Positions 1 through 64,000 of a stretch of DNA of 64,000 nt are shown one piece after another (position 1 is the first letter of the stretch; the number at the start of each line of letters is the position of its first letter). A program made the translations under genes and the position numbers. Origin of the DNA: Patescibacteria group bacterium (lineage in GTDB: Bacteria; Patescibacteriota; Minisyncoccia; Phycocordibacterales; DATDWN01). The stretch spans positions 144,979 through 208,978 of the forward strand of contig JAZKJH010000003.1 in NCBI GenBank assembly GCA_040384485.1. The letters are read 5' to 3'. Under the pieces are notes generated by a model. The model had not been told where the DNA came from and made no database searches. It saw nothing but the letters and a program-made list of their open reading frames with translations.

Positions 1-167
1 TTCATATGCCAATACATATTTAAACCCATCATCATGTATATGTTTATTATAGGGTTTACTGCTAGTCCGATTATTAACCACTCTAGCAAAAATTGCGTTG
101 CATCAGCCAAAACAGCTATACATCCAAGCATTATCCATGCAATTTTACTAATTTCTCCTTTTTTCAT
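1..167 (-). CDS. Partial small hydrophobic protein, runs off the window start. Possible pilin/VirB2-like component directly downstream of the VirB4-like ATPase.
   Basis: Reverse-strand ORF starting at ATG 165-167, translating MKKGEISKIAWIMLGCIAVLADATQFLLEWLIIGLAVNPII...; two hydrophobic segments; begins right after the stop of the upstream ATPase gene; no stop codon before the window edge. Confidence 0.35.
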   Translation of the reverse strand, partial: MKKGEISKIAWIMLGCIAVLADATQFLLEWLIIGLAVNPIINIYMMMGLNMYWHM

Positions 168-174
168 AGCGTTT

Positions 175-1989
175 TTATTTACCAGCTTGCTCTAGCTCGT
201 CCTTAGCTTTTTTAATAGACAGTATTTGAGATGGGTCAGAGGTAATAATCTGTTCCTCTGTGTAAGAGGCTATGATTTTTACAGCAACATGTTTTAATCC
301 AGCAAAGAAAATACCCTCCCCTACATCCGATTCCAGTAACAGATATTTTTCCTCATCTGTTAAGTTAAAGGTTTGTTGGAGCTTGTCTATTGAGGTCGGC
401 GACTGTTTCAAAAGGATTTGAATAGAAGAGTTGGTGATAATAGGAACTCCATATGGTGACTTCATAAAGTCGTCCACATCTTGAGTGATGGTGGCAAGTC
501 CTAAGTAGTATTTTCTTCCTCTTTTTGCAAGAGAAAGCAAGAAAGATGCTGTATCTTCTGACTTCATCATCCACCAAGCCTCATCAATTACCAAAAGGCG
601 CTTCTTTAGTTTCTTTCGAACCATATTCCATATATAGTGCATAACTATATACATCGCCACCGGCTTAAGCTCATCCTCCATGTCTCGAAGTGAGAAAACT
701 ACAAATTTTTTGTTGATGTCTACGTTTGATGGTTTGTTTATGAAACCTGCCCAGGTACCTCTAGTGTATTTGGTCAGTCTTTGTGCCAATGAGTCCCCAC
801 CCTCCATTCCTGAAAGTACCAGTTCGAAGTCAGACATAAGTGGTGGTTCTATGTTAGAAAAGTTTGAGTCCGCAGTGATATCCTTTAACGCATAGGTTTC
901 AGTAATAGCTCGATCAATTATCGCGTCTTCTTCTGGAGTTAATCCTCCCATCATGATGCGGAATAGACCCACCAGGTTTATGATGTTTGAGCGAAGTACA
1001 CTAGAGAAAGACTCCCCTTCTCCTGGAGGAGGAAGTTCAAAAGGGTTTATGTGGTGTTCAGAGTTTAGAGATATATTAAAATATCTACCCCCAACTGTTT
1101 CTGCCAAGTATTCATATTCTTTTTCTGGGTCTAGAACTATCACATCTGTATCGAACATAAGAGTACGAAGGATTTCCAGTTTTGTTCCAAAAGATTTACC
1201 TGCACCTGATTTTGCAAAAGTAATAGAGTTGTAGTTTTCTAGTGAAAAACGGTCGAATAGAACCAAGGATGAGTTGTGGCGGTTTATTCCATACAAAATA
1301 CCCTTGTCTGACGTAAGGTCGAAAGATACAAATGGAAACAAAGAAGAAAGAGGTGAAGAGTTTAACTTGCTGTATACCTGCAACTCGTCTGTACCTATTG
1401 GCATAGTAGTTTTGAAAGCCTGTTCTTGTTGAAAAAGCGCTGGTTTTATATAAATAAGCTTAGCTTCAAGAATGGATTTTATCTCTGATTCGGTCTTATC
1501 TAACTCGTTGTCGGATTCTCCATAGATAGTGATATATAACCCCACATCAAAAAGTTTTTCTTGGGCCTGTTGTAGCTGGTCTCGCAAACCCTCTAAGTCT
1601 TGGTAGGCGGTGTCTAGCATAGGGTTTCGTACCAAACCCTTCGCTTCCCTAGCGTTTATCTGGCTCTGGACCTCCGCAACTTTCTTCTGAAAAGTTCTTA
1701 AAACTTGTGACGTTTCTATTGGTTGGACAAAAATAGAAACATCAAATATTTTGTCCAAGTTAATTATAGGAGAAAACCAATTTTCAGAAAGAAATCTAGG
1801 GTAAGAAATAACAAAGAAACTTCGGAGTATCTTTTCTCCAAGATTTATTTCTTTTGGTGTTACCTCTATAGCGCTGGGAGCAATGATATCTTTGAGTTCA
1901 AGATTCTGCGAATCATAGACCTCTTGTGGAAGTATGGTTGAGATATCTTGCTCTTTTGCTTTTGGTGATAAAAAGTCTAATAGTCCCAT
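175..1989 (-). CDS. virB4: VirB4/TraC/TrbE-family conjugation/T4SS ATPase (C-terminal ATPase part)
   Basis: 604-aa ORF with Walker A (AKSGAGKS) and a DEAW-type Walker B (LLVIDEAWWMM), typical of VirB4/TraC ATPases; coding-like composition across the whole length. Confidence 0.8.
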   Translation of the reverse strand: MGLLDFLSPKAKEQDISTILPQEVYDSQNLELKDIIAPSAIEVTPKEINLGEKILRSFFVISYPRFLSENWFSPIINLDKIFDVSIFVQPIETSQVLRTFQKKVAEVQSQINAREAKGLVRNPMLDTAYQDLEGLRDQLQQAQEKLFDVGLYITIYGESDNELDKTESEIKSILEAKLIYIKPALFQQEQAFKTTMPIGTDELQVYSKLNSSPLSSLFPFVSFDLTSDKGILYGINRHNSSLVLFDRFSLENYNSITFAKSGAGKSFGTKLEILRTLMFDTDVIVLDPEKEYEYLAETVGGRYFNISLNSEHHINPFELPPPGEGESFSSVLRSNIINLVGLFRIMMGGLTPEEDAIIDRAITETYALKDITADSNFSNIEPPLMSDFELVLSGMEGGDSLAQRLTKYTRGTWAGFINKPSNVDINKKFVVFSLRDMEDELKPVAMYIVMHYIWNMVRKKLKKRLLVIDEAWWMMKSEDTASFLLSLAKRGRKYYLGLATITQDVDDFMKSPYGVPIITNSSIQILLKQSPTSIDKLQQTFNLTDEEKYLLLESDVGEGIFFAGLKHVAVKIIASYTEEQIITSDPSQILSIKKAKDELEQAGK

Positions 1990-1990
1990 G

Positions 1991-2632
1991 TTAATTTGTT
2001 TTAATTGGCTTTTCTGTGTCCCCAGGATTGAAGAGTTTATAGAATAATTCTATCACCTCTTCTGTCCCGAGTCGTATAACTCGTATTCCACAACGAGATA
2101 GACCCTGCTCAACTACTGCTACTCTCTGTTCCAACTGAGTCCGGTTTTCTTCAAAGTTTGCTCGTTTGTTTTCCGCTTCCTCCGAACTACTTTTCTTTTT
2201 TAACATACTAAAAGGGCTACCACCCTTTTTTACATTTACAATAGCTGGGTCATATGAAACCACAACAAAAAAACTTTTTGTCATTATGTTGGTTGACTCA
2301 GTAAACTTCTTGACGAATTCTATGTATTCCCTGGTTTGGATTTTCATCAGCTCATTCATTTGTTCTTTGTAACGGTCCTCAAGTAGGGCTATGTAAGGCC
2401 GTATATCCAGTCGTCGTGACTCAACTACTATTTGGATAGGAAAATCTAGAGAGTTGAGAAAATCCTGATATTGCATAATAATCGCATTTCTTTCATCCTC
2501 AGATTTCAAGCTAAAGTTCAAAGATGATGCGAGCACCACCCCACGCATTGAACCATCTTTTAAAACAACTACGCCATCGCGCACTTCTTTTATTGGAACA
2601 AAGTCTTGAGTTGCTTTGGAGGTTACTGGCAT
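1991..2632 (-). CDS. VirB4 N-terminal-domain-like protein (separate ORF, 1-nt gap to the ATPase ORF)
   Basis: 213-aa ORF beginning MPVTSKATQDFVPIKEVRDGVVVLKDGSMRGVV, which resembles the N-terminus of Gram-positive-type VirB4/TraC proteins. Its TAA stop, one C, then the ATG of the ATPase ORF (TAAcATG); the two ORFs are in different frames. Confidence 0.5.
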   Translation of the reverse strand: MPVTSKATQDFVPIKEVRDGVVVLKDGSMRGVVLASSLNFSLKSEDERNAIIMQYQDFLNSLDFPIQIVVESRRLDIRPYIALLEDRYKEQMNELMKIQTREYIEFVKKFTESTNIMTKSFFVVVSYDPAIVNVKKGGSPFSMLKKKSSSEEAENKRANFEENRTQLEQRVAVVEQGLSRCGIRVIRLGTEEVIELFYKLFNPGDTEKPIKTN

Positions 2633-2699
2633 GTTTTTATTATAACACAGTAAAAATTTCTACTTCCTGATTTATAAACAAAAATTCAATTTAAAGTCT

Positions 2700-3134
2700 T
2701 TATTTAGTGGTTTTTCCACCATCCTTTGTTAGTGGGTTAAGGTTTTCGTTTATATCCAATGACCATGAAAGCTCTTTTAATTTACTATCAGAAAGTCTAG
2801 GAACGTAAACTTGGCTGTAGTTCTCCTCCACTTTTTTTACAGTTTCAATTTTTTTCTCCTGTTTTTTCCAAATATATAAGTTATTTTTAGTATAAAAAGT
2901 AAAAGCTGACTCTAGAAAGTCTATAAAAGGCTTGTTGTTTATCCTGTAGAATGCCAATGCTAGTGATAACGGAGCTATTATAGCGACAAGGATGATTGCT
3001 ATAAACAAAGGAAAAAAAGAATACATAATAAATGACATACCTGCTCCACCAACTAAGTACACAAACTGTTTTACAGTTAGTGGTCCTATCACCTTATCTT
3101 CTATTTCTATAAATTGTGGGACTTGGTATCGCAT
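2700..3134 (-). CDS. PrgI/VirB3-like small membrane protein
   Basis: 144 aa; the N-terminus MRYQVPQFIEIEDKVIGPLTVKQFVYLVGGAGMSF matches the PrgI-family pattern and is followed by two TM helices; sits directly upstream of the VirB4-like genes. Confidence 0.55.
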   Translation of the reverse strand: MRYQVPQFIEIEDKVIGPLTVKQFVYLVGGAGMSFIMYSFFPLFIAIILVAIIAPLSLALAFYRINNKPFIDFLESAFTFYTKNNLYIWKKQEKKIETVKKVEENYSQVYVPRLSDSKLKELSWSLDINENLNPLTKDGGKTTK

Positions 3135-3146
3135 TTTTTCAAATAT

Positions 3147-4145
3147 TTATTCTAATGGTTCTCTGTATGGATCCACGGCATAGCTATGGGTCGGCTTCAC
3201 AGTTTCAGCAACTTGTTTCTGTATTATAGCAGGATTTTCTATAGATTTTGTTTGTATAGGTGGAGTAGTTGTGTTTTTTGCTACTAGGTCTGGAGTAGTT
3301 TTTGGCAAAGGAACAGCTTCAGGACCAGCAGCAGGAATAACTTCATCATCGATATCTTTTGGTGCAGTAAATCTTGGAACAGGAACCGGCTGTTCTACTT
3401 TTTCTTCAATAAAATCTTTTGGTTTATAGTGAATACGATTTTCGGATGTCTTAGGTGCCTCTTGCAGTATTTTGCTTGAAGCGCTAACCATATTCTTCTC
3501 CACAAAAACAGGAGGAGTTGTTTTTTGTGGCACAAACCTTGGTGCATGATGTTTTGGTGCTACAGATACTTTTGGCTCAAGAATTTTTACACTCTCCCCC
3601 TTTTCCACCATGGGCATAATATTTGGCCTTATTTCTGGGATAGATGTAACTGGTTTTGTAATTTGAGTATGAAGTGGGGGTTTTTGTTGCTGCAGCTGTG
3701 TAGTAGGTTTTGGAGTGTTTGTTTGAGCTATGTCAGGCCTTTCAGCTACGGGACTCACCTGCTCAGTTTTTAGAAGTGGTGAGGGTTTTGAGTCCTCGCT
3801 TTCTTGGGGGGTAGGCGTTTCTGTTTTTGATGTTTTTCTTTCTACAGATTTTACGGCATATTCGAATACCCGTATTTCCAAGTCTTCAACAATCTGTTCA
3901 GATAAAAGTTTAGATATGCCTAACTCTGAAGGCATTAGTTTTATAAAATTTTCACCTTCGTCTATACCAATAAGCACAAACAGAACATTATCTGCCAGCG
4001 TTTCTGTTTGAGTGGGATTTAACGAATATTTTTTAGCGATACTCTCCGTTCTTTCTCTCCAAGATCCTTCAAAGATAAAATCCTGAACTGGTTTTGGCAG
4101 TTTTTGGAGGTAATCCGGCATGTTTTTTAGTGTTGTTTCATCCAT
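3147..4145 (-). CDS. Hypothetical protein with a ~100-aa N-terminal domain and a long Pro/Thr/Lys/Gln-rich, probably disordered, tail
   Basis: 332-aa ORF; low-complexity PT-rich C-terminal two thirds; tightly packed between the PrgI-like and VirB6-like genes (gaps of 9-13 nt). Confidence 0.5.
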   Translation of the reverse strand: MDETTLKNMPDYLQKLPKPVQDFIFEGSWRERTESIAKKYSLNPTQTETLADNVLFVLIGIDEGENFIKLMPSELGISKLLSEQIVEDLEIRVFEYAVKSVERKTSKTETPTPQESEDSKPSPLLKTEQVSPVAERPDIAQTNTPKPTTQLQQQKPPLHTQITKPVTSIPEIRPNIMPMVEKGESVKILEPKVSVAPKHHAPRFVPQKTTPPVFVEKNMVSASSKILQEAPKTSENRIHYKPKDFIEEKVEQPVPVPRFTAPKDIDDEVIPAAGPEAVPLPKTTPDLVAKNTTTPPIQTKSIENPAIIQKQVAETVKPTHSYAVDPYREPLE

Positions 4146-4153
4146 GTTGTATT

Positions 4154-6397
4154 TTAAGCAGTTGGTGTTGCAGGAGGGGTTTCTTTTGGTGCTGCAGCTT
4201 CTTCAGCTTTTGGCTTATCTGCATCAGACTCCTTAGCTTCTTCCTCTACTCTCTTCTTGGCCGCCTTCATGAGTTCTTCCATTGCTTTTTCTTCCTTACT
4301 CTTTCCTTGGAGAGCCTTTTTTGCAGCACTTGCAATTGCCCTTCTTTCACTCTGGTTTATTGGTGAGTTTGTAAGACCGGTTAATCCACCAATAAATTGA
4401 GCTGTACCCATAATACGTCCAGGATTAAGAGTTCTCTTTTCAACGGCTTCGACTCTATCAGTAAATACTTTCTTAAGCCTTGCAGCTTCAGATTTGTAGT
4501 TAGTTGCTTTGTTTTCCTCCGCCTTTTTAACAGCAGTCTCTGCGAGGGCAATATTTTCTCGCAATGTTTGCAAGCTATCTCTTTGTGACTTATTCCTGTT
4601 TTCTATTTGTTCTATTTGGTCTGCTATCTGCCTTCTCTCATCAGAATTTGTTGTTGATTGAAGGTTCATCCTCAACTCCTCTATTCTCGTCTCCCCTTCT
4701 TTTATAGATTTAGTTGCTGCTTTATTTTCTTCTTCCGCTTTCTTTTTTGCAGCCTCAGCAGCAGAGATTTCTGCATCAAATTTAGCCACTTCCACTTTGT
4801 CAGCGGCCTCCGCTTCCGCCTGCATATCCTCATTAGGTTTATATTTCTTAGCTGCTTCTTCAGCATCCTTTTTCTCCTTCTCCGCGATTGCCTTGAAGTT
4901 TAATTTCTTAGCGTCAGGAGCTTTGCCCATATCAACACCTGTTTGACTTATCAACGAAGACATTCCTGCTGAAGCTCTACCATCAAATGTGGCTGTTCTA
5001 GCTCTTTCTCCCCTATTCACTGTTATTTTCGCTAAGTTCCTTCCAACCAAACCTCCTGTTGCAGCTTTATCTTTCAAGTAATCACTGTTCGCTATCGCGT
5101 TACCTGCCCTTCCTATAGTGTTTCTACCAAGCGCTGCTGCACCTCCAAACACAGCTCCCCCAGCCAACTTACTTAATCGGCCAGTTGCTTGTCCAATAAG
5201 TTTTGAACCTTGGGTTGCAGAAGTTTTTGCCGTAATAAGGGTAAATATCGCTAAACCAATAATAATAGTGAAGTTAAAGAATAGAGATAGGAGGGACTGA
5301 GTTCCTATTGCCGCAGGACCTTGGGAAGCTCTAATAAAACCGTCACTAGAAAGCAGAGTAAGGACCACCCAGGTCATAAGCATAAACACTGGAGGAAAAA
5401 TGAGTTGTCCTTTCAAAGAGTCCCACCACTGGTTTGAGTAAGTTTTTATTGCTGGCAAGGCCATACCCATTATCGCAACAGGTGAAAGCATTAGTAATAC
5501 CAACAAAGTTACGTAACGGATTATAAAAAATATTGATATTGCAAAAAATACAAAAGAAGTAACTATAAACAGTATTGCACCCATAAGTTGTCCTACAAAC
5601 ACCTCCGGACCTGTACCGGCCACAGCAGCAAAAGTTTCACCTGAGTATATTTTATTCAAATCAAGTGCTTTCATGTACGCCACCGATAAACCAGAGATCG
5701 CCTCTCTGCTAGTATCACCCCCACCAGGTACAGAGAGTCTATCAGTTTCGTCCAATATGGCATTGTATAAGCCAATAGTTACTGCATTTGATGCGTCTAT
5801 CATAACTTTAGTGAAGAATAGTGAAAAGTTTACTAAGAGGGATGCAAGAACAAGAAAGCCCACAAACTTTTTCACATAATCTGTGCTAATCTGACCGATA
5901 ATCATCTGTATTCCATGCCAAACAAGCATGAATATAAAGACAATGTTTATCATGTCACGGATCAGTTTCCAGCCGGTATTTATACCTTCGAATTGATTAA
6001 TGCTGGTGGACATATCCATGATGGTTATATCCAAAACCATGTTCAATAAGCTTCCTGCCAGCCACAATATTCCAGAAGTTATACCAAGGATAAGTACACC
6101 AATACTTTCCAAGAAACAACCAAAAATCCATGTGGAAGGGCGGTAAAAAGTACAACCATCGCTAGGACCAGGCTGATTTGCCGCTCTCACCTCATTAACA
6201 GCTTCATCCGATCCGTCTTCGTCAAGTATGCATACCCAATTTGGGCCATCCAGGTCTCCATAGTTTACATATTTTCCAGGCTTGCCACCCTCGCCAGTAC
6301 AAGCCTGGCCGTTTACCTGGGCTAAGGAACTAGTAAAAGGAAAAAGTATTCCCGAAAAAACTATTCCTATAAAAATGTAACTGAAAAACTTTTTCAT
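4154..6397 (-). CDS. VirB6/TrbL-like polytopic membrane protein with a long C-terminal coiled-coil / KA-rich tail
   Basis: 747 aa; N-terminal signal/TM, then ~8 hydrophobic helices in the first ~430 aa, then an Ala/Lys/Glu-rich coiled-coil region. This architecture and its position next to a VirB4-like gene match VirB6-type channel subunits. Confidence 0.55.
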   Translation of the reverse strand: MKKFFSYIFIGIVFSGILFPFTSSLAQVNGQACTGEGGKPGKYVNYGDLDGPNWVCILDEDGSDEAVNEVRAANQPGPSDGCTFYRPSTWIFGCFLESIGVLILGITSGILWLAGSLLNMVLDITIMDMSTSINQFEGINTGWKLIRDMINIVFIFMLVWHGIQMIIGQISTDYVKKFVGFLVLASLLVNFSLFFTKVMIDASNAVTIGLYNAILDETDRLSVPGGGDTSREAISGLSVAYMKALDLNKIYSGETFAAVAGTGPEVFVGQLMGAILFIVTSFVFFAISIFFIIRYVTLLVLLMLSPVAIMGMALPAIKTYSNQWWDSLKGQLIFPPVFMLMTWVVLTLLSSDGFIRASQGPAAIGTQSLLSLFFNFTIIIGLAIFTLITAKTSATQGSKLIGQATGRLSKLAGGAVFGGAAALGRNTIGRAGNAIANSDYLKDKAATGGLVGRNLAKITVNRGERARTATFDGRASAGMSSLISQTGVDMGKAPDAKKLNFKAIAEKEKKDAEEAAKKYKPNEDMQAEAEAADKVEVAKFDAEISAAEAAKKKAEEENKAATKSIKEGETRIEELRMNLQSTTNSDERRQIADQIEQIENRNKSQRDSLQTLRENIALAETAVKKAEENKATNYKSEAARLKKVFTDRVEAVEKRTLNPGRIMGTAQFIGGLTGLTNSPINQSERRAIASAAKKALQGKSKEEKAMEELMKAAKKRVEEEAKESDADKPKAEEAAAPKETPPATPTA

Positions 6398-6400
6398 TTA

Positions 6401-9400
6401 TTATTTTTTACTAAAAGTTGCAACTCTCACTGTTGGGTTCCATGTGGCTACAGCATAATTTCCAGCACCATCTGTGGCTGCGTGAGGGGTGTGTGTTCTC
6501 TGATTCTCCCACAAGTTAAATTCTGATGACAGTGAGTTGTTGAATCTACCCACTACGCCATTATCGTCATGCGGTGTCACATCCGCTGCTACAGTTAAGT
6601 CCCCTGCATACCAAGAATTAAGTCCCCATGTTAATGCAGTTCTATCTGTATCAATCATTGTTACCACACCAGTAGACGATATTCTAGCTATTCCTGTTGG
6701 TAACCAATTTCGTATAAAAGTAGAAGACCCTCCAGTGAGTAGTCTTCTGTATACTTTGCTATCTGTACAGTTTGTACCTTCACATTTTTGCCATGCAATG
6801 TAGCCGTTCCCTACAGCCACTGGGTCATTGCCTACTGCAGGGCCAAGAGACTCTATTGAGTCAGTGCTTTTTTTCCATAACTTTATGTCTTCGCCGGATG
6901 ACTCCCCATCTCTAAATGCCAACCATAATGTGTTGCTACTGACTGTAAGTCTAGGGAATCCCCCAGCACCGGAATTTAGAGTAAATATTTTTTCTGTTTT
7001 TTGGTCACCGAGGTTTTTATCAAAACTAAAAAGATTAATAGCTAGATTGTTTGCACTTCGAAACGCGACATATAGTCTGTTTTGAAACCAAACAACATCA
7101 GGAAAAGAACCTACTCCCAAATCTTTATAATTTGGAGTTGAAATAGTTTGTGTCGATGCAACTGCGTTTCCTAGATTAGGAGCAAACCTTGTTATTCCAT
7201 ACTCGTAAGCTGATGTTGCAGAAAATGTTCCATCCGTGGTGTTGGCAGCTATGGTTGGCGAGAAGTTGCCGTAACCTCCTGCAAAAGCCACACCTTCAGA
7301 AACTTTTACTCCATTAGAGTTAAGTATTACAAAGGTATTTCCTGCATTGTGTGGGTTTTGCCCGATAGACGCGTACTGGTTGGACTTTGGGTTGTAAGCA
7401 AGGCTGTGCCCAGACGCTGCAGAGTTTAGGGTAATTGTCGAACCAGCCACACTACCATTACAACTAGTCATAAACTTCCCTTTTGCCCCGTTTGTTCCAG
7501 ACCAACCAACCAAGTATTTATTATTAACTGAGTTATATACAATACTCATCATTACCACAGTAGCGTTTGCTCCGGACTCTGAATACACTACAGTTTCTGG
7601 ACCAACTGTTCCTGTCAATGCATTGACAGTCCGTGCTCTGATAGAAGGGTTCCATGTAGCCGATGCTCCCGTGCCGGTGCTGTATCCTCTTTGGTATATA
7701 ACGCAGTATTCGTTCGTGCTCTCCTTTATTGCAACAGCAGGATCTCCTCTTCCATCGTCTTCAGCTACAGTAGAAAGAGAGCTTGTTAGGTTTATTCTCG
7801 GACCAACTTCTCCAGTCGTACTTATTGTTCTTAAATTAGAATGTCGTCCTGGTTTTACTGTCTGCCATACGTATACAAATTTTTTATTTTTTGAGTCGTA
7901 CTGCATAGGCGAGTTTGAATAAAACATTGAGGAGTCGTTTGGATAGCTAGTGTCAGAATGGACCAAGAAAGGACTACCAGAAAATGTTCCATCAGGGTTA
8001 ATAAAACGCCCCATAATATTTGAAGTTGTGGTTTTGTCACCATCATCCCAAGCTAACCAAACAACTAAATATTTGTTTATATCTTTTGAGTAAGCTACTT
8101 TTGGTCCTCCGGAATGCCCGCTTGTAATTGTTATTTGTCCCCCAACAGATGTTCCATCGTTGTTCATTATTTTCCCATATGTTCCGTTGGCAGATGTTCC
8201 TGCACTAACTACCAACCAGGTATTGTTGGTAGTGTTGTGTGCCAAGTTTCCACCCCAACCACCACTCGCGTTATATGAAGGAACAGTTGCTGTACCTCCC
8301 CCGCCACCACCAGGAGTGTTGGTTATCTGAATTAATTTACCATTCGAGAAAACCATTTCATTGGCAGGATTTCTTCCGATGTAAACTTTTACTGTTGCAT
8401 TTCCTACAGGAATACTGGTTGGAACTAAAGCAGTTGTTTGAGTTTTTGTGGAATTTACTGTTCCTGCAACAGACTCTCTGTTACCAGCACCATCAAAAAA
8501 CGAAACCTGATTTGTTAAGTCTGTTCCCGTTATTGTGATAGTTGTAGCTCCGGGTTTTGCAGACGAAGGCGAAACAGAGGTAATAAAAGCAGTTCCAGGG
8601 TTTGGATTGGTTTCCTCATCATCCCCACCATCTTCATCTTCTTCATCTGGTCCACCGGTACTTTCTCTACATCCACAATCATCCCCTCCACCTGCAGTAG
8701 TACAATCCATAGGAACAAATCCTTCAAAGTTTGTTTGACCCGCAGTCGCTATGGTCGCAGCTGCACCATTGATAGCGTCATACCTTTCCATGTATTCTTC
8801 TCCATCCCTCCATACAGCAATGATATCTCCCGTGGAAGGGTTATTGTTTCCATTCAGTACTTCGTCTGTGGCATTGAATCCTCTAGAAATAAGTTTTTCT
8901 TCTACAAGAGCTAGAAATCTTCTGGCATTCACTCTGCCACCCGATTCTATGTTTGGAAGGTCTGCTATGTCAGGATTTTCAGAAAGAACGGCATCCATAG
9001 CTGAACCCAAATCAGAGGCATACTTGTTTCCTGTGTCAGCACATTGACCGCCCGATGTACCAGGAACTTCATTCCCTATCCTACATCGCATAACACCAGT
9101 GTCGGGGTCAGTAAGACAAGTGAAAGTGTCCTCAGGATCGTTGACAGGCATTCTAATTGGTTGAGGTTCAGGGGCGTTTTGGAAGTCATCAATAAAGGAG
9201 TTTCCAGTCGAACCTGGTTGGCTCGTTCCTCGAAGTCCTCCTCCGTTTCCACTACCACCTACAACTCGTTCTATTAGTTGTCCAACTAACGCCCCTACAA
9301 TTTCTGTTATTTCATCGGCTGCTCCAAGTCTTTCCCAAGAAGAACCTAAACTTTTAGTAAGTTGCCCGTTGATTACTGATCCAGGAGTAACAACCTCTTT

Positions 9401-10144
9401 GGCATTAGGATCTTTATAACAATCACCCACTTCGTATCCAGCTGACAATAAATTTCCATAGTAACCTCGACTATTGTCATCCCCATCGAGCATTGCTTGA
9501 GTGATTACATACTCCTTTTTACATTTCTGAAACGACAAGAAACCACCACCCTGTTCTATTTGTTTATCTTTTTCTTCACCAGCCGCACTTACTCTCAATG
9601 ATAGTGAATTTTTTGCATCAAGATATGCCCCATAAGGGTTATTTTGACTTTTTTGAGTAATCTCAAACCACCCATCCCAACCACCCTTACTAAAGTCGTT
9701 CATAAACTCTTCGTAGTTGGCTTTTATTTTACTCAAACTACAGCTGTAATTTTCGCCACTTGTTTCTGAAAGATAATTTTTAACCAAAGCAAGTCTAACT
9801 TCTGCTTTGAAAGGAGCACACAACCGGTTTAGATTTGTATTGGATAGAAAAGAAGATGCTGTCTCATCCCCAACGTCCAAGAAAAATTGTTTTGGATCAG
9901 TTACATAACTAGGGTTTCCTTGGAATCCGGAGTTAATCCAATTTACTGTTTTTGCAGTAATCATTTTAAGGACTATTTGAGCAGCTGTGTATGCCAAAAA
10001 GTCACCAAAACCTTCTTTTGGAGCCTGAAACACATCGACATATTGAGCTTCAACCTTCTTCGGAGCAAAAGAAAAAAGCAGTGAGATTATAAAAAAAGAA
10101 AGTAGGGATTTTTTCCAAAAGTTTGATTGGGCGGAAAAAGACAT
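6401..10144 (-). CDS. Giant secreted protein (1247 aa): Cys-containing N-terminal domain, acidic Gly/Asp/Glu linker, IPT/TIG-like Ig domain, then beta-propeller-like repeats; candidate surface adhesin of the T4SS-like locus
   Basis: N-terminal signal peptide (LLSFFIISLLFSFAPKKVEAQ). TIG-like segment AFITSVSPSSAKPGATTITITGTDL. Repeated blade-like motifs (KYLVVWLAWDDGD, KFVYVWQTVKPG, KYLVGWSGTNG, LWLAFRDGE). Only 3 nt separate it from the VirB6-like gene. Confidence 0.7.
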   Translation of the reverse strand: MSFSAQSNFWKKSLLSFFIISLLFSFAPKKVEAQYVDVFQAPKEGFGDFLAYTAAQIVLKMITAKTVNWINSGFQGNPSYVTDPKQFFLDVGDETASSFLSNTNLNRLCAPFKAEVRLALVKNYLSETSGENYSCSLSKIKANYEEFMNDFSKGGWDGWFEITQKSQNNPYGAYLDAKNSLSLRVSAAGEEKDKQIEQGGGFLSFQKCKKEYVITQAMLDGDDNSRGYYGNLLSAGYEVGDCYKDPNAKEVVTPGSVINGQLTKSLGSSWERLGAADEITEIVGALVGQLIERVVGGSGNGGGLRGTSQPGSTGNSFIDDFQNAPEPQPIRMPVNDPEDTFTCLTDPDTGVMRCRIGNEVPGTSGGQCADTGNKYASDLGSAMDAVLSENPDIADLPNIESGGRVNARRFLALVEEKLISRGFNATDEVLNGNNNPSTGDIIAVWRDGEEYMERYDAINGAAATIATAGQTNFEGFVPMDCTTAGGGDDCGCRESTGGPDEEDEDGGDDEETNPNPGTAFITSVSPSSAKPGATTITITGTDLTNQVSFFDGAGNRESVAGTVNSTKTQTTALVPTSIPVGNATVKVYIGRNPANEMVFSNGKLIQITNTPGGGGGGTATVPSYNASGGWGGNLAHNTTNNTWLVVSAGTSANGTYGKIMNNDGTSVGGQITITSGHSGGPKVAYSKDINKYLVVWLAWDDGDKTTTSNIMGRFINPDGTFSGSPFLVHSDTSYPNDSSMFYSNSPMQYDSKNKKFVYVWQTVKPGRHSNLRTISTTGEVGPRINLTSSLSTVAEDDGRGDPAVAIKESTNEYCVIYQRGYSTGTGASATWNPSIRARTVNALTGTVGPETVVYSESGANATVVMMSIVYNSVNNKYLVGWSGTNGAKGKFMTSCNGSVAGSTITLNSAASGHSLAYNPKSNQYASIGQNPHNAGNTFVILNSNGVKVSEGVAFAGGYGNFSPTIAANTTDGTFSATSAYEYGITRFAPNLGNAVASTQTISTPNYKDLGVGSFPDVVWFQNRLYVAFRSANNLAINLFSFDKNLGDQKTEKIFTLNSGAGGFPRLTVSSNTLWLAFRDGESSGEDIKLWKKSTDSIESLGPAVGNDPVAVGNGYIAWQKCEGTNCTDSKVYRRLLTGGSSTFIRNWLPTGIARISSTGVVTMIDTDRTALTWGLNSWYAGDLTVAADVTPHDDNGVVGRFNNSLSSEFNLWENQRTHTPHAATDGAGNYAVATWNPTVRVATFSKK

Positions 10145-10225
10145 AATTATGTCTTTTATTATACACCAACTCGACTTGTTAACACTAGAGTTTGTGTTGA
10201 AAAGTTTTACTGAAACAAACGGTTG

Positions 10226-11050
10226 TTATATTGCTGAACCAGTTCGTTGTGCAAAGTAAGAATTTATGTCTAATAGTGCAAAGTTTAGATCTTCGCTTGT
10301 AGTGTTTTGATAGTGGTTTATTCCAGCTATTCCTGCTATTGGGTCGGAAACAGAGTCCCGCATAGCTTCAAGACTGGCGAGAATATTGCTGATGGCATTT
10401 AATAGTTTTAAATGATGCGAAGTTGCACTACTAGGCACTTCTATAGCCAACATGTCTTCAATAAAACCCTTAGTTATCCTAATTGTAGGGTCTAGTTTTA
10501 ATAAAACAGACTCATTTTCGGTCTCGATGGCAGTCATGGCGATATCTACTGGATTTTCTTTAACCTGGGTTGAGCTTTCTCTAAGAAGTCTGTTGACTGT
10601 GTTTTTGTAGCTAGTTACAAAATCTCGGTTGTTTTTGTTTACTATGTTTAAGTTTGCTTGGAGGTACACCGCCCCTTTTATCTGAGTATACTCAGGCATG
10701 GAGACAATATTTTTGGTTATTTGAGAAATCTCAGCGTCAGTGATAGTTCCATCGTCTCTAATAGATAAAAAGTACTGTGATAAAAAATCTTGAGATATTT
10801 TTGCAGTAAGGCTAGTGTCGTTAACAATTTCTTCGTCTACAGGTCTTACTACGCTTGATATTTCGTTTTGAGAAGAATCTACATCCGTTAGTATTTTTTG
10901 CCAGTCATTTTCAGTTTCTACAACAGCTCTGGGGTTTCCCGCAACCACTTGATTGTCTCCCTCGGTATTTTTTTCCTTTGTAAAAAGCCAAATACACGCA
11001 ACTATACTGGCTGAGATTATAAAAATTACAATAGTTTTATTACTAGGCAT
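10226..11050 (-). CDS. Bitopic membrane protein (N-terminal TM plus ~250-aa extracytoplasmic domain); possible T4SS accessory component of VirB8-like topology
   Basis: 274 aa with a single N-terminal hydrophobic helix (IVIFIISASIVACIWLF); first gene upstream of the giant protein on the same strand. Confidence 0.45.
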   Translation of the reverse strand: MPSNKTIVIFIISASIVACIWLFTKEKNTEGDNQVVAGNPRAVVETENDWQKILTDVDSSQNEISSVVRPVDEEIVNDTSLTAKISQDFLSQYFLSIRDDGTITDAEISQITKNIVSMPEYTQIKGAVYLQANLNIVNKNNRDFVTSYKNTVNRLLRESSTQVKENPVDIAMTAIETENESVLLKLDPTIRITKGFIEDMLAIEVPSSATSHHLKLLNAISNILASLEAMRDSVSDPIAGIAGINHYQNTTSEDLNFALLDINSYFAQRTGSAI

Positions 11051-11102
11051 ACGAAGATTATACTGCCATAATACTTTTTTTCAAAACTACTTAAGGTATT
11101 CC

Positions 11103-12764
11103 CTATATAATTCCTTTTATATACACAAAATAGTATAAAATTAGGTATGAAATCGCTATGCCTGTTAGAAACACAAAACGCAACACAAAAATAGGCTTTT
11201 CTTGGTAAGGTTTCTTCATAATTAGTCTGTACCCTATGAGTGCAGAAGGCAAGGCAATAATATACAAAAGATAAAATGATAGAAATACCGGAACTAGAAG
11301 GATGCTAAGTGCAAAACAGTAGGCTACTATTTTTATTCCCCTCTCGCCAAAAAGAGTCGGTATTGTCATTATTCCATTTGCTCTATCACCAGCAACATCT
11401 TTGATATCTTTGAAGTTTATTGCCATAGTCACCATCAACACGATTCCTAGTGCCAAAAGAGATGGAAAAGCTGAAATTTGTTTCAGTGGAGATATAAAAA
11501 AGTATCCAGCTAGTATGGTGGCCAAACATGCCACTCCTATAAGAAATGAAGAAATAATAGGGAATCTTCTAAGTCTGAGTGGAGGAACAGAATATATATA
11601 TGAAGCTGCTATATACACCAAACTCATAAAAAAAGGATAAAAACCAGCAGCCCACGCGCCCAGTAGTCCAATAATTAACCACAACCTACCAACTTCCCGC
11701 ATCTCCTCAACAGTTAAAGTCTTTTCTATCAGAGGTCTGTTTGTGTTTGATATTTTATCTATTTCAACATCAGCTATATCGTTTGTGTGTACTGCATTCA
11801 TCCACAAACCAACCCAAGCCATGAGCAAACATACCACTCCTATAAAATCTACCCACATTATATTTGAGATAATCATGGGGTTGTTGAGATAGGCAAAGCC
11901 CATACCTGATAGAAGCGATAGAGTGTAAAAGTTTACCCTCTCCAGTCTCAAGTTTCTGATAACCGCAATAAATTTATTTTTATCTATTCTGTAAAATAAA
12001 AGTGATGCCGAAATAACCGAGATAATGAACAAGATTTGAGTCAGTATTTTATTAAAACCAAGTTCAAAAAACCTGGCATATGAAACAGAGGAAACCCCCT
12101 CTCTCCAAGTGTTGTGAGATATTGTGGATTCAAAAATAACTTTTTCAAAAAATACTAAACTGTTTTCATTAGTGCTTGTGAAAATATTTGAAACCGTATT
12201 AATAATTCCTGGTGTCGATCCAATAATAAATATGAGCAAATACAAAGAAAACATTCCTAACGCTATTCTTTTATATCCATTTTTATTAATCCATAAATAA
12301 CAACCAAAACCTAGTATCATAAGAGCAATTCCGAACCGCATTCCAGAAGTCACCCCTATATTTGATGTTGTTCCTAAAAAAGTAACGAAGTTAGTTAGTA
12401 TTTCCCAGTTTGTACTGAAAATATAAGTCATTTTGCTACCAACTCCCCCACTAAAAACAAGGTCAGCAATAGGGGCTAACCAAAGAATTGGAAGTCCAAA
12501 CAATAAAATTTTCGGAGCGTTTTTGTAATCTTTGTTGAAATATCCGACTAACAAAATAGAACAAAGTGATACAGATAAAAGGAATAGAATATAGTGAATG
12601 GTTGTGTGTGGATCCAAGGGCATTATGCCGTCCGAGGCAGGACTGGAGATGTATTCAAATATAAACCTAACGAACACGATTCCTAAAAAACCCATTATCC
12701 ATTCTGATATAGAGACTCGGGTGTTTTTGATAGTATCTAGGAAGTTTGTTAACAAGAGTGTCAT
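11103..12764 (-). CDS. UbiA-family prenyltransferase fused to an extra ~270-aa N-terminal polytopic membrane domain
   Basis: C-terminal half carries the two Asp-rich UbiA motifs, NDIADVEIDKISNTNRPL (NDxxDxxxD...RPL) and DIKDVAGDRANG; hydrophobic throughout. Confidence 0.65.
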   Translation of the reverse strand: MTLLLTNFLDTIKNTRVSISEWIMGFLGIVFVRFIFEYISSPASDGIMPLDPHTTIHYILFLLSVSLCSILLVGYFNKDYKNAPKILLFGLPILWLAPIADLVFSGGVGSKMTYIFSTNWEILTNFVTFLGTTSNIGVTSGMRFGIALMILGFGCYLWINKNGYKRIALGMFSLYLLIFIIGSTPGIINTVSNIFTSTNENSLVFFEKVIFESTISHNTWREGVSSVSYARFFELGFNKILTQILFIISVISASLLFYRIDKNKFIAVIRNLRLERVNFYTLSLLSGMGFAYLNNPMIISNIMWVDFIGVVCLLMAWVGLWMNAVHTNDIADVEIDKISNTNRPLIEKTLTVEEMREVGRLWLIIGLLGAWAAGFYPFFMSLVYIAASYIYSVPPLRLRRFPIISSFLIGVACLATILAGYFFISPLKQISAFPSLLALGIVLMVTMAINFKDIKDVAGDRANGIMTIPTLFGERGIKIVAYCFALSILLVPVFLSFYLLYIIALPSALIGYRLIMKKPYQEKPIFVLRFVFLTGIAISYLILYYFVYIKGII

Positions 12765-12766
12765 GT

Positions 12767-13552
12767 TTATTTAATTATACTGCAAAAACTAACCCATGTT
12801 TCTAGAGGTAAGTCCTCCGCTCTTATTTTTGTAGAAATTCCAAGTTTTTCAAAAGCAGTCAAAATGTTTTCCTTTTTATACAAAGACGACAGGTTTGGTA
12901 AAAGCTGCTTTCTTTTGTGGGCAAAACCAGCGTGAATAGTTTGAAAAAACACTGCTTCGTCTACACCCCCCAACCTTCCTTTTGATATATCTTCTATGAG
13001 TAGTATGGCTGAATCGACGTTGGGAGCCGGTACAAAAGAACCCGCTTTTACAGTTTTTATGTATTTAGGTGTTCCAAATGCTTTTACAGAAAGTGAAAGT
13101 AAACTCTCTTTGTTGTCTCGAGCTAGTATTCTGTCAGCTACTTCCTTTTGAACCATAAGAGTCATCGATTTTGGTTGGTTTTTTGTTTCCAAAAACATTC
13201 GTAGTATCTGACCTGTTATATAGTATGGGATATTGGCTATGACCTTGTAGGGCAGTTTGTAAAAAGACAGCACTCCCGGATCAAACTCAAGGATATCTTT
13301 TTCTAACACATCCAACTTTCCCGTAGAAATTTCTTTTGCAAATTTTTCTGTTAAAAAAGGTATGAGCCTGTGGTCTTTTTCTATGGCAATAACCTTGCCA
13401 GCAAGTTTTGTTAGGTATTGTGTGAGGACCCCTTCCCCTGGCCCTATTTCAAGCACAATATCACTAGGCACAATGTCGCTCGCGTCTATTATCGCAGAGA
13501 TAGCACTCTCTGATTTTAGGAAATTTTGCCCTAGTGATTTTTTGTGAAGCAT
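12767..13552 (-). CDS. rsmA: 16S rRNA (adenine1518/1519-N6)-dimethyltransferase RsmA/KsgA
   Basis: N-terminal KKSLGQNFL signature, SAM-binding LEIGPGEGVLT, 261 aa. Confidence 0.9.
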   Translation of the reverse strand: MLHKKSLGQNFLKSESAISAIIDASDIVPSDIVLEIGPGEGVLTQYLTKLAGKVIAIEKDHRLIPFLTEKFAKEISTGKLDVLEKDILEFDPGVLSFYKLPYKVIANIPYYITGQILRMFLETKNQPKSMTLMVQKEVADRILARDNKESLLSLSVKAFGTPKYIKTVKAGSFVPAPNVDSAILLIEDISKGRLGGVDEAVFFQTIHAGFAHKRKQLLPNLSSLYKKENILTAFEKLGISTKIRAEDLPLETWVSFCSIIK

Positions 13553-13574
13553 GGTTGTATAATTCAGGTTGAAT

Positions 13575-15515
13575 CTAAAAATCTATTTTGAAAAATGATT
13601 CCTTTTCTACTTCTCCAAAAAATGATTCTTTGTCTATGTATTTTTTCGGTATATCGTCTATAAACTCCGAAGGCGAATTTACCTCCATTGAACCAAATAT
13701 AGTACGAGTGATAGCGTGAGTCAAAAACAGTTTGTGCCCTGCTCGCGTAAGTGCAACATAAAAAAGCCTTCTTTCTTCCTCTGCATCCTCCCCATCTTTT
13801 GCCCTCTCACCTCGTCGTCGGTGAGGAAATAGGTCGGCTTCTAGTCCACACACAAAAACATACTGAAACTCCAAACCTTTGGAGGAATGAACAGTCATAA
13901 GCTTTACTCCAGTTTTACTTCCATCCAAAGAGTCTTGGTCTGAAGTTAGTGCTACATCTGTAAGGAATTTTTCTATTCCCTCTTCGCTCTCATATATATC
14001 GTATTTGGTTGCGAGAGTTACAAGCTCCATTATGTTCTCAAGTCTATCAGTATCTTCCTCCAACCCTGTTTTATACATATCCTCCATACCGGAGTTTTTG
14101 ATGATATATTTCAGACTTTCACTAGGTTTTTCTTTTAGTAGAACCTCCTCAAAATCCAAAAGCATGTTTTTGAAACTATCTAGTTTGGCTTTTGTTCCAC
14201 TCGAAATCTCATCTTCTTTGCCGGTAAGGATTTTTTCCAAAGTAACCTTACCTATTCCTCTCGGTGGGATGTTTATAATCCTTGAAAAGTCACTTAAATT
14301 TTGAGGGTTTAGACTGGCTTTTACAAAACTAACCACATCCTTTATTTCTTTTCTCTCAAAGAATTTAGTCCCAAGCATTTGATAGGGCACCCCAAAAGCC
14401 ATAAAAGCATCTTCCAGCACTCGAGATTGGAAGTTGGCTCTATATAGAACAGCTATCTCCTCTGCACTCACGCCTTTTTCTAGTAAATCTTTTGAGCGGA
14501 GAGCTATAAAATGAGCCTCGTCTACTTCGTTCCTTGCTTCAAACAGGGTAATTTTCTCCCCTTCACTGTTTTCAGTAAAAAGTTTTTTAGGAATTCTAAA
14601 CTTATTCTTTTCTATAATCTCATTTGCAGCAGCCAAAATGTTTTTTGTTGAACGATAGTTCTGCTCTAGGAAGAAAGTTTGGACATCTGGATAGGTTTTT
14701 TCGAAGTGAAGCATGTTTTTTATCTCTGCTCCTCGCCAAGAGTAGATGTTTTGGTCAGTATCCCCCACCACACAGATATTTCGGTGTTTTTTAGCAAGCA
14801 TTTCTACAATGCTGTTTTGAACTTTGTTTGTATCTTGGTATTCGTCAATATGCACATAAAGAAAGCGTTCCTGGTATTTTTCCAGAACCTCCTTGTTTTT
14901 CTGGAGGAGTTTTAAGGTTTTTAAAAGCAAGTCGTCAAAGTCTAGGGCCTGCTCTCTTTTCAAAGTTGCTTCATATTTCTCCCAAACTTTTTTCACAAGC
15001 TCAGAAGTAAAGTCATAACTTCCTCTTTCCATGTATTCACTTAAACTCACTCCTCTACCTTTCTCATTTGAGATAATATGTCTCACTTTATCGGAATGCT
15101 CTTTTGGGTCGAGTCCTATGGCAACAACAGCATCTTTTACAGCTTTTTTGCTGTCTCCTTGGTCAAATATAGTAAAATGTCTTGGGATTTTTAAGATTTC
15201 AGCATTCTCTTTCAGAATTTGAACTCCAAGAGAGTGAAAGGTGCTCACAAAAGGCATAGTGCGTCGAAGATGTGCCATTGAAAGATCCTTTTCTATTAGG
15301 TCACGTACTCGTTCCCGCATTTCCTTCGCAGCTTTGTTGGTAAAAGTGATGGCCAGGATTTGTTCCGGTGAAACTCCACTAGCGACCAGGTGTAGTATTC
15401 GGTGAGTAAGTGTTTTTGTTTTTCCTGCCCCTGCCCCAGCGACGATAAGTACCGGTCCGTCAGTAGCGACAACTGCCTTTTTTTGCTCATCATTAAGAGA
15501 TTCTAGGTAATTCAC
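13575..15515 (-). CDS. pcrA: UvrD/PcrA-family ATP-dependent DNA helicase
   Basis: Walker A GAGAGKT near the N-terminus, UvrD-like motifs (TFH..., DEYQDTN, VGDTDQNIYSWRGA), 646 aa. Confidence 0.9.
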   Translation of the reverse strand: MNYLESLNDEQKKAVVATDGPVLIVAGAGAGKTKTLTHRILHLVASGVSPEQILAITFTNKAAKEMRERVRDLIEKDLSMAHLRRTMPFVSTFHSLGVQILKENAEILKIPRHFTIFDQGDSKKAVKDAVVAIGLDPKEHSDKVRHIISNEKGRGVSLSEYMERGSYDFTSELVKKVWEKYEATLKREQALDFDDLLLKTLKLLQKNKEVLEKYQERFLYVHIDEYQDTNKVQNSIVEMLAKKHRNICVVGDTDQNIYSWRGAEIKNMLHFEKTYPDVQTFFLEQNYRSTKNILAAANEIIEKNKFRIPKKLFTENSEGEKITLFEARNEVDEAHFIALRSKDLLEKGVSAEEIAVLYRANFQSRVLEDAFMAFGVPYQMLGTKFFERKEIKDVVSFVKASLNPQNLSDFSRIINIPPRGIGKVTLEKILTGKEDEISSGTKAKLDSFKNMLLDFEEVLLKEKPSESLKYIIKNSGMEDMYKTGLEEDTDRLENIMELVTLATKYDIYESEEGIEKFLTDVALTSDQDSLDGSKTGVKLMTVHSSKGLEFQYVFVCGLEADLFPHRRRGERAKDGEDAEEERRLFYVALTRAGHKLFLTHAITRTIFGSMEVNSPSEFIDDIPKKYIDKESFFGEVEKESFFKIDF

Positions 15516-15844
15516 TTGAAAAGTATATCACACGGGCCCTAATTTTTGAGTTGTTAATAAGTTTTGTTGTTTTATTTTTTAAAATGACACCACAAAATTC
15601 AACTTTTGTGTCATTCAATCAAAATTTAACCTTATTTTAATTGGTGATAACTGGCATTGACCCAAAGACCACAATATATATACTTAATATGTTGTCGGAA
15701 AGGGTTTTATAAATATGGCTATATAGAGCCATTATTTATCTTCAGAAATACAGAATAAAAGTTAATTTTTAGCTTATTTTAGGTAAAAAACAAGATCCTA
15801 AATTTGATGCAGGTCTTAAAATCACAGACGCCCAGGAGGGCCGA

Positions 15845-16855
15845 GTGGGATTTGCTCAGATAGTGGTGAACATAAGGTCATTTATCTTCTCTTTTTTGAT
15901 AATTTCGACCACAATTATCCCTTTGCATGCCAACGCAGGAGTTATTTCTTTTATTTCCAACTTGTTTTCAGATGAGGTTTCTGCAGAGGAAATAGATACA
16001 CCTAGTCAAAATATGGCTTTGTTGCAAGCGCCTTTGTCGCCTATGGGAGCAATAGAGGAAAAAGTAGACGAACTAGTTATTGTTGATGACGCCGCTCTGG
16101 TTTCAGAAGTAGTTATGCCAGGAGAAGGTAAGACATCTAGTGATGATCAGATTAGTATTTATGTGGTTCGTTCTGGTGACACCCTACCAGCTATAGCCAA
16201 GATGTTTGGCGTTACTGTAAACACTATTAGATGGGCGAACGATATAAATGGGAATACAATAAAAGTGGGTCAAACCTTGGTTATTCTTCCTATTGATGGC
16301 GTTCAACATGTTGTTAAAAAAGGAGACACACTACAAAGCATCGCAAAGCAACACAAAGGCGATTTGGAGGAAATAATGCAATATAACAACCTAGCCAAAG
16401 ATGCAAAACTAGTTGTAGGAGATATAGTGACTGTTCCAGACGGTGAAATAGCTGCAACCCCAACACCTACTAAGAAACCAAGTTCAGGTGGAAGTAAATC
16501 CCCTAGCTACGCTGGATACTATATGAGACCTATCGTTGGTGGAATAAAGAGTCAGGGAATCCACGGTAAAAATGGAGTTGACCTAGTTTCTCATCATGGA
16601 GCAAACATTCTTGCTTCTGCAGCAGGAGAAGTCATCATCGCTCGAAGTGCTGGATATAACGGAGGATACGGATTGTATGTAGTAGTAAAACACAGTAACG
16701 GAACTCAAACTTTGTATGCTCACATGAGTAGTGTAAATGTAAGTGTTGGACAGAAGGTTTCCCAAGGAGATGTGGTGGGTAAGATGGGAAATACAGGAAA
16801 AAGCACTGGTACACACCTTCACTTTGAGATCCGAGGGGCCAAAAACCCATTCTAA
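15845..16855 (+). CDS. LysM-domain M23-family peptidoglycan peptidase
   Basis: N-terminal signal/TM, two LysM repeats (YVVRSGDTLPAIAKMFGVTVNTI...; HVVKKGDTLQSIAKQH...), C-terminal M23 motifs (HHGANI..., GNTGKSTGTHLHFEI). Confidence 0.85.
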   Translation: MGFAQIVVNIRSFIFSFLIISTTIIPLHANAGVISFISNLFSDEVSAEEIDTPSQNMALLQAPLSPMGAIEEKVDELVIVDDAALVSEVVMPGEGKTSSDDQISIYVVRSGDTLPAIAKMFGVTVNTIRWANDINGNTIKVGQTLVILPIDGVQHVVKKGDTLQSIAKQHKGDLEEIMQYNNLAKDAKLVVGDIVTVPDGEIAATPTPTKKPSSGGSKSPSYAGYYMRPIVGGIKSQGIHGKNGVDLVSHHGANILASAAGEVIIARSAGYNGGYGLYVVVKHSNGTQTLYAHMSSVNVSVGQKVSQGDVVGKMGNTGKSTGTHLHFEIRGAKNPF

Positions 16856-17094
16856 AACTTCCAAATTTAGCGAAATCCCTACAGGATCAGTACACCTTTC
16901 ACATTTGATTACAAATGATCAAGGTTTTACGAAGTGATAATATCACTTCTCACCTCGTTCCTAGTTTTAAAACCCTCGTCACCTTACTAGGTGTAAGACT
17001 CCTTTTGTTCTAAAACTCTCACGTCGGATTTCATCTAAATTTGAAAGTTTGGTTTCATACTTAACCATCATAATTTTCTAAAGAAAAACCACAG

Positions 17095-17403
17095 CTAGTC
17101 TGTGGTTTTTTGTTCTGGCAGATCCGGCCTGCTCTGGTTTTTCAAATCCCTTAAGGTGAATATGTCCGCAAATGACATAAGCATTTGGATGGCGGTCAGA
17201 TGCCTGTTTGCTTTGCCGTATTGCTCAGGATTCATTATGTACTTCTTGGCGCCTTCACATAAGAAGTGTGCATGAGCAAGACGTTCATCAATACTCAAAG
17301 AACCAAAAGTTCTGTTCTCATCCATTTGGATTTTGGGAACCCCTTCTCTTAAGAGAAACTCTTCACAAGTTTCAACTACTGAGAGCATTTTTTCTGGTGT
17401 CAC
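17095..17403 (-). CDS. Hypothetical small protein (102 aa)
   Basis: ORF with a coding-like composition followed by a terminator hairpin; no motif I recognise. Confidence 0.4.
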   Translation of the reverse strand: MTPEKMLSVVETCEEFLLREGVPKIQMDENRTFGSLSIDERLAHAHFLCEGAKKYIMNPEQYGKANRHLTAIQMLMSFADIFTLRDLKNQSRPDLPEQKTTD

Positions 17404-17470
17404 ACTATCCTCACTTTCTATACTTAAATTTACTTTTTAAATGACGATTGTCAAACTAAGCTTGCGTAGC

Positions 17471-19213
17471 TTAAACTCTTTCGCCAATTTGTTGTCTCCA
17501 CATAGCGTAGTAGAGGCCTTTTTGTTCCAAAAGCTCTGTGTGGGTCCCATGTTCGGACACAACACCTTTTTCTAATACATATATTCTATTGGCATGCATT
17601 ATTGTAGAAAGTCTGTGCGCAACCAATATGGTTAAGTGATTTTTTGAATCGGTTATATTCCTTACTGTTTTGGTTATTTCTTCTTCAGTAATTGAATCCA
17701 ATGAAGAAGTTGCTTCATCAAAAACTAACAAATTTGGCTTGCGAAGCAAGGCTCTGGCGATAGATAATCTTTGTTTCTCTCCTCCAGATATCTTTACACC
17801 ACCTTCACCTATAACAGTATCAAGTCCTTTGTCGGCTCTTTGGAGTAGTGAGTCACAAGCACTTTCGTGTAAAACCCGAAGACACTCCTCGTCGGTGGCA
17901 GCAGGATTAACAAATAATAAGTTTTCCTTTATAGTGCCGGCAAAAAGTTGGGTGTCTTGTGTAACAAATCCAATTTGTTTTTGCAGGTCTTTGATGTTTA
18001 TCTCTTCAGACCTTACTTCATTGTAGCGGACTTCCCCTTCTGTGGGTCTGTACAGTGCTACCATCAGTTTCACTACACTTGTTTTTCCGGAACCAGACGG
18101 TCCTACAAAAGCAACTGTTTCTCCTTTATTAATTTTAAAAGAGATGTTTTCAATAGCATTGTTCTTCGAGCTTTTGTATGAAAAGGTAACACCTCTAAAC
18201 TCTATAGATTCTATTTTGGGTAAAGCTACAGGGCTAATACTCATGACTTCTACGGGTCTACTAACAATTTCTTTGTAACGTACCATAGATGCTTCAGCTT
18301 CCCTGTATGTATTTATTACCGCACCTATTTCTTGAAGAGGCCCAAAAACAAAGAAAGAGTAAACAAAAAGTGAGAAGAACTCCCCAAAAGTAATTATTTC
18401 AAGGAAAATTAAAACCATCATAAAAAGAAGAATAGCTGTACGCAAGAAGTTAATAATCGTTCCTTGTACAAAGCTGATACTGCGTAGATAGCGGAGTTTT
18501 TTGAGCTCTAACTCCAAGATTTTATTGGTGGTGTCGTTTAGTCTATCTATTTCTTGCTCTGATAATCCTAAGCTCTTTACAAGCTCGATATTACGAAGTG
18601 ACTCAGTGGTGGAACCGGCCAATGCTGAAGTTTCCAAAACAATTTTTTGCTGAATAGTTTTAACTTTTTTACTTAGAAAATAACTCACTCCACCAATGAT
18701 AGGGATGGTTAACCCAAAGGCTAGCGCCACTCCCCAATATAGGTTCAGTGCATAAACAGTTACAAAGATGAAACCAACCAAGGAGCTAAAAGTTATGTTT
18801 ATGGCCGAAATAATTAATCTCTCGCTGTCAGTTCTGGCTTTTTGCAGAATATTCAATGTTTCCCCACTCCTTTGGTCTTCAAATACTTCATATGGTAAGG
18901 CAAGAGAATGTTTTATTCCATCCGCATACATTTCAGCTCCAAGACGTTGAGTTATATTGTTTAGGTAATAGTCCTGAAAATTTTTGGCTACTCTAGAAAC
19001 GAAAGCAGTGCCAACTGCAAGTAGTAGCAAAAATCCTACTCCTTTTAGAAATTCTTCCATGGTGTATTCCCCAAACTTGGTAGCATAATTATCAATTACG
19101 TGTCGAAAAATGTAAGGATCGAGAAGAGAAAAAATCTGATTTATTGAAGCCAAAAGAAGTACCGCAATGCACAATTTCCAATATTTTTTTAAATAAGTAT
19201 ATAAAATTTCCAT
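17471..19213 (-). CDS. ABC transporter, fused permease/ATPase (MsbA-like exporter)
   Basis: Six-TM N-terminal half, Walker A GPSGSGKTS, ABC signature LSGGEKQRLSIARAL, Walker B LLVFDEATS. Confidence 0.85.
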   Translation of the reverse strand: MEILYTYLKKYWKLCIAVLLLASINQIFSLLDPYIFRHVIDNYATKFGEYTMEEFLKGVGFLLLLAVGTAFVSRVAKNFQDYYLNNITQRLGAEMYADGIKHSLALPYEVFEDQRSGETLNILQKARTDSERLIISAINITFSSLVGFIFVTVYALNLYWGVALAFGLTIPIIGGVSYFLSKKVKTIQQKIVLETSALAGSTTESLRNIELVKSLGLSEQEIDRLNDTTNKILELELKKLRYLRSISFVQGTIINFLRTAILLFMMVLIFLEIITFGEFFSLFVYSFFVFGPLQEIGAVINTYREAEASMVRYKEIVSRPVEVMSISPVALPKIESIEFRGVTFSYKSSKNNAIENISFKINKGETVAFVGPSGSGKTSVVKLMVALYRPTEGEVRYNEVRSEEINIKDLQKQIGFVTQDTQLFAGTIKENLLFVNPAATDEECLRVLHESACDSLLQRADKGLDTVIGEGGVKISGGEKQRLSIARALLRKPNLLVFDEATSSLDSITEEEITKTVRNITDSKNHLTILVAHRLSTIMHANRIYVLEKGVVSEHGTHTELLEQKGLYYAMWRQQIGERV

Positions 19214-19273
19214 AGGTCAACAGTATAACACGCAACGAAAGGGTTCCGAAAAGTTAATAGAAAAATATATTAG

Positions 19274-20827
19274 TTAAAAAGCCTGATACCTCTTTGGTCT
19301 GTATTGTAAGGCTTCTAGTATATGGTTTTCGGTTATTTCTTCACTCCCCTCCATGTCGGCTATGGTGCGAGCGAGTTTTATAATGCGGTGGTATGAACGA
19401 GCAGACAAGTCTAGTTGTTTGGCTGATTTGTTTAGTAAATCTTTCACATTTTCTGCAAGGTTTATTTTTGTAACCAGTTCTTTTGCAGAAAGTTCTGCAT
19501 TAGTTTTTATTTTTAAACCCTCATATCTTTTCTCTTGGATTTTTCTGGCCTTCGCAACTCTCGGTTTCATTTTGTCAGTTCCTTCGTGCAGTTCTCGCTT
19601 GTCTGTGAGTTTTTCGTGTTCTATTTTGGAAACCTCTACCCATAAGTCTATTCTGTCGACTATTGGGCCTGAAAGTTTTCGTTTATACTTTTCTATATTT
19701 TGAGCATTACAAACACATTCCTTACCTTTTACGCCATAATTCCCACAGGGACACGGGTTCATGGTGGCAACTAGAATAAAGTGAGCCGGGTATCTCACAC
19801 TTCCTTTTGCACGAGAAATAGTTACTTCCCTATCTTCTAGTGGTTGGCGCAACGTTTCTAAAACTTTAGTATCAAACTCGGGAAACTCGTCCAGGAACAA
19901 AACTCCTTTGTGGGCCAAGGTAACTTCCCCTGGTTTCAGGTTCGCTCCTCCACCCACCAAGGAAACATATGAAGATGTGTGATGTGGGGCTCGAAACGGT
20001 GGATGTTCAACCAAACCTGTTTGCAATGAACCAGTAACAGAATAAATAGAAGTCACCTCTAATTTGTCATCAAAGGAAAGTTCTGGAAGTAGGTGTGTAA
20101 AAGCTTTGGCCAACATAGTTTTTCCAGTTCCTGGTGGTCCGTACATAATAATGTTGTGTCCTCCAGCAGCTGCAATCTCCAATCCTCGCTTGGCAGATTC
20201 TTGACCTTTGATATCGGCAAAATCAATATCTATTTCCCGAGCTTTTGTCTCAGTATTGTTTCTTTTATATTCAGCAATTTTTTCTGTGGTAAGTGTTTCA
20301 TCCTCACTCTCTTTCTCATTAATATGTTTTACGACTTCTAGCAAATTCTTTGCACCAAATATTTTTACACCATTTATGTTGCTAGCCTCTTCAGCATTGT
20401 CTAAAGGTAAGAATATTTCAGTGAAACCTTCTTTTTGAGCTTTTTGAGTTATCGGCAGTATTCCTTTTACTGAACGCAACTCACCATCCAAAGAAAGTTC
20501 TCCGACAAAAAGCCTATTCTTTGTATCGGCTTCTATGTCCTCACTAGCAATTAGGTAAGCAACAGCGATTGGTAGATCGAACAATGGTCCCTCCTTTTTA
20601 ACATCTGCTGGAGCAAGGGAGACAACCACTTTTTGGTTTTTGTTTTTTGGTGATTTCCAACCAGAGTTTTTTATAGCAGAAGATACTCTGTCTTTGGATT
20701 CATCCACTGACTTGTTGGCAAGTCCAACTATAGAAAAAGAGTGGAGCCCTCGAGAGAGATCCACTTCTATATCTATGATTTCCGCATTTAGGAGAGTTGT
20801 TTGAGCGCTGTAAACTTTGGAAATCAT
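19274..20827 (-). CDS. comM: YifB/ComM-family Mg-chelatase-like AAA+ ATPase
   Basis: N-terminal Lon-protease-like domain, Walker A GPPGTGKT, Walker B LFLDEFPEF, conserved CPCG motif (MNPCPCGNYG), 517 aa. Confidence 0.85.
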   Translation of the reverse strand: MISKVYSAQTTLLNAEIIDIEVDLSRGLHSFSIVGLANKSVDESKDRVSSAIKNSGWKSPKNKNQKVVVSLAPADVKKEGPLFDLPIAVAYLIASEDIEADTKNRLFVGELSLDGELRSVKGILPITQKAQKEGFTEIFLPLDNAEEASNINGVKIFGAKNLLEVVKHINEKESEDETLTTEKIAEYKRNNTETKAREIDIDFADIKGQESAKRGLEIAAAGGHNIIMYGPPGTGKTMLAKAFTHLLPELSFDDKLEVTSIYSVTGSLQTGLVEHPPFRAPHHTSSYVSLVGGGANLKPGEVTLAHKGVLFLDEFPEFDTKVLETLRQPLEDREVTISRAKGSVRYPAHFILVATMNPCPCGNYGVKGKECVCNAQNIEKYKRKLSGPIVDRIDLWVEVSKIEHEKLTDKRELHEGTDKMKPRVAKARKIQEKRYEGLKIKTNAELSAKELVTKINLAENVKDLLNKSAKQLDLSARSYHRIIKLARTIADMEGSEEITENHILEALQYRPKRYQAF

Positions 20828-20842
20828 GGTTTTGGAGATACT

Positions 20843-21199
20843 TTACATATGAAGCTTACAAGTCTTGGCTGCAGGATTTGCCTCTAGTCTATCCTCTTCT
20901 ATTGGAGCCTCACATTCTTCACATACTCCATATGTTCCTTCCTCTATTTTGTCCAATGCCGCTTTTACTTCATTAAGTCTAAGCTCTAGTTGCTCGGTTA
21001 CGGCGTTATTGTTTGAAAATTCACTCATTGTATCTGCAACTTCCCCGTCATCAGCTGAATCAGTGTTCATTTCAGGCTCTACTCCCTCCCAGTCTTCTTT
21101 GTTGTCAGGGTTTATTCTGGCAACGCCTGAGATTTCCTTCTCTAGTATCACAAGCTCACCTTCTAGCAATTCTTTAAAATGTTGAATGTTTGTGTCCAT
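20843..21199 (-). CDS. DksA/TraR-family C4-type zinc-finger protein
   Basis: C-terminal CEEC-x17-C-x2-H spacing, matching the DksA/TraR zinc finger with His as fourth ligand; acidic coiled-coil N-terminus. Confidence 0.55.
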   Translation of the reverse strand: MDTNIQHFKELLEGELVILEKEISGVARINPDNKEDWEGVEPEMNTDSADDGEVADTMSEFSNNNAVTEQLELRLNEVKAALDKIEEGTYGVCEECEAPIEEDRLEANPAAKTCKLHM

Positions 21200-21241
21200 A
21201 AATCTAATTGTATCAGAACAGGAAACCTGCGCAAATCATTT

Positions 21242-22195
21242 TTATCTAGGTTCTTTGATTGAAAGGTATTTCGTGAGGATGGCCGAGAAGATGTTCTCGT
21301 TTTTGGTTATAAGTAGGGTGTTTTTGTCTATGAAAGAATACAAAAACTGAGTTTTTCCTTGAGAGTCTTTCATTATTCGCATATCACGGTTTTTAAATTC
21401 TTTGTCGTAAAAAACAGCATCTATGGTGGAACTAGCATTTTTTTCCATAACAAATATATCCCCTAGATCTGATGGAATATCCTTTTCCCATCGAAGCATA
21501 CCAGCAAAACTCCCAGCAAAATCTTCGGTTTTTAAAATAATAAAAGGCTCATTGGTGTCAAAAGAATATACTCCCAACATATACTGTGGAGAAAAAGTTC
21601 TCTCAAGTGATGCCGGCATACTCGGCGATAATATTTCCAACACACTAGTTCTGTCAGCTTGGATTTGTGGGGATTTTTCTATATTTATATATAAAATAGA
21701 ATTGATCGGAGCATCAAAATTTTTCTTCGCGTCAGTTATTGCAGATGTGAGGGTGTTACGGTTTGTTTTGTCTAACTCCAGTACCATTTCTTCGGTAAAA
21801 GATAAAAGGGCTTTATCTCTTTGCTCAATCATTACTTGCTCGTTGGAACGCAGATAATATCCTGCACCAATGGCTAAACCACCCAATATAAGTAATAACC
21901 CACCAAGCACTGCAAAGAATTTATTTTTATCTTCAGTTTTTATTGAAAAGTTGGAAGAGGGAGAGTCAATCAAACTTTTATCTCTTTTGTTTTGTTCAGC
22001 TACGAAAATAGAAGTGGCAGAAGATCTGTCTTTGGTCATCGCTTCTTGTACGTCGCCCTGGTATGTTCTGAGGGATTTTATCGGATCATGAGTTTCTGTT
22101 TTTGGAGTGGGAGACGTGGAAGGATTTTGTTCAAGAACTTCTTCCGGATTTGTTATTGATTCTGGGATTTTTACTTCTTTATCTTCGGGATTCAT
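21242..22195 (-). CDS. Hypothetical bitopic membrane protein
   Basis: 317 aa; polar N-terminus, one TM (FFAVLGGLLLILGGLAIGAGYY), then a ~200-aa domain. Confidence 0.5.
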   Translation of the reverse strand: MNPEDKEVKIPESITNPEEVLEQNPSTSPTPKTETHDPIKSLRTYQGDVQEAMTKDRSSATSIFVAEQNKRDKSLIDSPSSNFSIKTEDKNKFFAVLGGLLLILGGLAIGAGYYLRSNEQVMIEQRDKALLSFTEEMVLELDKTNRNTLTSAITDAKKNFDAPINSILYINIEKSPQIQADRTSVLEILSPSMPASLERTFSPQYMLGVYSFDTNEPFIILKTEDFAGSFAGMLRWEKDIPSDLGDIFVMEKNASSTIDAVFYDKEFKNRDMRIMKDSQGKTQFLYSFIDKNTLLITKNENIFSAILTKYLSIKEPR

Positions 22196-22210
22196 TTTTT
22201 TATTATATCA

Positions 22211-22236
22211 AAAAAACCGACAGGTGTCGGTTTTTT
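22211..22236. terminator. Rho-independent terminator hairpin between two minus-strand genes, flanked by A and T runs (bidirectional-capable)
   Basis: aaaaaaCCGACAGGTGTCGGtttttt. Confidence 0.7.
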
Positions 22237-22239
22237 ATA

Positions 22240-22794
22240 CTAGATCGTTCTCGGCACTCTTCTCGGTCTTTTGTTCCCAGGTCCACGGAATCCCAAGAGA
22301 TACTTGGCTGGATTGTCGTCCAAATCTATGAAGTCATCACAGATTTCTATCAGTTTGACAGAGGATGCTTTCCCAAAAGACATAACTTCTACCTGACACC
22401 CTTCGTTTACCTGTAAGTATTCTACTAGTGGTACAAAGTCCCCGTCTCCAGTAACAAGAATAATGGAATCTAGTTTAGGAGCCATTTTGATAGCGTCTAC
22501 AGCCAAACCCACATCCCAGTCCGCTTTTTTTGCCCCTCCAGAGAAAATCTGTAAGTTCTTTGTTTTAGTTTCGATTCCCGCTTTTTCCAGAGCCTCGAAG
22601 AAATTTTTCTCATCCCCTGCTTCTGTGGTTATCACATAAGCTAGTGCTCGAATAAGTTGTCTTCCTGCTAAGCCTTCTTTTACTACTTCCGCAAAGTTTA
22701 CCTTTGCTCCGTAGATGTTTTTTGCACAATGGTATAAGTTTTGTGTGTCTATAAAGATACCGACACGCTGGTTGTTGTGTTTGATTACACTCAT
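22240..22794 (-). CDS. NYN-domain (PIN-like, LabA-like) protein
   Basis: VGIFIDTQNLYHCAKN... and LVTGDGDFVPLVEYL motifs typical of NYN/LabA ribonuclease-like domains. Confidence 0.65.
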   Translation of the reverse strand: MSVIKHNNQRVGIFIDTQNLYHCAKNIYGAKVNFAEVVKEGLAGRQLIRALAYVITTEAGDEKNFFEALEKAGIETKTKNLQIFSGGAKKADWDVGLAVDAIKMAPKLDSIILVTGDGDFVPLVEYLQVNEGCQVEVMSFGKASSVKLIEICDDFIDLDDNPAKYLLGFRGPGNKRPRRVPRTI

Positions 22795-22895
22795 AAATTA
22801 AAAATTAAATATAAAAATAGCTATTAAATAAAACAAATATATAAAAATAATAATGCTTACTCCTAAATAATAACATAGAAACAAATAGATCGCGT

Positions 22896-22922
22896 TGAAC
22901 AAAACATCCCCTTTCGGGGAGT
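22896..22922 (-). terminator. rpsO terminator
   Basis: On the minus strand: hairpin TCCCCGAAAGGGGA followed by a U-rich tract, immediately after the rpsO stop. Confidence 0.65.
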
Positions 22923-22926
22923 TTTA

Positions 22927-23247
22927 TTATTTCTTTAGACCGAGTTTTTTGTTTAAAGCGTTGAATCTTCGAGGGTTTTTCTTCTCTAGGTATTTCATGT
23001 GTGCTTTTCTGTCCGCAACCATTTGTAGTAAACCTCTTCTTGAGTGGTTATCTTTTGCGTTTTTCTTTAGGTGAGAAGCTAGTTCGTCTATTCTTTTAGA
23101 CAAAATAGCGATTTGTACCTCTGGAGAACCAGTATCTGTGTCGTGTACCTGTGTTTCCTTGATTATTTTAGATTTTTTCGTTTTTGTAAGCATTGAATAG
23201 AGAATATCATACATCCATCTTTTTTGCAAGGGGCTATATTGAGCCAT
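22927..23247 (-). CDS. rpsO: 30S ribosomal protein S15 (true start probably at internal Met19, giving ~88 aa)
   Basis: Contains TGSPEVQIAILSKRIDELASHLKKNAKDNHSRRGLLQMV, a near-universal S15 core. Confidence 0.85.
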   Translation of the reverse strand: MAQYSPLQKRWMYDILYSMLTKTKKSKIIKETQVHDTDTGSPEVQIAILSKRIDELASHLKKNAKDNHSRRGLLQMVADRKAHMKYLEKKNPRRFNALNKKLGLKK

Positions 23248-23281
23248 TATCTCTTAAATCAAGAGATTTTAAGGATATTTT

Positions 23282-23310
23282 TTGACACCAATGGCTTATA
23301 ATGATATAAA
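23282..23310 (+). promoter_or_regulatory. Sigma70-like promoter (TTGACA, 17-nt spacer, TATAAA) driving the plus-strand island genes
   Basis: TTGACA at 23282-23287 and TATAAA at 23305-23310, followed by GGGAGG and a GTG start at 23331. Confidence 0.5.
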
Positions 23311-23330
23311 ACTACCGGGAGGTACACATA

Positions 23331-23720
23331 GTGTACAAATTGAATGTGTTGGGTCTTTTGAAGTCGAATATCGAAGCGGTACGTCACAAGGCTGCTCAGT
23401 GGGCCAAGTCAGCCCCTATCGAGGAGGTACTGAAGCATGTGCCTGGTGCGGTGTTCGGTCAGACCGTCGGACCGACCGAGGTGGATCAGAAGCAAAGGGC
23501 AAAACGGATTCTGACCAAGATCCGCGCCCGCGTAAGCGAAGTTGACGCCAAGCGCATCCGGACTGAACTGCAAGGGCTCAAGCCGAAAACGGAGGCCTAC
23601 AGCGAAAAACGCGACTCTTTATCCCGATCTCTGGGGTACACTCGTCGTCAGGTAGGTGCAGCTGCAACAGGTATTGAAAGGGCAGCTAAACGCAAAAAGG
23701 CTCAGCCGAAAAAGAAATAG
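23331..23720 (+). CDS. Hypothetical basic, helical protein (129 aa) encoded by the highest-GC stretch of the window; first gene of the putative integrated element
   Basis: GTG start 9 nt after GGGAGG; Lys/Arg-rich C-terminus (AAKRKKAQPKKK); GC content visibly much higher than flanking DNA. Confidence 0.4.
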   Translation: MYKLNVLGLLKSNIEAVRHKAAQWAKSAPIEEVLKHVPGAVFGQTVGPTEVDQKQRAKRILTKIRARVSEVDAKRIRTELQGLKPKTEAYSEKRDSLSRSLGYTRRQVGAAATGIERAAKRKKAQPKKK

Positions 23721-23816
23721 TTCGAACCAATACAAAGGTACCGCAAGGTACCTTTTCTTTATATATCAACACAAAGGGAATAGTGTCGCACAATATTATG
23801 TTACAATTTATACATA

Positions 23817-24794
23817 ATGGCTTCGCTTAAAGATTTAAAAACTCAGTTTCTAGAATACATAGAGATAGAACGAGGTCGCTCTCTTAAAACTGTAGAAAAT
23901 TATGACCGATACATATCTAGGTTTTTAGGATTTTTGAAAAACGATGACCCGACAACAATAACCGACTCATCTGTTCGCGAGTTCCGTCTGTGGCTCAACA
24001 GACAACCAAACTTGCCATGGAAAACTCTTTTGAAAAACTCCGGGGTTGTGAAAAACAGGGATATAGACAAAACTCTTTCCAAAAGAACCCAGAACTACTA
24101 CCTCATTGCTCTACGCGCTTTTCTCAAGTACCTTGCACGCCAAGGTGTAAAAAGCATGTCTGCTGAAAGAATAGAGCTGGCAAAAGTAAGTGAACGTTCG
24201 CTAGATTTGATAACTCCAAACGAAATGTCTAGACTTATGTCCGCTCCAAACGGAAGTGACCTCAAATCTCTTCGCGACAAAGCCATCCTCGAGCTACTTT
24301 TCTCAACAGGACTCCGTGTGTCTGAGTTGTGTTCCCTACCTAGAGATATGGATATCAACTCTGACGAGCTATCTATTCGAGGAAAAGGTGGCAAGGTCCG
24401 AGTAGTTTTCATATCTGATGAAGCTCGAAATGCTGTGAAGACGTACCTAGCAAAAAGAAAAGATATGGAGGATGCATTGTTTGTGCGAGTAGGACGAGAT
24501 GGAGAGAAAAAAGCTAGTAAAAAAGAAATCAGTACCAGTAGTGCTTTGAACAGACACTCTATAGAAAGAATAGTTCGCCACTATGCAACTAAGGCTGGTT
24601 TGTCGAAAAAAGTTACTCCCCACACCATGCGCCACTTGTTTGCAACAGATTTACTATCAAACGGAGCAGATATTCGCTCAGTCCAAGCACTACTAGGGCA
24701 TTCTAGTATCATAACTACACAGATATATACACATGTGACGGATAGACATCTGAAGGATATACACAAAAAGTTCCACGGCAAAAACAAACGATAA
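23817..24794 (+). CDS. Tyrosine site-specific recombinase (XerC/XerD-like integrase)
   Basis: N-terminal SAM-like core-binding domain; catalytic residues in order: R (LRVSEL), HTMRHLFATDLL, LLGHSSIITTQIYTHV (His-x-x-Arg ... Tyr). Confidence 0.85.
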   Translation: MASLKDLKTQFLEYIEIERGRSLKTVENYDRYISRFLGFLKNDDPTTITDSSVREFRLWLNRQPNLPWKTLLKNSGVVKNRDIDKTLSKRTQNYYLIALRAFLKYLARQGVKSMSAERIELAKVSERSLDLITPNEMSRLMSAPNGSDLKSLRDKAILELLFSTGLRVSELCSLPRDMDINSDELSIRGKGGKVRVVFISDEARNAVKTYLAKRKDMEDALFVRVGRDGEKKASKKEISTSSALNRHSIERIVRHYATKAGLSKKVTPHTMRHLFATDLLSNGADIRSVQALLGHSSIITTQIYTHVTDRHLKDIHKKFHGKNKR

Positions 24795-24844
24795 TATTGA
24801 CATATCAGTTTTTTAGTGTATTATCCAGAAAGGAGTAAATACAA

Positions 24845-25096
24845 ATGAGTGTTGTTCGTATGCATCGTGGTCGTGTTGTAAAAACACGACAAGTCATTAA
24901 CTTGAAACTACCAGGAACCTTCGGCGCTTTCACTGCTGATGACCTTGGGTGTGAGTTTGTAACTCAAGGTGTCAGAAACAAGTTGGTTCAGAACAGAGAC
25001 CAGCTTGCTGGACATGTTCTGGAAGGAAAAGATAAGGGCCGCTCCTTTATTTACCAACCACAACTGAAAGTATCCAATATCGTTCGGGAACCTTGA
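24845..25096 (+). CDS. Small cold-shock-domain-like / OB-fold protein (83 aa), divergent
   Basis: GRVVKT...GTFGAFTADDLGCEFVTQGV...LAGHVLEGKDKG parallels the CspA layout (GxVKWFN..GFGFI..DDG..VFVH...L.EGQ.V); followed by a terminator. Confidence 0.35.
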   Translation: MSVVRMHRGRVVKTRQVINLKLPGTFGAFTADDLGCEFVTQGVRNKLVQNRDQLAGHVLEGKDKGRSFIYQPQLKVSNIVREP

Positions 25097-25102
25097 ATAC
25101 TA

Positions 25103-25125
25103 CCTCGCATAAGCGAGGTTTTTTA
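25103..25125 (+). terminator. Rho-independent terminator
   Basis: CCTCGCATAAGCGAGGtttttt. Confidence 0.7.
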
Positions 25126-25196
25126 TATGTAGTTGACAGTACCTACCTGTTCATATATAAAACAATACAGAAACGGCTTTTGCGTGGGAGATTTAT

Positions 25197-25493
25197 ATGG
25201 GTTCAAGTGCAAGTTCGAGCGCGTTGCTGGGAAAAGGCCTTCAGGGTCGAGTGGTAGTCACGAAACCTCGTGGCACTGAGGGCACATTTGGGTATTTCAT
25301 ATTCCCGATCGATCTCGGAGCAAGGTTTCGATACAACGGTGTTTTGTTTCAAGTTGTTCATTTGCCCGGCGATGGGCGGGACACTATCGGGGCTCTCTGT
25401 CTCGAGGGTTCCGAAGCAAATTATGTACACCGGTTTACCGACACTGTGTCGATTACGGATGTTGCCCTGCATCATCCATTGAAACCACGATAG
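25197..25493 (+). CDS. Second small CSD-like / OB-fold protein (98 aa), a divergent paralog of the previous ORF
   Basis: GRVVVTKPRGTEGTFGYFIFPIDLGARFRYNGVLFQVVHLPGDG shares the same GTFG-centred layout; followed by a terminator. Confidence 0.35.
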   Translation: MGSSASSSALLGKGLQGRVVVTKPRGTEGTFGYFIFPIDLGARFRYNGVLFQVVHLPGDGRDTIGALCLEGSEANYVHRFTDTVSITDVALHHPLKPR

Positions 25494-25500
25494 AAGATAT

Positions 25501-25526
25501 CCGCCCCTCCGGGCGGATTTTATTTT
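25501..25526 (+). terminator. Rho-independent terminator
   Basis: CCGCCCCTCCGGGCGG followed by ATTTTATTTT. Confidence 0.7.
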
Positions 25527-25640
25527 GACAAAAGGTGTTATTCATTGACTTTGTGTATAAGTAATGTAGAGTAAAAAGGGAATGTAATTTGACTTTGGTT
25601 GTTTAAAACAACCGTTTAAATGGCTATCTAAGGAGGGTTT

Positions 25641-26291
25641 GTGGTAAAAGGAAAGCGAAGCCTGATTCCAGCCGTCATCACTCAAAGCAGGACCGAACTT
25701 GTACCTGGGAATGTACGAGTTAAGTCCATTGCTTTTAAGCTCCGATGGAGTGTGTACACCGTGATCAAAAGGGTGGAAAGCTCGCTGACTTCCAAGGTGG
25801 AGCAGGAAGTCTACCTCTTGATTGCCGGTGGTTATAGGATTCAGCCCGAATCCCTCCTGAAAATGCTTAAAGTTTTTAGAGGAGAGGATGGTTTGCGCCC
25901 TTGCGATCAGGAATATAACCAGGTCGGAAAGAACTTGTTTAAAAGCAAGTTTGACGATGTGGTTGAAAAAGTTGAACAGGCTCTTGTTCTGGTGGATAAA
26001 AGTTCTGATTCTGCTGACTACATGATGAGTATGGAGTCAGCTGCTCAACTGGTTGAGGCTTATGGTGGCCACTCAGAAGAAATTCTCGGAGAAATTGTGG
26101 AGAATCTGGCTGATGTGGCTAAATTGCTCAGAATCAAATCTGAAACACCACGAGTTATCGTGGGTGTGGCGATTAAGGTTTTGGTAAAGAAAATAACCGA
26201 CAGCTCTCAGGGGTCAACATTGCCTATGACGATTGAAGAAATGTTCAGTAGTCGAGGAAAGGAAGTAAAGAATAGAGGCTTCCGTGAGTGA
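25641..26291 (+). CDS. Hypothetical protein (216 aa), first gene of a two-gene module; its end overlaps the next gene by 8 nt
   Basis: Higher-GC ORF with no recognisable motif; translationally coupled to the J-domain protein gene. Confidence 0.5.
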   Translation: MVKGKRSLIPAVITQSRTELVPGNVRVKSIAFKLRWSVYTVIKRVESSLTSKVEQEVYLLIAGGYRIQPESLLKMLKVFRGEDGLRPCDQEYNQVGKNLFKSKFDDVVEKVEQALVLVDKSSDSADYMMSMESAAQLVEAYGGHSEEILGEIVENLADVAKLLRIKSETPRVIVGVAIKVLVKKITDSSQGSTLPMTIEEMFSSRGKEVKNRGFRE

Positions 26292-27447
26292 AACTTCCAG
26301 AAATCTAAGAAAGCGAATGGTTAATGAGTTTCCAAACGGGAACCCATTAGCTTTGATTGGTGTAGCAACTCAAGTGTTGGATTTGGGACTTACTGCTGAT
26401 GAGTTGTTTGACTACATCGTAAAAGATGTAGCCCGTCGACTCGTTATGAAGTTTCACCCAGACAGGTCCGTTCCTGAAAGCCAAACAGTAGACACTGAAC
26501 TTCAAAGGAAGTATTCAGAGGCTTACGAGCTTTTGAAAAACAGAACTACCTTTGACAGGGCTATGGCCGAGTTCAGAGCCTTGAGGTCCGAAGAGCGAAA
26601 CGAGACAAAACACTTGCGTCGAGCACTCGAAGATGCGCGAAAGAAGATTGAGCGCATCAGCTCAAAAGACAAGGAGTTGCTTTCGAGAGAGAGAAAACTC
26701 AGTGTCGATACCAGCAAGTTGGCCGAAGCTCGTGAGATTTTTTCCAAAGAGCAGCATGAGCAAAGCTTGATTGTTCCAAAACTTGAGAATCATATCGAAA
26801 GCATGAGTGATCGATATGAAAAAGCTCGGCTAGCATCCTCGTACCACAGAAAACTATTTGATGGACTTCATCGATACTTTTCCTATCTTGGCGACATAAA
26901 AGGCAGTCTCGGCACTCATGTTTTGGATGCAAGATGGGTGATGGTCGCTGTTTTACTTCCAAAGTTCAAGGCGAACAAAGTAATAAAGCCTGAGGACGAA
27001 GGAAAGTGGACGGAAGAATTCCTCAAATCTGTTGGGCACTTAGAGATTCCAGTGGAGACGCTGGAACAGGTTCTTGAGAGATGGATACAGATGCAGAAAA
27101 GTTTCTATAGTTTTCCAAACTTAGAAGCTACAAAATACCTGCATCCTAGACTGTGTGTAATGGAACTTTCTGGCGCAAAACCCAGACCGATCCTTGGACT
27201 AGATCATCCTGGCCCTGTCGGGCGGATTATTGGGTCAATACCCAATTCGCTGGAGCAGTTCGATTTGCTCAGTTTGAAGAATTTGGTTCCAAGAACGACT
27301 ATGTTCGAGGAAACCATACCGTTTGTAGTTGAGGGAGGACTTCTCGTTTCAACTATGTTTCTGAAAACTAGCAAATTTCATGCTAACGACCCTGGTGAAG
27401 CCCATTTTGCGAGAGAGACTCGCAGGCTCATCCTGGGAGTTGGATAG
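26284..27447 (+). CDS. J-domain (DnaJ-like, HPD motif) protein with a coiled-coil middle and a ~200-aa C-terminal domain of unknown function
   Basis: Residues ~35-95, DELFDYIVKDVARRLVMKFHPDRSVPESQ...RKYSEAYELLKNRTTFDRA, match helices II-IV of a J domain including the HPD tripeptide. Confidence 0.6.
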   Translation: MSETSRNLRKRMVNEFPNGNPLALIGVATQVLDLGLTADELFDYIVKDVARRLVMKFHPDRSVPESQTVDTELQRKYSEAYELLKNRTTFDRAMAEFRALRSEERNETKHLRRALEDARKKIERISSKDKELLSRERKLSVDTSKLAEAREIFSKEQHEQSLIVPKLENHIESMSDRYEKARLASSYHRKLFDGLHRYFSYLGDIKGSLGTHVLDARWVMVAVLLPKFKANKVIKPEDEGKWTEEFLKSVGHLEIPVETLEQVLERWIQMQKSFYSFPNLEATKYLHPRLCVMELSGAKPRPILGLDHPGPVGRIIGSIPNSLEQFDLLSLKNLVPRTTMFEETIPFVVEGGLLVSTMFLKTSKFHANDPGEAHFARETRRLILGVG

Positions 27448-27551
27448 TGGAATATAAAATATACACCGAATCGCATGGTCCTAATACGACTATCCGATTC
27501 GGTTTTTTTGTATTATCACTTTGGATTACCATTTGGTACAATTCTATTTAT

Positions 27552-28358
27552 ATGAAAATCATCAGTTGGAATTTAAACGGCATTCGTGCAGTACACAAAA
27601 AAGGTCTTTTTAACGAATTTATAGACAAACACAAGCCAGATATTGTTTGTTTTCAAGAAACAAAAGCCCAGGAGGAACAAAGTGAGGTTGATTTGCCAGA
27701 CTACACTGAGTATTGGAACTCCGCGGTGAAAAAAGGCTACAGTGGAACAGCCATTTTCCATAACAACAAAAACGGCCCCCTACCAATTTCCATAACTAAA
27801 GATTTTCCAGAGAAAATAGTAAAAAAATACAAACTAGAAGATAAGTATGGCGACCCGAACACAGAGGGTCGTGTGATAACTGCAGAATACGAAGATTTTT
27901 ATTTAGTCACTGTATATACTCCGAATGCCAAAGACGACTTGTCGCGAATCCCCCTACGACACCTTGGTTGGGATCCAGCTTTTCTAGAACATGTGCAAGA
28001 GTTAGATAAACACAAACCAGTTATTTTCTGCGGAGACTTAAACGTTGCCCATACTGAAGACGATCTTGCTCGACCGAAAGACAATGTTGGTAAAAAAGGT
28101 TTTACTGCTGAAGAGCGAGAAGGAATCCAGAAATTTATTGATGCAGGTTTTGTAGATACCTTTCGGATATTTAGGGAAGGCAACGGGCACTACACCTGGT
28201 GGAGTCATTTTGCTAACGCTCGCGAGCGCAATGTCGGCTGGAGAATAGACTACTTTTTTGTAAGTAAAAGAATAAAAAATAAAGTAAAAAAAGCAGAAAT
28301 ACTCCCAGAGGTTTTAGGTTCAGATCATTGCCCGGTAGTTATAGAGATAGATTTGTAA
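27552..28358 (+). CDS. xth: Exodeoxyribonuclease III (ExoIII/Xth AP endonuclease)
   Basis: MKIISWNLNGIRA start, FQETK, catalytic GDLNVAH and SDHCPV motifs; the annotated longer ORF (from 27447) probably has an N-terminal over-extension. Confidence 0.9.
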   Translation: MKIISWNLNGIRAVHKKGLFNEFIDKHKPDIVCFQETKAQEEQSEVDLPDYTEYWNSAVKKGYSGTAIFHNNKNGPLPISITKDFPEKIVKKYKLEDKYGDPNTEGRVITAEYEDFYLVTVYTPNAKDDLSRIPLRHLGWDPAFLEHVQELDKHKPVIFCGDLNVAHTEDDLARPKDNVGKKGFTAEEREGIQKFIDAGFVDTFRIFREGNGHYTWWSHFANARERNVGWRIDYFFVSKRIKNKVKKAEILPEVLGSDHCPVVIEIDL

Positions 28359-28359
28359 T

Positions 28360-28965
28360 TTATTCACTAATACCTCCAAACTGTATTTCCGGCAGAGTTA
28401 TCGAAGAAAACTTTTCATTGGCAACTTTAGGAATAGGTCTAGTAATATCTTTCATTTTTGGGCTATTCGGTTTTAAGGGTTCTTGCCCAATAACTTCCGT
28501 GTGTATATCCCCTCCTACAAAGCCGAGTGTGATGTGAAAATATCTAGAAGGTAATCCGATTTTTGCTCGGAACTCTTGTAATGCAGGAATATCCAATGCG
28601 ACAAAAGATGTTTTCTTTACTGTATCAACTTCTCTCATTTTAAATTCTTCTCCAGCTCCATCTATTACACCAATCCCTTGGATAGTTATTCCTTCGCCAT
28701 TCAGAATCTGTTTGTTTATCTCATTCAATTCTGCTAACTGCTCTTCAGTCAAAGTTGCCAGTACTTTTGACTCTGCCGGTCCAATAATAGTTAAGTGAAA
28801 ACCATCTTCCCTGGGTGCGAAATTTATTCCCGTTTGTTGCTTCAGCTCTTCCAAAGTCTGACCAAGGTCAGTTTTAATCTCCACTTCCAGAGATTTCATT
28901 TGCTGGATTTTTTCTAAAGTTAGCTCACTACTTTCTTCTGTTGGCATTGCATCGAGTTCTTTCAT
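28360..28965 (-). CDS. 2H phosphoesterase superfamily protein (LigT/ThpR-like), tentative
   Basis: Two H-x-T-x motifs flanked by hydrophobic residues (FHLTIIGP and FHITLGFVGG) about 85 residues apart. Confidence 0.4.
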   Translation of the reverse strand: MKELDAMPTEESSELTLEKIQQMKSLEVEIKTDLGQTLEELKQQTGINFAPREDGFHLTIIGPAESKVLATLTEEQLAELNEINKQILNGEGITIQGIGVIDGAGEEFKMREVDTVKKTSFVALDIPALQEFRAKIGLPSRYFHITLGFVGGDIHTEVIGQEPLKPNSPKMKDITRPIPKVANEKFSSITLPEIQFGGISE

Positions 28966-29487
28966 TTGTTTGTAAGGTTAATTATGAATCAATTGTATCA
29001 CTGGTGCCTGAATGGAAGAAAACTACTCTTAGTATCAAAAAACCGCCCGGACAAAACCTTGGAGCAATTTCACAATTGTTCGTTGGTATGTTACGCAGGG
29101 CGGTTGGCTAAACTGTTTGGGCAAACAGTTTAGTGGAGAAGTACATCCCAGTTGAGGTGATAGAGTGGGGTACAATATCACGCTTTTTAAAATAGTAGAT
29201 AAAGTTGATGATATTTTGACCATCCAACAGTACACCTACCAGGGTGCCTTCAAGGGGGAGGCTCGGCCGAGCCTCAAAAAATTGAAAGAACAAATTAAGA
29301 AGTTCATCCCGGGGTTTATCGGAAATCTTTTCTTGTTCTGAAATTAGTATATGTTTTTATAAAAGACATGTAAAGGACAAACAAAATAAAATTGTGGATA
29401 ACTAAATTTTAAATTGTATTTCTAGAGGGAAAAATAAAAGACAATATAATTTTACAAAATAAAAATCGATACTGAATGTATCGATTT

Positions 29488-30957
29488 TTATTTTACTTTA
29501 TGTTCTTTTCTTATTTTCTTCACCTCTATTTCATCCGCTTCTTCTTTGCTCTCTTTTCCACTCTCCCCCAGTGCTTTTAATTCGTCGGGTGGGAGTTGCA
29601 TCAGCTCTATTGCTTTGGTTTCCATGTATTCCTCGGTATTTTTCAACGGATCATCTAAAACTTCTTCAAGTAAGGCATGCAAAATGAATCCGATATGAGG
29701 TCCTGGTGCAGTTTTTGTTATTTCTATTATTTTTTTACCATCAATCTTGAGCATTCCTACCGAAACTGGGTCACGAAGTGCTTCTTCTATCATGGCGTGG
29801 TATTTGCGGAGACGATACGGGTCTTCTTTGGGCCTGCCAGTTCCTATACGGTCGCATATGCGCAGATTCATAAGATCCCAGATATTCTCCCGTCCAACAT
29901 TTACAATCATTCTACGGACCGCAGAGAGCGTAATTTGCTCAGTGTCAGAAAAGAACATGTGCCAACGAATCATCTTGGTTACTTTTTCAATAACTTTCGT
30001 CGGATACTTCATTCTTTCCAAGATTTTCTTGGTAACTCTTGCTCCAACCACTTCGTGACCATAAAAAGTCCACATTTTTGCCTTCAATCCCCTTCTGCGG
30101 GTTTCTGGTTTAGAAATATCATGAAACAAAGCCGAAAGTCGCATTTCTAGAGGGTAATTTTTGTCAGCCGAGGCCTGTACAGAGCGGAGCAAATGTTCCC
30201 ATACGTCGTATGAGTGTGCCCCACCTTGTTCTATTCCTATAGCTTTCTCTAGTTCAGGCGAGATATATTTCAAAATATCTAGCTTCCTCAGTGTCTGAAT
30301 AGCTATCATAGGGCTTGGAGACATAAGCATTTTGTTAAACTCATCTCGAATCCTCTCAGTACTGATGTTTTCTAATAGTTGAGCGTTGTTTAAGATAGCT
30401 TTCTCTGTCTCAGGCTCTATCTCGAACCCTAGTTCTACAGCAAAACGAATAACTCTAAGCATTCTAAGGCCATCTTCGTTGAAACGGTCCTCTGGCTTCC
30501 CTACTGTTCTAGCTATTTTATTTTGTAAGTCTTTCTGTCCCTCGAACAAGTCCACAATTGTTTCTTGTGAAACTGAGTACGCAAGAGAGTTGATGGTCAA
30601 ATCCCTTCTTTTTAGATCATCTTCTATTTTTTGGCTAAAAGTAACACTGTCTGGGTGCCTGTTGTCTGAATACTCGGATTCAAGTCTGTAAGGAGTCACT
30701 TCTATCACTTTTAGGCGCTCATCCCCCACTTCTTCGTTTACAATCCCTACTGTCCCAAAGGTATTTTCGTAAAACGTGTGGGTAAACAAAGGAATTATCT
30801 GTTCCGGAGTCGCGTTTGTGGTCACATCCCAATCCTTCGGATCCCTGCCGAGGATAAGATCTCTGACACATCCACCTACAAGAAAAGCCTCAAAACCAGC
30901 TTTTTCTAGCTCTTTTGTTACATATGAAACTTCACTGGGTATGGAGAATTTGTGCAT
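29488..30957 (-). CDS. cca: CCA-adding tRNA nucleotidyltransferase with a C-terminal HD domain
   Basis: Polymerase-beta head GGCVRDLILGR...DWDVTT, RRDLTIN, HD-domain motif (ALFHDISKP). Confidence 0.85.
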   Translation of the reverse strand: MHKFSIPSEVSYVTKELEKAGFEAFLVGGCVRDLILGRDPKDWDVTTNATPEQIIPLFTHTFYENTFGTVGIVNEEVGDERLKVIEVTPYRLESEYSDNRHPDSVTFSQKIEDDLKRRDLTINSLAYSVSQETIVDLFEGQKDLQNKIARTVGKPEDRFNEDGLRMLRVIRFAVELGFEIEPETEKAILNNAQLLENISTERIRDEFNKMLMSPSPMIAIQTLRKLDILKYISPELEKAIGIEQGGAHSYDVWEHLLRSVQASADKNYPLEMRLSALFHDISKPETRRRGLKAKMWTFYGHEVVGARVTKKILERMKYPTKVIEKVTKMIRWHMFFSDTEQITLSAVRRMIVNVGRENIWDLMNLRICDRIGTGRPKEDPYRLRKYHAMIEEALRDPVSVGMLKIDGKKIIEITKTAPGPHIGFILHALLEEVLDDPLKNTEEYMETKAIELMQLPPDELKALGESGKESKEEADEIEVKKIRKEHKVK

Positions 30958-31014
30958 ACTGATTTATTTTAACATAGACCGAGCTAGATATTTATAGTAA
31001 TATGTTTTACTAAT

Positions 31015-31086
31015 GCACCCGTAGCTCAATGGATAGAGTACCGGTCTTCGGAACCGTGGATGTGGGTTCGATTCCTGCCGGGTGCA
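31015..31086 (+). tRNA. tRNA-Arg (anticodon TCG)
   Basis: Cloverleaf by eye: acceptor GCACCCG/CGGGTGC, D arm GCTC..GAGT, anticodon loop CTTCGGA, T loop TTCGATT; no encoded CCA. Confidence 0.6.
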
Positions 31087-31115
31087 CAATGAATGCTTTT
31101 TAGTGCGGCTTACGG

Positions 31116-31224
31116 AACTGGGAAACCCACGGTTTTCCCAATCCTTCCTCCACGGAAAACTCCCGTTTTCCGACCCTTTCCCACCCGGTACCCGCAGCAA
31201 AAATAACAGAGTTATTTTTTTCTG
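31116..31224 (-). mobile_element. ~110-nt structured element inserted immediately 3' of tRNA-Gly(GCC), flanked by a ~12-nt duplication of the tRNA 3' end; copy 1 of 2
   Basis: Internal hairpins GGGAAACCCACGGTTTTCCC and CGGAAAACTCCCGTTTTCCG. The tRNA 3' terminus TGCGGCTACCGG (31225-31236) recurs as TGCGGCTTACGG at 31104-31115 on the far side. Nearly identical to 32182-32293 in inverted orientation. Confidence 0.5.
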
Positions 31225-31295
31225 TGCGGCTACCGGGAATCGAACCCGAATCTCGTCCTTGGCAAGGACGTGTTCTACCACTAAACCATAGCCGC
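31225..31295 (-). tRNA. tRNA-Gly (anticodon GCC)
   Basis: Reverse complement reads GCGGCTATGGTTTAGTGGTAGAACACGTCCTTGCCAAGGACGAGATTCGGGTTCGATTCCCGGTAGCCGCA; anticodon stem CGTCC/GGACG, loop TTGCCAA. Confidence 0.8.
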
Positions 31296-31612
31296 AATCC
31301 CTAGAATAATACTATTATCCAAGCAAAAAGTAAAATTGTCTTTTTAGTGTTTAAAACTTAATGTTTTGTTAATAACTGTGGATAACCTTGTGGACATGTG
31401 TATTAAAGACAGGTCTTTGACTTCCCTGTTTTTGGAGTTTAAAAGTCAGTTTTTGATGATAATATGGCTACAAACAAGGGTTTTTAGAATAAGACAGCGC
31501 AGTTTATGCTACCAAGTGACAGGAGAATATGCATTTCACGTGAAACACACCTATAAATGTTACACATGTAACAAATAGACCTATTTTGTGGAAGGAGTTA
31601 TAATAATGTTAC

Positions 31613-32044
31613 ATGTGGAACAGAGCTAAAAAGGCTAAGGAACAGACTGAAAAGCAAAAAATTGGAAAGATAGGGGAGGATTCGGCTTGTGTTTATTTGG
31701 AAAGGACAGGTTTCGCTATTTTGGATAGAAATTACCTCAAAAAATGGGGAGAAATAGATATTGTGGCTAAAAAGAAGGATAAAATACATTTTGTGGAAGT
31801 AAAAAGTGTAAGTAGGAATTTGAATAACGTTTCGGATGAAACATTTGGTAGGGAAGGTGAATACCGGGCTGAAGACAATATGCATCCATGGAAACTAGAA
31901 CGCCTAGCTAGAGCCATCAGCTCATATCTATTGGACAAAAACGTTTCGGATGAAACAGAGTGGCAACTGGATCTGGCTGTCGTTTATGTGGATATGGATA
32001 AGAGACTTTCGAGAGTGGAAATTCTACATGACATAGTCCTATAG
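31613..32044 (+). CDS. YraN/UPF0102-family endonuclease-like protein
   Basis: GEDSACVYLERTGFAILDRNYLKKWGEIDIVAKKKDKIHFVEVKS matches the YraN core; preceded by GGAAGGAG Shine-Dalgarno. Confidence 0.65.
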   Translation: MWNRAKKAKEQTEKQKIGKIGEDSACVYLERTGFAILDRNYLKKWGEIDIVAKKKDKIHFVEVKSVSRNLNNVSDETFGREGEYRAEDNMHPWKLERLARAISSYLLDKNVSDETEWQLDLAVVYVDMDKRLSRVEILHDIVL

Positions 32045-32101
32045 AATAAATTGTAATTTGGAATCTTTGTGGTAGACTTGTTGAGTAATATATTTAGTAT
32101 A

Positions 32102-32172
32102 CGGGGTGTAGTATAGCGGTAGTATTCATGATTTGGGATCATGAGGCCCGAGTTCGATTCTCGGCACCCCGA
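32102..32172 (+). tRNA. tRNA-Pro (anticodon TGG)
   Basis: C1:G72 acceptor CGGGGTG/CACCCCG, anticodon stem CATGA/TCATG with loop TTTGGGA, T arm CCGAG-TTCGATT-CTCGG. Confidence 0.75.
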
Positions 32173-32181
32173 CAATAAAAT

Positions 32182-32293
32182 CTTTAGATTTTTGACGTGC
32201 CGAGAGGGAAAGGGTCGGAAAACGGGAGTTTTCCGTGGAGGAAGGCAACGAGCAAAGCGAGTGTTGGAAAACCGTGGGTTTCCAAGGACGGTA
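32182..32293 (+). mobile_element. Copy 2 of the ~110-nt structured element, immediately 3' of tRNA-Pro, flanked by a 15-nt direct repeat of the tRNA 3' end
   Basis: CCCCGACAATAAAAT occurs at 32167-32181 (tRNA-Pro 3' end plus trailer) and again at 32294-32308. The internal sequence is the reverse complement of the 31116-31224 element (shared core CCTTCCTCCACGGAAAACTCCCGTTTTCCGACCCTTTCCC). Confidence 0.5.
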
Positions 32294-32366
32294 ACCCCGA
32301 CAATAAAATTCTTCAGTTTTCAGTATTATCCTCGCAAAAAATTTTTGTTGCTGATATTATTTATTA

Positions 32367-33281
32367 ATGCTCACAACAATAGTTATCCCGGTTCTCTCTT
32401 TAGTGGCAGTGTTTCTTTTTGCAGTAGGGAAGTTTAGTAACCAAATCCGTCAGACAACAGACGACAAATTGCGTCATTATCTTAATAAATTTACTAAAAC
32501 TCCATTTAGAGGACTGTTGGTCGGAACTTTTTTTACAGCGATAGTGCAGTCTAGTACAGCCACAACTGTTATATTGGTGAGTATAGTGGGGGCGGGAGTA
32601 CTACCTTTTGTTAACAGTCTTGGGGTTATTTTTGGAGCAAACATAGGTACAGCATTAGCAACCCAGTTGGTGGCACTAAAACTTTCAGCCATCGCGCCGT
32701 ATATTATTATTGTTGGCTATTTGTTTTCTAACTTCAGTGAGAGATATAAAAAACTTGGTAAACCAATATTTTATTTCGGTTTGATATTTTTCAGTCTTTA
32801 TTTGATAGGTTTGTATGTGGAGCCACTGAAGGATAGTCAACTTGCAATAAGTTTGTTCTCAAGTATCTCCAATATTTACCTAGCTATACTTTTTGGGTTT
32901 ATTTTTACGGCAATTATTCAAGCAAGTTTGGTCACATCTAGTCTTGCTGTTCTGCTTGCTGGTGCCGGGGTACTTTCTTTTGAGCAGGCTATCGGACTTA
33001 TCCTTGGAGCCAACTTGGGAACAACAACCACCGCTCTTATCGCAGCGATAAAACTTGATGTGGATGCAAAGAAGGTTGCCATGGCCCACTTTCTTTTCAA
33101 CTTCTTAGGAGTTTTGATGTTGATACCAGTTTATGGGTATTTTGTGGATTTGGTTAAGTGGATAGGTGGGGGACTGGATCAGGAAGTGGCAACAGCGAAT
33201 ATTTTGTTAAACGTTTTTTCAGCAATTATATTTTTAATTTTCATTAAGCCATTTAAAAGGCTTATTGACCTTACTGTTTAG
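32367..33281 (+). CDS. Na+/phosphate cotransporter-family (NptA-like) membrane protein
   Basis: Polytopic; duplicated QSSTATT / TSSLAV motifs characteristic of Na/Pi cotransporter family II. Confidence 0.75.
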   Translation: MLTTIVIPVLSLVAVFLFAVGKFSNQIRQTTDDKLRHYLNKFTKTPFRGLLVGTFFTAIVQSSTATTVILVSIVGAGVLPFVNSLGVIFGANIGTALATQLVALKLSAIAPYIIIVGYLFSNFSERYKKLGKPIFYFGLIFFSLYLIGLYVEPLKDSQLAISLFSSISNIYLAILFGFIFTAIIQASLVTSSLAVLLAGAGVLSFEQAIGLILGANLGTTTTALIAAIKLDVDAKKVAMAHFLFNFLGVLMLIPVYGYFVDLVKWIGGGLDQEVATANILLNVFSAIIFLIFIKPFKRLIDLTV

Positions 33282-33331
33282 ATAATAAAAAAACACCTCG
33301 CTCCCAAAACAGGGAACGAGGTGAGTGGTTG

Positions 33332-33787
33332 CTAACGACCAATTTCACCATAGACGAAGGTTGGTCTACCCTGCACAATCACAATTTGAAGCCGATTCAT
33401 GTTAAGTTCTCTTCGTGCCAGTCTAACCGCTTCATCCCAGTCGTGGAACTGAGCTTTGATGTTTTCCGACTCAGAGTCATCCCCTAAGCTTTGCGGAATT
33501 CCGAGTAACACCACTTGCCCTTCGAGACGGTCAAAATCTTCTGGATCGAGGGGTGGTGAGTCGAAAAAACCAATCTGACTAAGAAGAACAAAAAACACAG
33601 CAGCGTGCTGTGCGGCCAGAACTGACTTGATGCAAACCGGAGTCTGTTCTCCGTCAATGAAGAAGAATCCGTGAGGTTCTTTTTCAGTGTGTGGATGTTG
33701 TGAAAGTCCAAAATCGACTCGTGGCATTTGTGTCCTCCAATGTACAAAATCTGAGTTTAAAATAGCAACCCGAGATATCTTTGTCAA
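33332..33787 (-). CDS. Hypothetical protein (true start probably at the internal MPRVDF...), higher GC
   Basis: ORF only; no motif recognised. Confidence 0.35.
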   Translation of the reverse strand: MTKISRVAILNSDFVHWRTQMPRVDFGLSQHPHTEKEPHGFFFIDGEQTPVCIKSVLAAQHAAVFFVLLSQIGFFDSPPLDPEDFDRLEGQVVLLGIPQSLGDDSESENIKAQFHDWDEAVRLARRELNMNRLQIVIVQGRPTFVYGEIGR

Positions 33788-33811
33788 TTAATTTTGTGAT
33801 ATATTTGGTTT

Positions 33812-34117
33812 ATGACTTTTATTAAAAATAAGGAAGACTTTGTTTGTGAAAAATGTGGAACAGAGGTTGCTGGTAATGGATACACTAACCATTGTCCAGA
33901 ATGTTTGTGGTCCAAACATGTTGATATAAATCCAGGGGACAGAGCGAGCATTTGTGCGGGAATGATGGAGCCGGTGCGTGTAGAAAAAAAAGGAAAAGAA
34001 TATACGTTAATCCACAAATGCATTAAATGTGGTTTTGAAAAACCAAACAAGGCTGTACCGGAAGATAATTTTCAAATTCTGGTACAGGTCTCGGCAGAAA
34101 ATGCAAAAAAGTTTTAA
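33812..34117 (+). CDS. RNHCP-domain zinc-ribbon protein
   Basis: CEKCG...GYTNHCPECLWSKH...CIKCG pattern matches the RNHCP domain. Confidence 0.55.
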   Translation: MTFIKNKEDFVCEKCGTEVAGNGYTNHCPECLWSKHVDINPGDRASICAGMMEPVRVEKKGKEYTLIHKCIKCGFEKPNKAVPEDNFQILVQVSAENAKKF

Positions 34118-35244
34118 TTCACTCTCTTCAAAACATCAGTCAGTATTTTCGTAAGCTCGGGAGCCTTTTCTGTTTGAAACTTTTGTGCAAAGGCTTCTAC
34201 ATCTCCATTTAAAAATTGTTCCAAATTAAGTCCCGTGTCTTTTTCTAGACTTCTGTTTATATATCCAGTGGTTATGGCTCGCAAGTCTCTTTCGCCAGTC
34301 GTGTCACCGTCTGTACTTGTAGAAATGACTCCCAAAAGTTCCCCGTCATCATCCACCACAGCTCCACCTGACGAGCCCTTCTGGGAAACTACAGTTCCGC
34401 CAACAGCAAGGAGATCCACCGTTCCTTCTTTGTATGTAAAAACATCTTGTATTGTCGTGATAGCACTAACTAGACTTAAATTTTGAGCGATAGTCTGTCC
34501 CCCCAGGAAACCAGCAGGGTAGGACACTAGTACAACTGACTCACCGATATCTATAACTGCTCTAATGTCTGGTTTTGTATGAGGAATATTTGTTGAGATA
34601 GGTGTTCCATCCACATGACCTGTAACTCGCAGGAAAGCAAAATCATACTCACCTGTTCCCAAAGGATTTTGGTCTTTTATGGTGGTGGTATTTTCTCTAA
34701 CCCACTCTGGGGAAATATAAGCTAACTCGAGTGTGTATTTTGGATAGGCAGGACTACCAGTTCTCGCCACACATCGGATAAAATCTTTGTAATAAAGATC
34801 TTTGAGTAATAGATATTGAGCAATGTGCGCATTGGTCAGTATCACTCCACTTTCGTGTATAAGTATCCCTGTACCTGAAATAGGTGAGAGCGAGCCTACC
34901 CCTGTGGTGCAGAGTATGTTAACAACAGAACTCCGTGTTGCTAGGTTTATTTTTTCAAAATCAACAACTTTTTTCGGTACTTCTATTTTCGGCACATCTA
35001 TAATAACTTCCGGTTTTGTCTCAATTTTGGGAGGAGTCGGGGCGGCAACAGGTTTTTTGGCAACTTCTTCATTCACAACAACCTTTGTTTCCTCTGTTGA
35101 AGAGGCGATATCTAACACTGTTTCCGTTTCTGTTTCTGAGTTTTCAGTTGCAACTGTTGTTTCGACTTTGTTTCGCTCAGTATAAAAACTTACACCAGAT
35201 ACAATAAAAACAGTCCCAATTAGTATCAAAAAAGCTTTCTGCAT
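34114..35244 (-). CDS. Secreted trypsin-like (S1-family) serine protease
   Basis: Signal peptide, low-complexity linker, catalytic motifs TNAHI (His), D, and GSSGGAVVDDDGELLGVIS (Ser). Confidence 0.8.
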   Translation of the reverse strand: MQKAFLILIGTVFIVSGVSFYTERNKVETTVATENSETETETVLDIASSTEETKVVVNEEVAKKPVAAPTPPKIETKPEVIIDVPKIEVPKKVVDFEKINLATRSSVVNILCTTGVGSLSPISGTGILIHESGVILTNAHIAQYLLLKDLYYKDFIRCVARTGSPAYPKYTLELAYISPEWVRENTTTIKDQNPLGTGEYDFAFLRVTGHVDGTPISTNIPHTKPDIRAVIDIGESVVLVSYPAGFLGGQTIAQNLSLVSAITTIQDVFTYKEGTVDLLAVGGTVVSQKGSSGGAVVDDDGELLGVISTSTDGDTTGERDLRAITTGYINRSLEKDTGLNLEQFLNGDVEAFAQKFQTEKAPELTKILTDVLKRVN

Positions 35245-35433
35245 AATGTGATGATTATATCACTAAATGAAAACATATAATTTTTTGATTCTGCACTGTG
35301 TTTCTGTAGGTACATAAGCATTTGGTGGCAGATTTAGGCAAAAACATGGACTGTACGCATACCACAAAACATCGCAGGACCTTCTTCTGTTAAATTGCAG
35401 ATATTGGAGTTTTCTGATAACATATTTAACAAT

Positions 35434-35504
35434 ACGGGATTAGTTTAGTGGTAAAATGACTGCCTTCCAAGCAGTATACACCAGTTCGATTCTGGTATCC
35501 CGTA
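35434..35504 (+). tRNA. tRNA-Gly (anticodon TCC)
   Basis: Acceptor ACGGGAT/ATCCCGT, anticodon stem ACTGC/GCAGT with loop CTTCCAA, T arm ACCAG-TTCGATT-CTGGT; followed by a terminator. Confidence 0.7.
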
Positions 35505-35511
35505 CATTAAT

Positions 35512-35546
35512 AAAAAACACCAATTGGAGGTGTTTTTTATTTTTTC
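35512..35546 (+). terminator. Rho-independent terminator after tRNA-Gly
   Basis: ACACCAATTGGAGGTGT followed by a long T run. Confidence 0.65.
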
Positions 35547-35695
35547 TTAATAATTTGCTTTAACGTAGACAAAATTATCCCTGACTGGTTCTACCATCCC
35601 AACTTTTTCCAAAGCATGAAATATTCCTCATCTTATATAAAAATAAAAAACACCGTATTCTGCTAACTAGTAGAATACGGTGCGATGCAGAGAGA

Positions 35696-35980
35696 TTATT
35701 TCCAAAGTGGAATTAATCCGTGGTCGATCTTTTTTCCAGACAGCACATTCAATGTCATAAACATGAGACATCCAAAGGAGCCCATGAAGCCAAAAAATGA
35801 AAATATCGCCAGCACGAACCCAAGATTCACCGTGACAAGTTCAAGAACTAGCGGCGGGTTTTTCATCTCTACTGTAAAAGTAAAAAGATAGAAACCCACG
35901 AGAATCATCAAGAAACAAACCACTGAGCCAATAAGCGTTGTAAACCAGAGTTTGAATGATTTCATTTTTCCTCCTCGCAT
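35696..35980 (-). CDS. Small membrane protein (94 aa, three hydrophobic helices)
   Basis: ORF only; strongly hydrophobic. Confidence 0.4.
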   Translation of the reverse strand: MRGGKMKSFKLWFTTLIGSVVCFLMILVGFYLFTFTVEMKNPPLVLELVTVNLGFVLAIFSFFGFMGSFGCLMFMTLNVLSGKKIDHGLIPLWK

Positions 35981-36185
35981 TCGCGAGATGTAGACCTTGG
36001 CGTAATTGCCAGGTTTACTATACGGGGTGCTCGATTGAGCAAATCTTGGGGAGTCAACGAACTATCTAAGAAAATAATACCACGCATAACAAATAACGTC
36101 AAACATATAATTTATAAACTATATATTATTCAATAAAAAGGTTTATTTTAAAACATATAAATGATATAATATATTTATATCATTT

Positions 36186-36929
36186 ATGAAAAATATAGAT
36201 TTAGAATTGAAAAAAGTTGGTTTGTTGAGCTCAGAAATCACTGTTTATAAATTTTTACTATCCAGTGGACTATCTAGTCCGCCAGATATAGCCCAAGGTA
36301 CCAAGTTATTAAGGCCAAATGTATATGGGGTTTTGAAAAGCTTAAGAAGGATGAACTTGATAGATGTAAGACAGAAAGGAAAAAGAATTTTGTACTTGGC
36401 CAAGGACCCAGAAGCCCTAATCGTTTCATTGGAGAACAAGAAGGAGGCAATAGAGAGTATACTGCCAGACCTAAGGGATTTGTTTAAAAGTGAAAAAAAC
36501 AAACCATCTACTAGGTATTATTACGGTTTAGAAGAGATAAAAACTATTTTTAAAGAATGTGGTGATGCAAAAGAGATTTTATTTATAGTGACTACGGATA
36601 AGTTATTTACTACTTACTCGAGTTTTTTTGATAAATTTAGGTCGGATATGACAAAACAAGGAGTTTTTATTAAAGATATCTTAACTTATGGGTCGAAAGA
36701 GAGTGTGGCCATCCCAACCAAGGAAACTATGAAAGGATATTATGACTACAGAGTTCTTTCTGGTGACAACAACTCCTATCCAACCAGTATTAGGATTTGG
36801 GGGGATAATGTGGCGTTGGTCACTCTAGAGGAAAGCGCCATTGGAATGGTTATCACCAATAAAGCTATGGCAGAAACATTCAAAATGATTTTTAATGTAA
36901 TGTGGTCTCAATCCAAGCCACAATTTTAA
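36186..36929 (+). CDS. TrmB-family transcriptional regulator
   Basis: N-terminal winged-helix segment (LSSEITVYKFLLSSGLSSPPDIAQGTKLLRPNVYGVLKSL) and TrmB-like C-terminal domain, 247 aa. Confidence 0.6.
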   Translation: MKNIDLELKKVGLLSSEITVYKFLLSSGLSSPPDIAQGTKLLRPNVYGVLKSLRRMNLIDVRQKGKRILYLAKDPEALIVSLENKKEAIESILPDLRDLFKSEKNKPSTRYYYGLEEIKTIFKECGDAKEILFIVTTDKLFTTYSSFFDKFRSDMTKQGVFIKDILTYGSKESVAIPTKETMKGYYDYRVLSGDNNSYPTSIRIWGDNVALVTLEESAIGMVITNKAMAETFKMIFNVMWSQSKPQF

Positions 36930-37565
36930 TTGATACCAGCTATTCATGGTATTATTTATTTTATGACTAAACAAATTGTTGTTATTCACGGGGGAGATAC
37001 TTTTGAGACATATGATAAATATTTAGAATTCCTTAATGATTTTGAGATTAACCTCGAATGGTATAAAACTAGTAAAAATGACTGGAAACCTTGGCTTAGA
37101 GAGAGATTGGGGAGTGAATACGAAGTTATTCTGCCTCAAATGCCAAACAAGACTAATGCTCAGTATGAGGAATGGAGTTTGTGGTTTGAAAAACTCATTC
37201 CTTTTTTAAATGATGAGGTTATTTTAATCGGGCACTCTCTCGGGGCTGTCTTTTTAGCTAAGTATCTTTCGCTAAACAAGTTTCCAAAAACAATAAAAGG
37301 AGTATTTTTAGTGGGCGCCGTATATAATAAGGACACTGACGGGTACACATTAGCTAGCTTTTCTATACCAGATAGCCTCGATCTTCAAAGTGATAATGTG
37401 TTTCTCTATCACAGCGAAGATGACCCAGTCGTGCCATTTTCTGATTTGGCGTTATATGAAAAAGCATTACCACATGCAATAGCTAGAGTTTTTAAAGATA
37501 GACAGCATCTTACTCAGTCGGAGTTTCCTGAGCTGGCTGAAGACATTTTAAAAATAACGATCTAA
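36930..37565 (+). CDS. Alpha/beta-hydrolase-fold serine hydrolase (YdeN/RBBP9-like)
   Basis: Nucleophile elbow GHSLG, downstream Asp/His candidates, ~200 aa; start overlaps the previous stop. Confidence 0.65.
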   Translation: MIPAIHGIIYFMTKQIVVIHGGDTFETYDKYLEFLNDFEINLEWYKTSKNDWKPWLRERLGSEYEVILPQMPNKTNAQYEEWSLWFEKLIPFLNDEVILIGHSLGAVFLAKYLSLNKFPKTIKGVFLVGAVYNKDTDGYTLASFSIPDSLDLQSDNVFLYHSEDDPVVPFSDLALYEKALPHAIARVFKDRQHLTQSEFPELAEDILKITI

Positions 37566-37582
37566 TTAGACCGTTTTAAACT

Positions 37583-37610
37583 AAAAAAGCACCCACATGG
37601 TGCTTTTTTC
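37583..37610. terminator. Bidirectional rho-independent terminator between convergent genes
   Basis: aaaaaAGCACCCACATGGTGCTttttt. Confidence 0.7.
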
Positions 37611-37631
37611 GATTTCCTCTAGAGAAAATGC

Positions 37632-37904
37632 TTATTTAACTGAGTCCTTCAGAGCCTTAGCCGCTCTAAACTTAGGAACTTTCATTGCTGGAACAGAGAT
37701 ACTCTCACCTGTTCTAGGGTTTCTAGCTTGTCTCGCAGCTCTTGTCTTTGTTGAAAAGATACCTAGACCTGCTACTGAAACTTCACCACCAGTTTTTAGG
37801 GTAGACACGATAGAGTCTATCACTATATCCATCACTTCCTCTGCTTGAACCTTAGTTCCGCCTAGTTTCGCATGAATTGCTTCTACGATTGCTTGCTTGT
37901 TCAT
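37632..37904 (-). CDS. hup: HU-family DNA-binding protein
   Basis: MNKQAIVEAIHAKLGGTK...GFGIFSTKTRAARQARNPRTGE.ISVPAMKVPKFRAAKALKD is a classic HU fold; the start is taken at the internal Met (the ORF track over-extends). Confidence 0.85.
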   Translation of the reverse strand: MNKQAIVEAIHAKLGGTKVQAEEVMDIVIDSIVSTLKTGGEVSVAGLGIFSTKTRAARQARNPRTGESISVPAMKVPKFRAAKALKDSVK

Positions 37905-38195
37905 ATTTTGTTTTCTTAAACCTATAATACTTACGCAAATCAATTCGACCCTTTACCTACTATAAAGTTATTATATACCAAGGGTTTTTTAGCGCAACAG
38001 ATAGACAAAGGTAACAAAATATTGTTTATTTTAAACAAACTTTCTTAAAATTTTATTAATCAGACCCACCAAAATTCATATTTTAAGTAAATTTTAGTCG
38101 AGCTGTGTTTTTTACAACGCATTGAGTGATTATTTTTTCTAAAATATTGCACGAACTATTGAAAAACTCCAACACCACCACAAATAAAACACTAA

Positions 38196-39725
38196 TTACC
38201 TCGCAAACTCTATGCTTCGCATCTCTCTTATCACTGTCACTTTTATTTCTCCAGGATATTTTAATTCACTTTCTATTTTTACAGCAATATCCCTCGCCAT
38301 TTTTCTTGCTTCCAAATCAGTTACATCATTTGGAGTAACAAAAATTCTTATTTCTCTTCCTGCCTGTAGTGCGTATGCTTTTTCTACACCTTTGAATTGA
38401 GACGCAACAGCTTCTAAGTCTTTCAATCTCTTTAAGTAATTTTCAACACTGTCTCGTCTTGCTCCAGGTCTTCCACCAGAAATAGCATCTGCAGTTTGAA
38501 CTATCATAGACTCCACTGTTTCATATGGGTATTCTTCGTGATGAGCCTGCATCGCTTTGATTACCGCTTCATCAGTTCCAAATTTTTGTAAAATTCTTCT
38601 TCCAATTTCCACATGTGTTCCGACCACTTCATGATCAAGCGCTTTTCCTATGTCGTGCACCAGAGCTCCTGCTTTAGCCACAGCAACATTCGCTCCTATT
38701 TCTTCTGCTATCATTCCTGCAATATGAGTCATTTCTATAGAGTGGGCTAGGACATTTTGGCCATAACTTGTTCGGAAGTGTAGTCGTCCAAGAATAGATA
38801 TCACTCTTGGATCAAGGCCAATAACACCTGTTTCGTAAACAGCTTCTTCACCTTTCTCTTTCATCATTTTATTTACTTCTTCTTCTGACTTCTGAACCAT
38901 CTCCTCTATTTTTGCAGGTTGGATCCTTCCGTCAGCGATAAGTTTCTCTAAAGCGATTTTTGCAATTTGTCTTCGAACTGGATCAAAAGAAGATATAGTG
39001 ATAGAGCCTGGTGTGTCATCTACTATGACTTCAACTCCAGTCCATCTTTCAAAAGCTTTTATATTTCTACCTTCTTTTCCAATTATCTTTCCTTTTATTT
39101 CATCGTTCTGTATCGCAACATGGGTTGTAAGCATGTCAGAAGAAACAGAGTTCGCTAGTCGCTGGATAGAAGTAGCCAAAATAGACTTTGCTTTTTCTTC
39201 TAGTTTGTCTTCACCATCCTGTTCAAGTTTTTTTAGTCTTACTAAAATATCTTCTTCAGATTCTCTCTCAATTTTTTTAATTATCTCTTCTTTGGCTTGT
39301 TCGGGAGTTAGTCTAGCTATCTTCTGAAGTTCTTCTTTTTTCTCACGTTCAATTTTATCAGCATTTTCTCTAATTATTTTTATTTCTTCAATTCTTTTTT
39401 TAACTTCTTCTACTTCCTTGTCTATGTCTCTTTGTCTGCCATCAAGTAACTCATCTTTTTTGATAAGCCTTTCTTCTGTCTTTTTCAATCCTTCTTCTTT
39501 TTCTTTAGATTCCTTTCTGGCAACCTTTAGTATTTCTTCCGCCTCTTTCTCTGCCTCTTCTATTATTTTCTGTTCACGTTCTTTTGCAGCCAGCTCCATC
39601 TGTTTCAGGTCTAGTTCCATTGAACCTTTTTTCCCAAGGGAAATAATAAGGCGCAAATAGTAACCTAGCCCTAAAGAAACTAGGGAAGCTATGCTCAAAA
39701 GCAGCACAACTATTTTTAATGACAT
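38196..39725 (-). CDS. rny: Ribonuclease Y
   Basis: N-terminal TM, long coiled coil, KH domain (GKIIGKEGRNIK), HD domain (ALVHDIGKA), 509 aa. Confidence 0.9.
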   Translation of the reverse strand: MSLKIVVLLLSIASLVSLGLGYYLRLIISLGKKGSMELDLKQMELAAKEREQKIIEEAEKEAEEILKVARKESKEKEEGLKKTEERLIKKDELLDGRQRDIDKEVEEVKKRIEEIKIIRENADKIEREKKEELQKIARLTPEQAKEEIIKKIERESEEDILVRLKKLEQDGEDKLEEKAKSILATSIQRLANSVSSDMLTTHVAIQNDEIKGKIIGKEGRNIKAFERWTGVEVIVDDTPGSITISSFDPVRRQIAKIALEKLIADGRIQPAKIEEMVQKSEEEVNKMMKEKGEEAVYETGVIGLDPRVISILGRLHFRTSYGQNVLAHSIEMTHIAGMIAEEIGANVAVAKAGALVHDIGKALDHEVVGTHVEIGRRILQKFGTDEAVIKAMQAHHEEYPYETVESMIVQTADAISGGRPGARRDSVENYLKRLKDLEAVASQFKGVEKAYALQAGREIRIFVTPNDVTDLEARKMARDIAVKIESELKYPGEIKVTVIREMRSIEFAR

Positions 39726-39939
39726 GTTTTTCGAGTAACGTTCGCTTTTGCTTTCTGCATTCAGGGACCGAGTGAGTGTTGAGAATTATCTATATTTTAG
39801 GCTATTTTTTGGAAAATTCGGGAATTTCGGACGTAATCAGGACAAAATCTGCAATATTTAATGTAAAAATCAAAAACTACTAATTACAATTAATCAGTAA
39901 TATTCAAACTATATATGAGTAGTAGGGTTTTGTCCAATT

Positions 39940-40509
39940 TTACAACACCTTGTCCACAATTCCATACTTTTTAGCCTCCTCAGCTGACATAAAGAAGTCT
40001 CTATCTATATCTTTTTCTACCTTCGAAACTGGCTGACCTGTGTTTTTAGACATTATTTTAGCCAAATTCTCTCTAGTTTTTAGTATGTGTCGAGCAGTAA
40101 TCTCGATATCTGATGCCTGTCCTTCCGCACCTCCTAGTGGCTGGTGTATCATTACTTCTGAGTTAGGTAGTGCATATCTTTTGCCTTTTTTACCCGCAGA
40201 TAGTAACCAAGCCCCACCGGAAGCTGCCATTCCTACACATATAGTAGATACATCGTTTTTGATATGATTCATGGTGTCAATCATTGCTAGTGTTGCTGTG
40301 ACTGAGCCACCTGGTGAGTTTATGTATAAATGTATGTCTTTTTTAGGATCTTCAGACTGCAAAAACAACATTTGAGCTATAACTAGGTTTGCTGAGTGTA
40401 AATCTATTGTTCCATCCAGGAAAATAATATTATCTCGCAAAAGGCGTGAAAATATATCATACGCTCTTTCTCCAAACTGTGATTTTTCTATAACTGTAGG
40501 TATAAGCAT
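39940..40509 (-). CDS. clpP: ATP-dependent Clp protease proteolytic subunit
   Basis: Catalytic [11 protein letters not shown] (Ser), His and Asp in the conserved context; 189 aa. Confidence 0.9.
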
Positions 40510-40637
40510 AATTTATATAAGAATTAACCAATAATACCAATCTTTTAGGTAAAGTGAGTATAACAGAAAGCTAAAAATAGGTAAAACCTTGTTGACATAA
40601 GTATTTGCTGGCTGTAACCTGTCTAAGGAGGTTCTGA

Positions 40638-40844
40638 TTGCGCGTAGTCGATGATAGCCAGGTCTTTTATGGGGTAGCCAGGATGTGCACATTCGAAGAA
40701 TGTGGAAGGAAACTGTCTCACCTCAACAAGACCGACCAGTGTTTCTCACACAAGATTACTTCCGGACACCCACAAGGGAAGCCGGGATTCCATCGATCGA
40801 TAGGAGCAGGACGACGGGCTGTAGCAAGGATTGGGAGGGGTTAA
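40638..40844 (+). CDS. Possible small Cys/His-containing protein (68 aa, TTG start) in a higher-GC segment with strong Shine-Dalgarno and terminator; it could instead be a non-coding RNA
   Basis: AAGGAGGT sits 5 nt before the TTG; translation ...RMCTFEECGRKLSHLNKTDQCFSHK... with an Arg-rich tail. Promoter-like TTGACA-17-TAACCT at 40592-40620; terminator at 40834-40860. Confidence 0.3.
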   Translation: MRVVDDSQVFYGVARMCTFEECGRKLSHLNKTDQCFSHKITSGHPQGKPGFHRSIGAGRRAVARIGRG

Positions 40845-40860
40845 CACCCCTCTCTTTTTT
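40834..40860 (+). terminator. Rho-independent terminator
   Basis: GGGAGGGGTTAACACCCCTCTC followed by tttttt. Confidence 0.7.
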
Positions 40861-40892
40861 AATACATAAAACTATTGTATATTATAGTCAAC

Positions 40893-41597
40893 ATGAGATT
40901 ACATCGTTTTTATACAAGCACTCCTATTGAATCAGACAATTTTGAGTTCAACGATAGAGAAGTTATTCACCAATGGAAAAAGGTTTTTCGATATAACGTT
41001 GGAAGTCAGGTTATTGTTTTTGATGGTAGGGGAATGGACTATTTGTGCATGATATCAGCCTTGCGTCCAGGCGGAGCAAGTCTTATGGTGGTAAACAGGA
41101 AAAAGACGGATTTTTCAAATAGAAAAAATATTGTTTTGTGTGTCGGACTTATTAAAAAAGATAATTTTGAGATGGTGGTTCAAAAAGCAGTAGAATTGGG
41201 CGTAAACCATATTGTTCCTGTGCTTTGTGAAAGAAGTGAGAAAAGAAAAATAAATCCAGAAAGACTGGATAAAATTATTATTGAATCCACCGAACAGTCA
41301 GGTAGGGGAGACTTGATGACTGTTAGTAAATCTATGACCATCCAGGAAGTGTTGGATTTAGGAATTTTGCCTCAAGAAAAAGTAGCATTTCATCCAGATG
41401 GAACTTCCTTTAAACAATACAAAGAAAACACAAAACAAGTATCATTTGCGGCATTTGTCGGGCCAGAAGGCGGTTTTAGTGATAAAGAAATAGAGCTATT
41501 TAGAAAGCACAATATGCAAGTATTAGCACTAGGCCAAACTATTCTCCGTGCAGAAACTGCAAGTATAGTAGTAGCCAGCCAATTTCTTGTGGATTAA
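40893..41597 (+). CDS. rsmE: 16S rRNA (uracil1498-N3)-methyltransferase RsmE
   Basis: MRLHRFY start typical of RsmE, PUA-like N-terminus, SPOUT C-terminus with GPEGGFS motif. Confidence 0.8.
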   Translation: MRLHRFYTSTPIESDNFEFNDREVIHQWKKVFRYNVGSQVIVFDGRGMDYLCMISALRPGGASLMVVNRKKTDFSNRKNIVLCVGLIKKDNFEMVVQKAVELGVNHIVPVLCERSEKRKINPERLDKIIIESTEQSGRGDLMTVSKSMTIQEVLDLGILPQEKVAFHPDGTSFKQYKENTKQVSFAAFVGPEGGFSDKEIELFRKHNMQVLALGQTILRAETASIVVASQFLVD

Positions 41598-41624
41598 CAT
41601 TTGAGACGAGTCTACATTTTATAA

Positions 41625-41695
41625 AAAAGACTAGTAAGCGCGACGGCGCGAACTCAAGCAAAATTCTAGCAAGAATTTATGCGTGTCTTTTTTTA
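41625..41695 (+). repeat. ~68-nt intergenic repeat, copy 1 (second copy at 53985-54052)
   Basis: GACTAGTAAGCGCGACGGCGCGAACTCAAGCAAAATTCTAGCAAGAATTTATGCGTGTCTTTTT versus GACTAGGTAGCGCGACGGCGCGGACTCAAGGAAAATTTTAGCAAAAATTTATCCGTGTCTTTTT; roughly 88% identical by eye, same orientation. Confidence 0.6.
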
Positions 41696-41716
41696 TAAAA
41701 TCGTAGCGAGGAACTT

Positions 41717-42784
41717 TTATTTCTGACCCTCTAAAAACTGAAACACTAGTTCATTAGTAAGGAAAGTTTCCACATACATTCTAACTCGGAATCTCTCAGC
41801 ATCTTTGTGTTGAGAGAGTATGTTTTCCATTTCTTTTTTGATTTCTTCCTCAGCAGGGGCAATAGACTCATCTTTTGCAATAGTGTTTAGAATTATTTGG
41901 GATTTTGCTCGTTTCACTGCGACATCTTTCCATTCCGTTCTTAGATCCGCTTCAGTTTTTTTGATATGCAATAGATATTCTTCATAACTGCCTCCAGCTC
42001 TGGCTATATCGTCTTTTAGTTGAGCCAGCATTTTATCCATCTCACCGTCTATAATAATTCTAGGTAGTTCTATGGTAGACGCTTCCATAACCGCTTCCAA
42101 GATAGCTGTTCTTTTCTTATCTTTTTCTTTTATTGATTTTTCTGCAGCGATATTTTCTTTGATTTTCGCTTTTAAGTCTTCTGCATTTTTAAAGTCTCCT
42201 AGGAGTTTTACAAAATTCTCGTCTACTGGAGGCAAATCCTCGTCTTTTATTTCACCGTGACCGTGTCCTTCGTCATCAGGGTTCTCGGTGTGCCATTTTT
42301 GGTGAGCAAGGTTTCTCTGAATGTTTTTTATCACATCATCAACTTCCTTCTCCGACACTTCAGGAGTCTTTGTTTCACTGGAGTTCTCTTTTTTTGCCAA
42401 CTTTTTGTAATCAGTAAGTTTCACGTCTGGCATTAAGAAAGTATTTATTTTAAACTCCATCTCACTACCTACTCCTAGTTTTGTGATAGAAATTTCTGGT
42501 CTGCCTATAGCGTCTAAGTTGTGTTCGTCCAAAATAGCAGGGTATTCTTCGTTTAGAGCAATTTCAGCTGCTTCTTCAAGTAGTCTACCTTCTCCAACTT
42601 TTTGAGCGATAAGGTTTTCTGGAGCGTTTCCTTTTCTAAAACCTGGTAGTTCAACTGACTCCTTTAGTTTGCTAATAGCTTTGGCTCGCATGTCGGCCAT
42701 CTTTTCCGCAGTTATTGTTCCAATAATTTCCACTTCTCTTTCAGGAAGGGAATTTATAACGATGTTTTTATAGTTTTTTGACAT
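41717..42784 (-). CDS. tig: Trigger factor (short form, apparently lacking the PPIase domain)
   Basis: N-terminal ribosome-binding signature LPGFRKGNAP; 355 aa against ~430 aa for a canonical Tig. Confidence 0.75.
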   Translation of the reverse strand: MSKNYKNIVINSLPEREVEIIGTITAEKMADMRAKAISKLKESVELPGFRKGNAPENLIAQKVGEGRLLEEAAEIALNEEYPAILDEHNLDAIGRPEISITKLGVGSEMEFKINTFLMPDVKLTDYKKLAKKENSSETKTPEVSEKEVDDVIKNIQRNLAHQKWHTENPDDEGHGHGEIKDEDLPPVDENFVKLLGDFKNAEDLKAKIKENIAAEKSIKEKDKKRTAILEAVMEASTIELPRIIIDGEMDKMLAQLKDDIARAGGSYEEYLLHIKKTEADLRTEWKDVAVKRAKSQIILNTIAKDESIAPAEEEIKKEMENILSQHKDAERFRVRMYVETFLTNELVFQFLEGQK

Positions 42785-42913
42785 AGTTCTTAGAGTCTAT
42801 ATTATCAATAGCTTTTTATCAACTCTCATTTTATTAGTTTAAGGTAAAGAAAAAAGAGACACAAAAACCAGTGAGAAAAAATTTTAGTCACTGGTCCCTG
42901 TTAAAGTCGCTTA

Positions 42914-43159
42914 TTAAAACTCTGATGCCGGTTCAGGATTGGTAGAATTCAATTCAGCTTCTATTGTATCCAAGTCATCGTCTGAACTTAAACTCAAAAT
43001 AGTTTCCACATCACTTTCGCTACTTTCATTCAATAGGTTGTTACCTGTTCTAGTTTCTTCAACTCTTTTTCCCCAGAAGTACAGAGCTCCAAGAATAATA
43101 ACCGCAATAATCAATATTGTTGCTATGATTGAACCTATTCCTGCTTTTTTTTCTTCCAT
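42914..43159 (-). CDS. Small bitopic membrane protein with an acidic, Ser-rich tail
   Basis: ORF with one TM (IIATILIIAVIILGALYFW). Confidence 0.4.
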   Translation of the reverse strand: MEEKKAGIGSIIATILIIAVIILGALYFWGKRVEETRTGNNLLNESSESDVETILSLSSDDDLDTIEAELNSTNPEPASEF

Positions 43160-43183
43160 ATTATTGTTTGTTAGATAACTTTA

Positions 43184-43972
43184 TTAATTGCTTGTAGTTG
43201 TGGATGCATTACCTTGTTTTAGCTGAGAAACACCTCTTAGGCTCCCTACTATTTTCATAAGTGATTGGTGTGTGTTTCTTAGGTGCTTGTGAACCTCTGT
43301 TGTAGCTGATTTTATTGAGCCAAGTGCGATTTCTGTTACTGGTTCGCCTGTTGTTTCGTTAGTCACCACAGTTTTCATTCCGGATAGAGCAGTCTTTGCT
43401 TCCTCAAGATGCATTTTAGCTTCAGACATTAGAGTTTCTGCTTCTGTTGTATTCCCACTCTCAGCTTTTATCTTCTCTATTCTAGATCCAAGTTTCTCCA
43501 TGATGGATTCTTCGCGGGCAATAGTTGCTTCTAATTTCGAGACCGCTTTTTCTAGTCTTGCGTCTACTTTTTTTACCATCATTTCTTTTCTTTTTGCTTC
43601 AATCTCGGTTTTTCGTAGTTCCATTTTTTGCTTTATTTCCTCTCGAGCCTCTTCTCTTTGAGCAGTTGTTGATGCCTTTCTTTCTTCGATGGCTGTAGCC
43701 CTCTCAGTTCTCGTAGCTTCAATTGTTGCCTTCCTTGCTTCTGCAGTTGTTGCCTTCTCAGTTCTAGCTGTTTCAACCGCTGCCTTTCTTTCCTCCATTC
43801 GAGCTTTCGCCTCTTCAATCTTTTCGTTTTTAGCAGGCATTATTGCGCGAAGTCTTGGCAACAAACCTTCATCTTTAGTTTCTAATGTACCTTCGGCAGT
43901 TTGTGCCATGGCAACTCCGCTCCATCCTAAGGCTACTGCAAACATGAGAATAAATAGTATGCTTTTTTTCAT
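43184..43972 (-). CDS. Secreted coiled-coil protein (Ala/Glu/Lys/Arg/Thr-rich)
   Basis: Signal peptide MKKSILFILMFAVALGWSGVAMAQ, then heptad-like repeats. Confidence 0.5.
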   Translation of the reverse strand: MKKSILFILMFAVALGWSGVAMAQTAEGTLETKDEGLLPRLRAIMPAKNEKIEEAKARMEERKAAVETARTEKATTAEARKATIEATRTERATAIEERKASTTAQREEAREEIKQKMELRKTEIEAKRKEMMVKKVDARLEKAVSKLEATIAREESIMEKLGSRIEKIKAESGNTTEAETLMSEAKMHLEEAKTALSGMKTVVTNETTGEPVTEIALGSIKSATTEVHKHLRNTHQSLMKIVGSLRGVSQLKQGNASTTTSN

Positions 43973-44080
43973 TTTTACTTGAAAGTTAATTACTAGTAAT
44001 ATAAGCCTAATTATACAGGAATAGATTTCTAAACAAAAGCAATTTGATTTTGGTTAAAACTAGAGTATTATGTTTGTATT

Positions 44081-45007
44081 ATGATAAAAGTATTTGGACA
44101 CATTTCACCTGATACAGACGCAACAGGTAGTGCTATTTTATGGGCATGGTATTTAAATAACCATACAAGTAACAAAGGTACTCCCTATGTTTTGGGTCAA
44201 CTTAACAAGGAAACAAGCTTCGTTTTAAGAAAATGGGGGATAACTGAGCCAGAATTTTTGGAAAACTTGAGTTCTGATGATGAGGTGGTAATAGTAGACA
44301 CTAACAACCCTCAAGAGTTGCCAACCAACGTAAATGAAGCAAAAATAGTACAAATTATTGACCATCACTTGCTAGTTGGAGGATTAACTACAAAAGGACC
44401 AATAGAGGTCACGATGAGACCCCTTGCTTGTACTGCTACGGTTATTCACGGACTTATGGGGGAAACCGCCCACAACCTTCCAAAAGAGATAGCAGGGCTT
44501 ATGCTTTCATGCATTTTGTCAGACACACTAGCATTCCGTTCGCCAACTACAACTTCTCATGATAAAGATGTGGCAGAAAAGCTGGCAAAAGAACTAGGGA
44601 TAGATATAACAGAGTATTCAAACGAGATGTTCAAGGCAAAATCCGATGTTTCTGACTTTACCGACACAGGACTAATTCACATAGATAGTAAGAAATACGC
44701 AGTAGGAGACAAAAACTTTCGAGTCTCAGTGGTGGAAACGACAGATGCAGATTCTATTCTAGCTAGAAAAGACGGCATAGTAGAAGCTATTAAAACTCTC
44801 GTAACTGAAGAAGCCGATGTGGATGATGTTCTTTTTTTCATCACCGACATTCTTAAGGAGGAGGCAACAGTGTTTACATACAATGAACTAACCAAGGGAA
44901 TAGTAGAAGCATCCTTCGGAGTAACAGTAGAAGGAGACACAGAAGTTCTTCCGGGAATCCTCTCCCGCAAAAAACAAATCCTCCCAGTTTTGAAACTTCC
45001 TAATTAA
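44081..45007 (+). CDS. ppaC: Manganese-dependent inorganic pyrophosphatase (family II, DHH)
   Basis: MIKVFGHISPDTDATGSA start, DHH motif (IIDHH), DHHA2 C-terminal domain. Confidence 0.9.
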   Translation: MIKVFGHISPDTDATGSAILWAWYLNNHTSNKGTPYVLGQLNKETSFVLRKWGITEPEFLENLSSDDEVVIVDTNNPQELPTNVNEAKIVQIIDHHLLVGGLTTKGPIEVTMRPLACTATVIHGLMGETAHNLPKEIAGLMLSCILSDTLAFRSPTTTSHDKDVAEKLAKELGIDITEYSNEMFKAKSDVSDFTDTGLIHIDSKKYAVGDKNFRVSVVETTDADSILARKDGIVEAIKTLVTEEADVDDVLFFITDILKEEATVFTYNELTKGIVEASFGVTVEGDTEVLPGILSRKKQILPVLKLPN

Positions 45008-45038
45008 CAAAAACTCCGTCAGATGACGGAGTTTTTGT
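45008..45038. terminator. Bidirectional terminator between ppaC and nusA
   Basis: aaaaACTCCGTCAGATGACGGAGTtttt. Confidence 0.7.
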
Positions 45039-45047
45039 TAATTGTAC

Positions 45048-46193
45048 TTATTCAGCTGGAGTTTCTTCTGTTTCTTCAACTTTCTCCTCTACAGGAGCCG
45101 CTTTATTACTTACTGATTGAATATCTATTTTCCATCCAGTTAGTTTTGCTGCTAGTCGAACGTTTTGTCCTTGTTTTCCGATAGCTAGAGATTGTTGGTC
45201 TTCAGAAACCATGACTGTAGCTTTTTTCTCTTCTTCGTTTATTTCAACTGAGAGAGCTTTGGCAGGTGATAGAGCATCCTCGATAAATTTCTTTGGATCT
45301 TCTGACCATTCAATAATATCTATTTTTTCTCCACCAAGTTCAGACATAACAGTAGATACTCTTACTCCTCTTTGTCCCACCATAGAACCAACAGGATCTA
45401 TGTGAGAGTCTTTTGAGGCAACAGCTATCTTTGTTCTTGAACCTGCTTCTCTAGCAACTGATTTAACCATTACTGTTCCATTTACTATTTCTGGAGCTTC
45501 TGCTTCAAAAAGTTTCTCTAGGAATTTTGGATGACTTCTTGAAAGTCGTAGGAATACTCCCTTTCCACTCTCTTCTACTTTATATAGGTAAGCACGTACT
45601 CTTTCTCCTTGGCCAAATCTCTCTCCAGGGATTTGCTCTTCGTATGGAAGAAGTCCTGTAGCTCTACCCATATCAACAAAGATATTTCCTCTTTCCATTC
45701 TCTGGACAGTTCCACTAACTATCTCTCCCTCTCTTTGTCCGTACTCAGTCATTACTGAAACTTTTTCTGCCTCTCTGATTTTTTGCATGATAACTTGTTT
45801 TGCTGTTTGAGCTGCAATACGACTATAGTCGTCATGTGCAGGAAGAGGGAATACTAGTTCTTCACCAAGAACCACATCTTTTTTGATTCTTTTAGCATCC
45901 TCTAGCATTATGTGTTTCTCCTCACTGTATAGATCCATTCCTTCTGGAAGCTCTCCTTCGATGTCCTCCATAAGCACAGTAGTTTCATCCACTGCAATTT
46001 TTACTTGGAACATTTCTGTTTTACCTGTGTTTAGGTCGAACTTTGCCTTCACGATCTGACCCTTTTTTCCGTATTCTTTCTTGTAAGCAGTAGCAAGAGC
46101 AAGTTCAATAGCCTCAATGATTTTCGCTTGAGGAATGCCACGCTCTTCTTCTAATTGCTTCAAAACACTATTTATAACTTTTAAATCAAACAT
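45048..46193 (-). CDS. nusA: Transcription termination/antitermination factor NusA
   Basis: N-terminal RNAP-binding domain, S1 domain, two KH domains (GxxGxxV motifs), 381 aa. Confidence 0.9.
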   Translation of the reverse strand: MFDLKVINSVLKQLEEERGIPQAKIIEAIELALATAYKKEYGKKGQIVKAKFDLNTGKTEMFQVKIAVDETTVLMEDIEGELPEGMDLYSEEKHIMLEDAKRIKKDVVLGEELVFPLPAHDDYSRIAAQTAKQVIMQKIREAEKVSVMTEYGQREGEIVSGTVQRMERGNIFVDMGRATGLLPYEEQIPGERFGQGERVRAYLYKVEESGKGVFLRLSRSHPKFLEKLFEAEAPEIVNGTVMVKSVAREAGSRTKIAVASKDSHIDPVGSMVGQRGVRVSTVMSELGGEKIDIIEWSEDPKKFIEDALSPAKALSVEINEEEKKATVMVSEDQQSLAIGKQGQNVRLAAKLTGWKIDIQSVSNKAAPVEEKVEETEETPAE

Positions 46194-46242
46194 ACTTTTA
46201 TTTAGTTAAATTTTAATATATTTATATTTTACCTCAAAATTT

Positions 46243-46272
46243 GGTAAAAAAATGGTCCGCCCTCGTGGGCGA
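46243..46272 (-). terminator. Terminator/attenuator hairpin in the nusA leader (proximal)
   Basis: Minus strand: CGCCCACGAGGGCG followed by GACCATTTTTTT. Confidence 0.55.
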
Positions 46273-46317
46273 ACTTCAATACATATATAATACACCTACT
46301 CTATATTATTGTCAAAT

Positions 46318-46358
46318 ATAAATAAAAATGGTCAAGTAAGCCTTGCTTACATGACCAT
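46318..46358 (-). terminator. Long near-perfect hairpin terminator in the nusA leader (distal), after the small membrane protein gene
   Basis: ATGGTCAAGTAAGC-CTT-GCTTACATGACCAT (14-bp stem, one mismatch), followed on the minus strand by TTTTATTT. Confidence 0.6.
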
Positions 46359-46374
46359 TTATGCTTGAAAACAG

Positions 46375-46524
46375 TTATTTACACCTGCCGTTATCGTAGT
46401 AACAGCTCAGTGTTTGTCTCTCTGCACGACCCCTTTTTGCGTAGTAGTCAATTGTTGCGAAAATTCCGGTCAAAACGCAAGAACAAACAAAAATTAATAC
46501 CAAACCAGTCTCATGACGCCTCAT
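46375..46524 (-). CDS. Small membrane protein (49 aa) with a Cys-rich C-terminus
   Basis: TAGGAGGTGAAAGC then ATG; MRRHETGLVLIFVCSCVLTGIFATIDYYAKRGRAERQTLSCYYDNGRCK. The start is taken at the internal ATG with its strong Shine-Dalgarno rather than the longer ORF. Confidence 0.45.
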   Translation of the reverse strand: MRRHETGLVLIFVCSCVLTGIFATIDYYAKRGRAERQTLSCYYDNGRCK

Positions 46525-46607
46525 GCTTTCACCTCCTAAATAAAACATTAAGCTTTCTTGGTGTTTTGTCAAATATGCCTTTGTGTGTAATATAGGGCTG
46601 GGGGAAC

Positions 46608-47024
46608 ATGACACCACATAGCAGAAGTCTTGTATCAGACACAGATTTTTTACTTTTCTCCAAAATCCGTCAGGCGGTCATCGACCTACCTGACCTGGAT
46701 TATGGCAAAGACAAGGAAGACAACCCTGTGCTTTTGAGTTGCCACATGCTTGCAATGGCTTGTTCCAGAGCTTTTGAGGTCAAAGCTGAACATGGTTTTT
46801 ACCTGGAAAGCTATCGGCATTCCTGGCTCAGGTTACCTAGTGGTAACATAATCGATGTTTATCCAGTGGCTCAACTGGGTGGACCGATACTTTTCGATGC
46901 AGTGAACTTTTATCATTCACTGGCTCTTTATAAGCCACTCGCTTTGCGTAATGAGTTCAATTCTGAGGAATTCTTGGGCCATGTGGTGAAAATCGAAGAA
47001 CAGATTCAACTTGCAAAAGTCTAA
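46608..47024 (+). CDS. Hypothetical protein (138 aa), higher GC
   Basis: ORF only. Confidence 0.4.
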   Translation: MTPHSRSLVSDTDFLLFSKIRQAVIDLPDLDYGKDKEDNPVLLSCHMLAMACSRAFEVKAEHGFYLESYRHSWLRLPSGNIIDVYPVAQLGGPILFDAVNFYHSLALYKPLALRNEFNSEEFLGHVVKIEEQIQLAKV

Positions 47025-47041
47025 CAAAGCTGGAGGTCCGG

Positions 47042-47422
47042 ATGGTGCTAACGCTGGTGATCGTGTTCGTAGTAGTGACGTTTATCCGCCTTGAAAACTA
47101 TTACTACAGGGTAGTATGTTCCAATAGGCTTCGAGAGTACAGTGTGAAGGAGTTAACTGGTAAAGACAACTCCACCACTGAAGAGATTCTTTCGTCAGTC
47201 AAGACAAAAGATTTGGCTTGTGAGAGGTCTATTGCGAAAGATATTGCTCTCATGTTTCAAAAACATGCAGGAGTTTCTGTCCGTTCAATGGTTAAAGACC
47301 GCAATGGCAATCCAGAAGTTTGTTTTGTTGCCAGATATGGAAAAATTATGACAGTCGACGAATGTAGTCATCCGTCATATCCATGGCAAGGTGACGAAAA
47401 GTTTGTTTGTCAGATGCACTGA
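47042..47422 (+). CDS. Hypothetical protein with an N-terminal TM (126 aa)
   Basis: ORF followed by a terminator at 47431-47458. Confidence 0.4.
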   Translation: MVLTLVIVFVVVTFIRLENYYYRVVCSNRLREYSVKELTGKDNSTTEEILSSVKTKDLACERSIAKDIALMFQKHAGVSVRSMVKDRNGNPEVCFVARYGKIMTVDECSHPSYPWQGDEKFVCQMH

Positions 47423-47430
47423 AAGAAATA

Positions 47431-47458
47431 ACCCGCCAGAATATCGGCGGGTTTTTAT
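47431..47458 (+). terminator. Rho-independent terminator
   Basis: CCCGCCAGAATATCGGCGGG followed by TTTTT. Confidence 0.7.
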
Positions 47459-47564
47459 ATTTACAAATTTATTTCTAACTTGTTCACAATTTTTATACTA
47501 AATAAACATTTTTTTTGATAGAATGTAGATAAACATTCGTAGTATTTCGAATAATTCTATTCTC

Positions 47565-49319
47565 ATGCACATCGAAGAATCACAATTAAAAGATTTTATA
47601 TTGGACTCCGGGCTTGTTTCTCGTGCTGATTTAGACGCAGCAACAAAAGAAGCAAAAGAAAGTGGTAAAACTCTTGGCAAGGTGTTGGTAGCAAACGGTA
47701 AGCTGACTGATGACGGGTTGCGTCGTATGCAAGCTTATACAATAGGCATTCCTTTTGTTGATATAAAGAACGAAAAAATTCCTTTTGAAGTTCTCTCACT
47801 TATTCCAGAGCCGATTGCACGAAACCATAATATTATTGCATTCAAAAAAACCGATACAGCACTCGAGGTAGCGATGTTAGACACAGAGGACCTTACAGCG
47901 ATTGATTTTATAAAAAAGAAAGTTGGGCTAAAAATACTCCCACGACTTACAGACAGTGAGTCCATGAAGGTGGCCATACTTCAGTATCAAAAAAGTTTGA
48001 AAGCTGAGTTCGGGGATTTGATTCAAGAAGATACAAAAGCATTGCAAAGTATCCCTGAAGATGGGAAGGAAGGGGACATTTCTGGAGATGATTTAAAAAA
48101 GCTGGCTGACGATGTTCCTGTTGTTCGTATCGTAGACACACTTTTGAAACATGCCATTTTGCAAAATGCATCTGACATCCACATTGAACCCCAAGAAAAA
48201 GAATTACTTGTTCGATATAGACTAGATGGAATGCTTCATGATGCCATGGTTCTTCCAAAAAACATGGCTGCAAGTATCGTGGCTCGTATAAAAGTTTTAT
48301 CTAGCTTGAAGCTTGATGAAAAACGCCTTCCACAAGACGGACGTTTCAAAATAGATTCAAACGGAGAAAAAGTTTCTTTCCGTGTATCCACTCTTCCAAC
48401 TTATTATGGAGAAAAAATAGTTATGCGTCTTTTGCGAGAGAACGTTTCAGGGTTTACTCTCGAGCACCTGGGTTTTCATGGCGATGGACTAGAGAGAATC
48501 CACAAAGCAGTAAAGTCTACTACGGGGATGATACTTACTACTGGACCTACTGGTTCAGGTAAAACAACTACCTTGTATACTATTTTAGATATTCTAAACA
48601 CGCCAGATGTAAACATATCTACTATCGAGGATCCAATAGAATACCAGATGAAAAGAATAAATCAGACCCAAGTTCGACCTGAGATTGGTTTCACTTTTTC
48701 TTCTGGACTTCGAACTCTAGTTCGACAAGACCCGGATGTGATAATGGTGGGGGAGATTCGAGACGGTGAGACCGCGTCACTTGCCATCAACGCTTCTCTT
48801 ACCGGGCACGTCGTGCTTTCTACTCTCCACACCAACTCTGCTGCGGGAGCTATTCCTAGACTTATTGATATGAAAGTAGAACCTTTTTTGTTGGTGTCTA
48901 CTATAAACGTAATAATCGGACAGAGACTTGTTAGAAAACTAAATGATCAAAAAGAAAAGTATTTTCTAACAAAGGCTGAAGTTGAGACTTTGGGTAAGTC
49001 AGTTAACCTAGAGAAGGTTCTGTCTGCATTAAAAGAAGAAAAAGTGGTGGGTAAAAGCGATAAGTGGGAAGAAGTTCCTTTTTGGAGACTAAAAAAAGAC
49101 GTAGCTGATGAACAGGGTTTTGCTGGACGAGTCGGCATTCACGAGATTCTTAAAGTAACCCCGACTATAAAAGAAGTTATTCTAAAGTCGGGAACAACAG
49201 ATGAAATACAAAAACAAGCTGAAGCAGAGGGAATGCTAACGATGATCGAGGACGGGATTTTCAAGGCGGTTCTCGGAGTGACCACCATAGAGGAGGTGTT
49301 AAGAGTGGTGTCTGAATAA
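47565..49319 (+). CDS. pilB: Type IV pilus assembly ATPase PilB (GspE family)
   Basis: N-terminal GspII_E_N-like domain, Walker A GPTGSGKTT, Asp box, Walker B (MVGEIRD), His box; 584 aa. Confidence 0.9.
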   Translation: MHIEESQLKDFILDSGLVSRADLDAATKEAKESGKTLGKVLVANGKLTDDGLRRMQAYTIGIPFVDIKNEKIPFEVLSLIPEPIARNHNIIAFKKTDTALEVAMLDTEDLTAIDFIKKKVGLKILPRLTDSESMKVAILQYQKSLKAEFGDLIQEDTKALQSIPEDGKEGDISGDDLKKLADDVPVVRIVDTLLKHAILQNASDIHIEPQEKELLVRYRLDGMLHDAMVLPKNMAASIVARIKVLSSLKLDEKRLPQDGRFKIDSNGEKVSFRVSTLPTYYGEKIVMRLLRENVSGFTLEHLGFHGDGLERIHKAVKSTTGMILTTGPTGSGKTTTLYTILDILNTPDVNISTIEDPIEYQMKRINQTQVRPEIGFTFSSGLRTLVRQDPDVIMVGEIRDGETASLAINASLTGHVVLSTLHTNSAAGAIPRLIDMKVEPFLLVSTINVIIGQRLVRKLNDQKEKYFLTKAEVETLGKSVNLEKVLSALKEEKVVGKSDKWEEVPFWRLKKDVADEQGFAGRVGIHEILKVTPTIKEVILKSGTTDEIQKQAEAEGMLTMIEDGIFKAVLGVTTIEEVLRVVSE

Positions 49320-49354
49320 TTCCCACTTCATTTTATATCTTAAATTTCTAATAC

Positions 49355-50572
49355 ATGCCTTTATTTCACTATCAACTAATCGATCAAAAAGGTATCCGTT
49401 CAGAGGGTACCATGGAAGCGAGTGATAAGTTTGCTTTGTATAACATTATAAAAAAGGACGGAATTACCATAATAGGAGCAGAAGAATTGATGCACAAAAG
49501 CACGATGGAGGTCTTGAATAATCTTCCTATTTTTAACAGTGTAAAACTTCACGACAAGATTTTGTTTGCTAGAAACCTTTCTAAGATGTTAGATGCAGGG
49601 CTACCGATGACTCGAGCCTTAGCTATCATGCAAAGGGAAGCAAAAGGCGAGCTGAAGAAAGTTCTGACGAAACTAGAGGATTCACTTTCTAAAGGAGTTA
49701 GCTTGAGTGAAGGTATGAAACAGCACCCAAAAGTTTTCTCAACCTTGTTTATTTCGATGGTAAAAGCAGGAGAGGAGTCAGGCAATCTCTCTATTTCTTT
49801 GCAAAACGTTTCCCTGCAGATGGAAAAAAGTTATCAATTAAACAAAAAAATCAAAGGAGCTCTGATGTATCCGGCAGTTATTATTTGTCTTATGGTGGCT
49901 ATCGGAGTACTTATGATGATATATATGGTTCCAACTCTTACCGCTACTTTTACCAGTCTAAAAGTTGAGCTTCCTTTGGCTACCAGACTGATTATAGGCA
50001 CAAGTAATTTTCTAGTTAATTATTCGTTGTTGGTTTTAGTGGGAGTTGTGGCCTTAGGCTTTTCAGTTATGTATTCCATACGAACCACAAAAGGCCAAAG
50101 GTTTATGGATTGGTTTTTGCTCAAACTTCCTATTGTGGGAGACATGGTGAAACAAATTAACTCCGCTAGAACCGGAAGAACAATGTCATCCCTGGTGTCA
50201 TCGGGAGTAGATATTGTGGTTGCACTAGGAGTTACAAAAGATGTTTTGCAAAACTCATATTACAAAGAAGTGTTGGGGGAGGTCCAAAACACTATTCAAA
50301 AAGGAGCAACTATTTCTTCCGTACTTTCAAAACACGGCAACTTGTACCCGGTGTTTGTATCTGAAATGGCAGCTGTAGGAGAGGAAACAGGAAAAATAGG
50401 TGACATGCTACTCAGCGTGGCTTTATTCTATGAAGAAGAAATAGATCAAAAGACAAAGGATATGTCTTCGGTTATAGAACCTTTCCTCATGGTATTTATA
50501 GGCCTTGCTGTAGGGTTCTTCGCCATATCTATTATTAGTCCTATATACTCTATAGGAGACTCTATTGGATAA
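49355..50572 (+). CDS. pilC: Type IV pilus inner-membrane platform protein PilC (GspF family)
   Basis: Two GspF repeats, three TM segments, 405 aa. Confidence 0.9.
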   Translation: MPLFHYQLIDQKGIRSEGTMEASDKFALYNIIKKDGITIIGAEELMHKSTMEVLNNLPIFNSVKLHDKILFARNLSKMLDAGLPMTRALAIMQREAKGELKKVLTKLEDSLSKGVSLSEGMKQHPKVFSTLFISMVKAGEESGNLSISLQNVSLQMEKSYQLNKKIKGALMYPAVIICLMVAIGVLMMIYMVPTLTATFTSLKVELPLATRLIIGTSNFLVNYSLLVLVGVVALGFSVMYSIRTTKGQRFMDWFLLKLPIVGDMVKQINSARTGRTMSSLVSSGVDIVVALGVTKDVLQNSYYKEVLGEVQNTIQKGATISSVLSKHGNLYPVFVSEMAAVGEETGKIGDMLLSVALFYEEEIDQKTKDMSSVIEPFLMVFIGLAVGFFAISIISPIYSIGDSIG

Positions 50573-51053
50573 AATGAAATACTTTATAAACAAAAAAGAA
50601 AAAACCTCTGGCTTCAGTCTCATGGAAGTTCTGGTAGTGCTGGGTGTTCTGGCACTAGTTGTCAGTATTGTTTTTTCCGGTTTCAATAGTTTCAGTAAAA
50701 CAAAATCAGTTGGAAGTGATGCTGAAACAATAGTAGAGATTCTTCGACAAGCTCGCAACGAAACCATAGCTTCTAAAAATTCGTCAGCATATGGAGTACA
50801 TTTTAGTGGTAACACCATGACTATTTTTGTCGGACCTACCTATAGTGCTGGAGCAGCAACAAATAGGGTAATAAGTTTGCCTTCCAACAACACCTCACTC
50901 ACACTTTCTCTTACTGGTGGAGTTTCGTATGTTCTGTTTGCAAAAATTTCTGGAGAAACAAATCAAAACGGAACGATCACAGTATCTTCTTCTGGTGTTA
51001 CTGGAACAAAAACTGTTACAATATACAAAACAGGAATTGTAGAGATGAATTAA
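50565..51053 (+). CDS. Type IV pilin / pseudopilin (prepilin-type N-terminal cleavage/methylation domain)
   Basis: KTSG|FSLMEVLVVLGVLALV: Gly at -1, Glu at +5, hydrophobic helix. Confidence 0.75.
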   Translation: MDKMKYFINKKEKTSGFSLMEVLVVLGVLALVVSIVFSGFNSFSKTKSVGSDAETIVEILRQARNETIASKNSSAYGVHFSGNTMTIFVGPTYSAGAATNRVISLPSNNTSLTLSLTGGVSYVLFAKISGETNQNGTITVSSSGVTGTKTVTIYKTGIVEMN

Positions 51054-51059
51054 TTTTTT

Positions 51060-51524
51060 ATGATAAATAAAAAAGCAGGTCTAGCACTTGCAGAAATAAT
51101 TATCGGAGCCTCTATTATGTCGATAGCAATACTCGCAGTTAGTTCTGTGTATGCTAGGTATGTTGATTATGCCTTATCCAACGATGAGAATGTCGTGGCT
51201 TCGTATGTACTGGAGGAGGGGGTGGAGGTTATGACTTTTTTTAGGGATGTTAGCTGGTTAAATATTGGGAACCTTAGTACAACTACAACATACTATCTGA
51301 CCTTTTCTGGAAATTCTTGGGCTACCAGTACAACTCCACAATATGTAGATGGAAAAATTTTGAGGAGAGTTAACTTGGAAGATGTTAGGAGAGATATTAA
51401 TGATGATATTGCCGTCGCTGGAACCGTTGACTCTAATATCAAAAAAATCACAGTCACGGTGGAGTACTTTCAGGGGCATGCCACAACAACCAAATCACTT
51501 TCAACTTATTTAACAAATATATAA
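51060..51524 (+). CDS. Pilin-like protein (prepilin-type N-terminus)
   Basis: KKAG|LALAEIIIGASIMSIAIL with Glu at +5. Confidence 0.6.
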   Translation: MINKKAGLALAEIIIGASIMSIAILAVSSVYARYVDYALSNDENVVASYVLEEGVEVMTFFRDVSWLNIGNLSTTTTYYLTFSGNSWATSTTPQYVDGKILRRVNLEDVRRDINDDIAVAGTVDSNIKKITVTVEYFQGHATTTKSLSTYLTNI

Positions 51525-51525
51525 T

Positions 51526-52029
51526 ATGTTAAAAAACTCTAAAACAAGAGGGTATTCTTTGGTGGAGATGATCATATATGTCACTATCCTTTCGATTGTT
51601 TCTGTAGTTTTAGTTAACACACTACTTTCTTTTACAGGTTCATATAAACAACTACAAGCTTTGAGAGCGGTGGATCGTTCAGCGATGGATGTTATGGAAA
51701 AGTTTAGCAGGAGTATCAGAAGCAGTACCTCTATAGATATAGGAGGAAGTAGTTTTGGTGCCAACCCTGGTGTTTTGGTGCTAGTTGAAACGGATGGTTT
51801 GGTGTCCACTACTACTAGATTTTACCTGGAGAACCAAGTAGTAAAAATGGATGTGAACGGTGTTTATTATGGACCATTATCTCTTGGTGTTGCAGATGTA
51901 ACTAGTTTAGTGTTTAGAAAAACAGATAGCGATAGTACTAGCGCTATAAAAATAGAAATGACTGTATCGGCAAATATAGGTGGAGTAACAAAGCAGAAGA
52001 ACTTTTTTCTAACCACAGTTACAAAATAA
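51526..52029 (+). CDS. Pilin-like protein (prepilin-type N-terminus)
   Basis: TRG|YSLVEMIIYVTILSIV with Glu at +5. Confidence 0.7.
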   Translation: MLKNSKTRGYSLVEMIIYVTILSIVSVVLVNTLLSFTGSYKQLQALRAVDRSAMDVMEKFSRSIRSSTSIDIGGSSFGANPGVLVLVETDGLVSTTTRFYLENQVVKMDVNGVYYGPLSLGVADVTSLVFRKTDSDSTSAIKIEMTVSANIGGVTKQKNFFLTTVTK

Positions 52030-52045
52030 ATTTTATATATTTATC

Positions 52046-53824
52046 ATGCAAACCAACCACAAAAAACAAAACAATAAAGGGGCAGCAATGCTTATTGTTG
52101 TTATGTTTTCACTCTTTGCTTCGATGACAGTTGTGATGGGGGTAGTGGTCCCAGTGTTAAAACAAGCTGCAGCTTCTAAAAACATTTTTCAATCAAAAGA
52201 GAGTTTCTATATGGCTAACAGTGCATTAGAAGATGCTGTATATAGAATACAAAACGGCATGGACATAGATTCGGGAGATATTTTGACTCTAAATGGACAT
52301 GACACAGTTATTTCTGTTACAGATACAATAAACGGAAAAATAATAGAAACAATCAGCGACAGGGACGGGATAGTGAGAAAAATGCAATCAGAAGTAACTC
52401 TGGGGGAAGGAGTAGCTTTTAACTACGGTATTCAAGTTGGCGAAGGAGGTTTTGAATTGTCAGGAGGCTCTAGAGTAAATGGAAACGTGTACTCAAATGG
52501 TAATATTCACGCTGTGAGTGGTGTGACTATAACTGGTTCAGCTATTGCGGGAAATGGTGCTGTTAGTGTGGTAGATGTTACAAATGATACACCCTTACCA
52601 CCAACAAATAATGTGACTTTTAGAAATGCTGCAGCAAGCCAGGACTTTGCACAGAGTTTTCAAGTAACACAAGCATTACCTATTAAAAAAATTAGTTTTT
52701 ATGTTAGACGAGTTGGAAGCCCGAGTGATGCTACTGTTAGAATAGTAAACGATTCAGGTGGGTCTCCAGGAACAACTAATCTGTTATCTAGCAACGGCAC
52801 ACTCTCCAGTTCACTTGTAACAACAAACTACGGTTGGGTGGATGTTGTTTTGCCAAGCAATCCCACTTTAACTCCAGGCACAACATACTGGCTAGTCATA
52901 GACAACAGTACTCAACACTCTAGTCGATACTACGAAATAGGTGGAAACACATCTTATGCTAGTGGTGTAGCAAAGGTTGGAGCTTACTCTGGTGTATGGA
53001 ATAACACTAGTCCGAGCGGTTTGGATGGATATTTTAAGATTTACCTTGGAGGGGAACCTTCTTATATAGGAGGGGATTCTTATGTTGGAGGTGTAAATAT
53101 AGGAGGAACAGCTCATGCAAATACTGTAAGAGGTGCATCAGTTACTGGAGCCTTGTACTGTCAGACAGGAGTTACAAATAACAAAGCATGCGACACTAGC
53201 TTGCCAGACCCGTCTCCACTTAACTACCCGGTATCTGAAGCAAACATAAATGACTGGAAGGCAGGGGCTGAGTCTGGAGGAGTTACAACCGGAAACGTAA
53301 CTATTGGATGGGCCGGAGGAAGTTTGGGCCCACGAAAAATAGTCGGAAACTTAACAGTAAACGGCGGTGGCGTACTGACATTAAATGGTAACTTGTGGGT
53401 AACTGGTACAGTTACAGTTAGTGGTGGAGGACAAATAAGACTTTCTTCTTCTTATGGTAGTAGTAGTGGAGTGATGGTTGCTGATGGAGCGGTAGTATTA
53501 AGTGGTGGAGGAGCCCTTGCGGGCTCTGGTCAAGCGGGAAGCTATCTCATGCTTCTAAGTACTTACGATAGTAGTTGTGTCGGGTCTGTCTGTTCTGGAG
53601 ACCCAGCTATCATTATTACTGGTGGAGCAGGTTCAGTAATTTTGAATGCGCCAAATGGAATACTAGAAATTAATGGAGCTGGAAGCGTAAAGTCAGCAAC
53701 AGCATACAAAATAGAAGCAAGTGGAGGAGCAACTATTACCTATGAGAGCGGTTTGGCGGATATGAATTTTAATAGTGGGCCTTCTGGAGGTTTTAGCATT
53801 TCCTCATGGGAGGAAATCGAATAA
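52046..53824 (+). CDS. Giant minor-pilin / pilus-tip candidate (592 aa): pilin-like N-terminal helix without Glu+5, followed by Gly/Ser/Thr/Asn-rich beta-helix-like repeats
   Basis: NKG|AAMLIVVMFSLFASMTVVMG; PilX-like N-terminus; long repetitive G/S/T/V-rich C-terminal region; last gene of the pilus operon. Confidence 0.55.
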   Translation: MQTNHKKQNNKGAAMLIVVMFSLFASMTVVMGVVVPVLKQAAASKNIFQSKESFYMANSALEDAVYRIQNGMDIDSGDILTLNGHDTVISVTDTINGKIIETISDRDGIVRKMQSEVTLGEGVAFNYGIQVGEGGFELSGGSRVNGNVYSNGNIHAVSGVTITGSAIAGNGAVSVVDVTNDTPLPPTNNVTFRNAAASQDFAQSFQVTQALPIKKISFYVRRVGSPSDATVRIVNDSGGSPGTTNLLSSNGTLSSSLVTTNYGWVDVVLPSNPTLTPGTTYWLVIDNSTQHSSRYYEIGGNTSYASGVAKVGAYSGVWNNTSPSGLDGYFKIYLGGEPSYIGGDSYVGGVNIGGTAHANTVRGASVTGALYCQTGVTNNKACDTSLPDPSPLNYPVSEANINDWKAGAESGGVTTGNVTIGWAGGSLGPRKIVGNLTVNGGGVLTLNGNLWVTGTVTVSGGGQIRLSSSYGSSSGVMVADGAVVLSGGGALAGSGQAGSYLMLLSTYDSSCVGSVCSGDPAIIITGGAGSVILNAPNGILEINGAGSVKSATAYKIEASGGATITYESGLADMNFNSGPSGGFSISSWEEIE

Positions 53825-53984
53825 AATTACCTAATTTGCGTTGTTGCAGTTCAATTTTGCTCGCGCACCGTATTCTTATACGGCTTACTCTCAAAACATC
53901 CTGCGCCTAGCATCTCAGGCAATTTAATTGATTTCCCAAATTCAGACGAGAACCACTCATTGTTTTTGTTACTCGTTGAGAAAA

Positions 53985-54052
53985 GACTAGGTAGCGCGAC
54001 GGCGCGGACTCAAGGAAAATTTTAGCAAAAATTTATCCGTGTCTTTTTGAGA
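53985..54052 (+). repeat. ~68-nt intergenic repeat, copy 2 (see 41625-41695)
   Basis: Same core GCGCGACGGCGCG ... TAGCAA..AATTTAT.CGTGTCTTTTT, downstream of the pilus operon and upstream of tpiA. Confidence 0.6.
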
Positions 54053-54089
54053 CGATGTAACAAAAACAGCTTTATGTTAAAATATTGAG

Positions 54090-54848
54090 ATGAAAAAACA
54101 GAAGAAACTCATAGTGGGAAACTGGAAAATGAACCCAGAAAGTTTGGACGACGCCAAGAAAATAGCTAGAGACATAAAGAGAGGGGTGGTGAATATTAAA
54201 AAAACAGATATTGTTCTTTGTCCTCCTTTTGTGTATATCCCAGCTTTGAGCGGTACTCCAAAATCTCCTATGTTTCTAGGTTCTCAGGATTGTCACTCAG
54301 AAGATAGAGGTCCATTTACTGGAGAGGTAAGCATAACTCAGTTGTATGAGTTCGGGGTCCGTTTTGTGATAGTTGGACACAGTGAAAGAAGAAAGATGGG
54401 GGAGAGTGAGGAAGTCATAAACAGAAAAATCCGAGCTGTAGTTATAGGAGGTATGACAGCTATTGTTTGTATTGGAGAGAATGAGAGAGATTCTCATGGA
54501 GACTACTATGAGGTCATAAAGAGTCAGATTCATTCTGCGCTAAAAGATGTTCCCAAAAAAATGCTAAGCAGTTTGGTTATTGCTTATGAACCAGTCTGGG
54601 CTATAGGCGCTAAAGAAGCTATGTCACCAAATGAGCTGCATGAGACTTCTATTTTTATAAAAAAAGTTTTGAGAGATAGTTTTGGGATAGCCAGTGATGG
54701 AATCAGAATTATATATGGAGGAGCTGTAGATAGAGTAAACGCGGACAGACTTATCAAAGATGGGGGAGTGAGTGGTTTTTTGGTTGGACGAGAGAGTTTG
54801 AAACCAAAGGATTTCATGGAGATAGTAAAATTAGCAGATTCTATTTAA
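54090..54848 (+). CDS. tpiA: Triosephosphate isomerase
   Basis: LIVGNWKMN start region, catalytic His/Glu context (VGHSERR, AYEPVWAIG), 252 aa. Confidence 0.9.
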   Translation: MKKQKKLIVGNWKMNPESLDDAKKIARDIKRGVVNIKKTDIVLCPPFVYIPALSGTPKSPMFLGSQDCHSEDRGPFTGEVSITQLYEFGVRFVIVGHSERRKMGESEEVINRKIRAVVIGGMTAIVCIGENERDSHGDYYEVIKSQIHSALKDVPKKMLSSLVIAYEPVWAIGAKEAMSPNELHETSIFIKKVLRDSFGIASDGIRIIYGGAVDRVNADRLIKDGGVSGFLVGRESLKPKDFMEIVKLADSI

Positions 54849-54855
54849 TACCAGG

Positions 54856-56001
54856 ATGATCAAATATATAGATGAACTGAAAAAGGAAGATTTGGCAGGC
54901 AAAAGAGTGCTTCTTCGGCTCGACCTCAATGCACCTATTGTAGACGGGGAGATAAAAGACGTAAGTAGGTTGGAAAGTGTTATTCCTACAGTTGACTTTC
55001 TTCGAATAAACGACGCCAAGGTTATTATAATAGCTCACGCAGAAAACAAAGACGGAGAAAATGAAAGCCTAATACCAATACTGCACCACCTAAACGGATA
55101 TTTTAAAACAGAATTTTGTCCAACCTATTTCACTGGAGAGGCAATAGAAAAGGTTTTGAAGATGGAAGACAAAAGCGTTTTACTTTTTGAGAATGTTAGA
55201 ACAAATCCAGGAGAAAAGGAAAATGATCCGGATTTCGCACATAAGCTATCCCAAATGGCAGATATTTACGTAAACGATGCATTCAGTGTTAGTCACAGAA
55301 AGCACGCTTCGGTTGTTGGGGTTCCACAATATATTCCACACTATGGTGGTTTACATTTGAAGAGTGAGATAGAAAACTTGTCTAAGGCTTTTTCCCCAGA
55401 ACACCCATTTGTTTTCATACTGGGTGGTGCAAAATTTGAAACTAAGATACCTTTGGTGAAAAAGTATTTGAATAAGGCCGACACTATTTTTATAGGAGGT
55501 GCACTAGCAAACGACATTTATAAAGCAAAGGGTTTGGAAGTCGGGGGATCACTAGTGTCTAAAAGTAGTTTCGACGGAGAAGATTTGCTTAGTAGTAATA
55601 AAGTGTTGGTCCCAGTGGATGTTACTGTCGCTGACAAGGAAGGTGTCGTTTCTTTTAAGAAACCAGAGGAAGTAAATAAAAGTGATTGTATTGTTGACGC
55701 TGGACCTGAAACGCTAGAACAGCTAAAAGATGTTTTAAATGATGCGAAAACTATTATTTGGAATGGACCGCTGGGTAATTATGAAAAAGGCTTTTCCGAC
55801 AAAACAGAATCATTGGTAGAAATAATAGCTAGTCTGACTGAGGGAGGGGCATTAAGTGTCGTGGGAGGAGGAGATACAGTAGCTTCCATACAGAAAATGG
55901 ATATTGGTCATAAGTTTAGTTTTGTTTCTACTGGTGGAGGTGCGATGATGGATTACTTAGTCAACGAAACACTCCCTGGTATAGAAGCACTAGAAAAATA
56001 A
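54856..56001 (+). CDS. pgk: Phosphoglycerate kinase
   Basis: RLDLNAP..., GGGA..., C-terminal GGGDT and STGGGA motifs, 381 aa. Confidence 0.9.
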   Translation: MIKYIDELKKEDLAGKRVLLRLDLNAPIVDGEIKDVSRLESVIPTVDFLRINDAKVIIIAHAENKDGENESLIPILHHLNGYFKTEFCPTYFTGEAIEKVLKMEDKSVLLFENVRTNPGEKENDPDFAHKLSQMADIYVNDAFSVSHRKHASVVGVPQYIPHYGGLHLKSEIENLSKAFSPEHPFVFILGGAKFETKIPLVKKYLNKADTIFIGGALANDIYKAKGLEVGGSLVSKSSFDGEDLLSSNKVLVPVDVTVADKEGVVSFKKPEEVNKSDCIVDAGPETLEQLKDVLNDAKTIIWNGPLGNYEKGFSDKTESLVEIIASLTEGGALSVVGGGDTVASIQKMDIGHKFSFVSTGGGAMMDYLVNETLPGIEALEK

Positions 56002-56025
56002 TTCTACTCTGCGTTGACAAATTAG

Positions 56026-56454
56026 TTGAAAACCGTAGATTTATCGACGGAGGGTATTTTGAACATTGTTGATTTGGCAAAAAAAGTTTTAAGGAAAAAA
56101 TCTTGGACGAAAGCAGACCTAGCCAGGGCATGTGGTTTTCAGAACCAGATTCTTCAAGACATACTAGCGAAACCCCTCGAAGTAAAAAATCGTGACATTT
56201 TCTACAAACAAGTTGTTGGGCTAGCTCTTGAGGAAGGCTATGTGGAAGAAGTTTTGGAAGTCATGATTGAGCGAGGGCTAGTAGTGGAGAAATCCAGTGT
56301 GCTCCTGGCGTCAATCATGTTTCCGGATTTGTCAGCAGACGAGCTTCGAAAGATTCGTTTTGCGGAACAGATCTCCATAACAGGTCCGTTGGATGCAAAA
56401 TACATCCGCAATCTTGTTACAACATACAGAAAGGAAAACAAAAAAGCCCAATAG
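56026..56454 (+). CDS. Hypothetical protein (142 aa)
   Basis: ORF ending inside a bidirectional terminator. Confidence 0.4.
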   Translation: MKTVDLSTEGILNIVDLAKKVLRKKSWTKADLARACGFQNQILQDILAKPLEVKNRDIFYKQVVGLALEEGYVEEVLEVMIERGLVVEKSSVLLASIMFPDLSADELRKIRFAEQISITGPLDAKYIRNLVTTYRKENKKAQ

Positions 56455-56470
56455 TTGGGCTTTTTCTTTT
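56440..56470. terminator. Bidirectional terminator
   Basis: aaaaAGCCCAATAGTTGGGCTttttt. Confidence 0.7.
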
Positions 56471-56828
56471 ACAAGTTTTCTTTTATTATTCTGGCGTTGT
56501 TTTCAAAATCTTTTGCATCACCGGGAGTTTCTTTGTTTGGAAAAACCCAGATGTGAGCATGATGAACTTCGTCACCTACTATTTTAGAGAGTATCCATTC
56601 GGTATTGAAAGCTTTTCTTTGTGCTAGAGCTATTTTTTTACAAACTTCAAAGTATTCTTCTGTGTTTGGGGTGTCCCAAACCCAACGATGATGTTCTTTC
56701 GGTATTACTTGAACATGCCCAGGAGATTGAGGATTAATATCAAGAAAAGCTAAAAAATTATCATTTTCGTAGACTTTGTAGCAAGGTATTTCTCCCTTAA
56801 CTATTTTGCAGAATATACATGTTTCCAT
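56469..56828 (-). CDS. HIT-family (histidine triad) hydrolase
   Basis: CIFCKIVKGEIP N-terminus and histidine triad HHAHIWVF. Confidence 0.85.
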   Translation of the reverse strand: METCIFCKIVKGEIPCYKVYENDNFLAFLDINPQSPGHVQVIPKEHHRWVWDTPNTEEYFEVCKKIALAQRKAFNTEWILSKIVGDEVHHAHIWVFPNKETPGDAKDFENNARIIKENL

Positions 56829-56867
56829 CGCTAAATTCTATCATATTTTCTGTGATAGAATAATCAA

Positions 56868-58592
56868 ATGTCAAAATACTCAGCACGAGAAACAATTCCA
56901 GAAAATGTGGGAGAAGCGTTAAAAACCTATCATCCCTTCGTACAATCCCTCCTATACACTCGTGGAGTTGTGGATGCCGAAAATGCCGAAAGATTTCTAA
57001 ATCCTAAGTATAATGAGCATTTGCACGACCCATACTTACTCAAAGGAATGGATAAGGCAATAAAGCGAATACTCAAAGCAATTAAGGATGGAGAAAAAAT
57101 AGGAATATTTAGTGACTACGATGCAGACGGTATTCCTGGAGCAGTGGCACTTCATGATTTTTTTAAAAAGATTGGTTACCAGAATTTTGTAAATTATATT
57201 CCACTTCGTAATGAAGAAGGTTTCGGTCTTAACAATGATGCAATATGTAACCTAGCAGAAGATGGAGTAACTCTGATCATCACCATAGACTGTGGTATTA
57301 CAGACATAGAGCAGGTTGAGTGCGCAAATGAAAAAGGAATAGATGTAATCATTACTGACCACCATCTTCCTATGAAAAAGATTCCCAAGGCATTTGCCAT
57401 AGTAAATCCAAAACAAAAAGACTGCGAGTATCCAGACAAAAACTTGTGTGGGTCTGGAGTTATTTTCAAAGTGATTCAGGCACTTGTTTCAAAAATAAAG
57501 GATGATAAGAATTTTAATTGGAAAGAAGGACAGGAAAAGTGGTTACTTGATATGGTGGGACTAGCTACTATGTCGGACATGGTTCCTCTCATTGGGGAGA
57601 ATAGGGTTTTGTCATACTTCGGCATGAAGGTTTTGCAGAAGTCTCCTCGCGTGGGTTTACAGAAACTTTTTGCAATGCTCAAGATTAATTCACACACAGC
57701 TACCGAAGACGATATTGCTTTTATGATAACTCCGCGTATCAACGCCGCAAGTCGTATGGGAATACCTAGGGACGCGTTTCTTCTGCTTTCTACGGTGGAC
57801 GAAGTCGAAGCGGGGATGCTTGCAGAACACCTGAACAACAAGAATGACGAGCGAAAAGGTGTGGTGGCAAGTATGATAAAGGAAGTAAAAAGGAAATTAG
57901 AGTCGAGAAACGACCCAATGAAAAAAGTTTTAGTTTTCGGCAACCCAGAGTGGAAACCAAGTTTGCTGGGCCTTGTGGCTAACAGTTTTTCTGATGAGCA
58001 CGAAAGACCAACTTTTTTCTGGGGAAGAAATGGAGAGAGCGACGGAGTAATAAAAGGTTCTTGTCGTGCGGGAGGAAACACTAATATTGTGAAGCTTATG
58101 GAAAAAGTGAAAGATGTTTTTGTAGACTATGGTGGACATAAAGGAGCCGGGGGATTTTCATTATTGCAAGAGCATGTTCATACACTAGAAGATAGACTGA
58201 ACGAAGCCTATCTTGAGCTAATGGAAACAGAAGGTTTAGAAGAAGATATAATGGTCGACAAGAAACTTTCACTGGATGATGTATCTTGGGAAACGTGGGG
58301 TCATATAGAAAAGTTTGCACCTTTTGGGCTAGAAAATCCAAAACCTACTTTTATTTTTGAGAACATCCAAATAGACGCTGTAAAGTTGTTTGGTAAGGAA
58401 AAGAACCATCTGGAACTAAAATTTAAGAATGGAAAAGGAAAAGACGTAACAGCAATGGCCTTTTTCTCAAATCTAGATTCCTACGGAACCAAGCTCGAGA
58501 GGGTAAGCACAATAAACCTAGTAGCAACAATGGAAAAGTCAGTATTTCGTAACTTTCCAGAACTTCGCCTGCGAATAGTCGATATATTTTAA
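56868..58592 (+). CDS. recJ: Single-stranded-DNA-specific exonuclease RecJ
   Basis: DHH motifs (DYDADGI, IITDHH), DHHA1 domain GGHKGAGG, C-terminal OB region, 574 aa. Confidence 0.85.
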   Translation: MSKYSARETIPENVGEALKTYHPFVQSLLYTRGVVDAENAERFLNPKYNEHLHDPYLLKGMDKAIKRILKAIKDGEKIGIFSDYDADGIPGAVALHDFFKKIGYQNFVNYIPLRNEEGFGLNNDAICNLAEDGVTLIITIDCGITDIEQVECANEKGIDVIITDHHLPMKKIPKAFAIVNPKQKDCEYPDKNLCGSGVIFKVIQALVSKIKDDKNFNWKEGQEKWLLDMVGLATMSDMVPLIGENRVLSYFGMKVLQKSPRVGLQKLFAMLKINSHTATEDDIAFMITPRINAASRMGIPRDAFLLLSTVDEVEAGMLAEHLNNKNDERKGVVASMIKEVKRKLESRNDPMKKVLVFGNPEWKPSLLGLVANSFSDEHERPTFFWGRNGESDGVIKGSCRAGGNTNIVKLMEKVKDVFVDYGGHKGAGGFSLLQEHVHTLEDRLNEAYLELMETEGLEEDIMVDKKLSLDDVSWETWGHIEKFAPFGLENPKPTFIFENIQIDAVKLFGKEKNHLELKFKNGKGKDVTAMAFFSNLDSYGTKLERVSTINLVATMEKSVFRNFPELRLRIVDIF

Positions 58593-58622
58593 AAATACAT
58601 AGGTCTCACCTATGTATTTTTA
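58593..58622 (+). terminator. recJ terminator
   Basis: TACATAGGTCTCACCTATGTA followed by ttttt. Confidence 0.7.
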
Positions 58623-58705
58623 AAATATGGTGTAATGAGTGGAGTAAAAAATGGCCTTATAAGGCTATTTTTTATATACAGACACCACATTTTCAGCTTA
58701 AATGC

Positions 58706-58734
58706 TTGACAAATATATTTAAATATGTTAAGAT
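58706..58734 (+). promoter_or_regulatory. Sigma70-like promoter (TTGACA, 17 nt, TAAGAT) for the sRNA candidate
   Basis: TTGACA at 58706-58711, TAAGAT at 58729-58734. Confidence 0.45.
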
Positions 58735-58744
58735 TATAAAAGAA

Positions 58745-58975
58745 TTAACAAATGACCTGATGGGAAAGAACAGGGCTCAATCTTTCCTTGGATAACGCGG
58801 ACTGCCAGCATAATGGCTAAAAGTCCCCAAACACCGCCGCGATGAGGAACATCCTATGAAGCGTAGATGATTAAGTCGTCGGACTTGGAAGAGTTCGGCG
58901 CATAGGTAGGCTAAGGGGATTAGCCGCAAACCAACCCCACAACTTCCCGGCATCTCACAAGGATGCCGATTTTTT
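58745..58975 (+). ncRNA. Candidate structured small RNA (~230 nt, GC-rich) of unknown class with its own promoter and intrinsic terminator
   Basis: No ORF longer than a few codons. Long-range complementary segments (GGCTAAAAGTCCCC with GGGGATTAGCC; CCGCC with GGCGC; AGGAacaTCCT). Terminator CGGCATCTCACAAGGATGCCG followed by TTTTTT at 58946-58975. Confidence 0.45.
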
Positions 58976-59192
58976 ATATAAGAACTATATTTTAGGCCAT
59001 ATTCCCAGCCATCATGCCTGTTTTTCTTTACCTTGACATAGGGAAAATTAAGTGCTAATATTTAGCATAACTACCTTATATTTCCTCTTCTAAAGTTTTT
59101 TACGTTTCGTAAAGGATTTTGGAAGGGGAAATTTTGTTCCCCGAGTTCTTTACATGGCCTTAAAAAAGAGGCCCTTAACAGAGGGAGAGTGG

Positions 59193-61040
59193 ATGAAAAA
59201 GTTGAGTGAGTTGAAGGAAACAATGATGACGTTGTTTCTGGCCACGAAGTATTCTTTGGCATTTTGCTGGAGGAACAGTCGCGGCGCCACAATGTTTCGG
59301 ATAGTGATCGCAGTTTGCACAACACTACTGATGTATCTTGGAATCCAGTCAAACGGGTTCATGATCAACAGCGTTCAAAACTCCATTGGAAAGTTCAGCC
59401 CCACGGACAGCTTTTATAAAGTGTTCGTGGAGGGGGGTATTTTATACCCAGTTCTTTTCATTAGTGGAGTGATCTTGTTTGGGATGTTCTTGAGCAGGTT
59501 CAACTGGTATTACAGAAGTAAGTGGAACCAGACTCTGCGTTTCGCAAACCAGCGAGAATTGAACAACCACCGAGCAACTCTAGATATTGCACGATTCAAA
59601 AGTAAGGAGTACGACGATTTGTCCAAACGAATCCAAGAACTCCCTACATCGTGGCAAACGAGAATTTGGTTTTCTGATGAGATGCTAAGTCTCTTCACAA
59701 CTTCAGTTTCGTTTGTTTTGTTCGGGGCGTCACTTTTGTGGTACAAACCCGTTTACGCACTCATCCTGGTGGTGACTTCGTTGCCGATGATGTTCACAGA
59801 GTTTCGACTCGGAGCATTGTGGTGGGGTCTGTTTGAAAAAATGGTCCCTCACAACAAAAAGCGCTCTGTCTTGGAACGACCGTATCATGGGCCCACAGCA
59901 TTTGCCCAAGCATTGATGTGGAATCAGATGTCGCCACTTCGTCGAAAGATTGATATCAATATCGGCGAGGTGGTGAATGAGTACGACAGCATCAGGTCTA
60001 CAGTCCTTAAAAAGGAGATTGTCACAAACTTCTTTGCTATTGCTGGCCTTTGCGGGATTCTGGTGAACGAGATTTTGTTTACCGTTACTCACGCGGGGCA
60101 GATCGGAACCTTCACGGTTATCTTTGCTGCAGCCAAGACATTTCAGGGTAACCTGGAGTCGATTGTCACAGTTATTGCTAACCAGTGGAATAATGCCAAA
60201 GGAGTCATTCTCATCGAGAAGGATTTCCTGGGGCTAAAACCGCTTGTCCAGACTGAATACCCAGTGGTGCCAAGTTTCGAAAACACGCCGAGGATTCGGT
60301 TCGAAGACGTCAAGTTCATTTACCCAGAGAGTGAGAACGAAGTACTCAGGGGAGTGAACTTTGTTATCGAGCCCGGTAGTAAAACGGTGATTCTCGGGAA
60401 AAGTGGTAATGGCAAATCAACCCTTCTTCATCTTTTGATGCGACAGTACGACCCCACCTCAGGCAACATCTTTGTAGGCGAAACAAACCTACGAAGCATT
60501 GAGCCCAATGTTTGGTCAAATGTGGTTTCTGCACTTATGCAGGAGTACACAGTGCTGGAACGCAAAATTGGGGAGGAGATAGCTTCTTCTCGACTGGATG
60601 AACCGGTTGATATGGATAGGGTAGCCGAGTCCGCTCGGTTCGCACACTTCGATGGAGTTGTGAGTTCGGATCCGGATGGATACGAGTCTCAGATCGGCGT
60701 TGATTTTGGTGGCAGGGATTTCTCGGGTGGTGAACGTCAACGCCTCGCGTTGGCTCGAGTTCATTATCGAGGGACACCTATCCTTATTCTGGATGAGCCA
60801 GATTCCAAGCTCGATGCCGAGTCAGCTCAGAAGGTTATCGACCAAGTCTTCGCACTTTCCGGAGTGACGGTCATCATGATCACACATCATGTTTCTCGCG
60901 CAGAGAGATGTGACAAAGTCATTGTGATGGGCGAAGGTCGAGTAGTCGAAGAGGGAACTCCCTCTGAACTTCTGGCTAAAGGCGAAATCTATGCCTCAAT
61001 GCTCCAAAAAGACAGAGAGCGCGCAGGTCTTAAGTCATAG
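59193..61040 (+). CDS. ABC transporter, fused permease/ATPase (exporter)
   Basis: TM domain followed by Walker A GKSGNGKST, signature FSGGERQRLALAR, Walker B ILILDEPDS. Start is chosen at the Met preceded by GAGGGAGAG; the longer ORF starts at 59154. Confidence 0.8.
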   Translation: MKKLSELKETMMTLFLATKYSLAFCWRNSRGATMFRIVIAVCTTLLMYLGIQSNGFMINSVQNSIGKFSPTDSFYKVFVEGGILYPVLFISGVILFGMFLSRFNWYYRSKWNQTLRFANQRELNNHRATLDIARFKSKEYDDLSKRIQELPTSWQTRIWFSDEMLSLFTTSVSFVLFGASLLWYKPVYALILVVTSLPMMFTEFRLGALWWGLFEKMVPHNKKRSVLERPYHGPTAFAQALMWNQMSPLRRKIDINIGEVVNEYDSIRSTVLKKEIVTNFFAIAGLCGILVNEILFTVTHAGQIGTFTVIFAAAKTFQGNLESIVTVIANQWNNAKGVILIEKDFLGLKPLVQTEYPVVPSFENTPRIRFEDVKFIYPESENEVLRGVNFVIEPGSKTVILGKSGNGKSTLLHLLMRQYDPTSGNIFVGETNLRSIEPNVWSNVVSALMQEYTVLERKIGEEIASSRLDEPVDMDRVAESARFAHFDGVVSSDPDGYESQIGVDFGGRDFSGGERQRLALARVHYRGTPILILDEPDSKLDAESAQKVIDQVFALSGVTVIMITHHVSRAERCDKVIVMGEGRVVEEGTPSELLAKGEIYASMLQKDRERAGLKS

Positions 61041-61051
61041 TTAGTCATTTA

Positions 61052-61097
61052 CACGCACCGCGTGCCCAAACTTTGGGCACGCGGTGATTTTTTTTAA
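61052..61097 (+). terminator. Long-stem terminator
   Basis: CACGCACCGCGTGCCCAAACTTTGGGCACGCGGTG followed by a T run. Confidence 0.7.
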
Positions 61098-61115
61098 TTT
61101 TGATATAATACTTTC

Positions 61116-61787
61116 ATGATTATTTTTACTGACGGTTCGTCTAGGGGCAACCCTGGAAGAGGGGGGTGGGGAGCTATTATTTTTGGGAATGACAATGTAA
61201 CAGAGCTTGGTGGTAACGAGTCTAACACTACCAACAATAGAATGGAGCTAATGGCTGTTATTTCTGCACTTGAGTTTGCAAAAGAAAAAGAAATTGTGGT
61301 TTACACCGACTCAGCTTACATAGTTTCTGGTATTACTCGATGGATTGCTGGATGGAAAAGAAATAACTGGAAGACTAGTACAAAAGATGACGTGTTGAAT
61401 CGTGATTTGTGGGAGAGGTTGGACAACGCAACTGCAAAAAGAATTATTGATTGGAGACTAGTAAAAGGTCATAGTGGTAACCCAGGCAACGAGAGGTGTG
61501 ATGTTATCGCAACTACTTTTGCAGATAACGATCCAACATCCTTATATAATGGACCAAAAGAAAACTACAATATTAACCCGAGCGTGGATAACAGTTTGTC
61601 GACAACCCAGAAACCAAAAAACAAAGGTAAGGGATATTCTTATGTGAGTTCAGTTGATGGAGTAATTCAAGTTCACAGAACTTGGGAAGAGTGTAAAAAA
61701 AGAGTGAACGGTACAAGTGGTGCAAAGTTTAAAAAATCTTTTTCTCCAGAAAACGAAGAAGAAATAATAAACGAGTTTACAAGGTAA
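61116..61787 (+). CDS. rnhA: Ribonuclease HI with a C-terminal RNase H1-type hybrid-binding (Cauli_VI-like) domain
   Basis: Catalytic core (TDGSSRGNPG..., MELMA, YTDSAY, HSGNPGNERCD). The C-terminal ~50 aa, GKGYSYVSSVDGVIQVHRTWEECKKRVNGTSGAKFKKSF, matches the HBD consensus (Y.V..G...GIY..W.EC...V.G..GA.YKKF). Confidence 0.8.
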   Translation: MIIFTDGSSRGNPGRGGWGAIIFGNDNVTELGGNESNTTNNRMELMAVISALEFAKEKEIVVYTDSAYIVSGITRWIAGWKRNNWKTSTKDDVLNRDLWERLDNATAKRIIDWRLVKGHSGNPGNERCDVIATTFADNDPTSLYNGPKENYNINPSVDNSLSTTQKPKNKGKGYSYVSSVDGVIQVHRTWEECKKRVNGTSGAKFKKSFSPENEEEIINEFTR

Positions 61788-61869
61788 ATATACGAATGGG
61801 TAAGATACTAAAACCTACGAATGACTACGAATGAATACAGAACTAGGGAAAATTTATTAAATATCTGCC

Positions 61870-63342
61870 ATGGTGGTTTCATTATTTAGTGGATTTATTC
61901 TCGGGTTGTTTGTAGGGTCATTGACTACCTACTTAATTACCTTATGCTCAGTATTCTTTTTTCTATTTTTAATTTTCTTTTTTTACAAAAACTTTCTTCA
62001 AGAATCTCAGAAGAAAGTTTTTTTGTATATTGCAATATGTTTGTTAGGAATATCACTTGGTTTGCTTAGAATGAATTTTTCTAATTTGAATCAAGAGTCA
62101 GAACTCGCTTCTTATGTTGGGCAAAAAATTTCTGTGGTCGGAGTAGTTGTTTCAGAACCAGATGTTAGGGAATCTAGTACACGGTATCATGTTCGAATTA
62201 TTGAGGTTTTAGGTCCCAACATAATTCAAAAAATAGATGAAAAAATTTTGGTGAGTGTGCCTACGTATCCAAAGTTCAGTTATGGTGACAAAGTTGAGAT
62301 GGTGGTTACGCTTTCTGAACCAAGTGAAATAGAAAACGACGGACGAGTTTTTGATTATGTAAACTATTTGAGAGTGAGAGGGGTTTGGCTAACGAGTCGT
62401 TTTACAACCATAAAGTTTTTAGAAAGTGGACATGGAAATCCTGTCAAAGAAAAATTGTTTGCAATAAAAAGTTATTTTGTAAGTTCCATAAAAAATACTT
62501 TACCTGAACCAGAATCCAGTTTACTGGGTGGGCTATTGCTTGGCTCAAAGCAAAGTTTGGGTAAAGAACTTTTGGATGATTTTCAAAAAACTGGAGTGTC
62601 GCATATCGTGGTACTTTCTGGTTACAACATCGCACTTGTGGCAAATAGTATAGTTGAAGTTTTTAAATTTTTACCAAAACATTTGTCGTTTGGGTTCGGA
62701 GCGGTGGGAATATTTTTGTTCGCATTGTTGTCTGGTGGAGGAGCTTCTGTCTGGCGTGCGTCGATAATGGTGTTAGTTGCTTTGTTTGCGAAACACTCCA
62801 ACCGAGACTACAACGCGGCCAAGATATTGGGTTTCACAATCTTTGTGATGTTGTTTCCGAACCCGCTTCTCCTTGTGTTCGATCCGTCTTTCCAGCTGTC
62901 TGTGCTTGCCACAATCGGGCTGGTGTTTGTTTCACCAGTGTTATTGCCATATCTCACAAAGGTTCCAGAGAGGTTTGGTTTGCGAGAAATAGTTTCAACA
63001 ACTCTCTCCACACAGGTAACAGTGTTACCGCTACTTCTGTACAGTACCGGATTATTTTCTGTAGTTTCACTCCCTGTAAATATTTTAGTTCTTGTAACAA
63101 TACCGTTCGCTATGCTCTTAGGTTTTGTGACCGGACTCTTTGGACTTGTCTCTTTTTATCTAGCTTTCATTCCAGGAATTTTTACTTATATTTTTTTATG
63201 GTACGAACTAAAAGTTATCGAGGTAGGTGCTGACATTCCTTTTGCAGCAGTTTCACTACCTGCTTTTTCTCCAATTTTTCTTTTTGTTGTCTATGCAATT
63301 ATTTTCCTGTGGTTGTATATTTTGAAAAAGAAAAAACTCTAG
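61870..63342 (+). CDS. comEC: ComEC/Rec2-like DNA-uptake channel protein (DUF4131 plus competence domain; no metallo-beta-lactamase domain)
   Basis: Polytopic; conserved competence-domain stretch LLGGLLLGSKQSLGKELLDDFQKTGVSHIVVLSGYNIALVA; 490 aa. Confidence 0.75.
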   Translation: MVVSLFSGFILGLFVGSLTTYLITLCSVFFFLFLIFFFYKNFLQESQKKVFLYIAICLLGISLGLLRMNFSNLNQESELASYVGQKISVVGVVVSEPDVRESSTRYHVRIIEVLGPNIIQKIDEKILVSVPTYPKFSYGDKVEMVVTLSEPSEIENDGRVFDYVNYLRVRGVWLTSRFTTIKFLESGHGNPVKEKLFAIKSYFVSSIKNTLPEPESSLLGGLLLGSKQSLGKELLDDFQKTGVSHIVVLSGYNIALVANSIVEVFKFLPKHLSFGFGAVGIFLFALLSGGGASVWRASIMVLVALFAKHSNRDYNAAKILGFTIFVMLFPNPLLLVFDPSFQLSVLATIGLVFVSPVLLPYLTKVPERFGLREIVSTTLSTQVTVLPLLLYSTGLFSVVSLPVNILVLVTIPFAMLLGFVTGLFGLVSFYLAFIPGIFTYIFLWYELKVIEVGADIPFAAVSLPAFSPIFLFVVYAIIFLWLYILKKKKL

Positions 63343-63359
63343 CGGTGCTAGAGTTTTTA
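63331..63359 (+). terminator. Terminator after the ComEC-like gene
   Basis: CTCTAGCGGTGCTAGAG followed by TTTTT. Confidence 0.6.
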
Positions 63360-63366
63360 TACTTAA

Positions 63367-63972
63367 CTATATTTTTGAGTTGTTAAAGTTTGCTTCTATT
63401 TTTTTCCAATTCAGATTTGTAAAGAAGTCCTCGATGTATTGTTTCTTTCCACTCGGTTGGTAGTCTGCAACAAAAGAGTGTTCCCACATGTCGAGCGCCA
63501 GAACTAATGTGCAATCTTGCAGCTGTCCCAAATGTTGTTCATCAACCCAGCTCATCAAAAGCCTGTGTTCTTTTCTGTCCAAATAAAGCATCGCCCAACC
63601 AACGCCTCGAGTCATAGCAAGAGCCTTAAATTGTGTCAGCCATGATTCATATGAACCCCACAAGTATGCTATCGATTTTGCTAGCTCGCTCTCAGAGTCC
63701 AATTCATTTGCTCCACCTGATAATGAATCAAAATAAACTTCGTGGTTTCTCATGCCACTGTACTCGAAAGAGAATCTTCGATAAAGCTCGCTTACTACAT
63801 ACGGAGCAAAAGCGTCTTCAGTTGCATAGCCATTATATTCCGGAATTTTTTCTAAAACAGAGTTAGCATTTTTTACATATCCAGCATAAAGTTTCAAATG
63901 TTCCTCAATGTTTTTTGCGCTTATTCCTTTTAACTCACCAATCTCAAATTTTTTTTCTTCGAATTTCATCAT
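63367..63972 (-). CDS. Fe/Mn-family superoxide dismutase
   Basis: Metal ligands in conserved contexts (HLKLYAGY..., H..., DMWEHSF), 201 aa. Confidence 0.9.
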   Translation of the reverse strand: MMKFEEKKFEIGELKGISAKNIEEHLKLYAGYVKNANSVLEKIPEYNGYATEDAFAPYVVSELYRRFSFEYSGMRNHEVYFDSLSGGANELDSESELAKSIAYLWGSYESWLTQFKALAMTRGVGWAMLYLDRKEHRLLMSWVDEQHLGQLQDCTLVLALDMWEHSFVADYQPSGKKQYIEDFFTNLNWKKIEANFNNSKI

Positions 63973-64000
63973 AAAGTATATATACGAATTAGCTGATAAT

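Follow-up and report, generated by a model that had tools for sequence, protein, structure and literature searches.

The two overlapping genes at positions 25641-27447 of the 64-kb stretch of DNA analysed here (the window), which comes from a Patescibacteria MAG, appear to define a new family of J-domain proteins (JDPs) with an obligate partner, common to Patescibacteria and phage-like contigs. The first gene, ORF1 (25641-26291, plus strand, GTG start), encodes a partner protein of 216 aa that is predicted to be all-helical. The second, ORF2 (26284-27447, plus strand, GTG start at 26284), encodes a class C J-domain protein of 387 aa, which consists of an N-terminal extension, a J-domain, a coiled coil and a C-terminal domain. 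The two genes correspond to NCBI loci V4690_02970 and V4690_02975, and we found no literature on the ORF1/ORF2 family. On balance, we lean towards the interpretation that ORF2 is a specialised class C co-chaperone and ORF1 its obligate partner, the two forming a module that would act through DnaK.

Both ORFs lie where an earlier, sequence-only reading of this DNA had placed them, and their starts are backed by homologues. The genes overlap by 8 nt (GTGAGTGA), with the GTG of ORF2 located inside the 3' end of ORF1. The N-terminus of ORF2, MSETSRNLRK, matches the MSETSRxLRR of its homologues, and because these start residues are shared, the 8-nt overlap is confirmed. NCBI annotates ORF1 as a protein of 172 aa starting at V45, which cuts off conserved residues; since the homologues align with ORF1, and are conserved, from about residue 20 onward, the long form of 216 aa is the right one. 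A Shine-Dalgarno sequence for ORF1, AGGAGG (25631-25636, plus strand), was read from the sequence 4-5 nt 5' of the GTG at 25641, and a consensus scan (9/12) revealed a sigma-70-like promoter candidate farther upstream, TTGACT-16-TAGAGT (25545-25572, plus strand), which is weak when taken alone. The operon is followed by an intrinsic terminator (27465-27509, plus strand), with a hairpin (-24.1 kcal/mol, z -5.1) that begins 18 nt 3' of the ORF2 stop and is followed by U7. The promoter-like site on the 5' side and the strong terminator on the 3' side therefore mark the pair as a self-contained two-gene transcription unit. Rfam and tRNA scans detected nothing inside or adjoining the operon. The small ORF that precedes the pair has its own terminator (25499-25518), and the promoter candidate lies just 3' of it.

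The J-domain of ORF2 spans residues ~28-95 (26365-26568, plus strand), as indicated by comparison of family profiles with the PDB, by the Pfam DnaJ profile, by AF2 helices and by a match in BFVD. The AF2 model, in which confidence over this region was moderate (pLDDT 60-73), contains helix I at residues 29-34, helix II at 38-56, helix III at 64-84 and helix IV from 87 onward. The motif ARRLVMKFHPDRS...SEAYELLKN...FDRA is present in ORF2, and the HPD tripeptide occupies residues 58-60 (H58-P59-D60; nt 26455-26463), between helices II and III. When ORF2 was compared with Pfam DnaJ as a single sequence, it scored 18.5 bits (E 0.002), below the gathering score of 27.8 bits, and matched positions 18-56 of the 63 in the profile, a segment spanning helix II, HPD and helix III. 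J-domains ranked first among the PDB matches of an 11-sequence family profile, and a 46-sequence profile of the N-terminal 105 residues produced 55 PDB matches, about 50 of them J-domains, with E. coli DnaJ as the best (E 1.6e-5). Consistent with these results, the best Foldseek match of the AF2 model in BFVD was a viral J-domain protein (probability 0.97). Counting back from the HPD, the QVLDLGL of ORF2 (aa 30-36) takes the position of YEILGV, the canonical helix I motif; with this counterpart of helix I located, the J-domain is therefore complete, and the sub-threshold Pfam score reflects divergence rather than truncation. Profile, fold and HPD together place ORF2 in the J-domain superfamily and lead us to conclude that its J-domain is real. 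The J-domain core with HPD that had been claimed for this protein was thus confirmed by the family profiles and the BFVD match, although the single sequence falls below the Pfam cut-off.

Examination of 149 aligned family representatives showed that 113 (76%) carry the HPD, and that about 97% retain its H and D (HxD). The other 36 mostly have HSD, HTD or HED, and in 31 of the 149, about a fifth, the proline is replaced by S, T or E. Profile alignments placed K47, R51, R52 and R75 of ORF2 opposite R22, K26, R27 and K48 of DnaJ, which contact DnaK (PMC8215388), and S78 at the position of DnaJ K51. By alignment, the basic face of helices II and III that docks on Hsp70 is present in ORF2. These data bear on the alternative that the N-terminal domain is J-like only, a pseudo-J-domain as in Pam16, which would offer ORF1 a scaffold or a surface to interact with and would not engage Hsp70. 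The Pfam score below threshold, the atypical helix I with its N-terminal extension, and the replacement of the HPD proline would all be consistent with such a role, and some of the family members that lack HPD may indeed have weakened or pseudo-J-domains. However, the window protein and the majority of the representatives retain HPD, the basic residues equivalent to those of DnaJ are in place, and the conservation of H and D implies selection on exactly the residues that contact Hsp70. We regard a pseudo-J-domain as very improbable for ORF2, and its J-domain as probably functional.

Upstream of the J-domain, ORF2 has a family-specific N-terminal extension (aa 1-27; 26284-26364, plus strand) with a helix at residues 3-15 and an invariant NPLxxIG motif. 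Conservation within the protein peaks at residues 21-40 (mean identity 0.76), and N20, P21, L22 and G26 are 98-100% conserved. A long coiled coil (aa 87-203; 26542-26892, plus strand) of 117 residues, or about 17 nm, lies directly 3' of the J-domain. AF2 predicted it as a single helix with pLDDT of about 90, its 3.5-residue hydrophobic periodicity was equalled in none of 2000 shuffles, and 41% of its residues are charged; the single helix, the heptad periodicity and the charge are therefore read as a coiled coil, and weak matches to coiled-coil families (CALCOCO1, ATG17-like, SMC) were also obtained. ORF2 ends in an alpha/beta domain (aa ~210-387; 26911-27444, plus strand) with the motifs DAxWV, PRL, GRxIGS, PFLxxGGLLV and ILGxG. 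Its conserved residues are chiefly structural (W218, W267, G305, G317, GRxIGS), and no catalytic-looking constellation was found among the conserved residues of ORF2. The C-terminal domain had no relative by sequence or fold, and the Foldseek search of the ORF2 model against BFVD matched the J-domain alone.

Because ORF2 has a J-domain and lacks a G/F region, zinc finger and DnaJ_C domain, it can be assigned to the class C JDPs. Searches for DnaJ_C and DnaJ_CXXCXGXG gave no match, and the whole protein contains one cysteine. Neither a hydrophobic segment nor HSCB_C or any other Pfam or NCBIfam domain, as would be expected of a DjlA or HscB relative, was present. Comparison of ORF2 with Pfam, NCBIfam, PADLOC and PHROGs yielded the sub-threshold DnaJ match and coiled-coil noise only, and a scan of ten variant J-proteins of the family for known domains revealed none. 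With a coiled coil following the J-domain and the hallmarks of classes A and B and of DjlA/HscB absent, the protein is distinct from DnaJ, CbpA and DjlA, as had been proposed. An all-vs-all BLAST divided the C-terminal domains into subtypes, and we considered that these might be swapped modules; this was rejected when hhalign indicated remote homology among them (86-96% probability). Since the subtypes are remote homologues, the whole architecture is ancestral, and the C-terminal domain fast-evolving, not swapped.

ORF1 had no match in Pfam, NCBIfam, PADLOC or PHROGs, and profiles of ORF1 found nothing significant among PDB sequences. Its residues 20-51 show a pattern-level likeness to the HTH of sigma-70 region 4/LuxR, for which the hhalign probability was 17%. 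The pairing of ORF1 with the J-protein was examined in 12 independent genomic contexts, drawn from the close clade, from distant subtypes and from phage-like contigs. The gene immediately 5' of the J-protein gene encodes an ORF1 homologue in all 12 (hhalign 99-100% probability). In 11 of them the spacing is -8 to 0 nt, an overlap or direct abutment, and the two genes are usually translationally coupled. ORF1 has diverged in step with the N-terminal region of the J-protein (pairwise distances, r = 0.84). From gene order, coupling and co-divergence, we infer that ORF1 and ORF2 may contact each other, while noting that shared inheritance alone could give the same pattern. These results agree with much of what the sequence-only reading had proposed, namely that an upstream protein is translationally coupled to a J-protein, that a long coiled coil and a novel C-terminal domain follow the J-domain, and that no described family accommodates either gene. 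The test of genomic co-occurrence that it had proposed was strongly positive. The profile and Foldseek searches that it had called for matched the J-domain, and gave no match for ORF1 or the C-terminal domain.

Word-indexed searches recovered 10 relatives of ORF1 (51-61% identical to the window protein) and 4-11 of ORF2. When 1.84 billion representatives were searched exhaustively with the family profile, 181 clusters (50% identity) were returned at E <= 1e-3, of which 51 reach E <= 1e-30. The J-protein family is therefore described here as rare and patchy, and it is small relative to the diversity of Patescibacteria. Scans of GTDB representative genomes and IMG/VR for either gene yielded no confirmed relative; the peptide patterns used were narrow, and the scans therefore exclude close relatives only. 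A tblastn search of 50,697 isolate phage genomes and of PLSDB plasmids gave no match for ORF1 or ORF2 of the window, or for the ORF1 homologues of the phage-like contigs.

The chromosomal location of the cassette varies widely among Patescibacteria-like genomes, where it lies next to core genes such as trmD/rpoB (L001, L008), alaS/infA (L002), ftsW-murG/mraY-scpAB (L014) and aminoacyl-tRNA synthetases (L019). It is conceivable that the pair serves a housekeeping function peculiar to the Patescibacteria lineage, for instance in the assembly of a large complex, in cell division or in envelope biogenesis, that it was simply overlooked by annotation, and that the phage copies are incidental captures. 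The core-gene neighbours, the presence of the pair's own promoter and terminator, and the retention of the full architecture across the family would all be consistent with this idea. However, among the contexts compared, none of the neighbouring genes recurs from lineage to lineage, the family is small given the diversity of Patescibacteria, and the pair diverges far faster than the flanking core genes. The latter is evident at the trmD-pair-rpoB locus of two related genomes, where RpoB is 87%, PrfA 82% and TrmD 76% identical, compared to 56% for ORF1 and 31% for the J-protein. The composition of the pair is atypical as well, and the phage-like contigs that carry copies of it have a GC content of 60-66%, and are unlikely to come from Patescibacteria hosts. 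We consider a housekeeping role improbable. According to the co-chaperone interpretation that we prefer, the module would be accessory and horizontally exchanged, and not part of the core housekeeping machinery.

The suggestion that the pair is cargo of a mobile island was not supported in the window. The neighbouring recombinase upstream scores as XerD/XerC/XerA-type (225-236 bits), no convincing att-like flanking repeats were found around 23.3-27.5 kb, the nearest tRNA is 3.5 kb from the pair, with none adjacent, and the window as a whole is ordinary Patescibacteria chromosome. The GC content of the pair is 0.45, compared to 0.39 for its neighbours, and its GC3 is also higher; this modest rise is the sole positive island sign in the window. 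PADLOC gave noise-level coiled-coil matches only (E > 0.008), with no defence or toxin-antitoxin match, and PHROG gave no match for the pair. An association with integrases or defence islands in other genomes, for which a test had also been suggested, was likewise not borne out, as the neighbours there are housekeeping genes and integrases are absent around the chromosomal pairs. Genes in the window include those for KsgA, UvrD, ComM, NYN, Xth, CCA-adding enzyme, RNase Y, TIM, PGK, RecJ, RNase H, ComEC and type IV pilus.

Outside the chromosomal contexts, the cassette is carried by two high-GC phage-like contigs, L018 (66% GC) and L024 (60% GC), and in both it sits inside a replication/recombination module. 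L018 encodes a replication initiator, resolvase, HNH, TerS and TerL, and L024 an exonuclease and a D5-type primase/helicase. The ORF1 copies on these contigs are 43-46% identical to those of the window's clade, and the tree of either gene places the phage copies as the sister group of that clade. The idea of a phage-style chaperone hijacker, put forward in the sequence-only reading, thus gains some support from the presence of the cassette on phage-like contigs.

These contigs raise the possibility of a phage-host conflict module, either a phage-derived DnaK hijacker that was kept and domesticated, or a device for defence, abortive infection or addiction in which DnaK is the sensor or effector. 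The location of the pair within phage replication/recombination modules and the sister position of the phage copies in both gene trees are consistent with this possibility, as are the lack of a conserved chromosomal neighbourhood, the very fast divergence at the syntenic locus (most extreme in the J-protein as compared to RpoB), the GC and GC3 of the pair above those of its neighbours, and the rarity and patchiness of a family whose close subfamily was not found in GTDB representatives. There is also a precedent, in that a bacterial NLR-related protein has been described that senses phage in a DnaJ-dependent manner (PMC12169576). On the other hand, neither PADLOC nor PHROG matched the pair, it shows neither a domain resembling a toxin, nuclease or other effector nor a conserved set of catalytic residues, its flanks are housekeeping genes rather than defence islands, and the searches of isolate phage genomes, IMG/VR and PLSDB gave no match. 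In addition, the trmD-pair-rpoB synteny shared by two related genomes indicates vertical retention. We consider a conflict module of either type possible, and on this evidence unlikely. It is similarly doubtful, in our view, that the cassette is an Hsp70-recruiting module exchanged horizontally between Patescibacteria and phages of unrelated high-GC hosts, with a divergence driven by an arms race. Within such a conflict, a phage might commandeer DnaK for the remodelling of replication complexes, or, in a cell, the engagement of DnaK might trigger or execute an immune response. If conflict were the true explanation, Hsp70 recruitment would join the known repertoire of phage-host warfare, and the rapid divergence of the cassette would reflect an arms race.

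J-domain proteins decide the substrates of Hsp70, and for the specialised co-chaperone that we favour, certain activities can be postulated. ORF2 would dimerise via its coiled coil, and its J-domain would dock on the host DnaK (Hsp70) and trigger ATP hydrolysis. ORF1, made in a fixed ratio with ORF2, would bind it and might be a dedicated client or adaptor that is remodelled by DnaK; alternatively, it might gate the J-domain as CbpM does. The C-terminal domain of ORF2 would supply target or site specificity. Recruitment by the J-domain, a partner and the specificity of the C-terminal domain would thus redirect a general Hsp70 machine to one task. DnaK is known to remodel the lambda O-P-DnaB complex and the replication initiators RepA, RepE and RctB (PMC8215388). 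With phage copies of the cassette located in replication modules, it is attractive, though speculative, to suppose that the module helps to remodel a replication complex or one bound to DNA.

Class C JDPs serve as targeting factors (PMC13254874, PMC8215388). Like E. coli DjlA, DjlB/DjlC and HscB, and AtcJ of Shewanella, ORF2 has the J-domain alone in common with DnaJ, the rest being a targeting region. However, DjlA and DjlC have a transmembrane segment and HscB has a C-terminal three-helix bundle (HSCB_C), and ORF2 has neither; in DjlA, moreover, the J-domain is C-terminal and follows an N-terminal transmembrane domain, whereas that of ORF2 is N-terminal. ORF2 also differs from the class C JDPs in having its own N-terminal extension, the 117-residue coiled coil, the unmatched alpha/beta domain and an obligate upstream partner gene. 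Phages also encode class C JDPs such as Rki (PMC13254874, PMC8215388), and nearly all of those catalogued have no recognisable second domain, with Rki the only one characterised (PMC13254874). Rki of RB43 (PMC3486835) resembles ORF2 in having an N-terminal J-domain on an orphan protein, in the phage-encoded relatives and in the presumed redirection of host DnaK. In contrast, Rki acts alone on sigma32, whereas members of the ORF2 family always occur with a partner and are mostly chromosomal, and there is no sequence kinship between the two outside the J-domain.

The closest parallels to the pairing itself come from CbpA-CbpM and Pam18-Pam16. CbpA of gamma-proteobacteria and its modulator CbpM share one operon (PMC13254874, PMC8215388), as do ORF2 and ORF1, and CbpM, which binds the J-domain and gates the access of DnaK, is a plausible model for ORF1. 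However, CbpA is a class B protein with G/F and C-terminal substrate-binding domains, which ORF2 lacks, and CbpM is small, MerR-like and encoded downstream, whereas ORF1 has 216 aa, is encoded upstream and resembles neither CbpM nor MerR. Pam18 (Tim14) pairs with Pam16 (Tim16), which has a mutated HPD and regulates Pam18 (PMC13254874). Here too a J-protein has a dedicated regulatory partner, and a degenerate HPD is found in some members. Pam18 and Pam16 form a stable complex; ORF1, by comparison, is not J-like, and the pair is bacterial and cytosolic with no membrane anchor. The resemblance to both systems is one of logic only, and not of sequence or fold.

The cassette provides a defined two-component system, a J-protein with an invariant partner, that occurs in the ultra-small Patescibacteria, with their reduced genomes, as well as in the replication modules of phages. 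To our knowledge, only a handful of specialised bacterial JDPs (HscB, DjlA, CbpA/CbpM, AtcJ and phage Rki) are understood. The role of the partner as client, adaptor or gate, once known, would expose a new use of DnaK, and could account for the retention of an additional co-chaperone in genomes so reduced. As with other class C JDPs, a canonical DnaK/DnaJ system is present alongside the pair in at least one of the genomes that carry it: in L022, DnaK and a Zn-finger DnaJ are encoded about 7 kb from the pair. The DnaK gene of the source genome does not lie within the window, and in L002 GrpE is encoded near the pair.

The ORF1+J cassette, which encodes an all-helical partner protein (ORF1) and a class C J-domain protein (ORF2), lies in a stretch of raised GC content extending over approximately 4 kb, which also contains a Lys/Arg-rich ORF of 129 aa and two small ORFs. 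The 129-aa ORF (window 23331-23720, +; terminator at 23734-23755) has a GC content of 54%, whereas that of the genome is 39%, and no family was matched by its product. The two small ORFs, encoding 83 aa (24845-25096, +) and 98 aa (25197-25493, +), are located between the Xer-type recombinase gene and ORF1, and each has a promoter-like site (24797-24824 for the first, with 11/12 matches) and an intrinsic terminator of its own (25102-25119 and 25499-25518, respectively). Pairwise comparison of their products revealed 29% identity over 77 aa (E 3e-5) and a common motif, GTFGxF...DLGxxF, and by sequence the two are paralogues of each other. They had no family match, and were not present at the other cassette loci.

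In the NCBI annotation, ORF1 (V4690_02970) begins only at V45 and has a length of 172 aa; the 44 residues left out (window 25641-25772) include the family-conserved N24, R26, A31, W36 and R44. The exonuclease III (Xth) ORF is listed at 27447-28358 (+) with a GTG start at 27447, and the real start is almost certainly the ATG near 27555 (MKIISWNLNG). The listed 5' extension contains the ORF2 terminator, and the Pfam match in the listed ORF starts only at residue 39.

In two metagenomic phage-like contigs, L018 (1-10817, GC 66%) and L024 (1-5863, GC 60%), the cassette is situated inside, or at the end of, a DNA replication/recombination module. The nearest relative of the L018 TerL is that of Burkholderia phage BgVeeders33 (48%).

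At two further cassette loci, L022 and L023, a 99-aa ORF (8723-9022 and 2077-2376, respectively) approximately 300 nt upstream of the cassette resembles Xer-type recombinases, a likeness limited to their N-terminal SAM-like domain. This parallels the upstream Xer gene of the window, and could be either coincidence or remnant synteny. Two contexts have genes of the Hsp70 system no more than about 7-8 kb away from the cassette, namely DnaK and a canonical DnaJ in L022 (1-2513) and GrpE in L002 (9932-10438); this proximity may be due to chance in genomes of such small size.

The genome with the highly divergent cassette allele (L008) also has a bAvd/23S-rRNA-IVP family gene (4132-4503) between khpA and trmD. 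Genes of this family frequently belong to diversity-generating retroelements; the L008 fragment showed no reverse transcriptase.

Elsewhere, the window contains two gene groups that are usual equipment of Patescibacteria episymbionts. One (175-11050, -) is a VirB4-like ATPase cluster in which surface proteins of very large size (1247 and 747 aa) are also encoded, and the other (47565-53824, +) comprises type IV pilus genes (PilB, PilC).

What the first reader, a model, noticed from the sequence alone, without database searches (positions are those of the whole stretch)
31100..32310. A ~110-nt structured element inserted in inverted orientation next to two tRNA genes, each copy flanked by a duplicated tRNA 3' end
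Each copy carries two internal near-perfect hairpins (GGGAAACCCACGGTTTTCCC and CGGAAAACTCCCGTTTTCCG), and both share the same orientation relative to their tRNA.

Copy 1 (31116-31224) lies directly 3' of tRNA-Gly(GCC). The tRNA 3' end TGCGGCTACCGG recurs as TGCGGCTTACGG on the distal side.

Copy 2 (32182-32293) lies directly 3' of tRNA-Pro(TGG), with a perfect 15-nt direct repeat CCCCGACAATAAAAT on both sides. Its core is the exact reverse complement of copy 1's core (CCTTCCTCCACGGAAAACTCCCGTTTTCCGACCCTTTCCC).

This is the footprint of site-specific insertion into tRNA 3' ends with att-like duplication, but the inserts are far too small to encode a recombinase. They therefore look like miniature non-autonomous integrative elements. 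Alternatively they could be decayed attL/attR remnants or conserved structured trailer RNAs.
Basis: seen in the sequence. Interest (0 to 1): 0.65.

Follow-up and report, generated by a model that had tools for sequence, protein, structure and literature searches.

The report
Structured mini-cassettes that duplicate gene tails
The two ~110-nt inserts beside tRNA genes belong to an apparently undescribed, widespread family of small, highly structured cassettes in ultra-small (CPR/Patescibacteria) bacteria that sit directly behind tRNA and ribosomal-protein genes, carry a spare copy of the gene's end, and are present or absent between close relatives.

Summary
Two inverted copies share an identical 40-nt core, and each follows a tRNA in the tRNA's orientation, with a repeat of the tRNA 3' end on the far side.

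These are insertions: close relatives have empty sites. They are not tRNA-specific and are not ordinary integrase footprints.

- **Distribution:** the same core (two covarying hairpins, optional extra hairpins, no Rfam match) occurs in more than 50 loci from many CPR lineages.
- **Position:** where the upstream gene could be identified, the core lies directly 3' of it and co-oriented. Targets are at least 17 tRNA types, rplL, rpsI, rpmG and other genes.
- **Arms:** each copy has a 5' arm antisense to the host gene's tail and a 3' direct copy of that tail.
- **Coding history:** in protein genes the downstream copy still encodes the same C-terminal peptide. Of 41 differences, 37 are at third codon positions. 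The two tails therefore evolved separately as coding sequence.

My reading is a small non-autonomous cassette (replacement tail, antisense arm, structured core) that recombines into conserved genes, displaces the resident tail, and moves horizontally. The enzyme and the core's function are unknown. Nothing matched in viral, phage or plasmid collections, or in the literature searched.

The parts
31224..31295 (-). Host gene of copy 1: tRNA-Gly(GCC). Its last ~13-16 nt (31224-31239) form tail 'a1'.
   Evidence: ARAGORN; Rfam tRNA, 70.7 bits.
31199..31219 (-). A/T-rich hairpin between tRNA-Gly and the 5' arm (AAAAAUAAC-UCU-GUUAUUUUU). It is the centre of the long palindrome formed by the tRNA tail plus trailer and its inverted copy.
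   Evidence: Sequence; fold.
31184..31196 (-). Copy 1, 5' arm (a1'): TGCGGGTACCGGG, antisense to the tRNA-Gly 3' end CCCGGTAGCCGCA (12 of 13 positions).
   Evidence: The 5' arm pairs with the upstream gene end across the family.
31118..31183 (-). Copy 1 core (minimal type). Order: GGGAAAGG; H1 at 31153-31172 (CGGAAAAC-GGGA-GUUUUCCG); GGAGGAAGG-AUU; H2 at 31120-31139 (GGGAAAACC-GUG-GGUUUCCC); AG.
   Evidence: Covariance model R1, 86.3 bits. 100% identical to the cores in L004 (after tRNA-Met) and L043 (after tRNA-Pro).
31103..31117 (-). Copy 1, 3' arm (a2): TTCCGTAAGCCGCAC, a decayed direct copy of the tRNA-Gly tail.
   Evidence: (D7).
31015..31087 (+). Neighbouring tRNA-Arg(TCG), convergent with copy 1. 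In relatives without the element (L058, L059) it lies in tandem, 11-18 nt behind tRNA-Gly, on the same strand.
32102..32173 (+). Host gene of copy 2: tRNA-Pro(TGG).
32166..32192 (+). Tail a1 of copy 2: the last 8 nt of the tRNA-Pro call plus trailer (ACCCCGACAATAAAATCTTTAGATTTT), including a small A/T hairpin.
   Evidence: D4.
32197..32205 (+). Copy 2, 5' arm (a1'): GTGCCGAGA, antisense to the tRNA-Pro T-stem/acceptor segment TCTCGGCAC.
   Evidence: I8. The same arm occurs in the orthologous elements L059, L043 and L049.
32205..32286 (+). Copy 2 core: H1 at 32216-32235; an extra hairpin Hv at 32245-32265 (GCA-ACGAGC-AAA-GCGAGU-GUU, with tandem G.A pairs); H2 at 32266-32283.
   Evidence: R1, 85.6 bits; alignment.
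32287..32320 (+). Copy 2, 3' arm (a2): GGACGGTAACCCCGACAATAAAAT plus a diverged trailer copy. It is a direct repeat of the tRNA-Pro tail (16 nt perfect).
   Evidence: (D4).
35434..35505 (+). Comparison site: tRNA-Gly(TCC) followed by an ordinary terminator and no element. The orthologous tRNA in L012 carries a diverged element.

Best explanation
Each copy is a small (about 110-300 bp) non-autonomous 'tail-replacing' insertion cassette. It is made of a replacement copy of the last 14-85 nt of a conserved, highly expressed host gene, then an arm antisense to that tail, then a conserved multi-hairpin core. The cassette sits inside the 3' end of the host gene, so the gene stays intact. The resident tail is displaced to the far side of the core, and this displaced tail is the 'direct repeat'.

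Shown:
- It is an insertion, polymorphic between close relatives.
- The same core sits behind many different genes.
- The two tails have separate coding histories, so one tail arrived with the cassette from another lineage.
- Cassettes occur in tandem and share arms with other cargos.
- The core's hairpins covary on the gene-sense strand.

Inferred:
- Spread is by recombination within the conserved target gene on the left, and between the carried or displaced tail copy and the resident tail on the right. Host recombination after DNA uptake is the most likely route; the window encodes ComEC. Loss would be by recombination between the two tail copies.
- The core is transcribed by read-through from the host gene. 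In several loci it lies between co-oriented tRNAs of one cluster. It would be released as a structured, purine-rich (GGA/GGAGG-rich) RNA closed by the two arms.
- The core's strong sequence conservation implies a trans-acting partner or a function in 3'-end handling. That function is unknown.
For: Family and position:
- A genome scan gave 22 CPR loci and a metagenome scan gave 32.
- Covariance model R1 gave 57 hits of 58-88 bits in 372 kb of loci.
- Of 46 non-redundant loci, 28 directly follow a same-strand tRNA of at least 17 isoacceptor types. Eleven follow the stop codon of bL12, uS9, bL33 or other proteins.

Arms:
- The longest exact direct repeat has a median of 11.5 nt against 8 in the null. 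The inverted repeat has a median of 11.5 against 6.
- The 5' arm pairs with the upstream gene end at -29.3 kcal/mol against -15.1 for controls (p = 3e-14). It pairs with the downstream copy at -19.7 against -15.5 (p = 1e-5).

Insertion polymorphism:
- The tRNA-Pro site is empty in L058 and L060 and filled in L059 and the window.
- The tRNA-Gly/tRNA-Arg site is empty in L058 and L059.
- The tRNA-Gly(TCC) site is filled in L012 and empty in the window.

Separate coding histories of the two tails:
- Across six loci there are 41 nucleotide differences, 37 of them at codon position 3.
- Only 2 of 37 changed codons alter the residue. The null expectation is 26.7, with a minimum of 18 in 20,000 trials.
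- In L025 a 28-codon tail is duplicated. The first 39 nt are nearly identical and the rest is a diverged, orthologue-like tail.
- In the older uS9 lineage the downstream copy has decayed.

Tandem and alternative cargos: L002, L036 with a 76-nt perfect repeat followed by cargo Y, L059.

Structure:
- 95.4% of cells are paired, 13 of 15 pairs show double changes, and 0 of 500 shuffles reach this.
- H2 variants such as GGGAAAACC/GGUUUCCC, UGAGAACC/GGUUCUCA and CCAAAACC/GGUUUUGG are compensatory.
- The H1 loop is G-N-N-A in 56 of 57 hits.
- Tandem G.A pairs and CUUG and GCGAAGC loops appear only on the sense strand.

Transcription context: the core lies between co-oriented tRNAs in L038, L051 and L055.

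Genes in the window: ComEC and a Xer-like tyrosine recombinase.
Against: - No experiment or expression data exist, so transcription and any RNA function are inferred.
- Right-hand junctions such as L053 show at most 5-nt identical runs between the two tails. Classical RecA recombination inside the tail is therefore unlikely there; a microhomology or site-specific join is needed.
- The model does not explain how a cassette acquires arms for a new target gene. Yet the cores at tRNA-Arg(TCT) and tRNA-Arg(GCG) of one MAG differ at only one position and sit between quite different arms. This needs either recent retargeting or gene conversion between cores.
- Why the antisense arm exists is not explained by recombination alone. 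It co-varies with the tRNA T stem in the orthologous elements of the window, L012 and L001, which suggests a function of the gene-tail:arm hairpin.
- Single-sequence folding energies are not unusual on the tRNA-sense strand (z = -0.98 and +0.61; opposite strand -2.66 and -0.99).
- Ascertainment: the loci were found with patterns that fix part of H1.
Confidence: 0.45

Rival explanations
1. These are miniature integrative elements moved in trans by a tyrosine (Xer/phage-type) integrase. The duplicated tail is attL/attR, and the core carries the recombinase binding sites.
For: - Direct repeats of the gene tail, tandem arrays and clean empty sites.
- Tails with separate coding histories are the classical signature of attP-borne gene ends.
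- A tyrosine recombinase is encoded in the window at 23817-24794.
Against: - One conserved core is joined to at least 23 unrelated tails with no shared core sequence.
- Repeat length varies from about 9 to 85 nt.
- No integrase is adjacent in any locus.
- The core is absent from 2.9 million viral contigs and from the phage and plasmid collections.
- The hairpins carry GNRA and CUUG loops and tandem G.A pairs. These point to a folded single strand, not duplex protein-binding sites.
Confidence: 0.17
2. This is a SINE-like retroposon. The core RNA is reverse-transcribed at nicks behind highly transcribed genes. Staggered nicks give a target duplication of variable length, and snap-back priming of the target 3' end creates the antisense arm.
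For: - A structured, RNA-like core that is always co-oriented with the upstream transcript.
- Variable repeat length.
- The antisense arm together with the trailer forms one long palindrome with the gene tail, as fold-back synthesis would give (L004, L043, L020).
- Near-identical cores at different targets within one genome.
Against: - A fresh target duplication would start identical and its non-functional copy would decay at random. Instead, 37 of 41 differences are at third codon positions.
- Group II introns are reported absent from Patescibacteria (PMC13011429).
- No reverse transcriptase was seen among the 20 window ORFs that were scanned. The scan was partial.
Confidence: 0.12
3. The element is a resident cis-acting RNA (3'-end processing, termination or antitermination element, or riboswitch-like) that is not mobile. 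The repeats exist because alternative pairings (tail:arm versus arm:tail-copy) are needed for function.
For: - Extreme conservation of the core and covarying hairpins.
- Constant orientation and position.
- The arm tracks lineage-specific T-stem changes in orthologous loci.
- The arms close a multi-branch junction in many minimum-free-energy folds.
Against: - Presence/absence between relatives with 75-81% YraN identity.
- The third-codon-position pattern of the tail copies. A pairing constraint would be independent of codon position.
- Tandem cassettes, and other cargos carried between the same arms.
Confidence: 0.1
4. These are decayed junction remnants of larger prophages or islands, or assembly or duplication artefacts.
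For: tRNA-Pro in relatives shows other nested insertions and tail duplications (L012, L043, L061).
Against: - The elements are about 100-300 nt.
- The core is identical over 66 nt in unrelated contexts.
- Independent assemblies agree.
Confidence: 0.03

Closest known systems
tRNA-gene-targeting integrative elements and their integrase-less derivatives (CIMEs), and tycheposon-type tRNA islands (preprint 10.1101/2020.12.28.424599, seen; details from memory)
   Same: They insert in the 3' end of a tRNA or protein gene, and the element supplies a replacement tail while the resident tail is displaced as a direct repeat. Tandem arrays and remnants occur. Tails of different origin differ at synonymous sites.
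   Different: This element is 100-300 nt with no ORF. One conserved core serves at least 23 different targets. It has a target-matched antisense arm and structured single-strand motifs. It was not found in viral or plasmid collections.
MITEs and REP/REPIN/PATE-type palindromic repeats
   Same: Small, non-coding, multi-copy, hairpin-rich, intergenic elements that depend on functions supplied in trans.
   Different: There are no family-wide terminal inverted repeats. The 'inverted repeat' is made of target sequence and differs at every target. The duplication is long and variable rather than a fixed short target-site duplication. Position is strictly at gene 3' ends, in gene orientation.
Casposons (Cas1-mediated integration at the 3' ends of tRNA-Pro/Leu and aEF-2 genes; 14-15-bp target-site duplication; PMC5137440)
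   Same: They target the 3' ends of tRNA genes and of conserved translation genes, and they duplicate about 14-20 nt of the gene tail.
   Different: Casposons are 8-20 kb, carry Cas1 and PolB, have terminal inverted repeats and give a fixed-length duplication. Here the duplication runs from 9 to 85 nt and the copies have separate coding histories.
Guide-bearing mobile RNAs and DNAs: the group I intron internal guide sequence (P1), group II intron EBS, IS200/IS605 guide tetranucleotides, IS110 bridge RNA (from memory)
   Same: A segment inside the element, next to a conserved folded core, is complementary to the flanking target.
   Different: There is no Rfam intron hit, and the element is far too small for a group I or II core. 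Those elements do not duplicate the target. No cognate protein is adjacent.
tRNA 3' external transcribed spacer RNAs and 3'-UTR-derived small RNAs (e.g. 3'ETS-leuZ; from memory)
   Same: A discrete RNA that would be released from a tRNA or mRNA precursor by the host's processing enzymes.
   Different: Those are locus-specific sequences, not a multi-copy mobile module flanked by duplicated target tails.

Membership tests
Integrase-mobilised integrative element / CIME | The insert is flanked by a direct repeat of the 3' end of the target gene (attL/attR). | tested here: met
   perfect repeats of 14-20 nt in many loci, and 76 nt in L036.
Integrase-mobilised integrative element / CIME | A cognate integrase is encoded in or next to the element, or the element is accreted to an element that has one. 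| tested here: not met
   There is no ORF inside the element, and in the loci where flanking genes were annotated (L058-L062, window) they are housekeeping genes. The only tyrosine recombinase found in the window lies about 7 kb away and looks Xer-like.
Integrase-mobilised integrative element / CIME | One att core sequence per element family. | tested here: not met
   At least 17 tRNA types and at least 6 protein genes serve as targets, and their tails share no motif.
MITE | Terminal inverted repeats that are conserved among copies. | tested here: not met
   The arms differ at every target and match the local gene.
MITE | A short target-site duplication of fixed length. | tested here: not met
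   Repeats run from about 9 to 85 nt, and the copies differ at synonymous sites.
Casposon-derived element | Cas1 (casposase) and PolB, terminal inverted repeats, and a 14-15-bp target-site duplication. | tested here: not met
   No ORFs, no terminal inverted repeats, and variable repeat length. A trans-acting Cas1 was not looked for.
Group I intron | A catalytic core (P3-P9, about 200 nt or more) detectable with Rfam Intron_gpI. | tested here: not met
   No hit at E <= 10 in the window region and none at E <= 0.1 in 12 loci, including the larger variants. The core is 64-143 nt.
Group I intron | Splicing joins the flanking exons. | not testable with these tools
   Old downstream tail copies are decayed (tRNA-Gly and tRNA-Pro in the window; the uS9 lineage), which argues against their use as exons.
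Any Rfam 15 RNA family | A score at or above the family's gathering threshold. | tested here: not met
   only the tRNAs pass.
Diversity-generating retroelement (TR/VR tail duplication) | Differences between the two tail copies are confined to adenines of one copy, and a reverse transcriptase is adjacent. | tested here: not met
   In L053 only 2 of 9 differing positions are A in either copy (read by eye from the sequences). No adjacent ORF.
Integron cassette attC | Conserved R''/R' core sites (RYYYAAC/GTTRRRY) at the ends of an imperfect palindrome. | tested here: not met
   The arms are target-derived and variable. The resemblance is limited to 'inverted arms around a structured centre'.
SINE-like retroposon | An RNA intermediate and a partner reverse transcriptase. 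| not testable with these tools
   There are no expression data, and only a 64-kb window of the genome is available.

The most novel reading that the evidence does not exclude
The antisense 5' arm is a programmable guide. The conserved core would be a folded RNA or single-stranded DNA that directs its own insertion behind any sequence complementary to the arm. It would do this either by itself (ribozyme-like) or with a conserved CPR protein, and it would copy the target tail as it inserts. That would make it a minimal guide-directed mobile element, retargeted by changing 13-25 nt.
Probability: 0.12. Interest if true: 0.92.

Novelty: new variant of a known kind. Interest (0 to 1): 0.78.

Why it matters
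- **Mobile DNA in reduced genomes:** CPR/Patescibacteria have tiny, streamlined genomes in which little mobile DNA is expected. This would be a superphylum-wide family of very small cassettes, with a core as short as 64-66 nt, that colonise the 3' ends of the most conserved and most highly expressed genes without harming them.
- **Evidence of gene flow:** their displaced gene tails record horizontal transfer between lineages. That gives a direct marker for DNA exchange in organisms that are hard to culture.
- **An uncatalogued RNA:** the core's near-invariance and RNA-type motifs point to an abundant, uncharacterised small RNA, or a recombination substrate, with an unknown conserved partner.
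- **Possible new mechanism:** if the arms turn out to guide insertion, this would be a new and very compact programmable insertion system.

Tried and rejected
- **Known RNA family:** none found. Searched with Rfam gathering and E-value modes on the window and on 12 loci.
- **Phage or plasmid origin:** none found. Four scans of viral contigs gave nothing or only chance hits in coding sequence. blastn against the phage and plasmid collections gave no match.
- **tRNA-specific element:** rejected after finding copies behind rplL, rpsI, rpmG and other genes.
- **Simple target-site duplication or fold-back as the sole origin of the repeat:** rejected by the third-codon-position pattern.
- **Pairing constraint as the cause of that pattern:** rejected, because a pairing constraint would be independent of codon position.
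- **DGR-type TR/VR:** the differences are not adenine-specific.
- **Peptide coding in the core:** rejected. The variable hairpin changes length by non-multiples of 3 (3 versus 22 nt), and there is no conserved ORF.
- **tRNA-like cloverleaf:** the Rfam tRNA model gives no weak hit on the element. The order 'stem / H1 / variable arm / H2' and the CGUGGGUUC string resemble a tRNA only loosely.
- **Group I P4-J4/5-P5 resemblance (GGGAAAGGGGUC):** recalled from memory and not supported by any search.
- **Single-sequence folding z-scores:** uninformative.
- **G.U versus A.C count as a strand test:** confounded by the bulged A in H2.
- **Not attempted:** copy number per complete genome, and phylogenetic profiling for a protein partner. 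The tools do not give whole genomes.
Full report
**What is in the window.** tRNA-Gly(GCC) lies at 31224-31295(-) and tRNA-Pro(TGG) at 32102-32173(+). Each is followed, in its own orientation, by a G+C-rich element: 54-55% G+C in a genome of 39%. The two elements share an identical 40-nt segment and an identical second hairpin, with none expected by chance. On the tRNA-sense strand each element reads as follows:
- a 5' arm;
- GGGAAAGG;
- hairpin H1 (GUCGGAAAAC-GGGA-GUUUUCCG);
- UGGAGGAAGG;
- either 3 nt (copy 1) or a 21-nt hairpin Hv (copy 2);
- hairpin H2 (GGAAAACC-GUG-GGUUUCC);
- AG;
- a 3' arm.

The 3' arm repeats the tRNA tail. In copy 2 it is 16 nt perfect and extends into the trailer. In copy 1 it is a decayed copy.

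**It is a large family, and not tRNA-specific.**
- A degenerate H1 pattern found 22 loci in GTDB genomes labelled Saccharibacteria, Parcubacteria, Paceibacterota, Moraniibacteriota, Zambryskibacteria and Minisyncoccia.
- It found 32 true loci in metagenomes.
- A covariance model built from these gave 57 hits of 58-88 bits in 372 kb of loci, plus diverged copies.
- Where the upstream gene could be identified, the element is co-oriented with it and begins 0-90 nt after its end.
- 28 of 46 non-redundant loci follow an ARAGORN-called tRNA. These cover Gly, Pro x2, Ser x3, Met, Arg x4, Glu, His, Ile, Gln x2, Ala and Val.
- 11 follow the stop codon of a protein gene: bL12 in four lineages, uS9 in several more, bL33, a surface protein of more than 2,500 aa, and a PHP-domain protein.
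- In a few loci the upstream gene was not identified.
- In L038, L051 and L055 the element lies between co-oriented tRNAs.

**The arms are systematic.**
- Across 46 loci the longest exact direct repeat between the two flanks has a median of 11.5 nt (null 8). Many are 14-20 nt and perfect.
- The longest inverted match between the 5' arm and the upstream gene end has a median of 11.5 nt (null 6).
- Duplex energies show that the 5' arm pairs with the upstream gene tail (-29.3 against -15.1 kcal/mol, p = 3e-14). It pairs more weakly with the downstream copy (-19.7 against -15.5, p = 1e-5). The upstream pairing is the stronger one in 32 of 43 loci.
- In several copies the two arms close a multi-branch junction that holds H1, Hv, H2 and a further hairpin.

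**The core is a conserved folded single strand.**
- On the model alignment 95.4% of cells pair, and 13 of 15 pairs show changes on both sides. No shuffle and no slid register approaches this. One caveat applies: the alignment is fitted to the model, and part of H1 was fixed by the search patterns.
- H2 was not constrained by the patterns that retrieved the loci, and it shows many compensatory variants.
- A diverged copy in L012 has H1 = GGGAGAG-GAUA-CUCUCCC, with three compensatory pairs.
- H1 loops are G-N-N-A in 56 of 57 hits.
- Hv and the further hairpin carry tandem G.A pairs and CUUG, GNRA or GCGAAGC loops on the gene-sense strand only. This favours an RNA, or possibly single-stranded DNA, of that strand.
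- No Rfam 15 family matches.
- The 66-nt minimal core of copy 1 is identical to the cores behind tRNA-Met (L004) and tRNA-Pro (L043) in other assemblies.

**It is an insertion.** I used the YraN gene that lies between the two copies to fetch orthologous loci.
- **tRNA-Pro site:** empty in L058 (YraN 81% identical; the next gene starts 12 nt after the tRNA) and in L060 (75%). Filled in L059 (78%) and in the window.
- **tRNA-Gly/tRNA-Arg site:** in L058 and L059 the two tRNAs are tandem neighbours 11-18 nt apart with no element. In the window, L001 and L012 the element lies between them and tRNA-Arg is inverted.
- **tRNA-Gly(TCC) site:** carries a diverged element in L012 and an ordinary terminator in the window.

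**The two tails have separate coding histories.** In six protein-gene loci the downstream copy still encodes the C-terminal peptide and a stop codon. In L053, for example, both copies read CKAHTKHKEAKK*.
- Of 41 nucleotide differences, 37 are at third codon positions.
- Only 2 of 37 changed codons alter the residue. Random change would alter 26.7 on average, and never fewer than 18 in 20,000 trials.
- In L025 a 28-codon tail is duplicated. The first 39 nt are nearly identical and the rest looks like an orthologue's tail.
- In the older uS9-linked lineage the downstream copy has lost the peptide or the stop codon.

A fresh target-site duplication followed by neutral decay cannot give this pattern, and neither can a pairing constraint. 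One tail must have arrived from another lineage as part of the cassette. The 5' arm matches the in-gene tail at synonymous sites (L029, L039), so I take the in-gene tail, the arm and the core as the imported block and the downstream copy as the displaced resident tail.

**Further hints.**
- Cassettes occur in tandem (L002, L059).
- In L036 a 76-nt block (tail, trailer and arm) is repeated perfectly, first before the core and then before a different 90-nt cargo.
- Other small cargos bracketed by duplicated tRNA tails exist in L012, L043, L061 and L025.
- Two cassettes in one MAG have cores differing at only one position between unrelated arms.
- The same target, tRNA-Glu, carries different core subtypes in different genomes.
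- These last two points suggest that cores are exchanged or homogenised while arms stay with the locus.

**Mechanism.**
- *Shown:* the element is a polymorphic, horizontally moving, tail-replacing cassette with a conserved structured core.
- *Inferred:* it enters by recombination within the conserved gene and at the start of the tail copy. The right junction can have only about 5 nt of identity (L053), so a microhomology or site-specific join is needed. It leaves by recombination between the two tail copies.
- The window encodes ComEC and a Xer-like recombinase. Neither is linked to the element by any evidence.
- The core is probably transcribed by read-through and released as a purine-rich structured RNA. 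Its partner and its function are unknown.
- I put about 0.8 on 'mobile tail-replacing cassette' in general and 0.45 on the specific host-recombination version.
- The rivals are a trans-acting integrase, a SINE-like retroposon with fold-back priming, and a non-mobile cis-acting RNA. They are scored separately in this report.

**Novelty.** No Rfam family matches. Nothing was found in IMG/VR, INPHARED or PLSDB. No paper in the searched library contains the core sequence or describes the arrangement. A recent paper on Patescibacteria tRNA introns concerns anticodon-loop group I introns, not this element (PMC13011429). The closest known kinds are integrative elements and their integrase-less derivatives. 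No known family combines one conserved structured core with target-matched antisense and duplicated-tail arms at dozens of different gene ends.

Noticed in passing
L012:5841-6072; L043:780-1010: A tRNA-Pro 5' half (running to the anticodon loop) is followed by a 22-nt spacer, a complete tRNA-Pro(TGG), a 54-75-nt hairpin filler and a 31-33-nt tRNA-Pro 3' part. In L043 the outer halves are of the window type and the inner gene is of the L012 type. It looks as if a small cassette carrying its own tRNA-Pro had split the resident gene.
   Followed up: partly
window 31015-31087 versus L058:1929-2093 and L059:424-579: tRNA-Arg(TCG) is inverted in the window, L001, L012 and L061 relative to L058 and L059. 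In those two it lies in tandem 11-18 nt behind tRNA-Gly(GCC). In the window, L001 and L012 the inversion coincides with an element lying between the two tRNAs; in L061 a different 277-nt filler lies there.
   Followed up: partly
L036:2040-2130; L061:3700-3815 and 1210-1486; L025:1360-1540: Other small non-coding cargos are bracketed by duplicated tRNA tails (28-76-nt perfect repeats). One of them shares a GUACUG...CUGUAAG module with the large inserts found inside the cores of L008, L018 and L012:7950-8000.
   Followed up: no
window 23817-24794(+), 61870-63342(+), 49355-50572(+), 38196-39725(-): The window encodes a Xer/phage-type tyrosine recombinase, ComEC, a type II secretion system protein F family protein (T2SSF) and RNase Y. 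These are relevant background for recombination, DNA uptake and RNA processing, but nothing links them to the element.
   Followed up: partly
L008:2625-2890(-), L037:1913-2110(-), L034:2606-3262(-): These cassettes have arms of tRNA-Gln, tRNA-Glu or other tRNA type, but ARAGORN calls no tRNA upstream. The upstream genes may be intron-containing tRNAs of the kind reported for Patescibacteria (PMC13011429).
   Followed up: no
L017:3100-3230(-) (same sequence as L024:960-1090): Downstream of the rplL-linked element and its second terminator lies a G+C-rich stretch (GACGGAAGUCCGCGUGCC...GGGGAGGACUGAGUCCGGG). It may be another structured RNA. There was no Rfam hit at E <= 0.1 in L024.
   Followed up: no
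many loci, e.g. L031:9300-9312, L036:2160-2175(-), L005:1275-1290(-): The heptamer GCGAAGC recurs in the optional hairpins of the core. From memory, it is known as an unusually stable mini-hairpin in DNA. This leaves open a single-stranded-DNA role for the fold.
   Followed up: no

Follow-up and report, generated by a model that had tools for sequence, protein, structure and literature searches.

A candidate family of stand-alone, pseudoknotted small RNAs downstream of recJ in Patescibacteria

Patescibacteria (CPR) have tiny genomes, and their RNA biology is largely unknown. In the genome of one uncultured Patescibacteria group bacterium, a short G+C-rich segment lies between recJ and an ABC exporter gene, which raises the question of whether it encodes an RNA of its own or controls the gene that follows. 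The first-pass annotation of the 64,000-nt stretch of DNA analyzed here (the window) took the segment for a stand-alone structured small RNA and named a cis-acting riboswitch or attenuator for the exporter as the alternative. The small RNA reading held up: the segment has its own predicted promoter and terminator, homologues at nine other loci, compensatory base changes among them, no conserved open reading frame (ORF), and no match in Rfam. We consider it likely that the segment is a stand-alone gene for a structured noncoding RNA of ~230 nt, which would belong to a family new to Rfam and would act in trans.

A predicted transcription unit between recJ and an ABC exporter gene

The upstream gene, recJ (56868–58592), encodes DHH, DHHA1, and RecJ_OB domains. 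Its product is identical to RecJ of a "Patescibacteria group bacterium" metagenome-assembled genome (MAG), and its nearest relatives are found in Parcubacteria, Zambryskibacteria, Paceibacterota, and Minisyncoccia MAGs. The recJ stop codon is immediately followed by two AU-rich hairpins with T runs (~58596–58628 and ~58650–58675), which are probably the recJ terminators (58596–58675); the first of them is the source of a spurious weak match to mir-1277 in a permissive Rfam scan.

Downstream of these hairpins, the plus strand carries a predicted sigma-70-type promoter at 58706–58734, as the first-pass annotation had claimed. It consists of a −35 element TTGACA (58706–58711), a 17-nt spacer, and a TG-extended −10 element TAAGAT (58729–58734), and matches the consensus at 10 of 12 positions. 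Placing the start ~7 nt past the −10 element and the end in the T run gives an inferred plus-strand transcript of ~234 nt (58742–58975). G+C content across 58750–58950 is 0.50–0.52, compared with 0.24–0.36 in both flanks, in keeping with the ~230 nt of higher G+C reported earlier. The strong terminator said to end the segment is likewise present on the plus strand at 58948–58975: the hairpin CGGCATCTCACAAGGATGCCG (58948–58968) has eight pairs, five of them G-C, and is followed by ATTTTTT. Written out as DNA the terminator reads CGGCATCT-CACAA-GGATGCCG and then ATTTTTT, and as RNA CGGCAUCU-CACAA-GGAUGCCG and then AUUUUUU. Terminator-like sites are frequent in the surrounding 1-kb region (six observed vs. 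0.9 expected from shuffled sequences). The RNA, present once in the window, would have a near-consensus promoter and a strong intrinsic terminator of its own.

On the 3′ side, the window encodes a protein containing an ABC transporter ATPase (the exporter), followed by rnhA and comEC. The exporter had been given two possible start codons, at 59154 or 59193; the latter is most likely the true one, being preceded by GGGAGAG and in agreement with a public gene call of 615 aa.

Homologues in one Parcubacteria clade

Conservation in relatives had been named beforehand as a test of the small RNA reading, and homologues are present at nine other loci, seven of them full-length and two carrying the 3′ half only. 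The eight full-length members are those of the window, L020, L023, L053, L102, L103, L107/L108, and L112. The seven outside the window come from related Parcubacteria MAGs and metagenome contigs, and all lie downstream of recJ. An nhmmer search of relatives' recJ loci recovered the full RNA in L020 and L023 and the 3′ half in L016. A pattern scan of metagenomes (AGTCGTN{12,24}GGCGCAN{3,8}GGCTAAGG) returned 48 stretches. Two were real, and the others had matched by chance in DNA of high G+C; TAGGCTANGG...AGCCGNAANCNAACCC would, in retrospect, have served better as the pattern. The two real ones were L053, which shares the gene order PGK-HIT-recJ-RNA-rnhA, and L071, where only the 3′ half is present, downstream of rpoC. 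Looking up the closest RecJ proteins added L102, L103, L107/L108, and L112; this RecJ-guided retrieval yielded new carriers from 4 of 11 relatives, the remainder having either no RNA or a different RNA at the locus.

A covariance model of the 3′ domain scores all ten loci at 75–102 bits and finds nothing else credible in 327 kb. The contrast in base composition recurs across the family (G+C 0.50–0.60 in members vs. 0.31–0.51 in their flanks), as does the promoter: TTGACA-16/17-TAnnnT is found at the expected distance in 7/8 full-length members, and in L023 a promoter of the same type lies further upstream and leaves a longer leader. Viral contigs were scanned twice. One scan was empty; the other returned 27 stretches, of which 11 have a weak profile match (E ~0.01–0.03) confined to the ~34-nt stretch defined by the pattern and the rest have none. 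BLAST searches against phage and plasmid records were also empty. The family is so far seen in one Parcubacteria clade only (Zambryskibacteria and Paceibacterota-like Patescibacteria), and the comparison set is small, with eight full-length and two partial sequences, some of them closely related.

Covariation supports a fold with four pseudoknots

The segment had been described as showing nested long-range complementarity. Its minimum free energy (MFE) as a single sequence is unexceptional (z = −1.5; 15/200 shuffles fold as well), so the argument for structure depends on a comparison with relatives. That comparison supports a structure, consisting mainly of local pseudoknots; the long-range part of the earlier claim drew little support. 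A long-range model suggested by MFE folding and RNAalifold (pairing GGG with CCC, GGYU with AGCC, and GCC with GGC) was rejected because its pairs never covary and compete with helices that do, and because the 3′ partners persist in L016 and L071, both of which lack the 5′ domain. Pairing of AUAACGC with GCGU... would close the middle region by another long-range helix; it is present in some members in no consistent register, and we do not claim it.

For the comparison, sequences were cut into homologous pieces, their reassembly to the real DNA was verified, and the resulting alignment (A4) was registered with N padding. In A4, 98% of 496 cells are paired over 60 pairs, a percentage inflated by hand-fitting of the alignment to the proposed structure, and 28/60 pairs change on both sides. 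When partners are slid by 1–3 columns as a control, 43–55% of cells are paired and 3–8 pairs have both-side changes, and 0/500 shuffles reach the observed values. As a check on the hand-fitting, RNAalifold was run on MAFFT alignments left unedited: from one it recovers P5, P6a, and the terminator, and from a plain MAFFT alignment of the 5′ domain alone it recovers P2, with 5/7 pairs compensatory. In a model-derived alignment (A7), the column-wise count for PK2 is unusable, as a one-column gap is set differently in four sequences. Comparison of relatives for covariation, as the first-pass annotation had proposed, came out in favor of a conserved structure, both in the compensatory changes of the hand-fitted A4 and in P2 from plain MAFFT.

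The alignments support a fold with two domains, in which a 5′ domain of two successive H-type pseudoknots (P1/P2 and Px/P3) would be followed by a 3′ double pseudoknot. All elements lie on the plus strand. In the first 5′ pseudoknot (58756–58788), P1 pairs CCUG (58756–58759) with CAGG (58771–58774) and is invariant among members, while P2 (58762–58769 / 58781–58788; GGGAAAGA / UCUUUCCU) has compensatory changes in 6/8 pairs and occurs in the forms GGAGAGGG/CCCUCUCU, GGGAUG/CAUCCU, GGGAGAA/UUCUCCU, GGGUGGA/UCCAUCC, and GGAUGG/UCAUCU. In the second (58789–58826), Px pairs UGGA (58789–58792) with GCCA (58804–58807) and has the consensus UGGC/GCCA, with one pair changing from U-A to G-C in L107 and L112. 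P3 (58799–58803 / 58822–58826; GGACU / AGUCC) takes six different sequences among members and is compensatory in 5/7 pairs, and the loop of this pseudoknot contains an invariant GCC and a run of A. A linker follows (58827–58876) that varies from 30 to 53 nt among members and ends in a conserved UGA...AGU motif; member alignments show no consistent structure within it.

The 3′ domain contains the P5 hairpin (58877–58900; CGUCGGACU / AGUUCGGCG; compensatory in 5/9 pairs). Its loop, GGAAG (58887–58891), forms the 5′ strand of PK3 and would pair with CUUCC (58943–58947), the last five nucleotides before the terminator, thereby enclosing the P6/PK2 pseudoknot (58909–58939). PK3 reads UGAAG/CUUCA in L016 (compensatory) and GGGAG/CUUCC in L071 (with a G-U pair). 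P6 pairs GGCU (58909–58912) with AGCC (58922–58925) and is invariant; PK2 pairs (A)GGGG (58914–58918) with CCCC(A) (58935–58939), with an A-rich joiner, GCAAACCAA, between P6 and PK2. The PK2 consensus is GnGGG/CCCnC, found as GAGGG/CCCUC, GUGGG/CCCAC, and GGGGG/CCCCC, so that the second position is G-C, A-U, or U-A depending on the member. An inner hairpin, P6a, is deleted in the window and present in all other members, where 2/4 of its pairs covary; in the terminator stem, 7/10 pairs covary among members. Covariation cannot test P1 and P6, which are invariant, and it involves a single position in each of Px, PK2, and PK3.

Coding potential

The segment had been reported to contain no ORF. 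This is correct for the plus strand, where no ORF of at least 15 aa lies inside the RNA; on the minus strand, a 58-aa ORF (58777–58953) had been overlooked, and it is not conserved. A small protein gene could in principle run along the plus strand from the AUG at 58752, within AUGACCUG, which is kept in 7/8 members, or along the minus strand, where ORFs of 58–60 aa are present in the window, L020, and L107. However, in the window and L053 the plus-strand frame (AUG ACC UGA) ends after only two codons, and plus-strand ORFs elsewhere in the family are inconsistent in frame and length. The minus-strand frame is broken in L102, L103, L053, and L112, and a Pfam search with the 58-aa ORF returned no match. 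Substitutions in the family keep base pairs rather than codons. The lack of ORF conservation on either strand contradicts a coding reading, which we regard as extremely improbable. A predicted promoter and intrinsic terminator of its own combined with no conserved ORF are what is expected of a stand-alone small RNA gene.

Comparison with known RNA families

Is this simply a known RNA that has diverged? We scanned the whole window with cmscan against the 4227 covariance models of Rfam 15 and repeated the scan for 58550–59250 at E ≤ 10 with permissive filters. The whole-window scan found four tRNAs and nothing else, with no match inside the RNA at gathering score. The permissive scan gave weak matches only, mostly to miRNA and snoRNA families, and the lone one inside the RNA is to NPPA-AS1_3, a model of a eukaryotic lncRNA (14.6 bits vs. 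a gathering score of 55; E = 1.1). Rfam scans of 18 related loci returned nothing relevant. We also found no description of the RNA in the searchable literature, nor any paper there on structured noncoding RNAs specific to Patescibacteria (CPR).

A separate element of the window may be another small RNA. It lies at 31100–31222, where ~95 nt of C-rich sequence between tRNA-Arg and tRNA-Gly is followed by a hairpin and a T run, and it folds better than 200/200 shuffles (z = −3.3). It has no match in Rfam, and its match to the 3′-domain model is at chance level (E = 0.18).

By eye, the first-pass annotation could not match the segment to RNase P RNA, tmRNA, SRP RNA, or 6S RNA, and the model-based searches agree: neither at gathering score nor at E ≤ 10 does a housekeeping RNA match, and a search for tmRNA with ARAGORN was negative for the window and for 11 related loci. 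Nonetheless, a highly diverged member of one of these classes, missed by Rfam models in a fast-evolving lineage, could account for the strong consensus promoter, for the high G+C relative to the genome, and for a complex fold with several pseudoknots such as tmRNA and RNase P RNA have. The details of the fold speak against each class. The RNA has neither the tRNA-like acceptor/T-arm pairing of the ends nor the tag ORF of a tmRNA. The GAAA-nGUCC segment takes part in a local helix, P3, and covaries with its neighbor, whereas P4 of RNase P RNA is a long-range pairing. P5 has a GGAA loop, but its stem is continuous and lacks the conserved internal loops of SRP (4.5S) helix 8. Finally, 6S RNA is a rod with a central bubble, whereas covariation here supports short helices in local pseudoknots. 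The distribution of the RNA among close relatives bears on the same question, as we describe below.

Relation to downstream genes

The conserved fold could instead be the aptamer of a riboswitch or attenuator, with the terminator at 58948–58975 serving as expression platform for the exporter, or for rnhA elsewhere. The conserved pseudoknotted RNA lies 0–7 nt upstream of an intrinsic terminator and on the same strand as the downstream genes. Covariation indicates a conserved, structured, aptamer-like fold, and several small aptamers typically contain H-type pseudoknots whose loops are A-rich. In an antiterminator search, however, the upstream RNA pairs with the 5′ strand of the terminator no better than do shuffled sequences, and the sites are not homologous between members. 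Terminator sequences vary freely in the family and the conserved core does not covary with them; a mutually exclusive antiterminator/terminator pair was not found.

The downstream genes are also inconsistent in class, and promoters of their own separate them from the RNA. The window and L103 have the ABC exporter next, L023, L053, L102, L107, and L112 have rnhA, and L020 has another ORF. In the window, the exporter has a consensus promoter (59033–59061; TTGACA-17-TAATAT) and a separate conserved leader 60–220 nt beyond the RNA. For rnhA, visual inspection shows a TGnTATAAT element within a few nucleotides upstream of the start codon. Differing downstream genes with promoters of their own make a riboswitch or attenuator unlikely, and together with the missing antiterminator they lead us to set aside the cis-acting alternative of the first-pass annotation as an improbable one. 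The RNA would instead work in trans, in its folded form, and would not regulate the exporter in cis.

A candidate for the real attenuator-like element of the exporter is its own leader, which we propose as a putative cis-regulatory region (59033–59195). L103 and L104 carry a nearly identical leader, which in L104 follows a different RNA. The leader comprises ~130 nt, with a long imperfect hairpin (~59082–59134) and, after it, a second structure extending as far as the ribosome-binding site GGGAGAG and the start codon (ATG, 59193); a small hairpin in it shows a compensatory change (GGCC...GGCC / GGUC...GACC). It has no match in Rfam. Upstream of rnhA, the TGnTATAAT element lies just before the ATG in L014, L010, L023, and others, which suggests that rnhA mRNA may be leaderless or near-leaderless in the relatives.

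Apparent turnover at the recJ–rnhA locus

The RNA is patchily distributed even among close relatives. L109, whose RecJ is 91% identical to that of L020, has no RNA, with recJ and rnhA 18 nt apart, and the two genes are adjacent in some other relatives. In L100, L101, and L104, whose RecJ proteins are 84–88% identical to those of carriers, the position downstream of recJ holds an unrelated RNA. These patterns are best read as patchy presence of the RNA together with its apparent replacement, at this locus in close relatives, by unrelated, predicted structured RNAs.

The unrelated RNA (type B) spans ~430–470 nt (L100 4785–5245, L101 4925–5365, and L104 4940–5365). Its promoter block (aaaatgcTTGACAatatttt) matches that of loci carrying the RNA described above (type A), and its terminator is its own; 26/113 of its predicted pairs are compensatory, a count that comes from three sequences only, and neither Rfam nor the tmRNA search gave a match. 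Other, mutually different G+C-rich units occupy the recJ–rnhA gap in L008 (~5740–6210), L015 (~5745–5930), and L004 (~5740–5890), and G+C-rich units also lie upstream of rnhA in L005, L114, and L115. For the L008 and L015 units, a consensus promoter and a terminator can be made out. Rfam scans of four of these units (L004, L005, L008, and L015) returned no match.

On this evidence, the recJ–rnhA gap behaves like a hot spot for putative RNA gene cassettes. No mobile-element genes were found near the RNA locus. Patchy distribution argues against a core housekeeping role, and both the absence from L109 and the unrelated RNA in L100, L101, and L104 are hard to square with a housekeeping RNA. Combined with the search results and the fold, these observations indicate that the RNA is probably not one, and we judge it highly improbable that a diverged member of the four housekeeping classes has been missed.

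The 3′ domain as a possible module

The two loci that carry the 3′ half only show the 3′ domain in other company. In L016 it stands behind a different structured 5′ part, and in L071 it directly follows the stop codon of a small protein gene, so that three different upstream parts are joined to this domain in all. In every case it lies 0–7 nt from the terminator hairpin. It looks like an autonomous, portable module, and because it always abuts the terminator, it may additionally provide a stable structure at the 3′ end. The small protein gene of L071 (1027–1308) has five homologues of 77–99 aa (P0122–P0126) with no Pfam domain, and a promoter TTGACT-17-TATACT lies at 918–945.

Function and relation to known systems

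RNA folds of such complexity are often ribozymes, riboswitches, or ribonucleoprotein cores, and an RNA of ~230 nt with four pseudoknots is unusually complex for its size. We favor a role for the RNA as a binding platform, most likely for a protein or small ligand, though it could possibly be a catalyst. A new class of self-cleaving or catalytic RNA, perhaps tied to the cassette-like turnover at the locus, is suggested by double pseudoknots that are nested and joined by invariant nucleotides (GGCU...AGCC, AAnCnAA, and UGA...AGU), a combination typical of small ribozymes, and by the patchy distribution and allele replacement at a single locus. Against this, the RNA matches none of the known ribozyme classes in Rfam, no mobile-element gene is nearby, and no repeat copies occur in the window, and we think a ribozyme improbable.

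More broadly, we raise as a tentative possibility that the RNA represents a new functional class, defined by the four-pseudoknot fold, by a portable 3′ domain that might be a new ligand- or protein-binding domain, a ribozyme, or a nuclease-resistant 3′ cap, and by a cassette-like recJ–rnhA locus at which RNAs replace one another. The patchy presence of the RNA, the other structured RNAs that close relatives have at this locus, and re-use of the 3′ domain suggest a fast-evolving accessory RNA function in these episymbionts. The model and the set of loci now make the patchiness, the replacement, and the re-use testable.

Several known systems share features with the RNA. The RNA shares with tmRNA a strong promoter and a series of H-type pseudoknots whose loops are rich in A. 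Unlike tmRNA, it lacks a tRNA-like domain, a tag frame, and pairing between its 5′ and 3′ ends, it finishes in a terminator rather than CCA, and at ~230 nt it is shorter than the usual ~350 nt of tmRNA. Riboswitch aptamers of the SAM-II, preQ1-II, and fluoride type are pseudoknots with terminator platforms. They resemble the RNA in their H-type pseudoknots, A-rich third loop, and intrinsic terminator directly after the fold, but the RNA interlocks four pseudoknots in ~200 nt instead of one, and it has no antiterminator and no conserved downstream gene class, the genes downstream having promoters of their own. Modular small RNAs with a conserved 3′ scaffold and small RNAs derived from 3′UTRs are known among the Hfq-dependent small RNAs of enterobacteria. 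These too combine a conserved 3′ module by the terminator with varied 5′ parts, as in L071, where the module follows a small protein gene, yet the module here is a double pseudoknot of ~85–100 nt and not a simple hairpin with a U tail.

We class the RNA as a new family of a known kind, the orphan structured noncoding RNAs of bacteria. Comparative genomics has revealed several that are lineage-specific, including the raiA motif RNA, OLE, and motifs named after phyla, among them Chloroflexi-1 and Dictyoglomi-1 (Rfam and the Breaker/Weinberg surveys). The RNA differs from these in having no match to them in sequence or structure, in the order of its helices, in its Patescibacteria host, and in a 3′ domain that recurs with other 5′ partners. 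Like them, it is a stand-alone unit that forms a G+C-rich island in an AT-rich genome, with a conserved, pseudoknotted structure backed by covariation, no ORF, and a narrow phylogenetic range.
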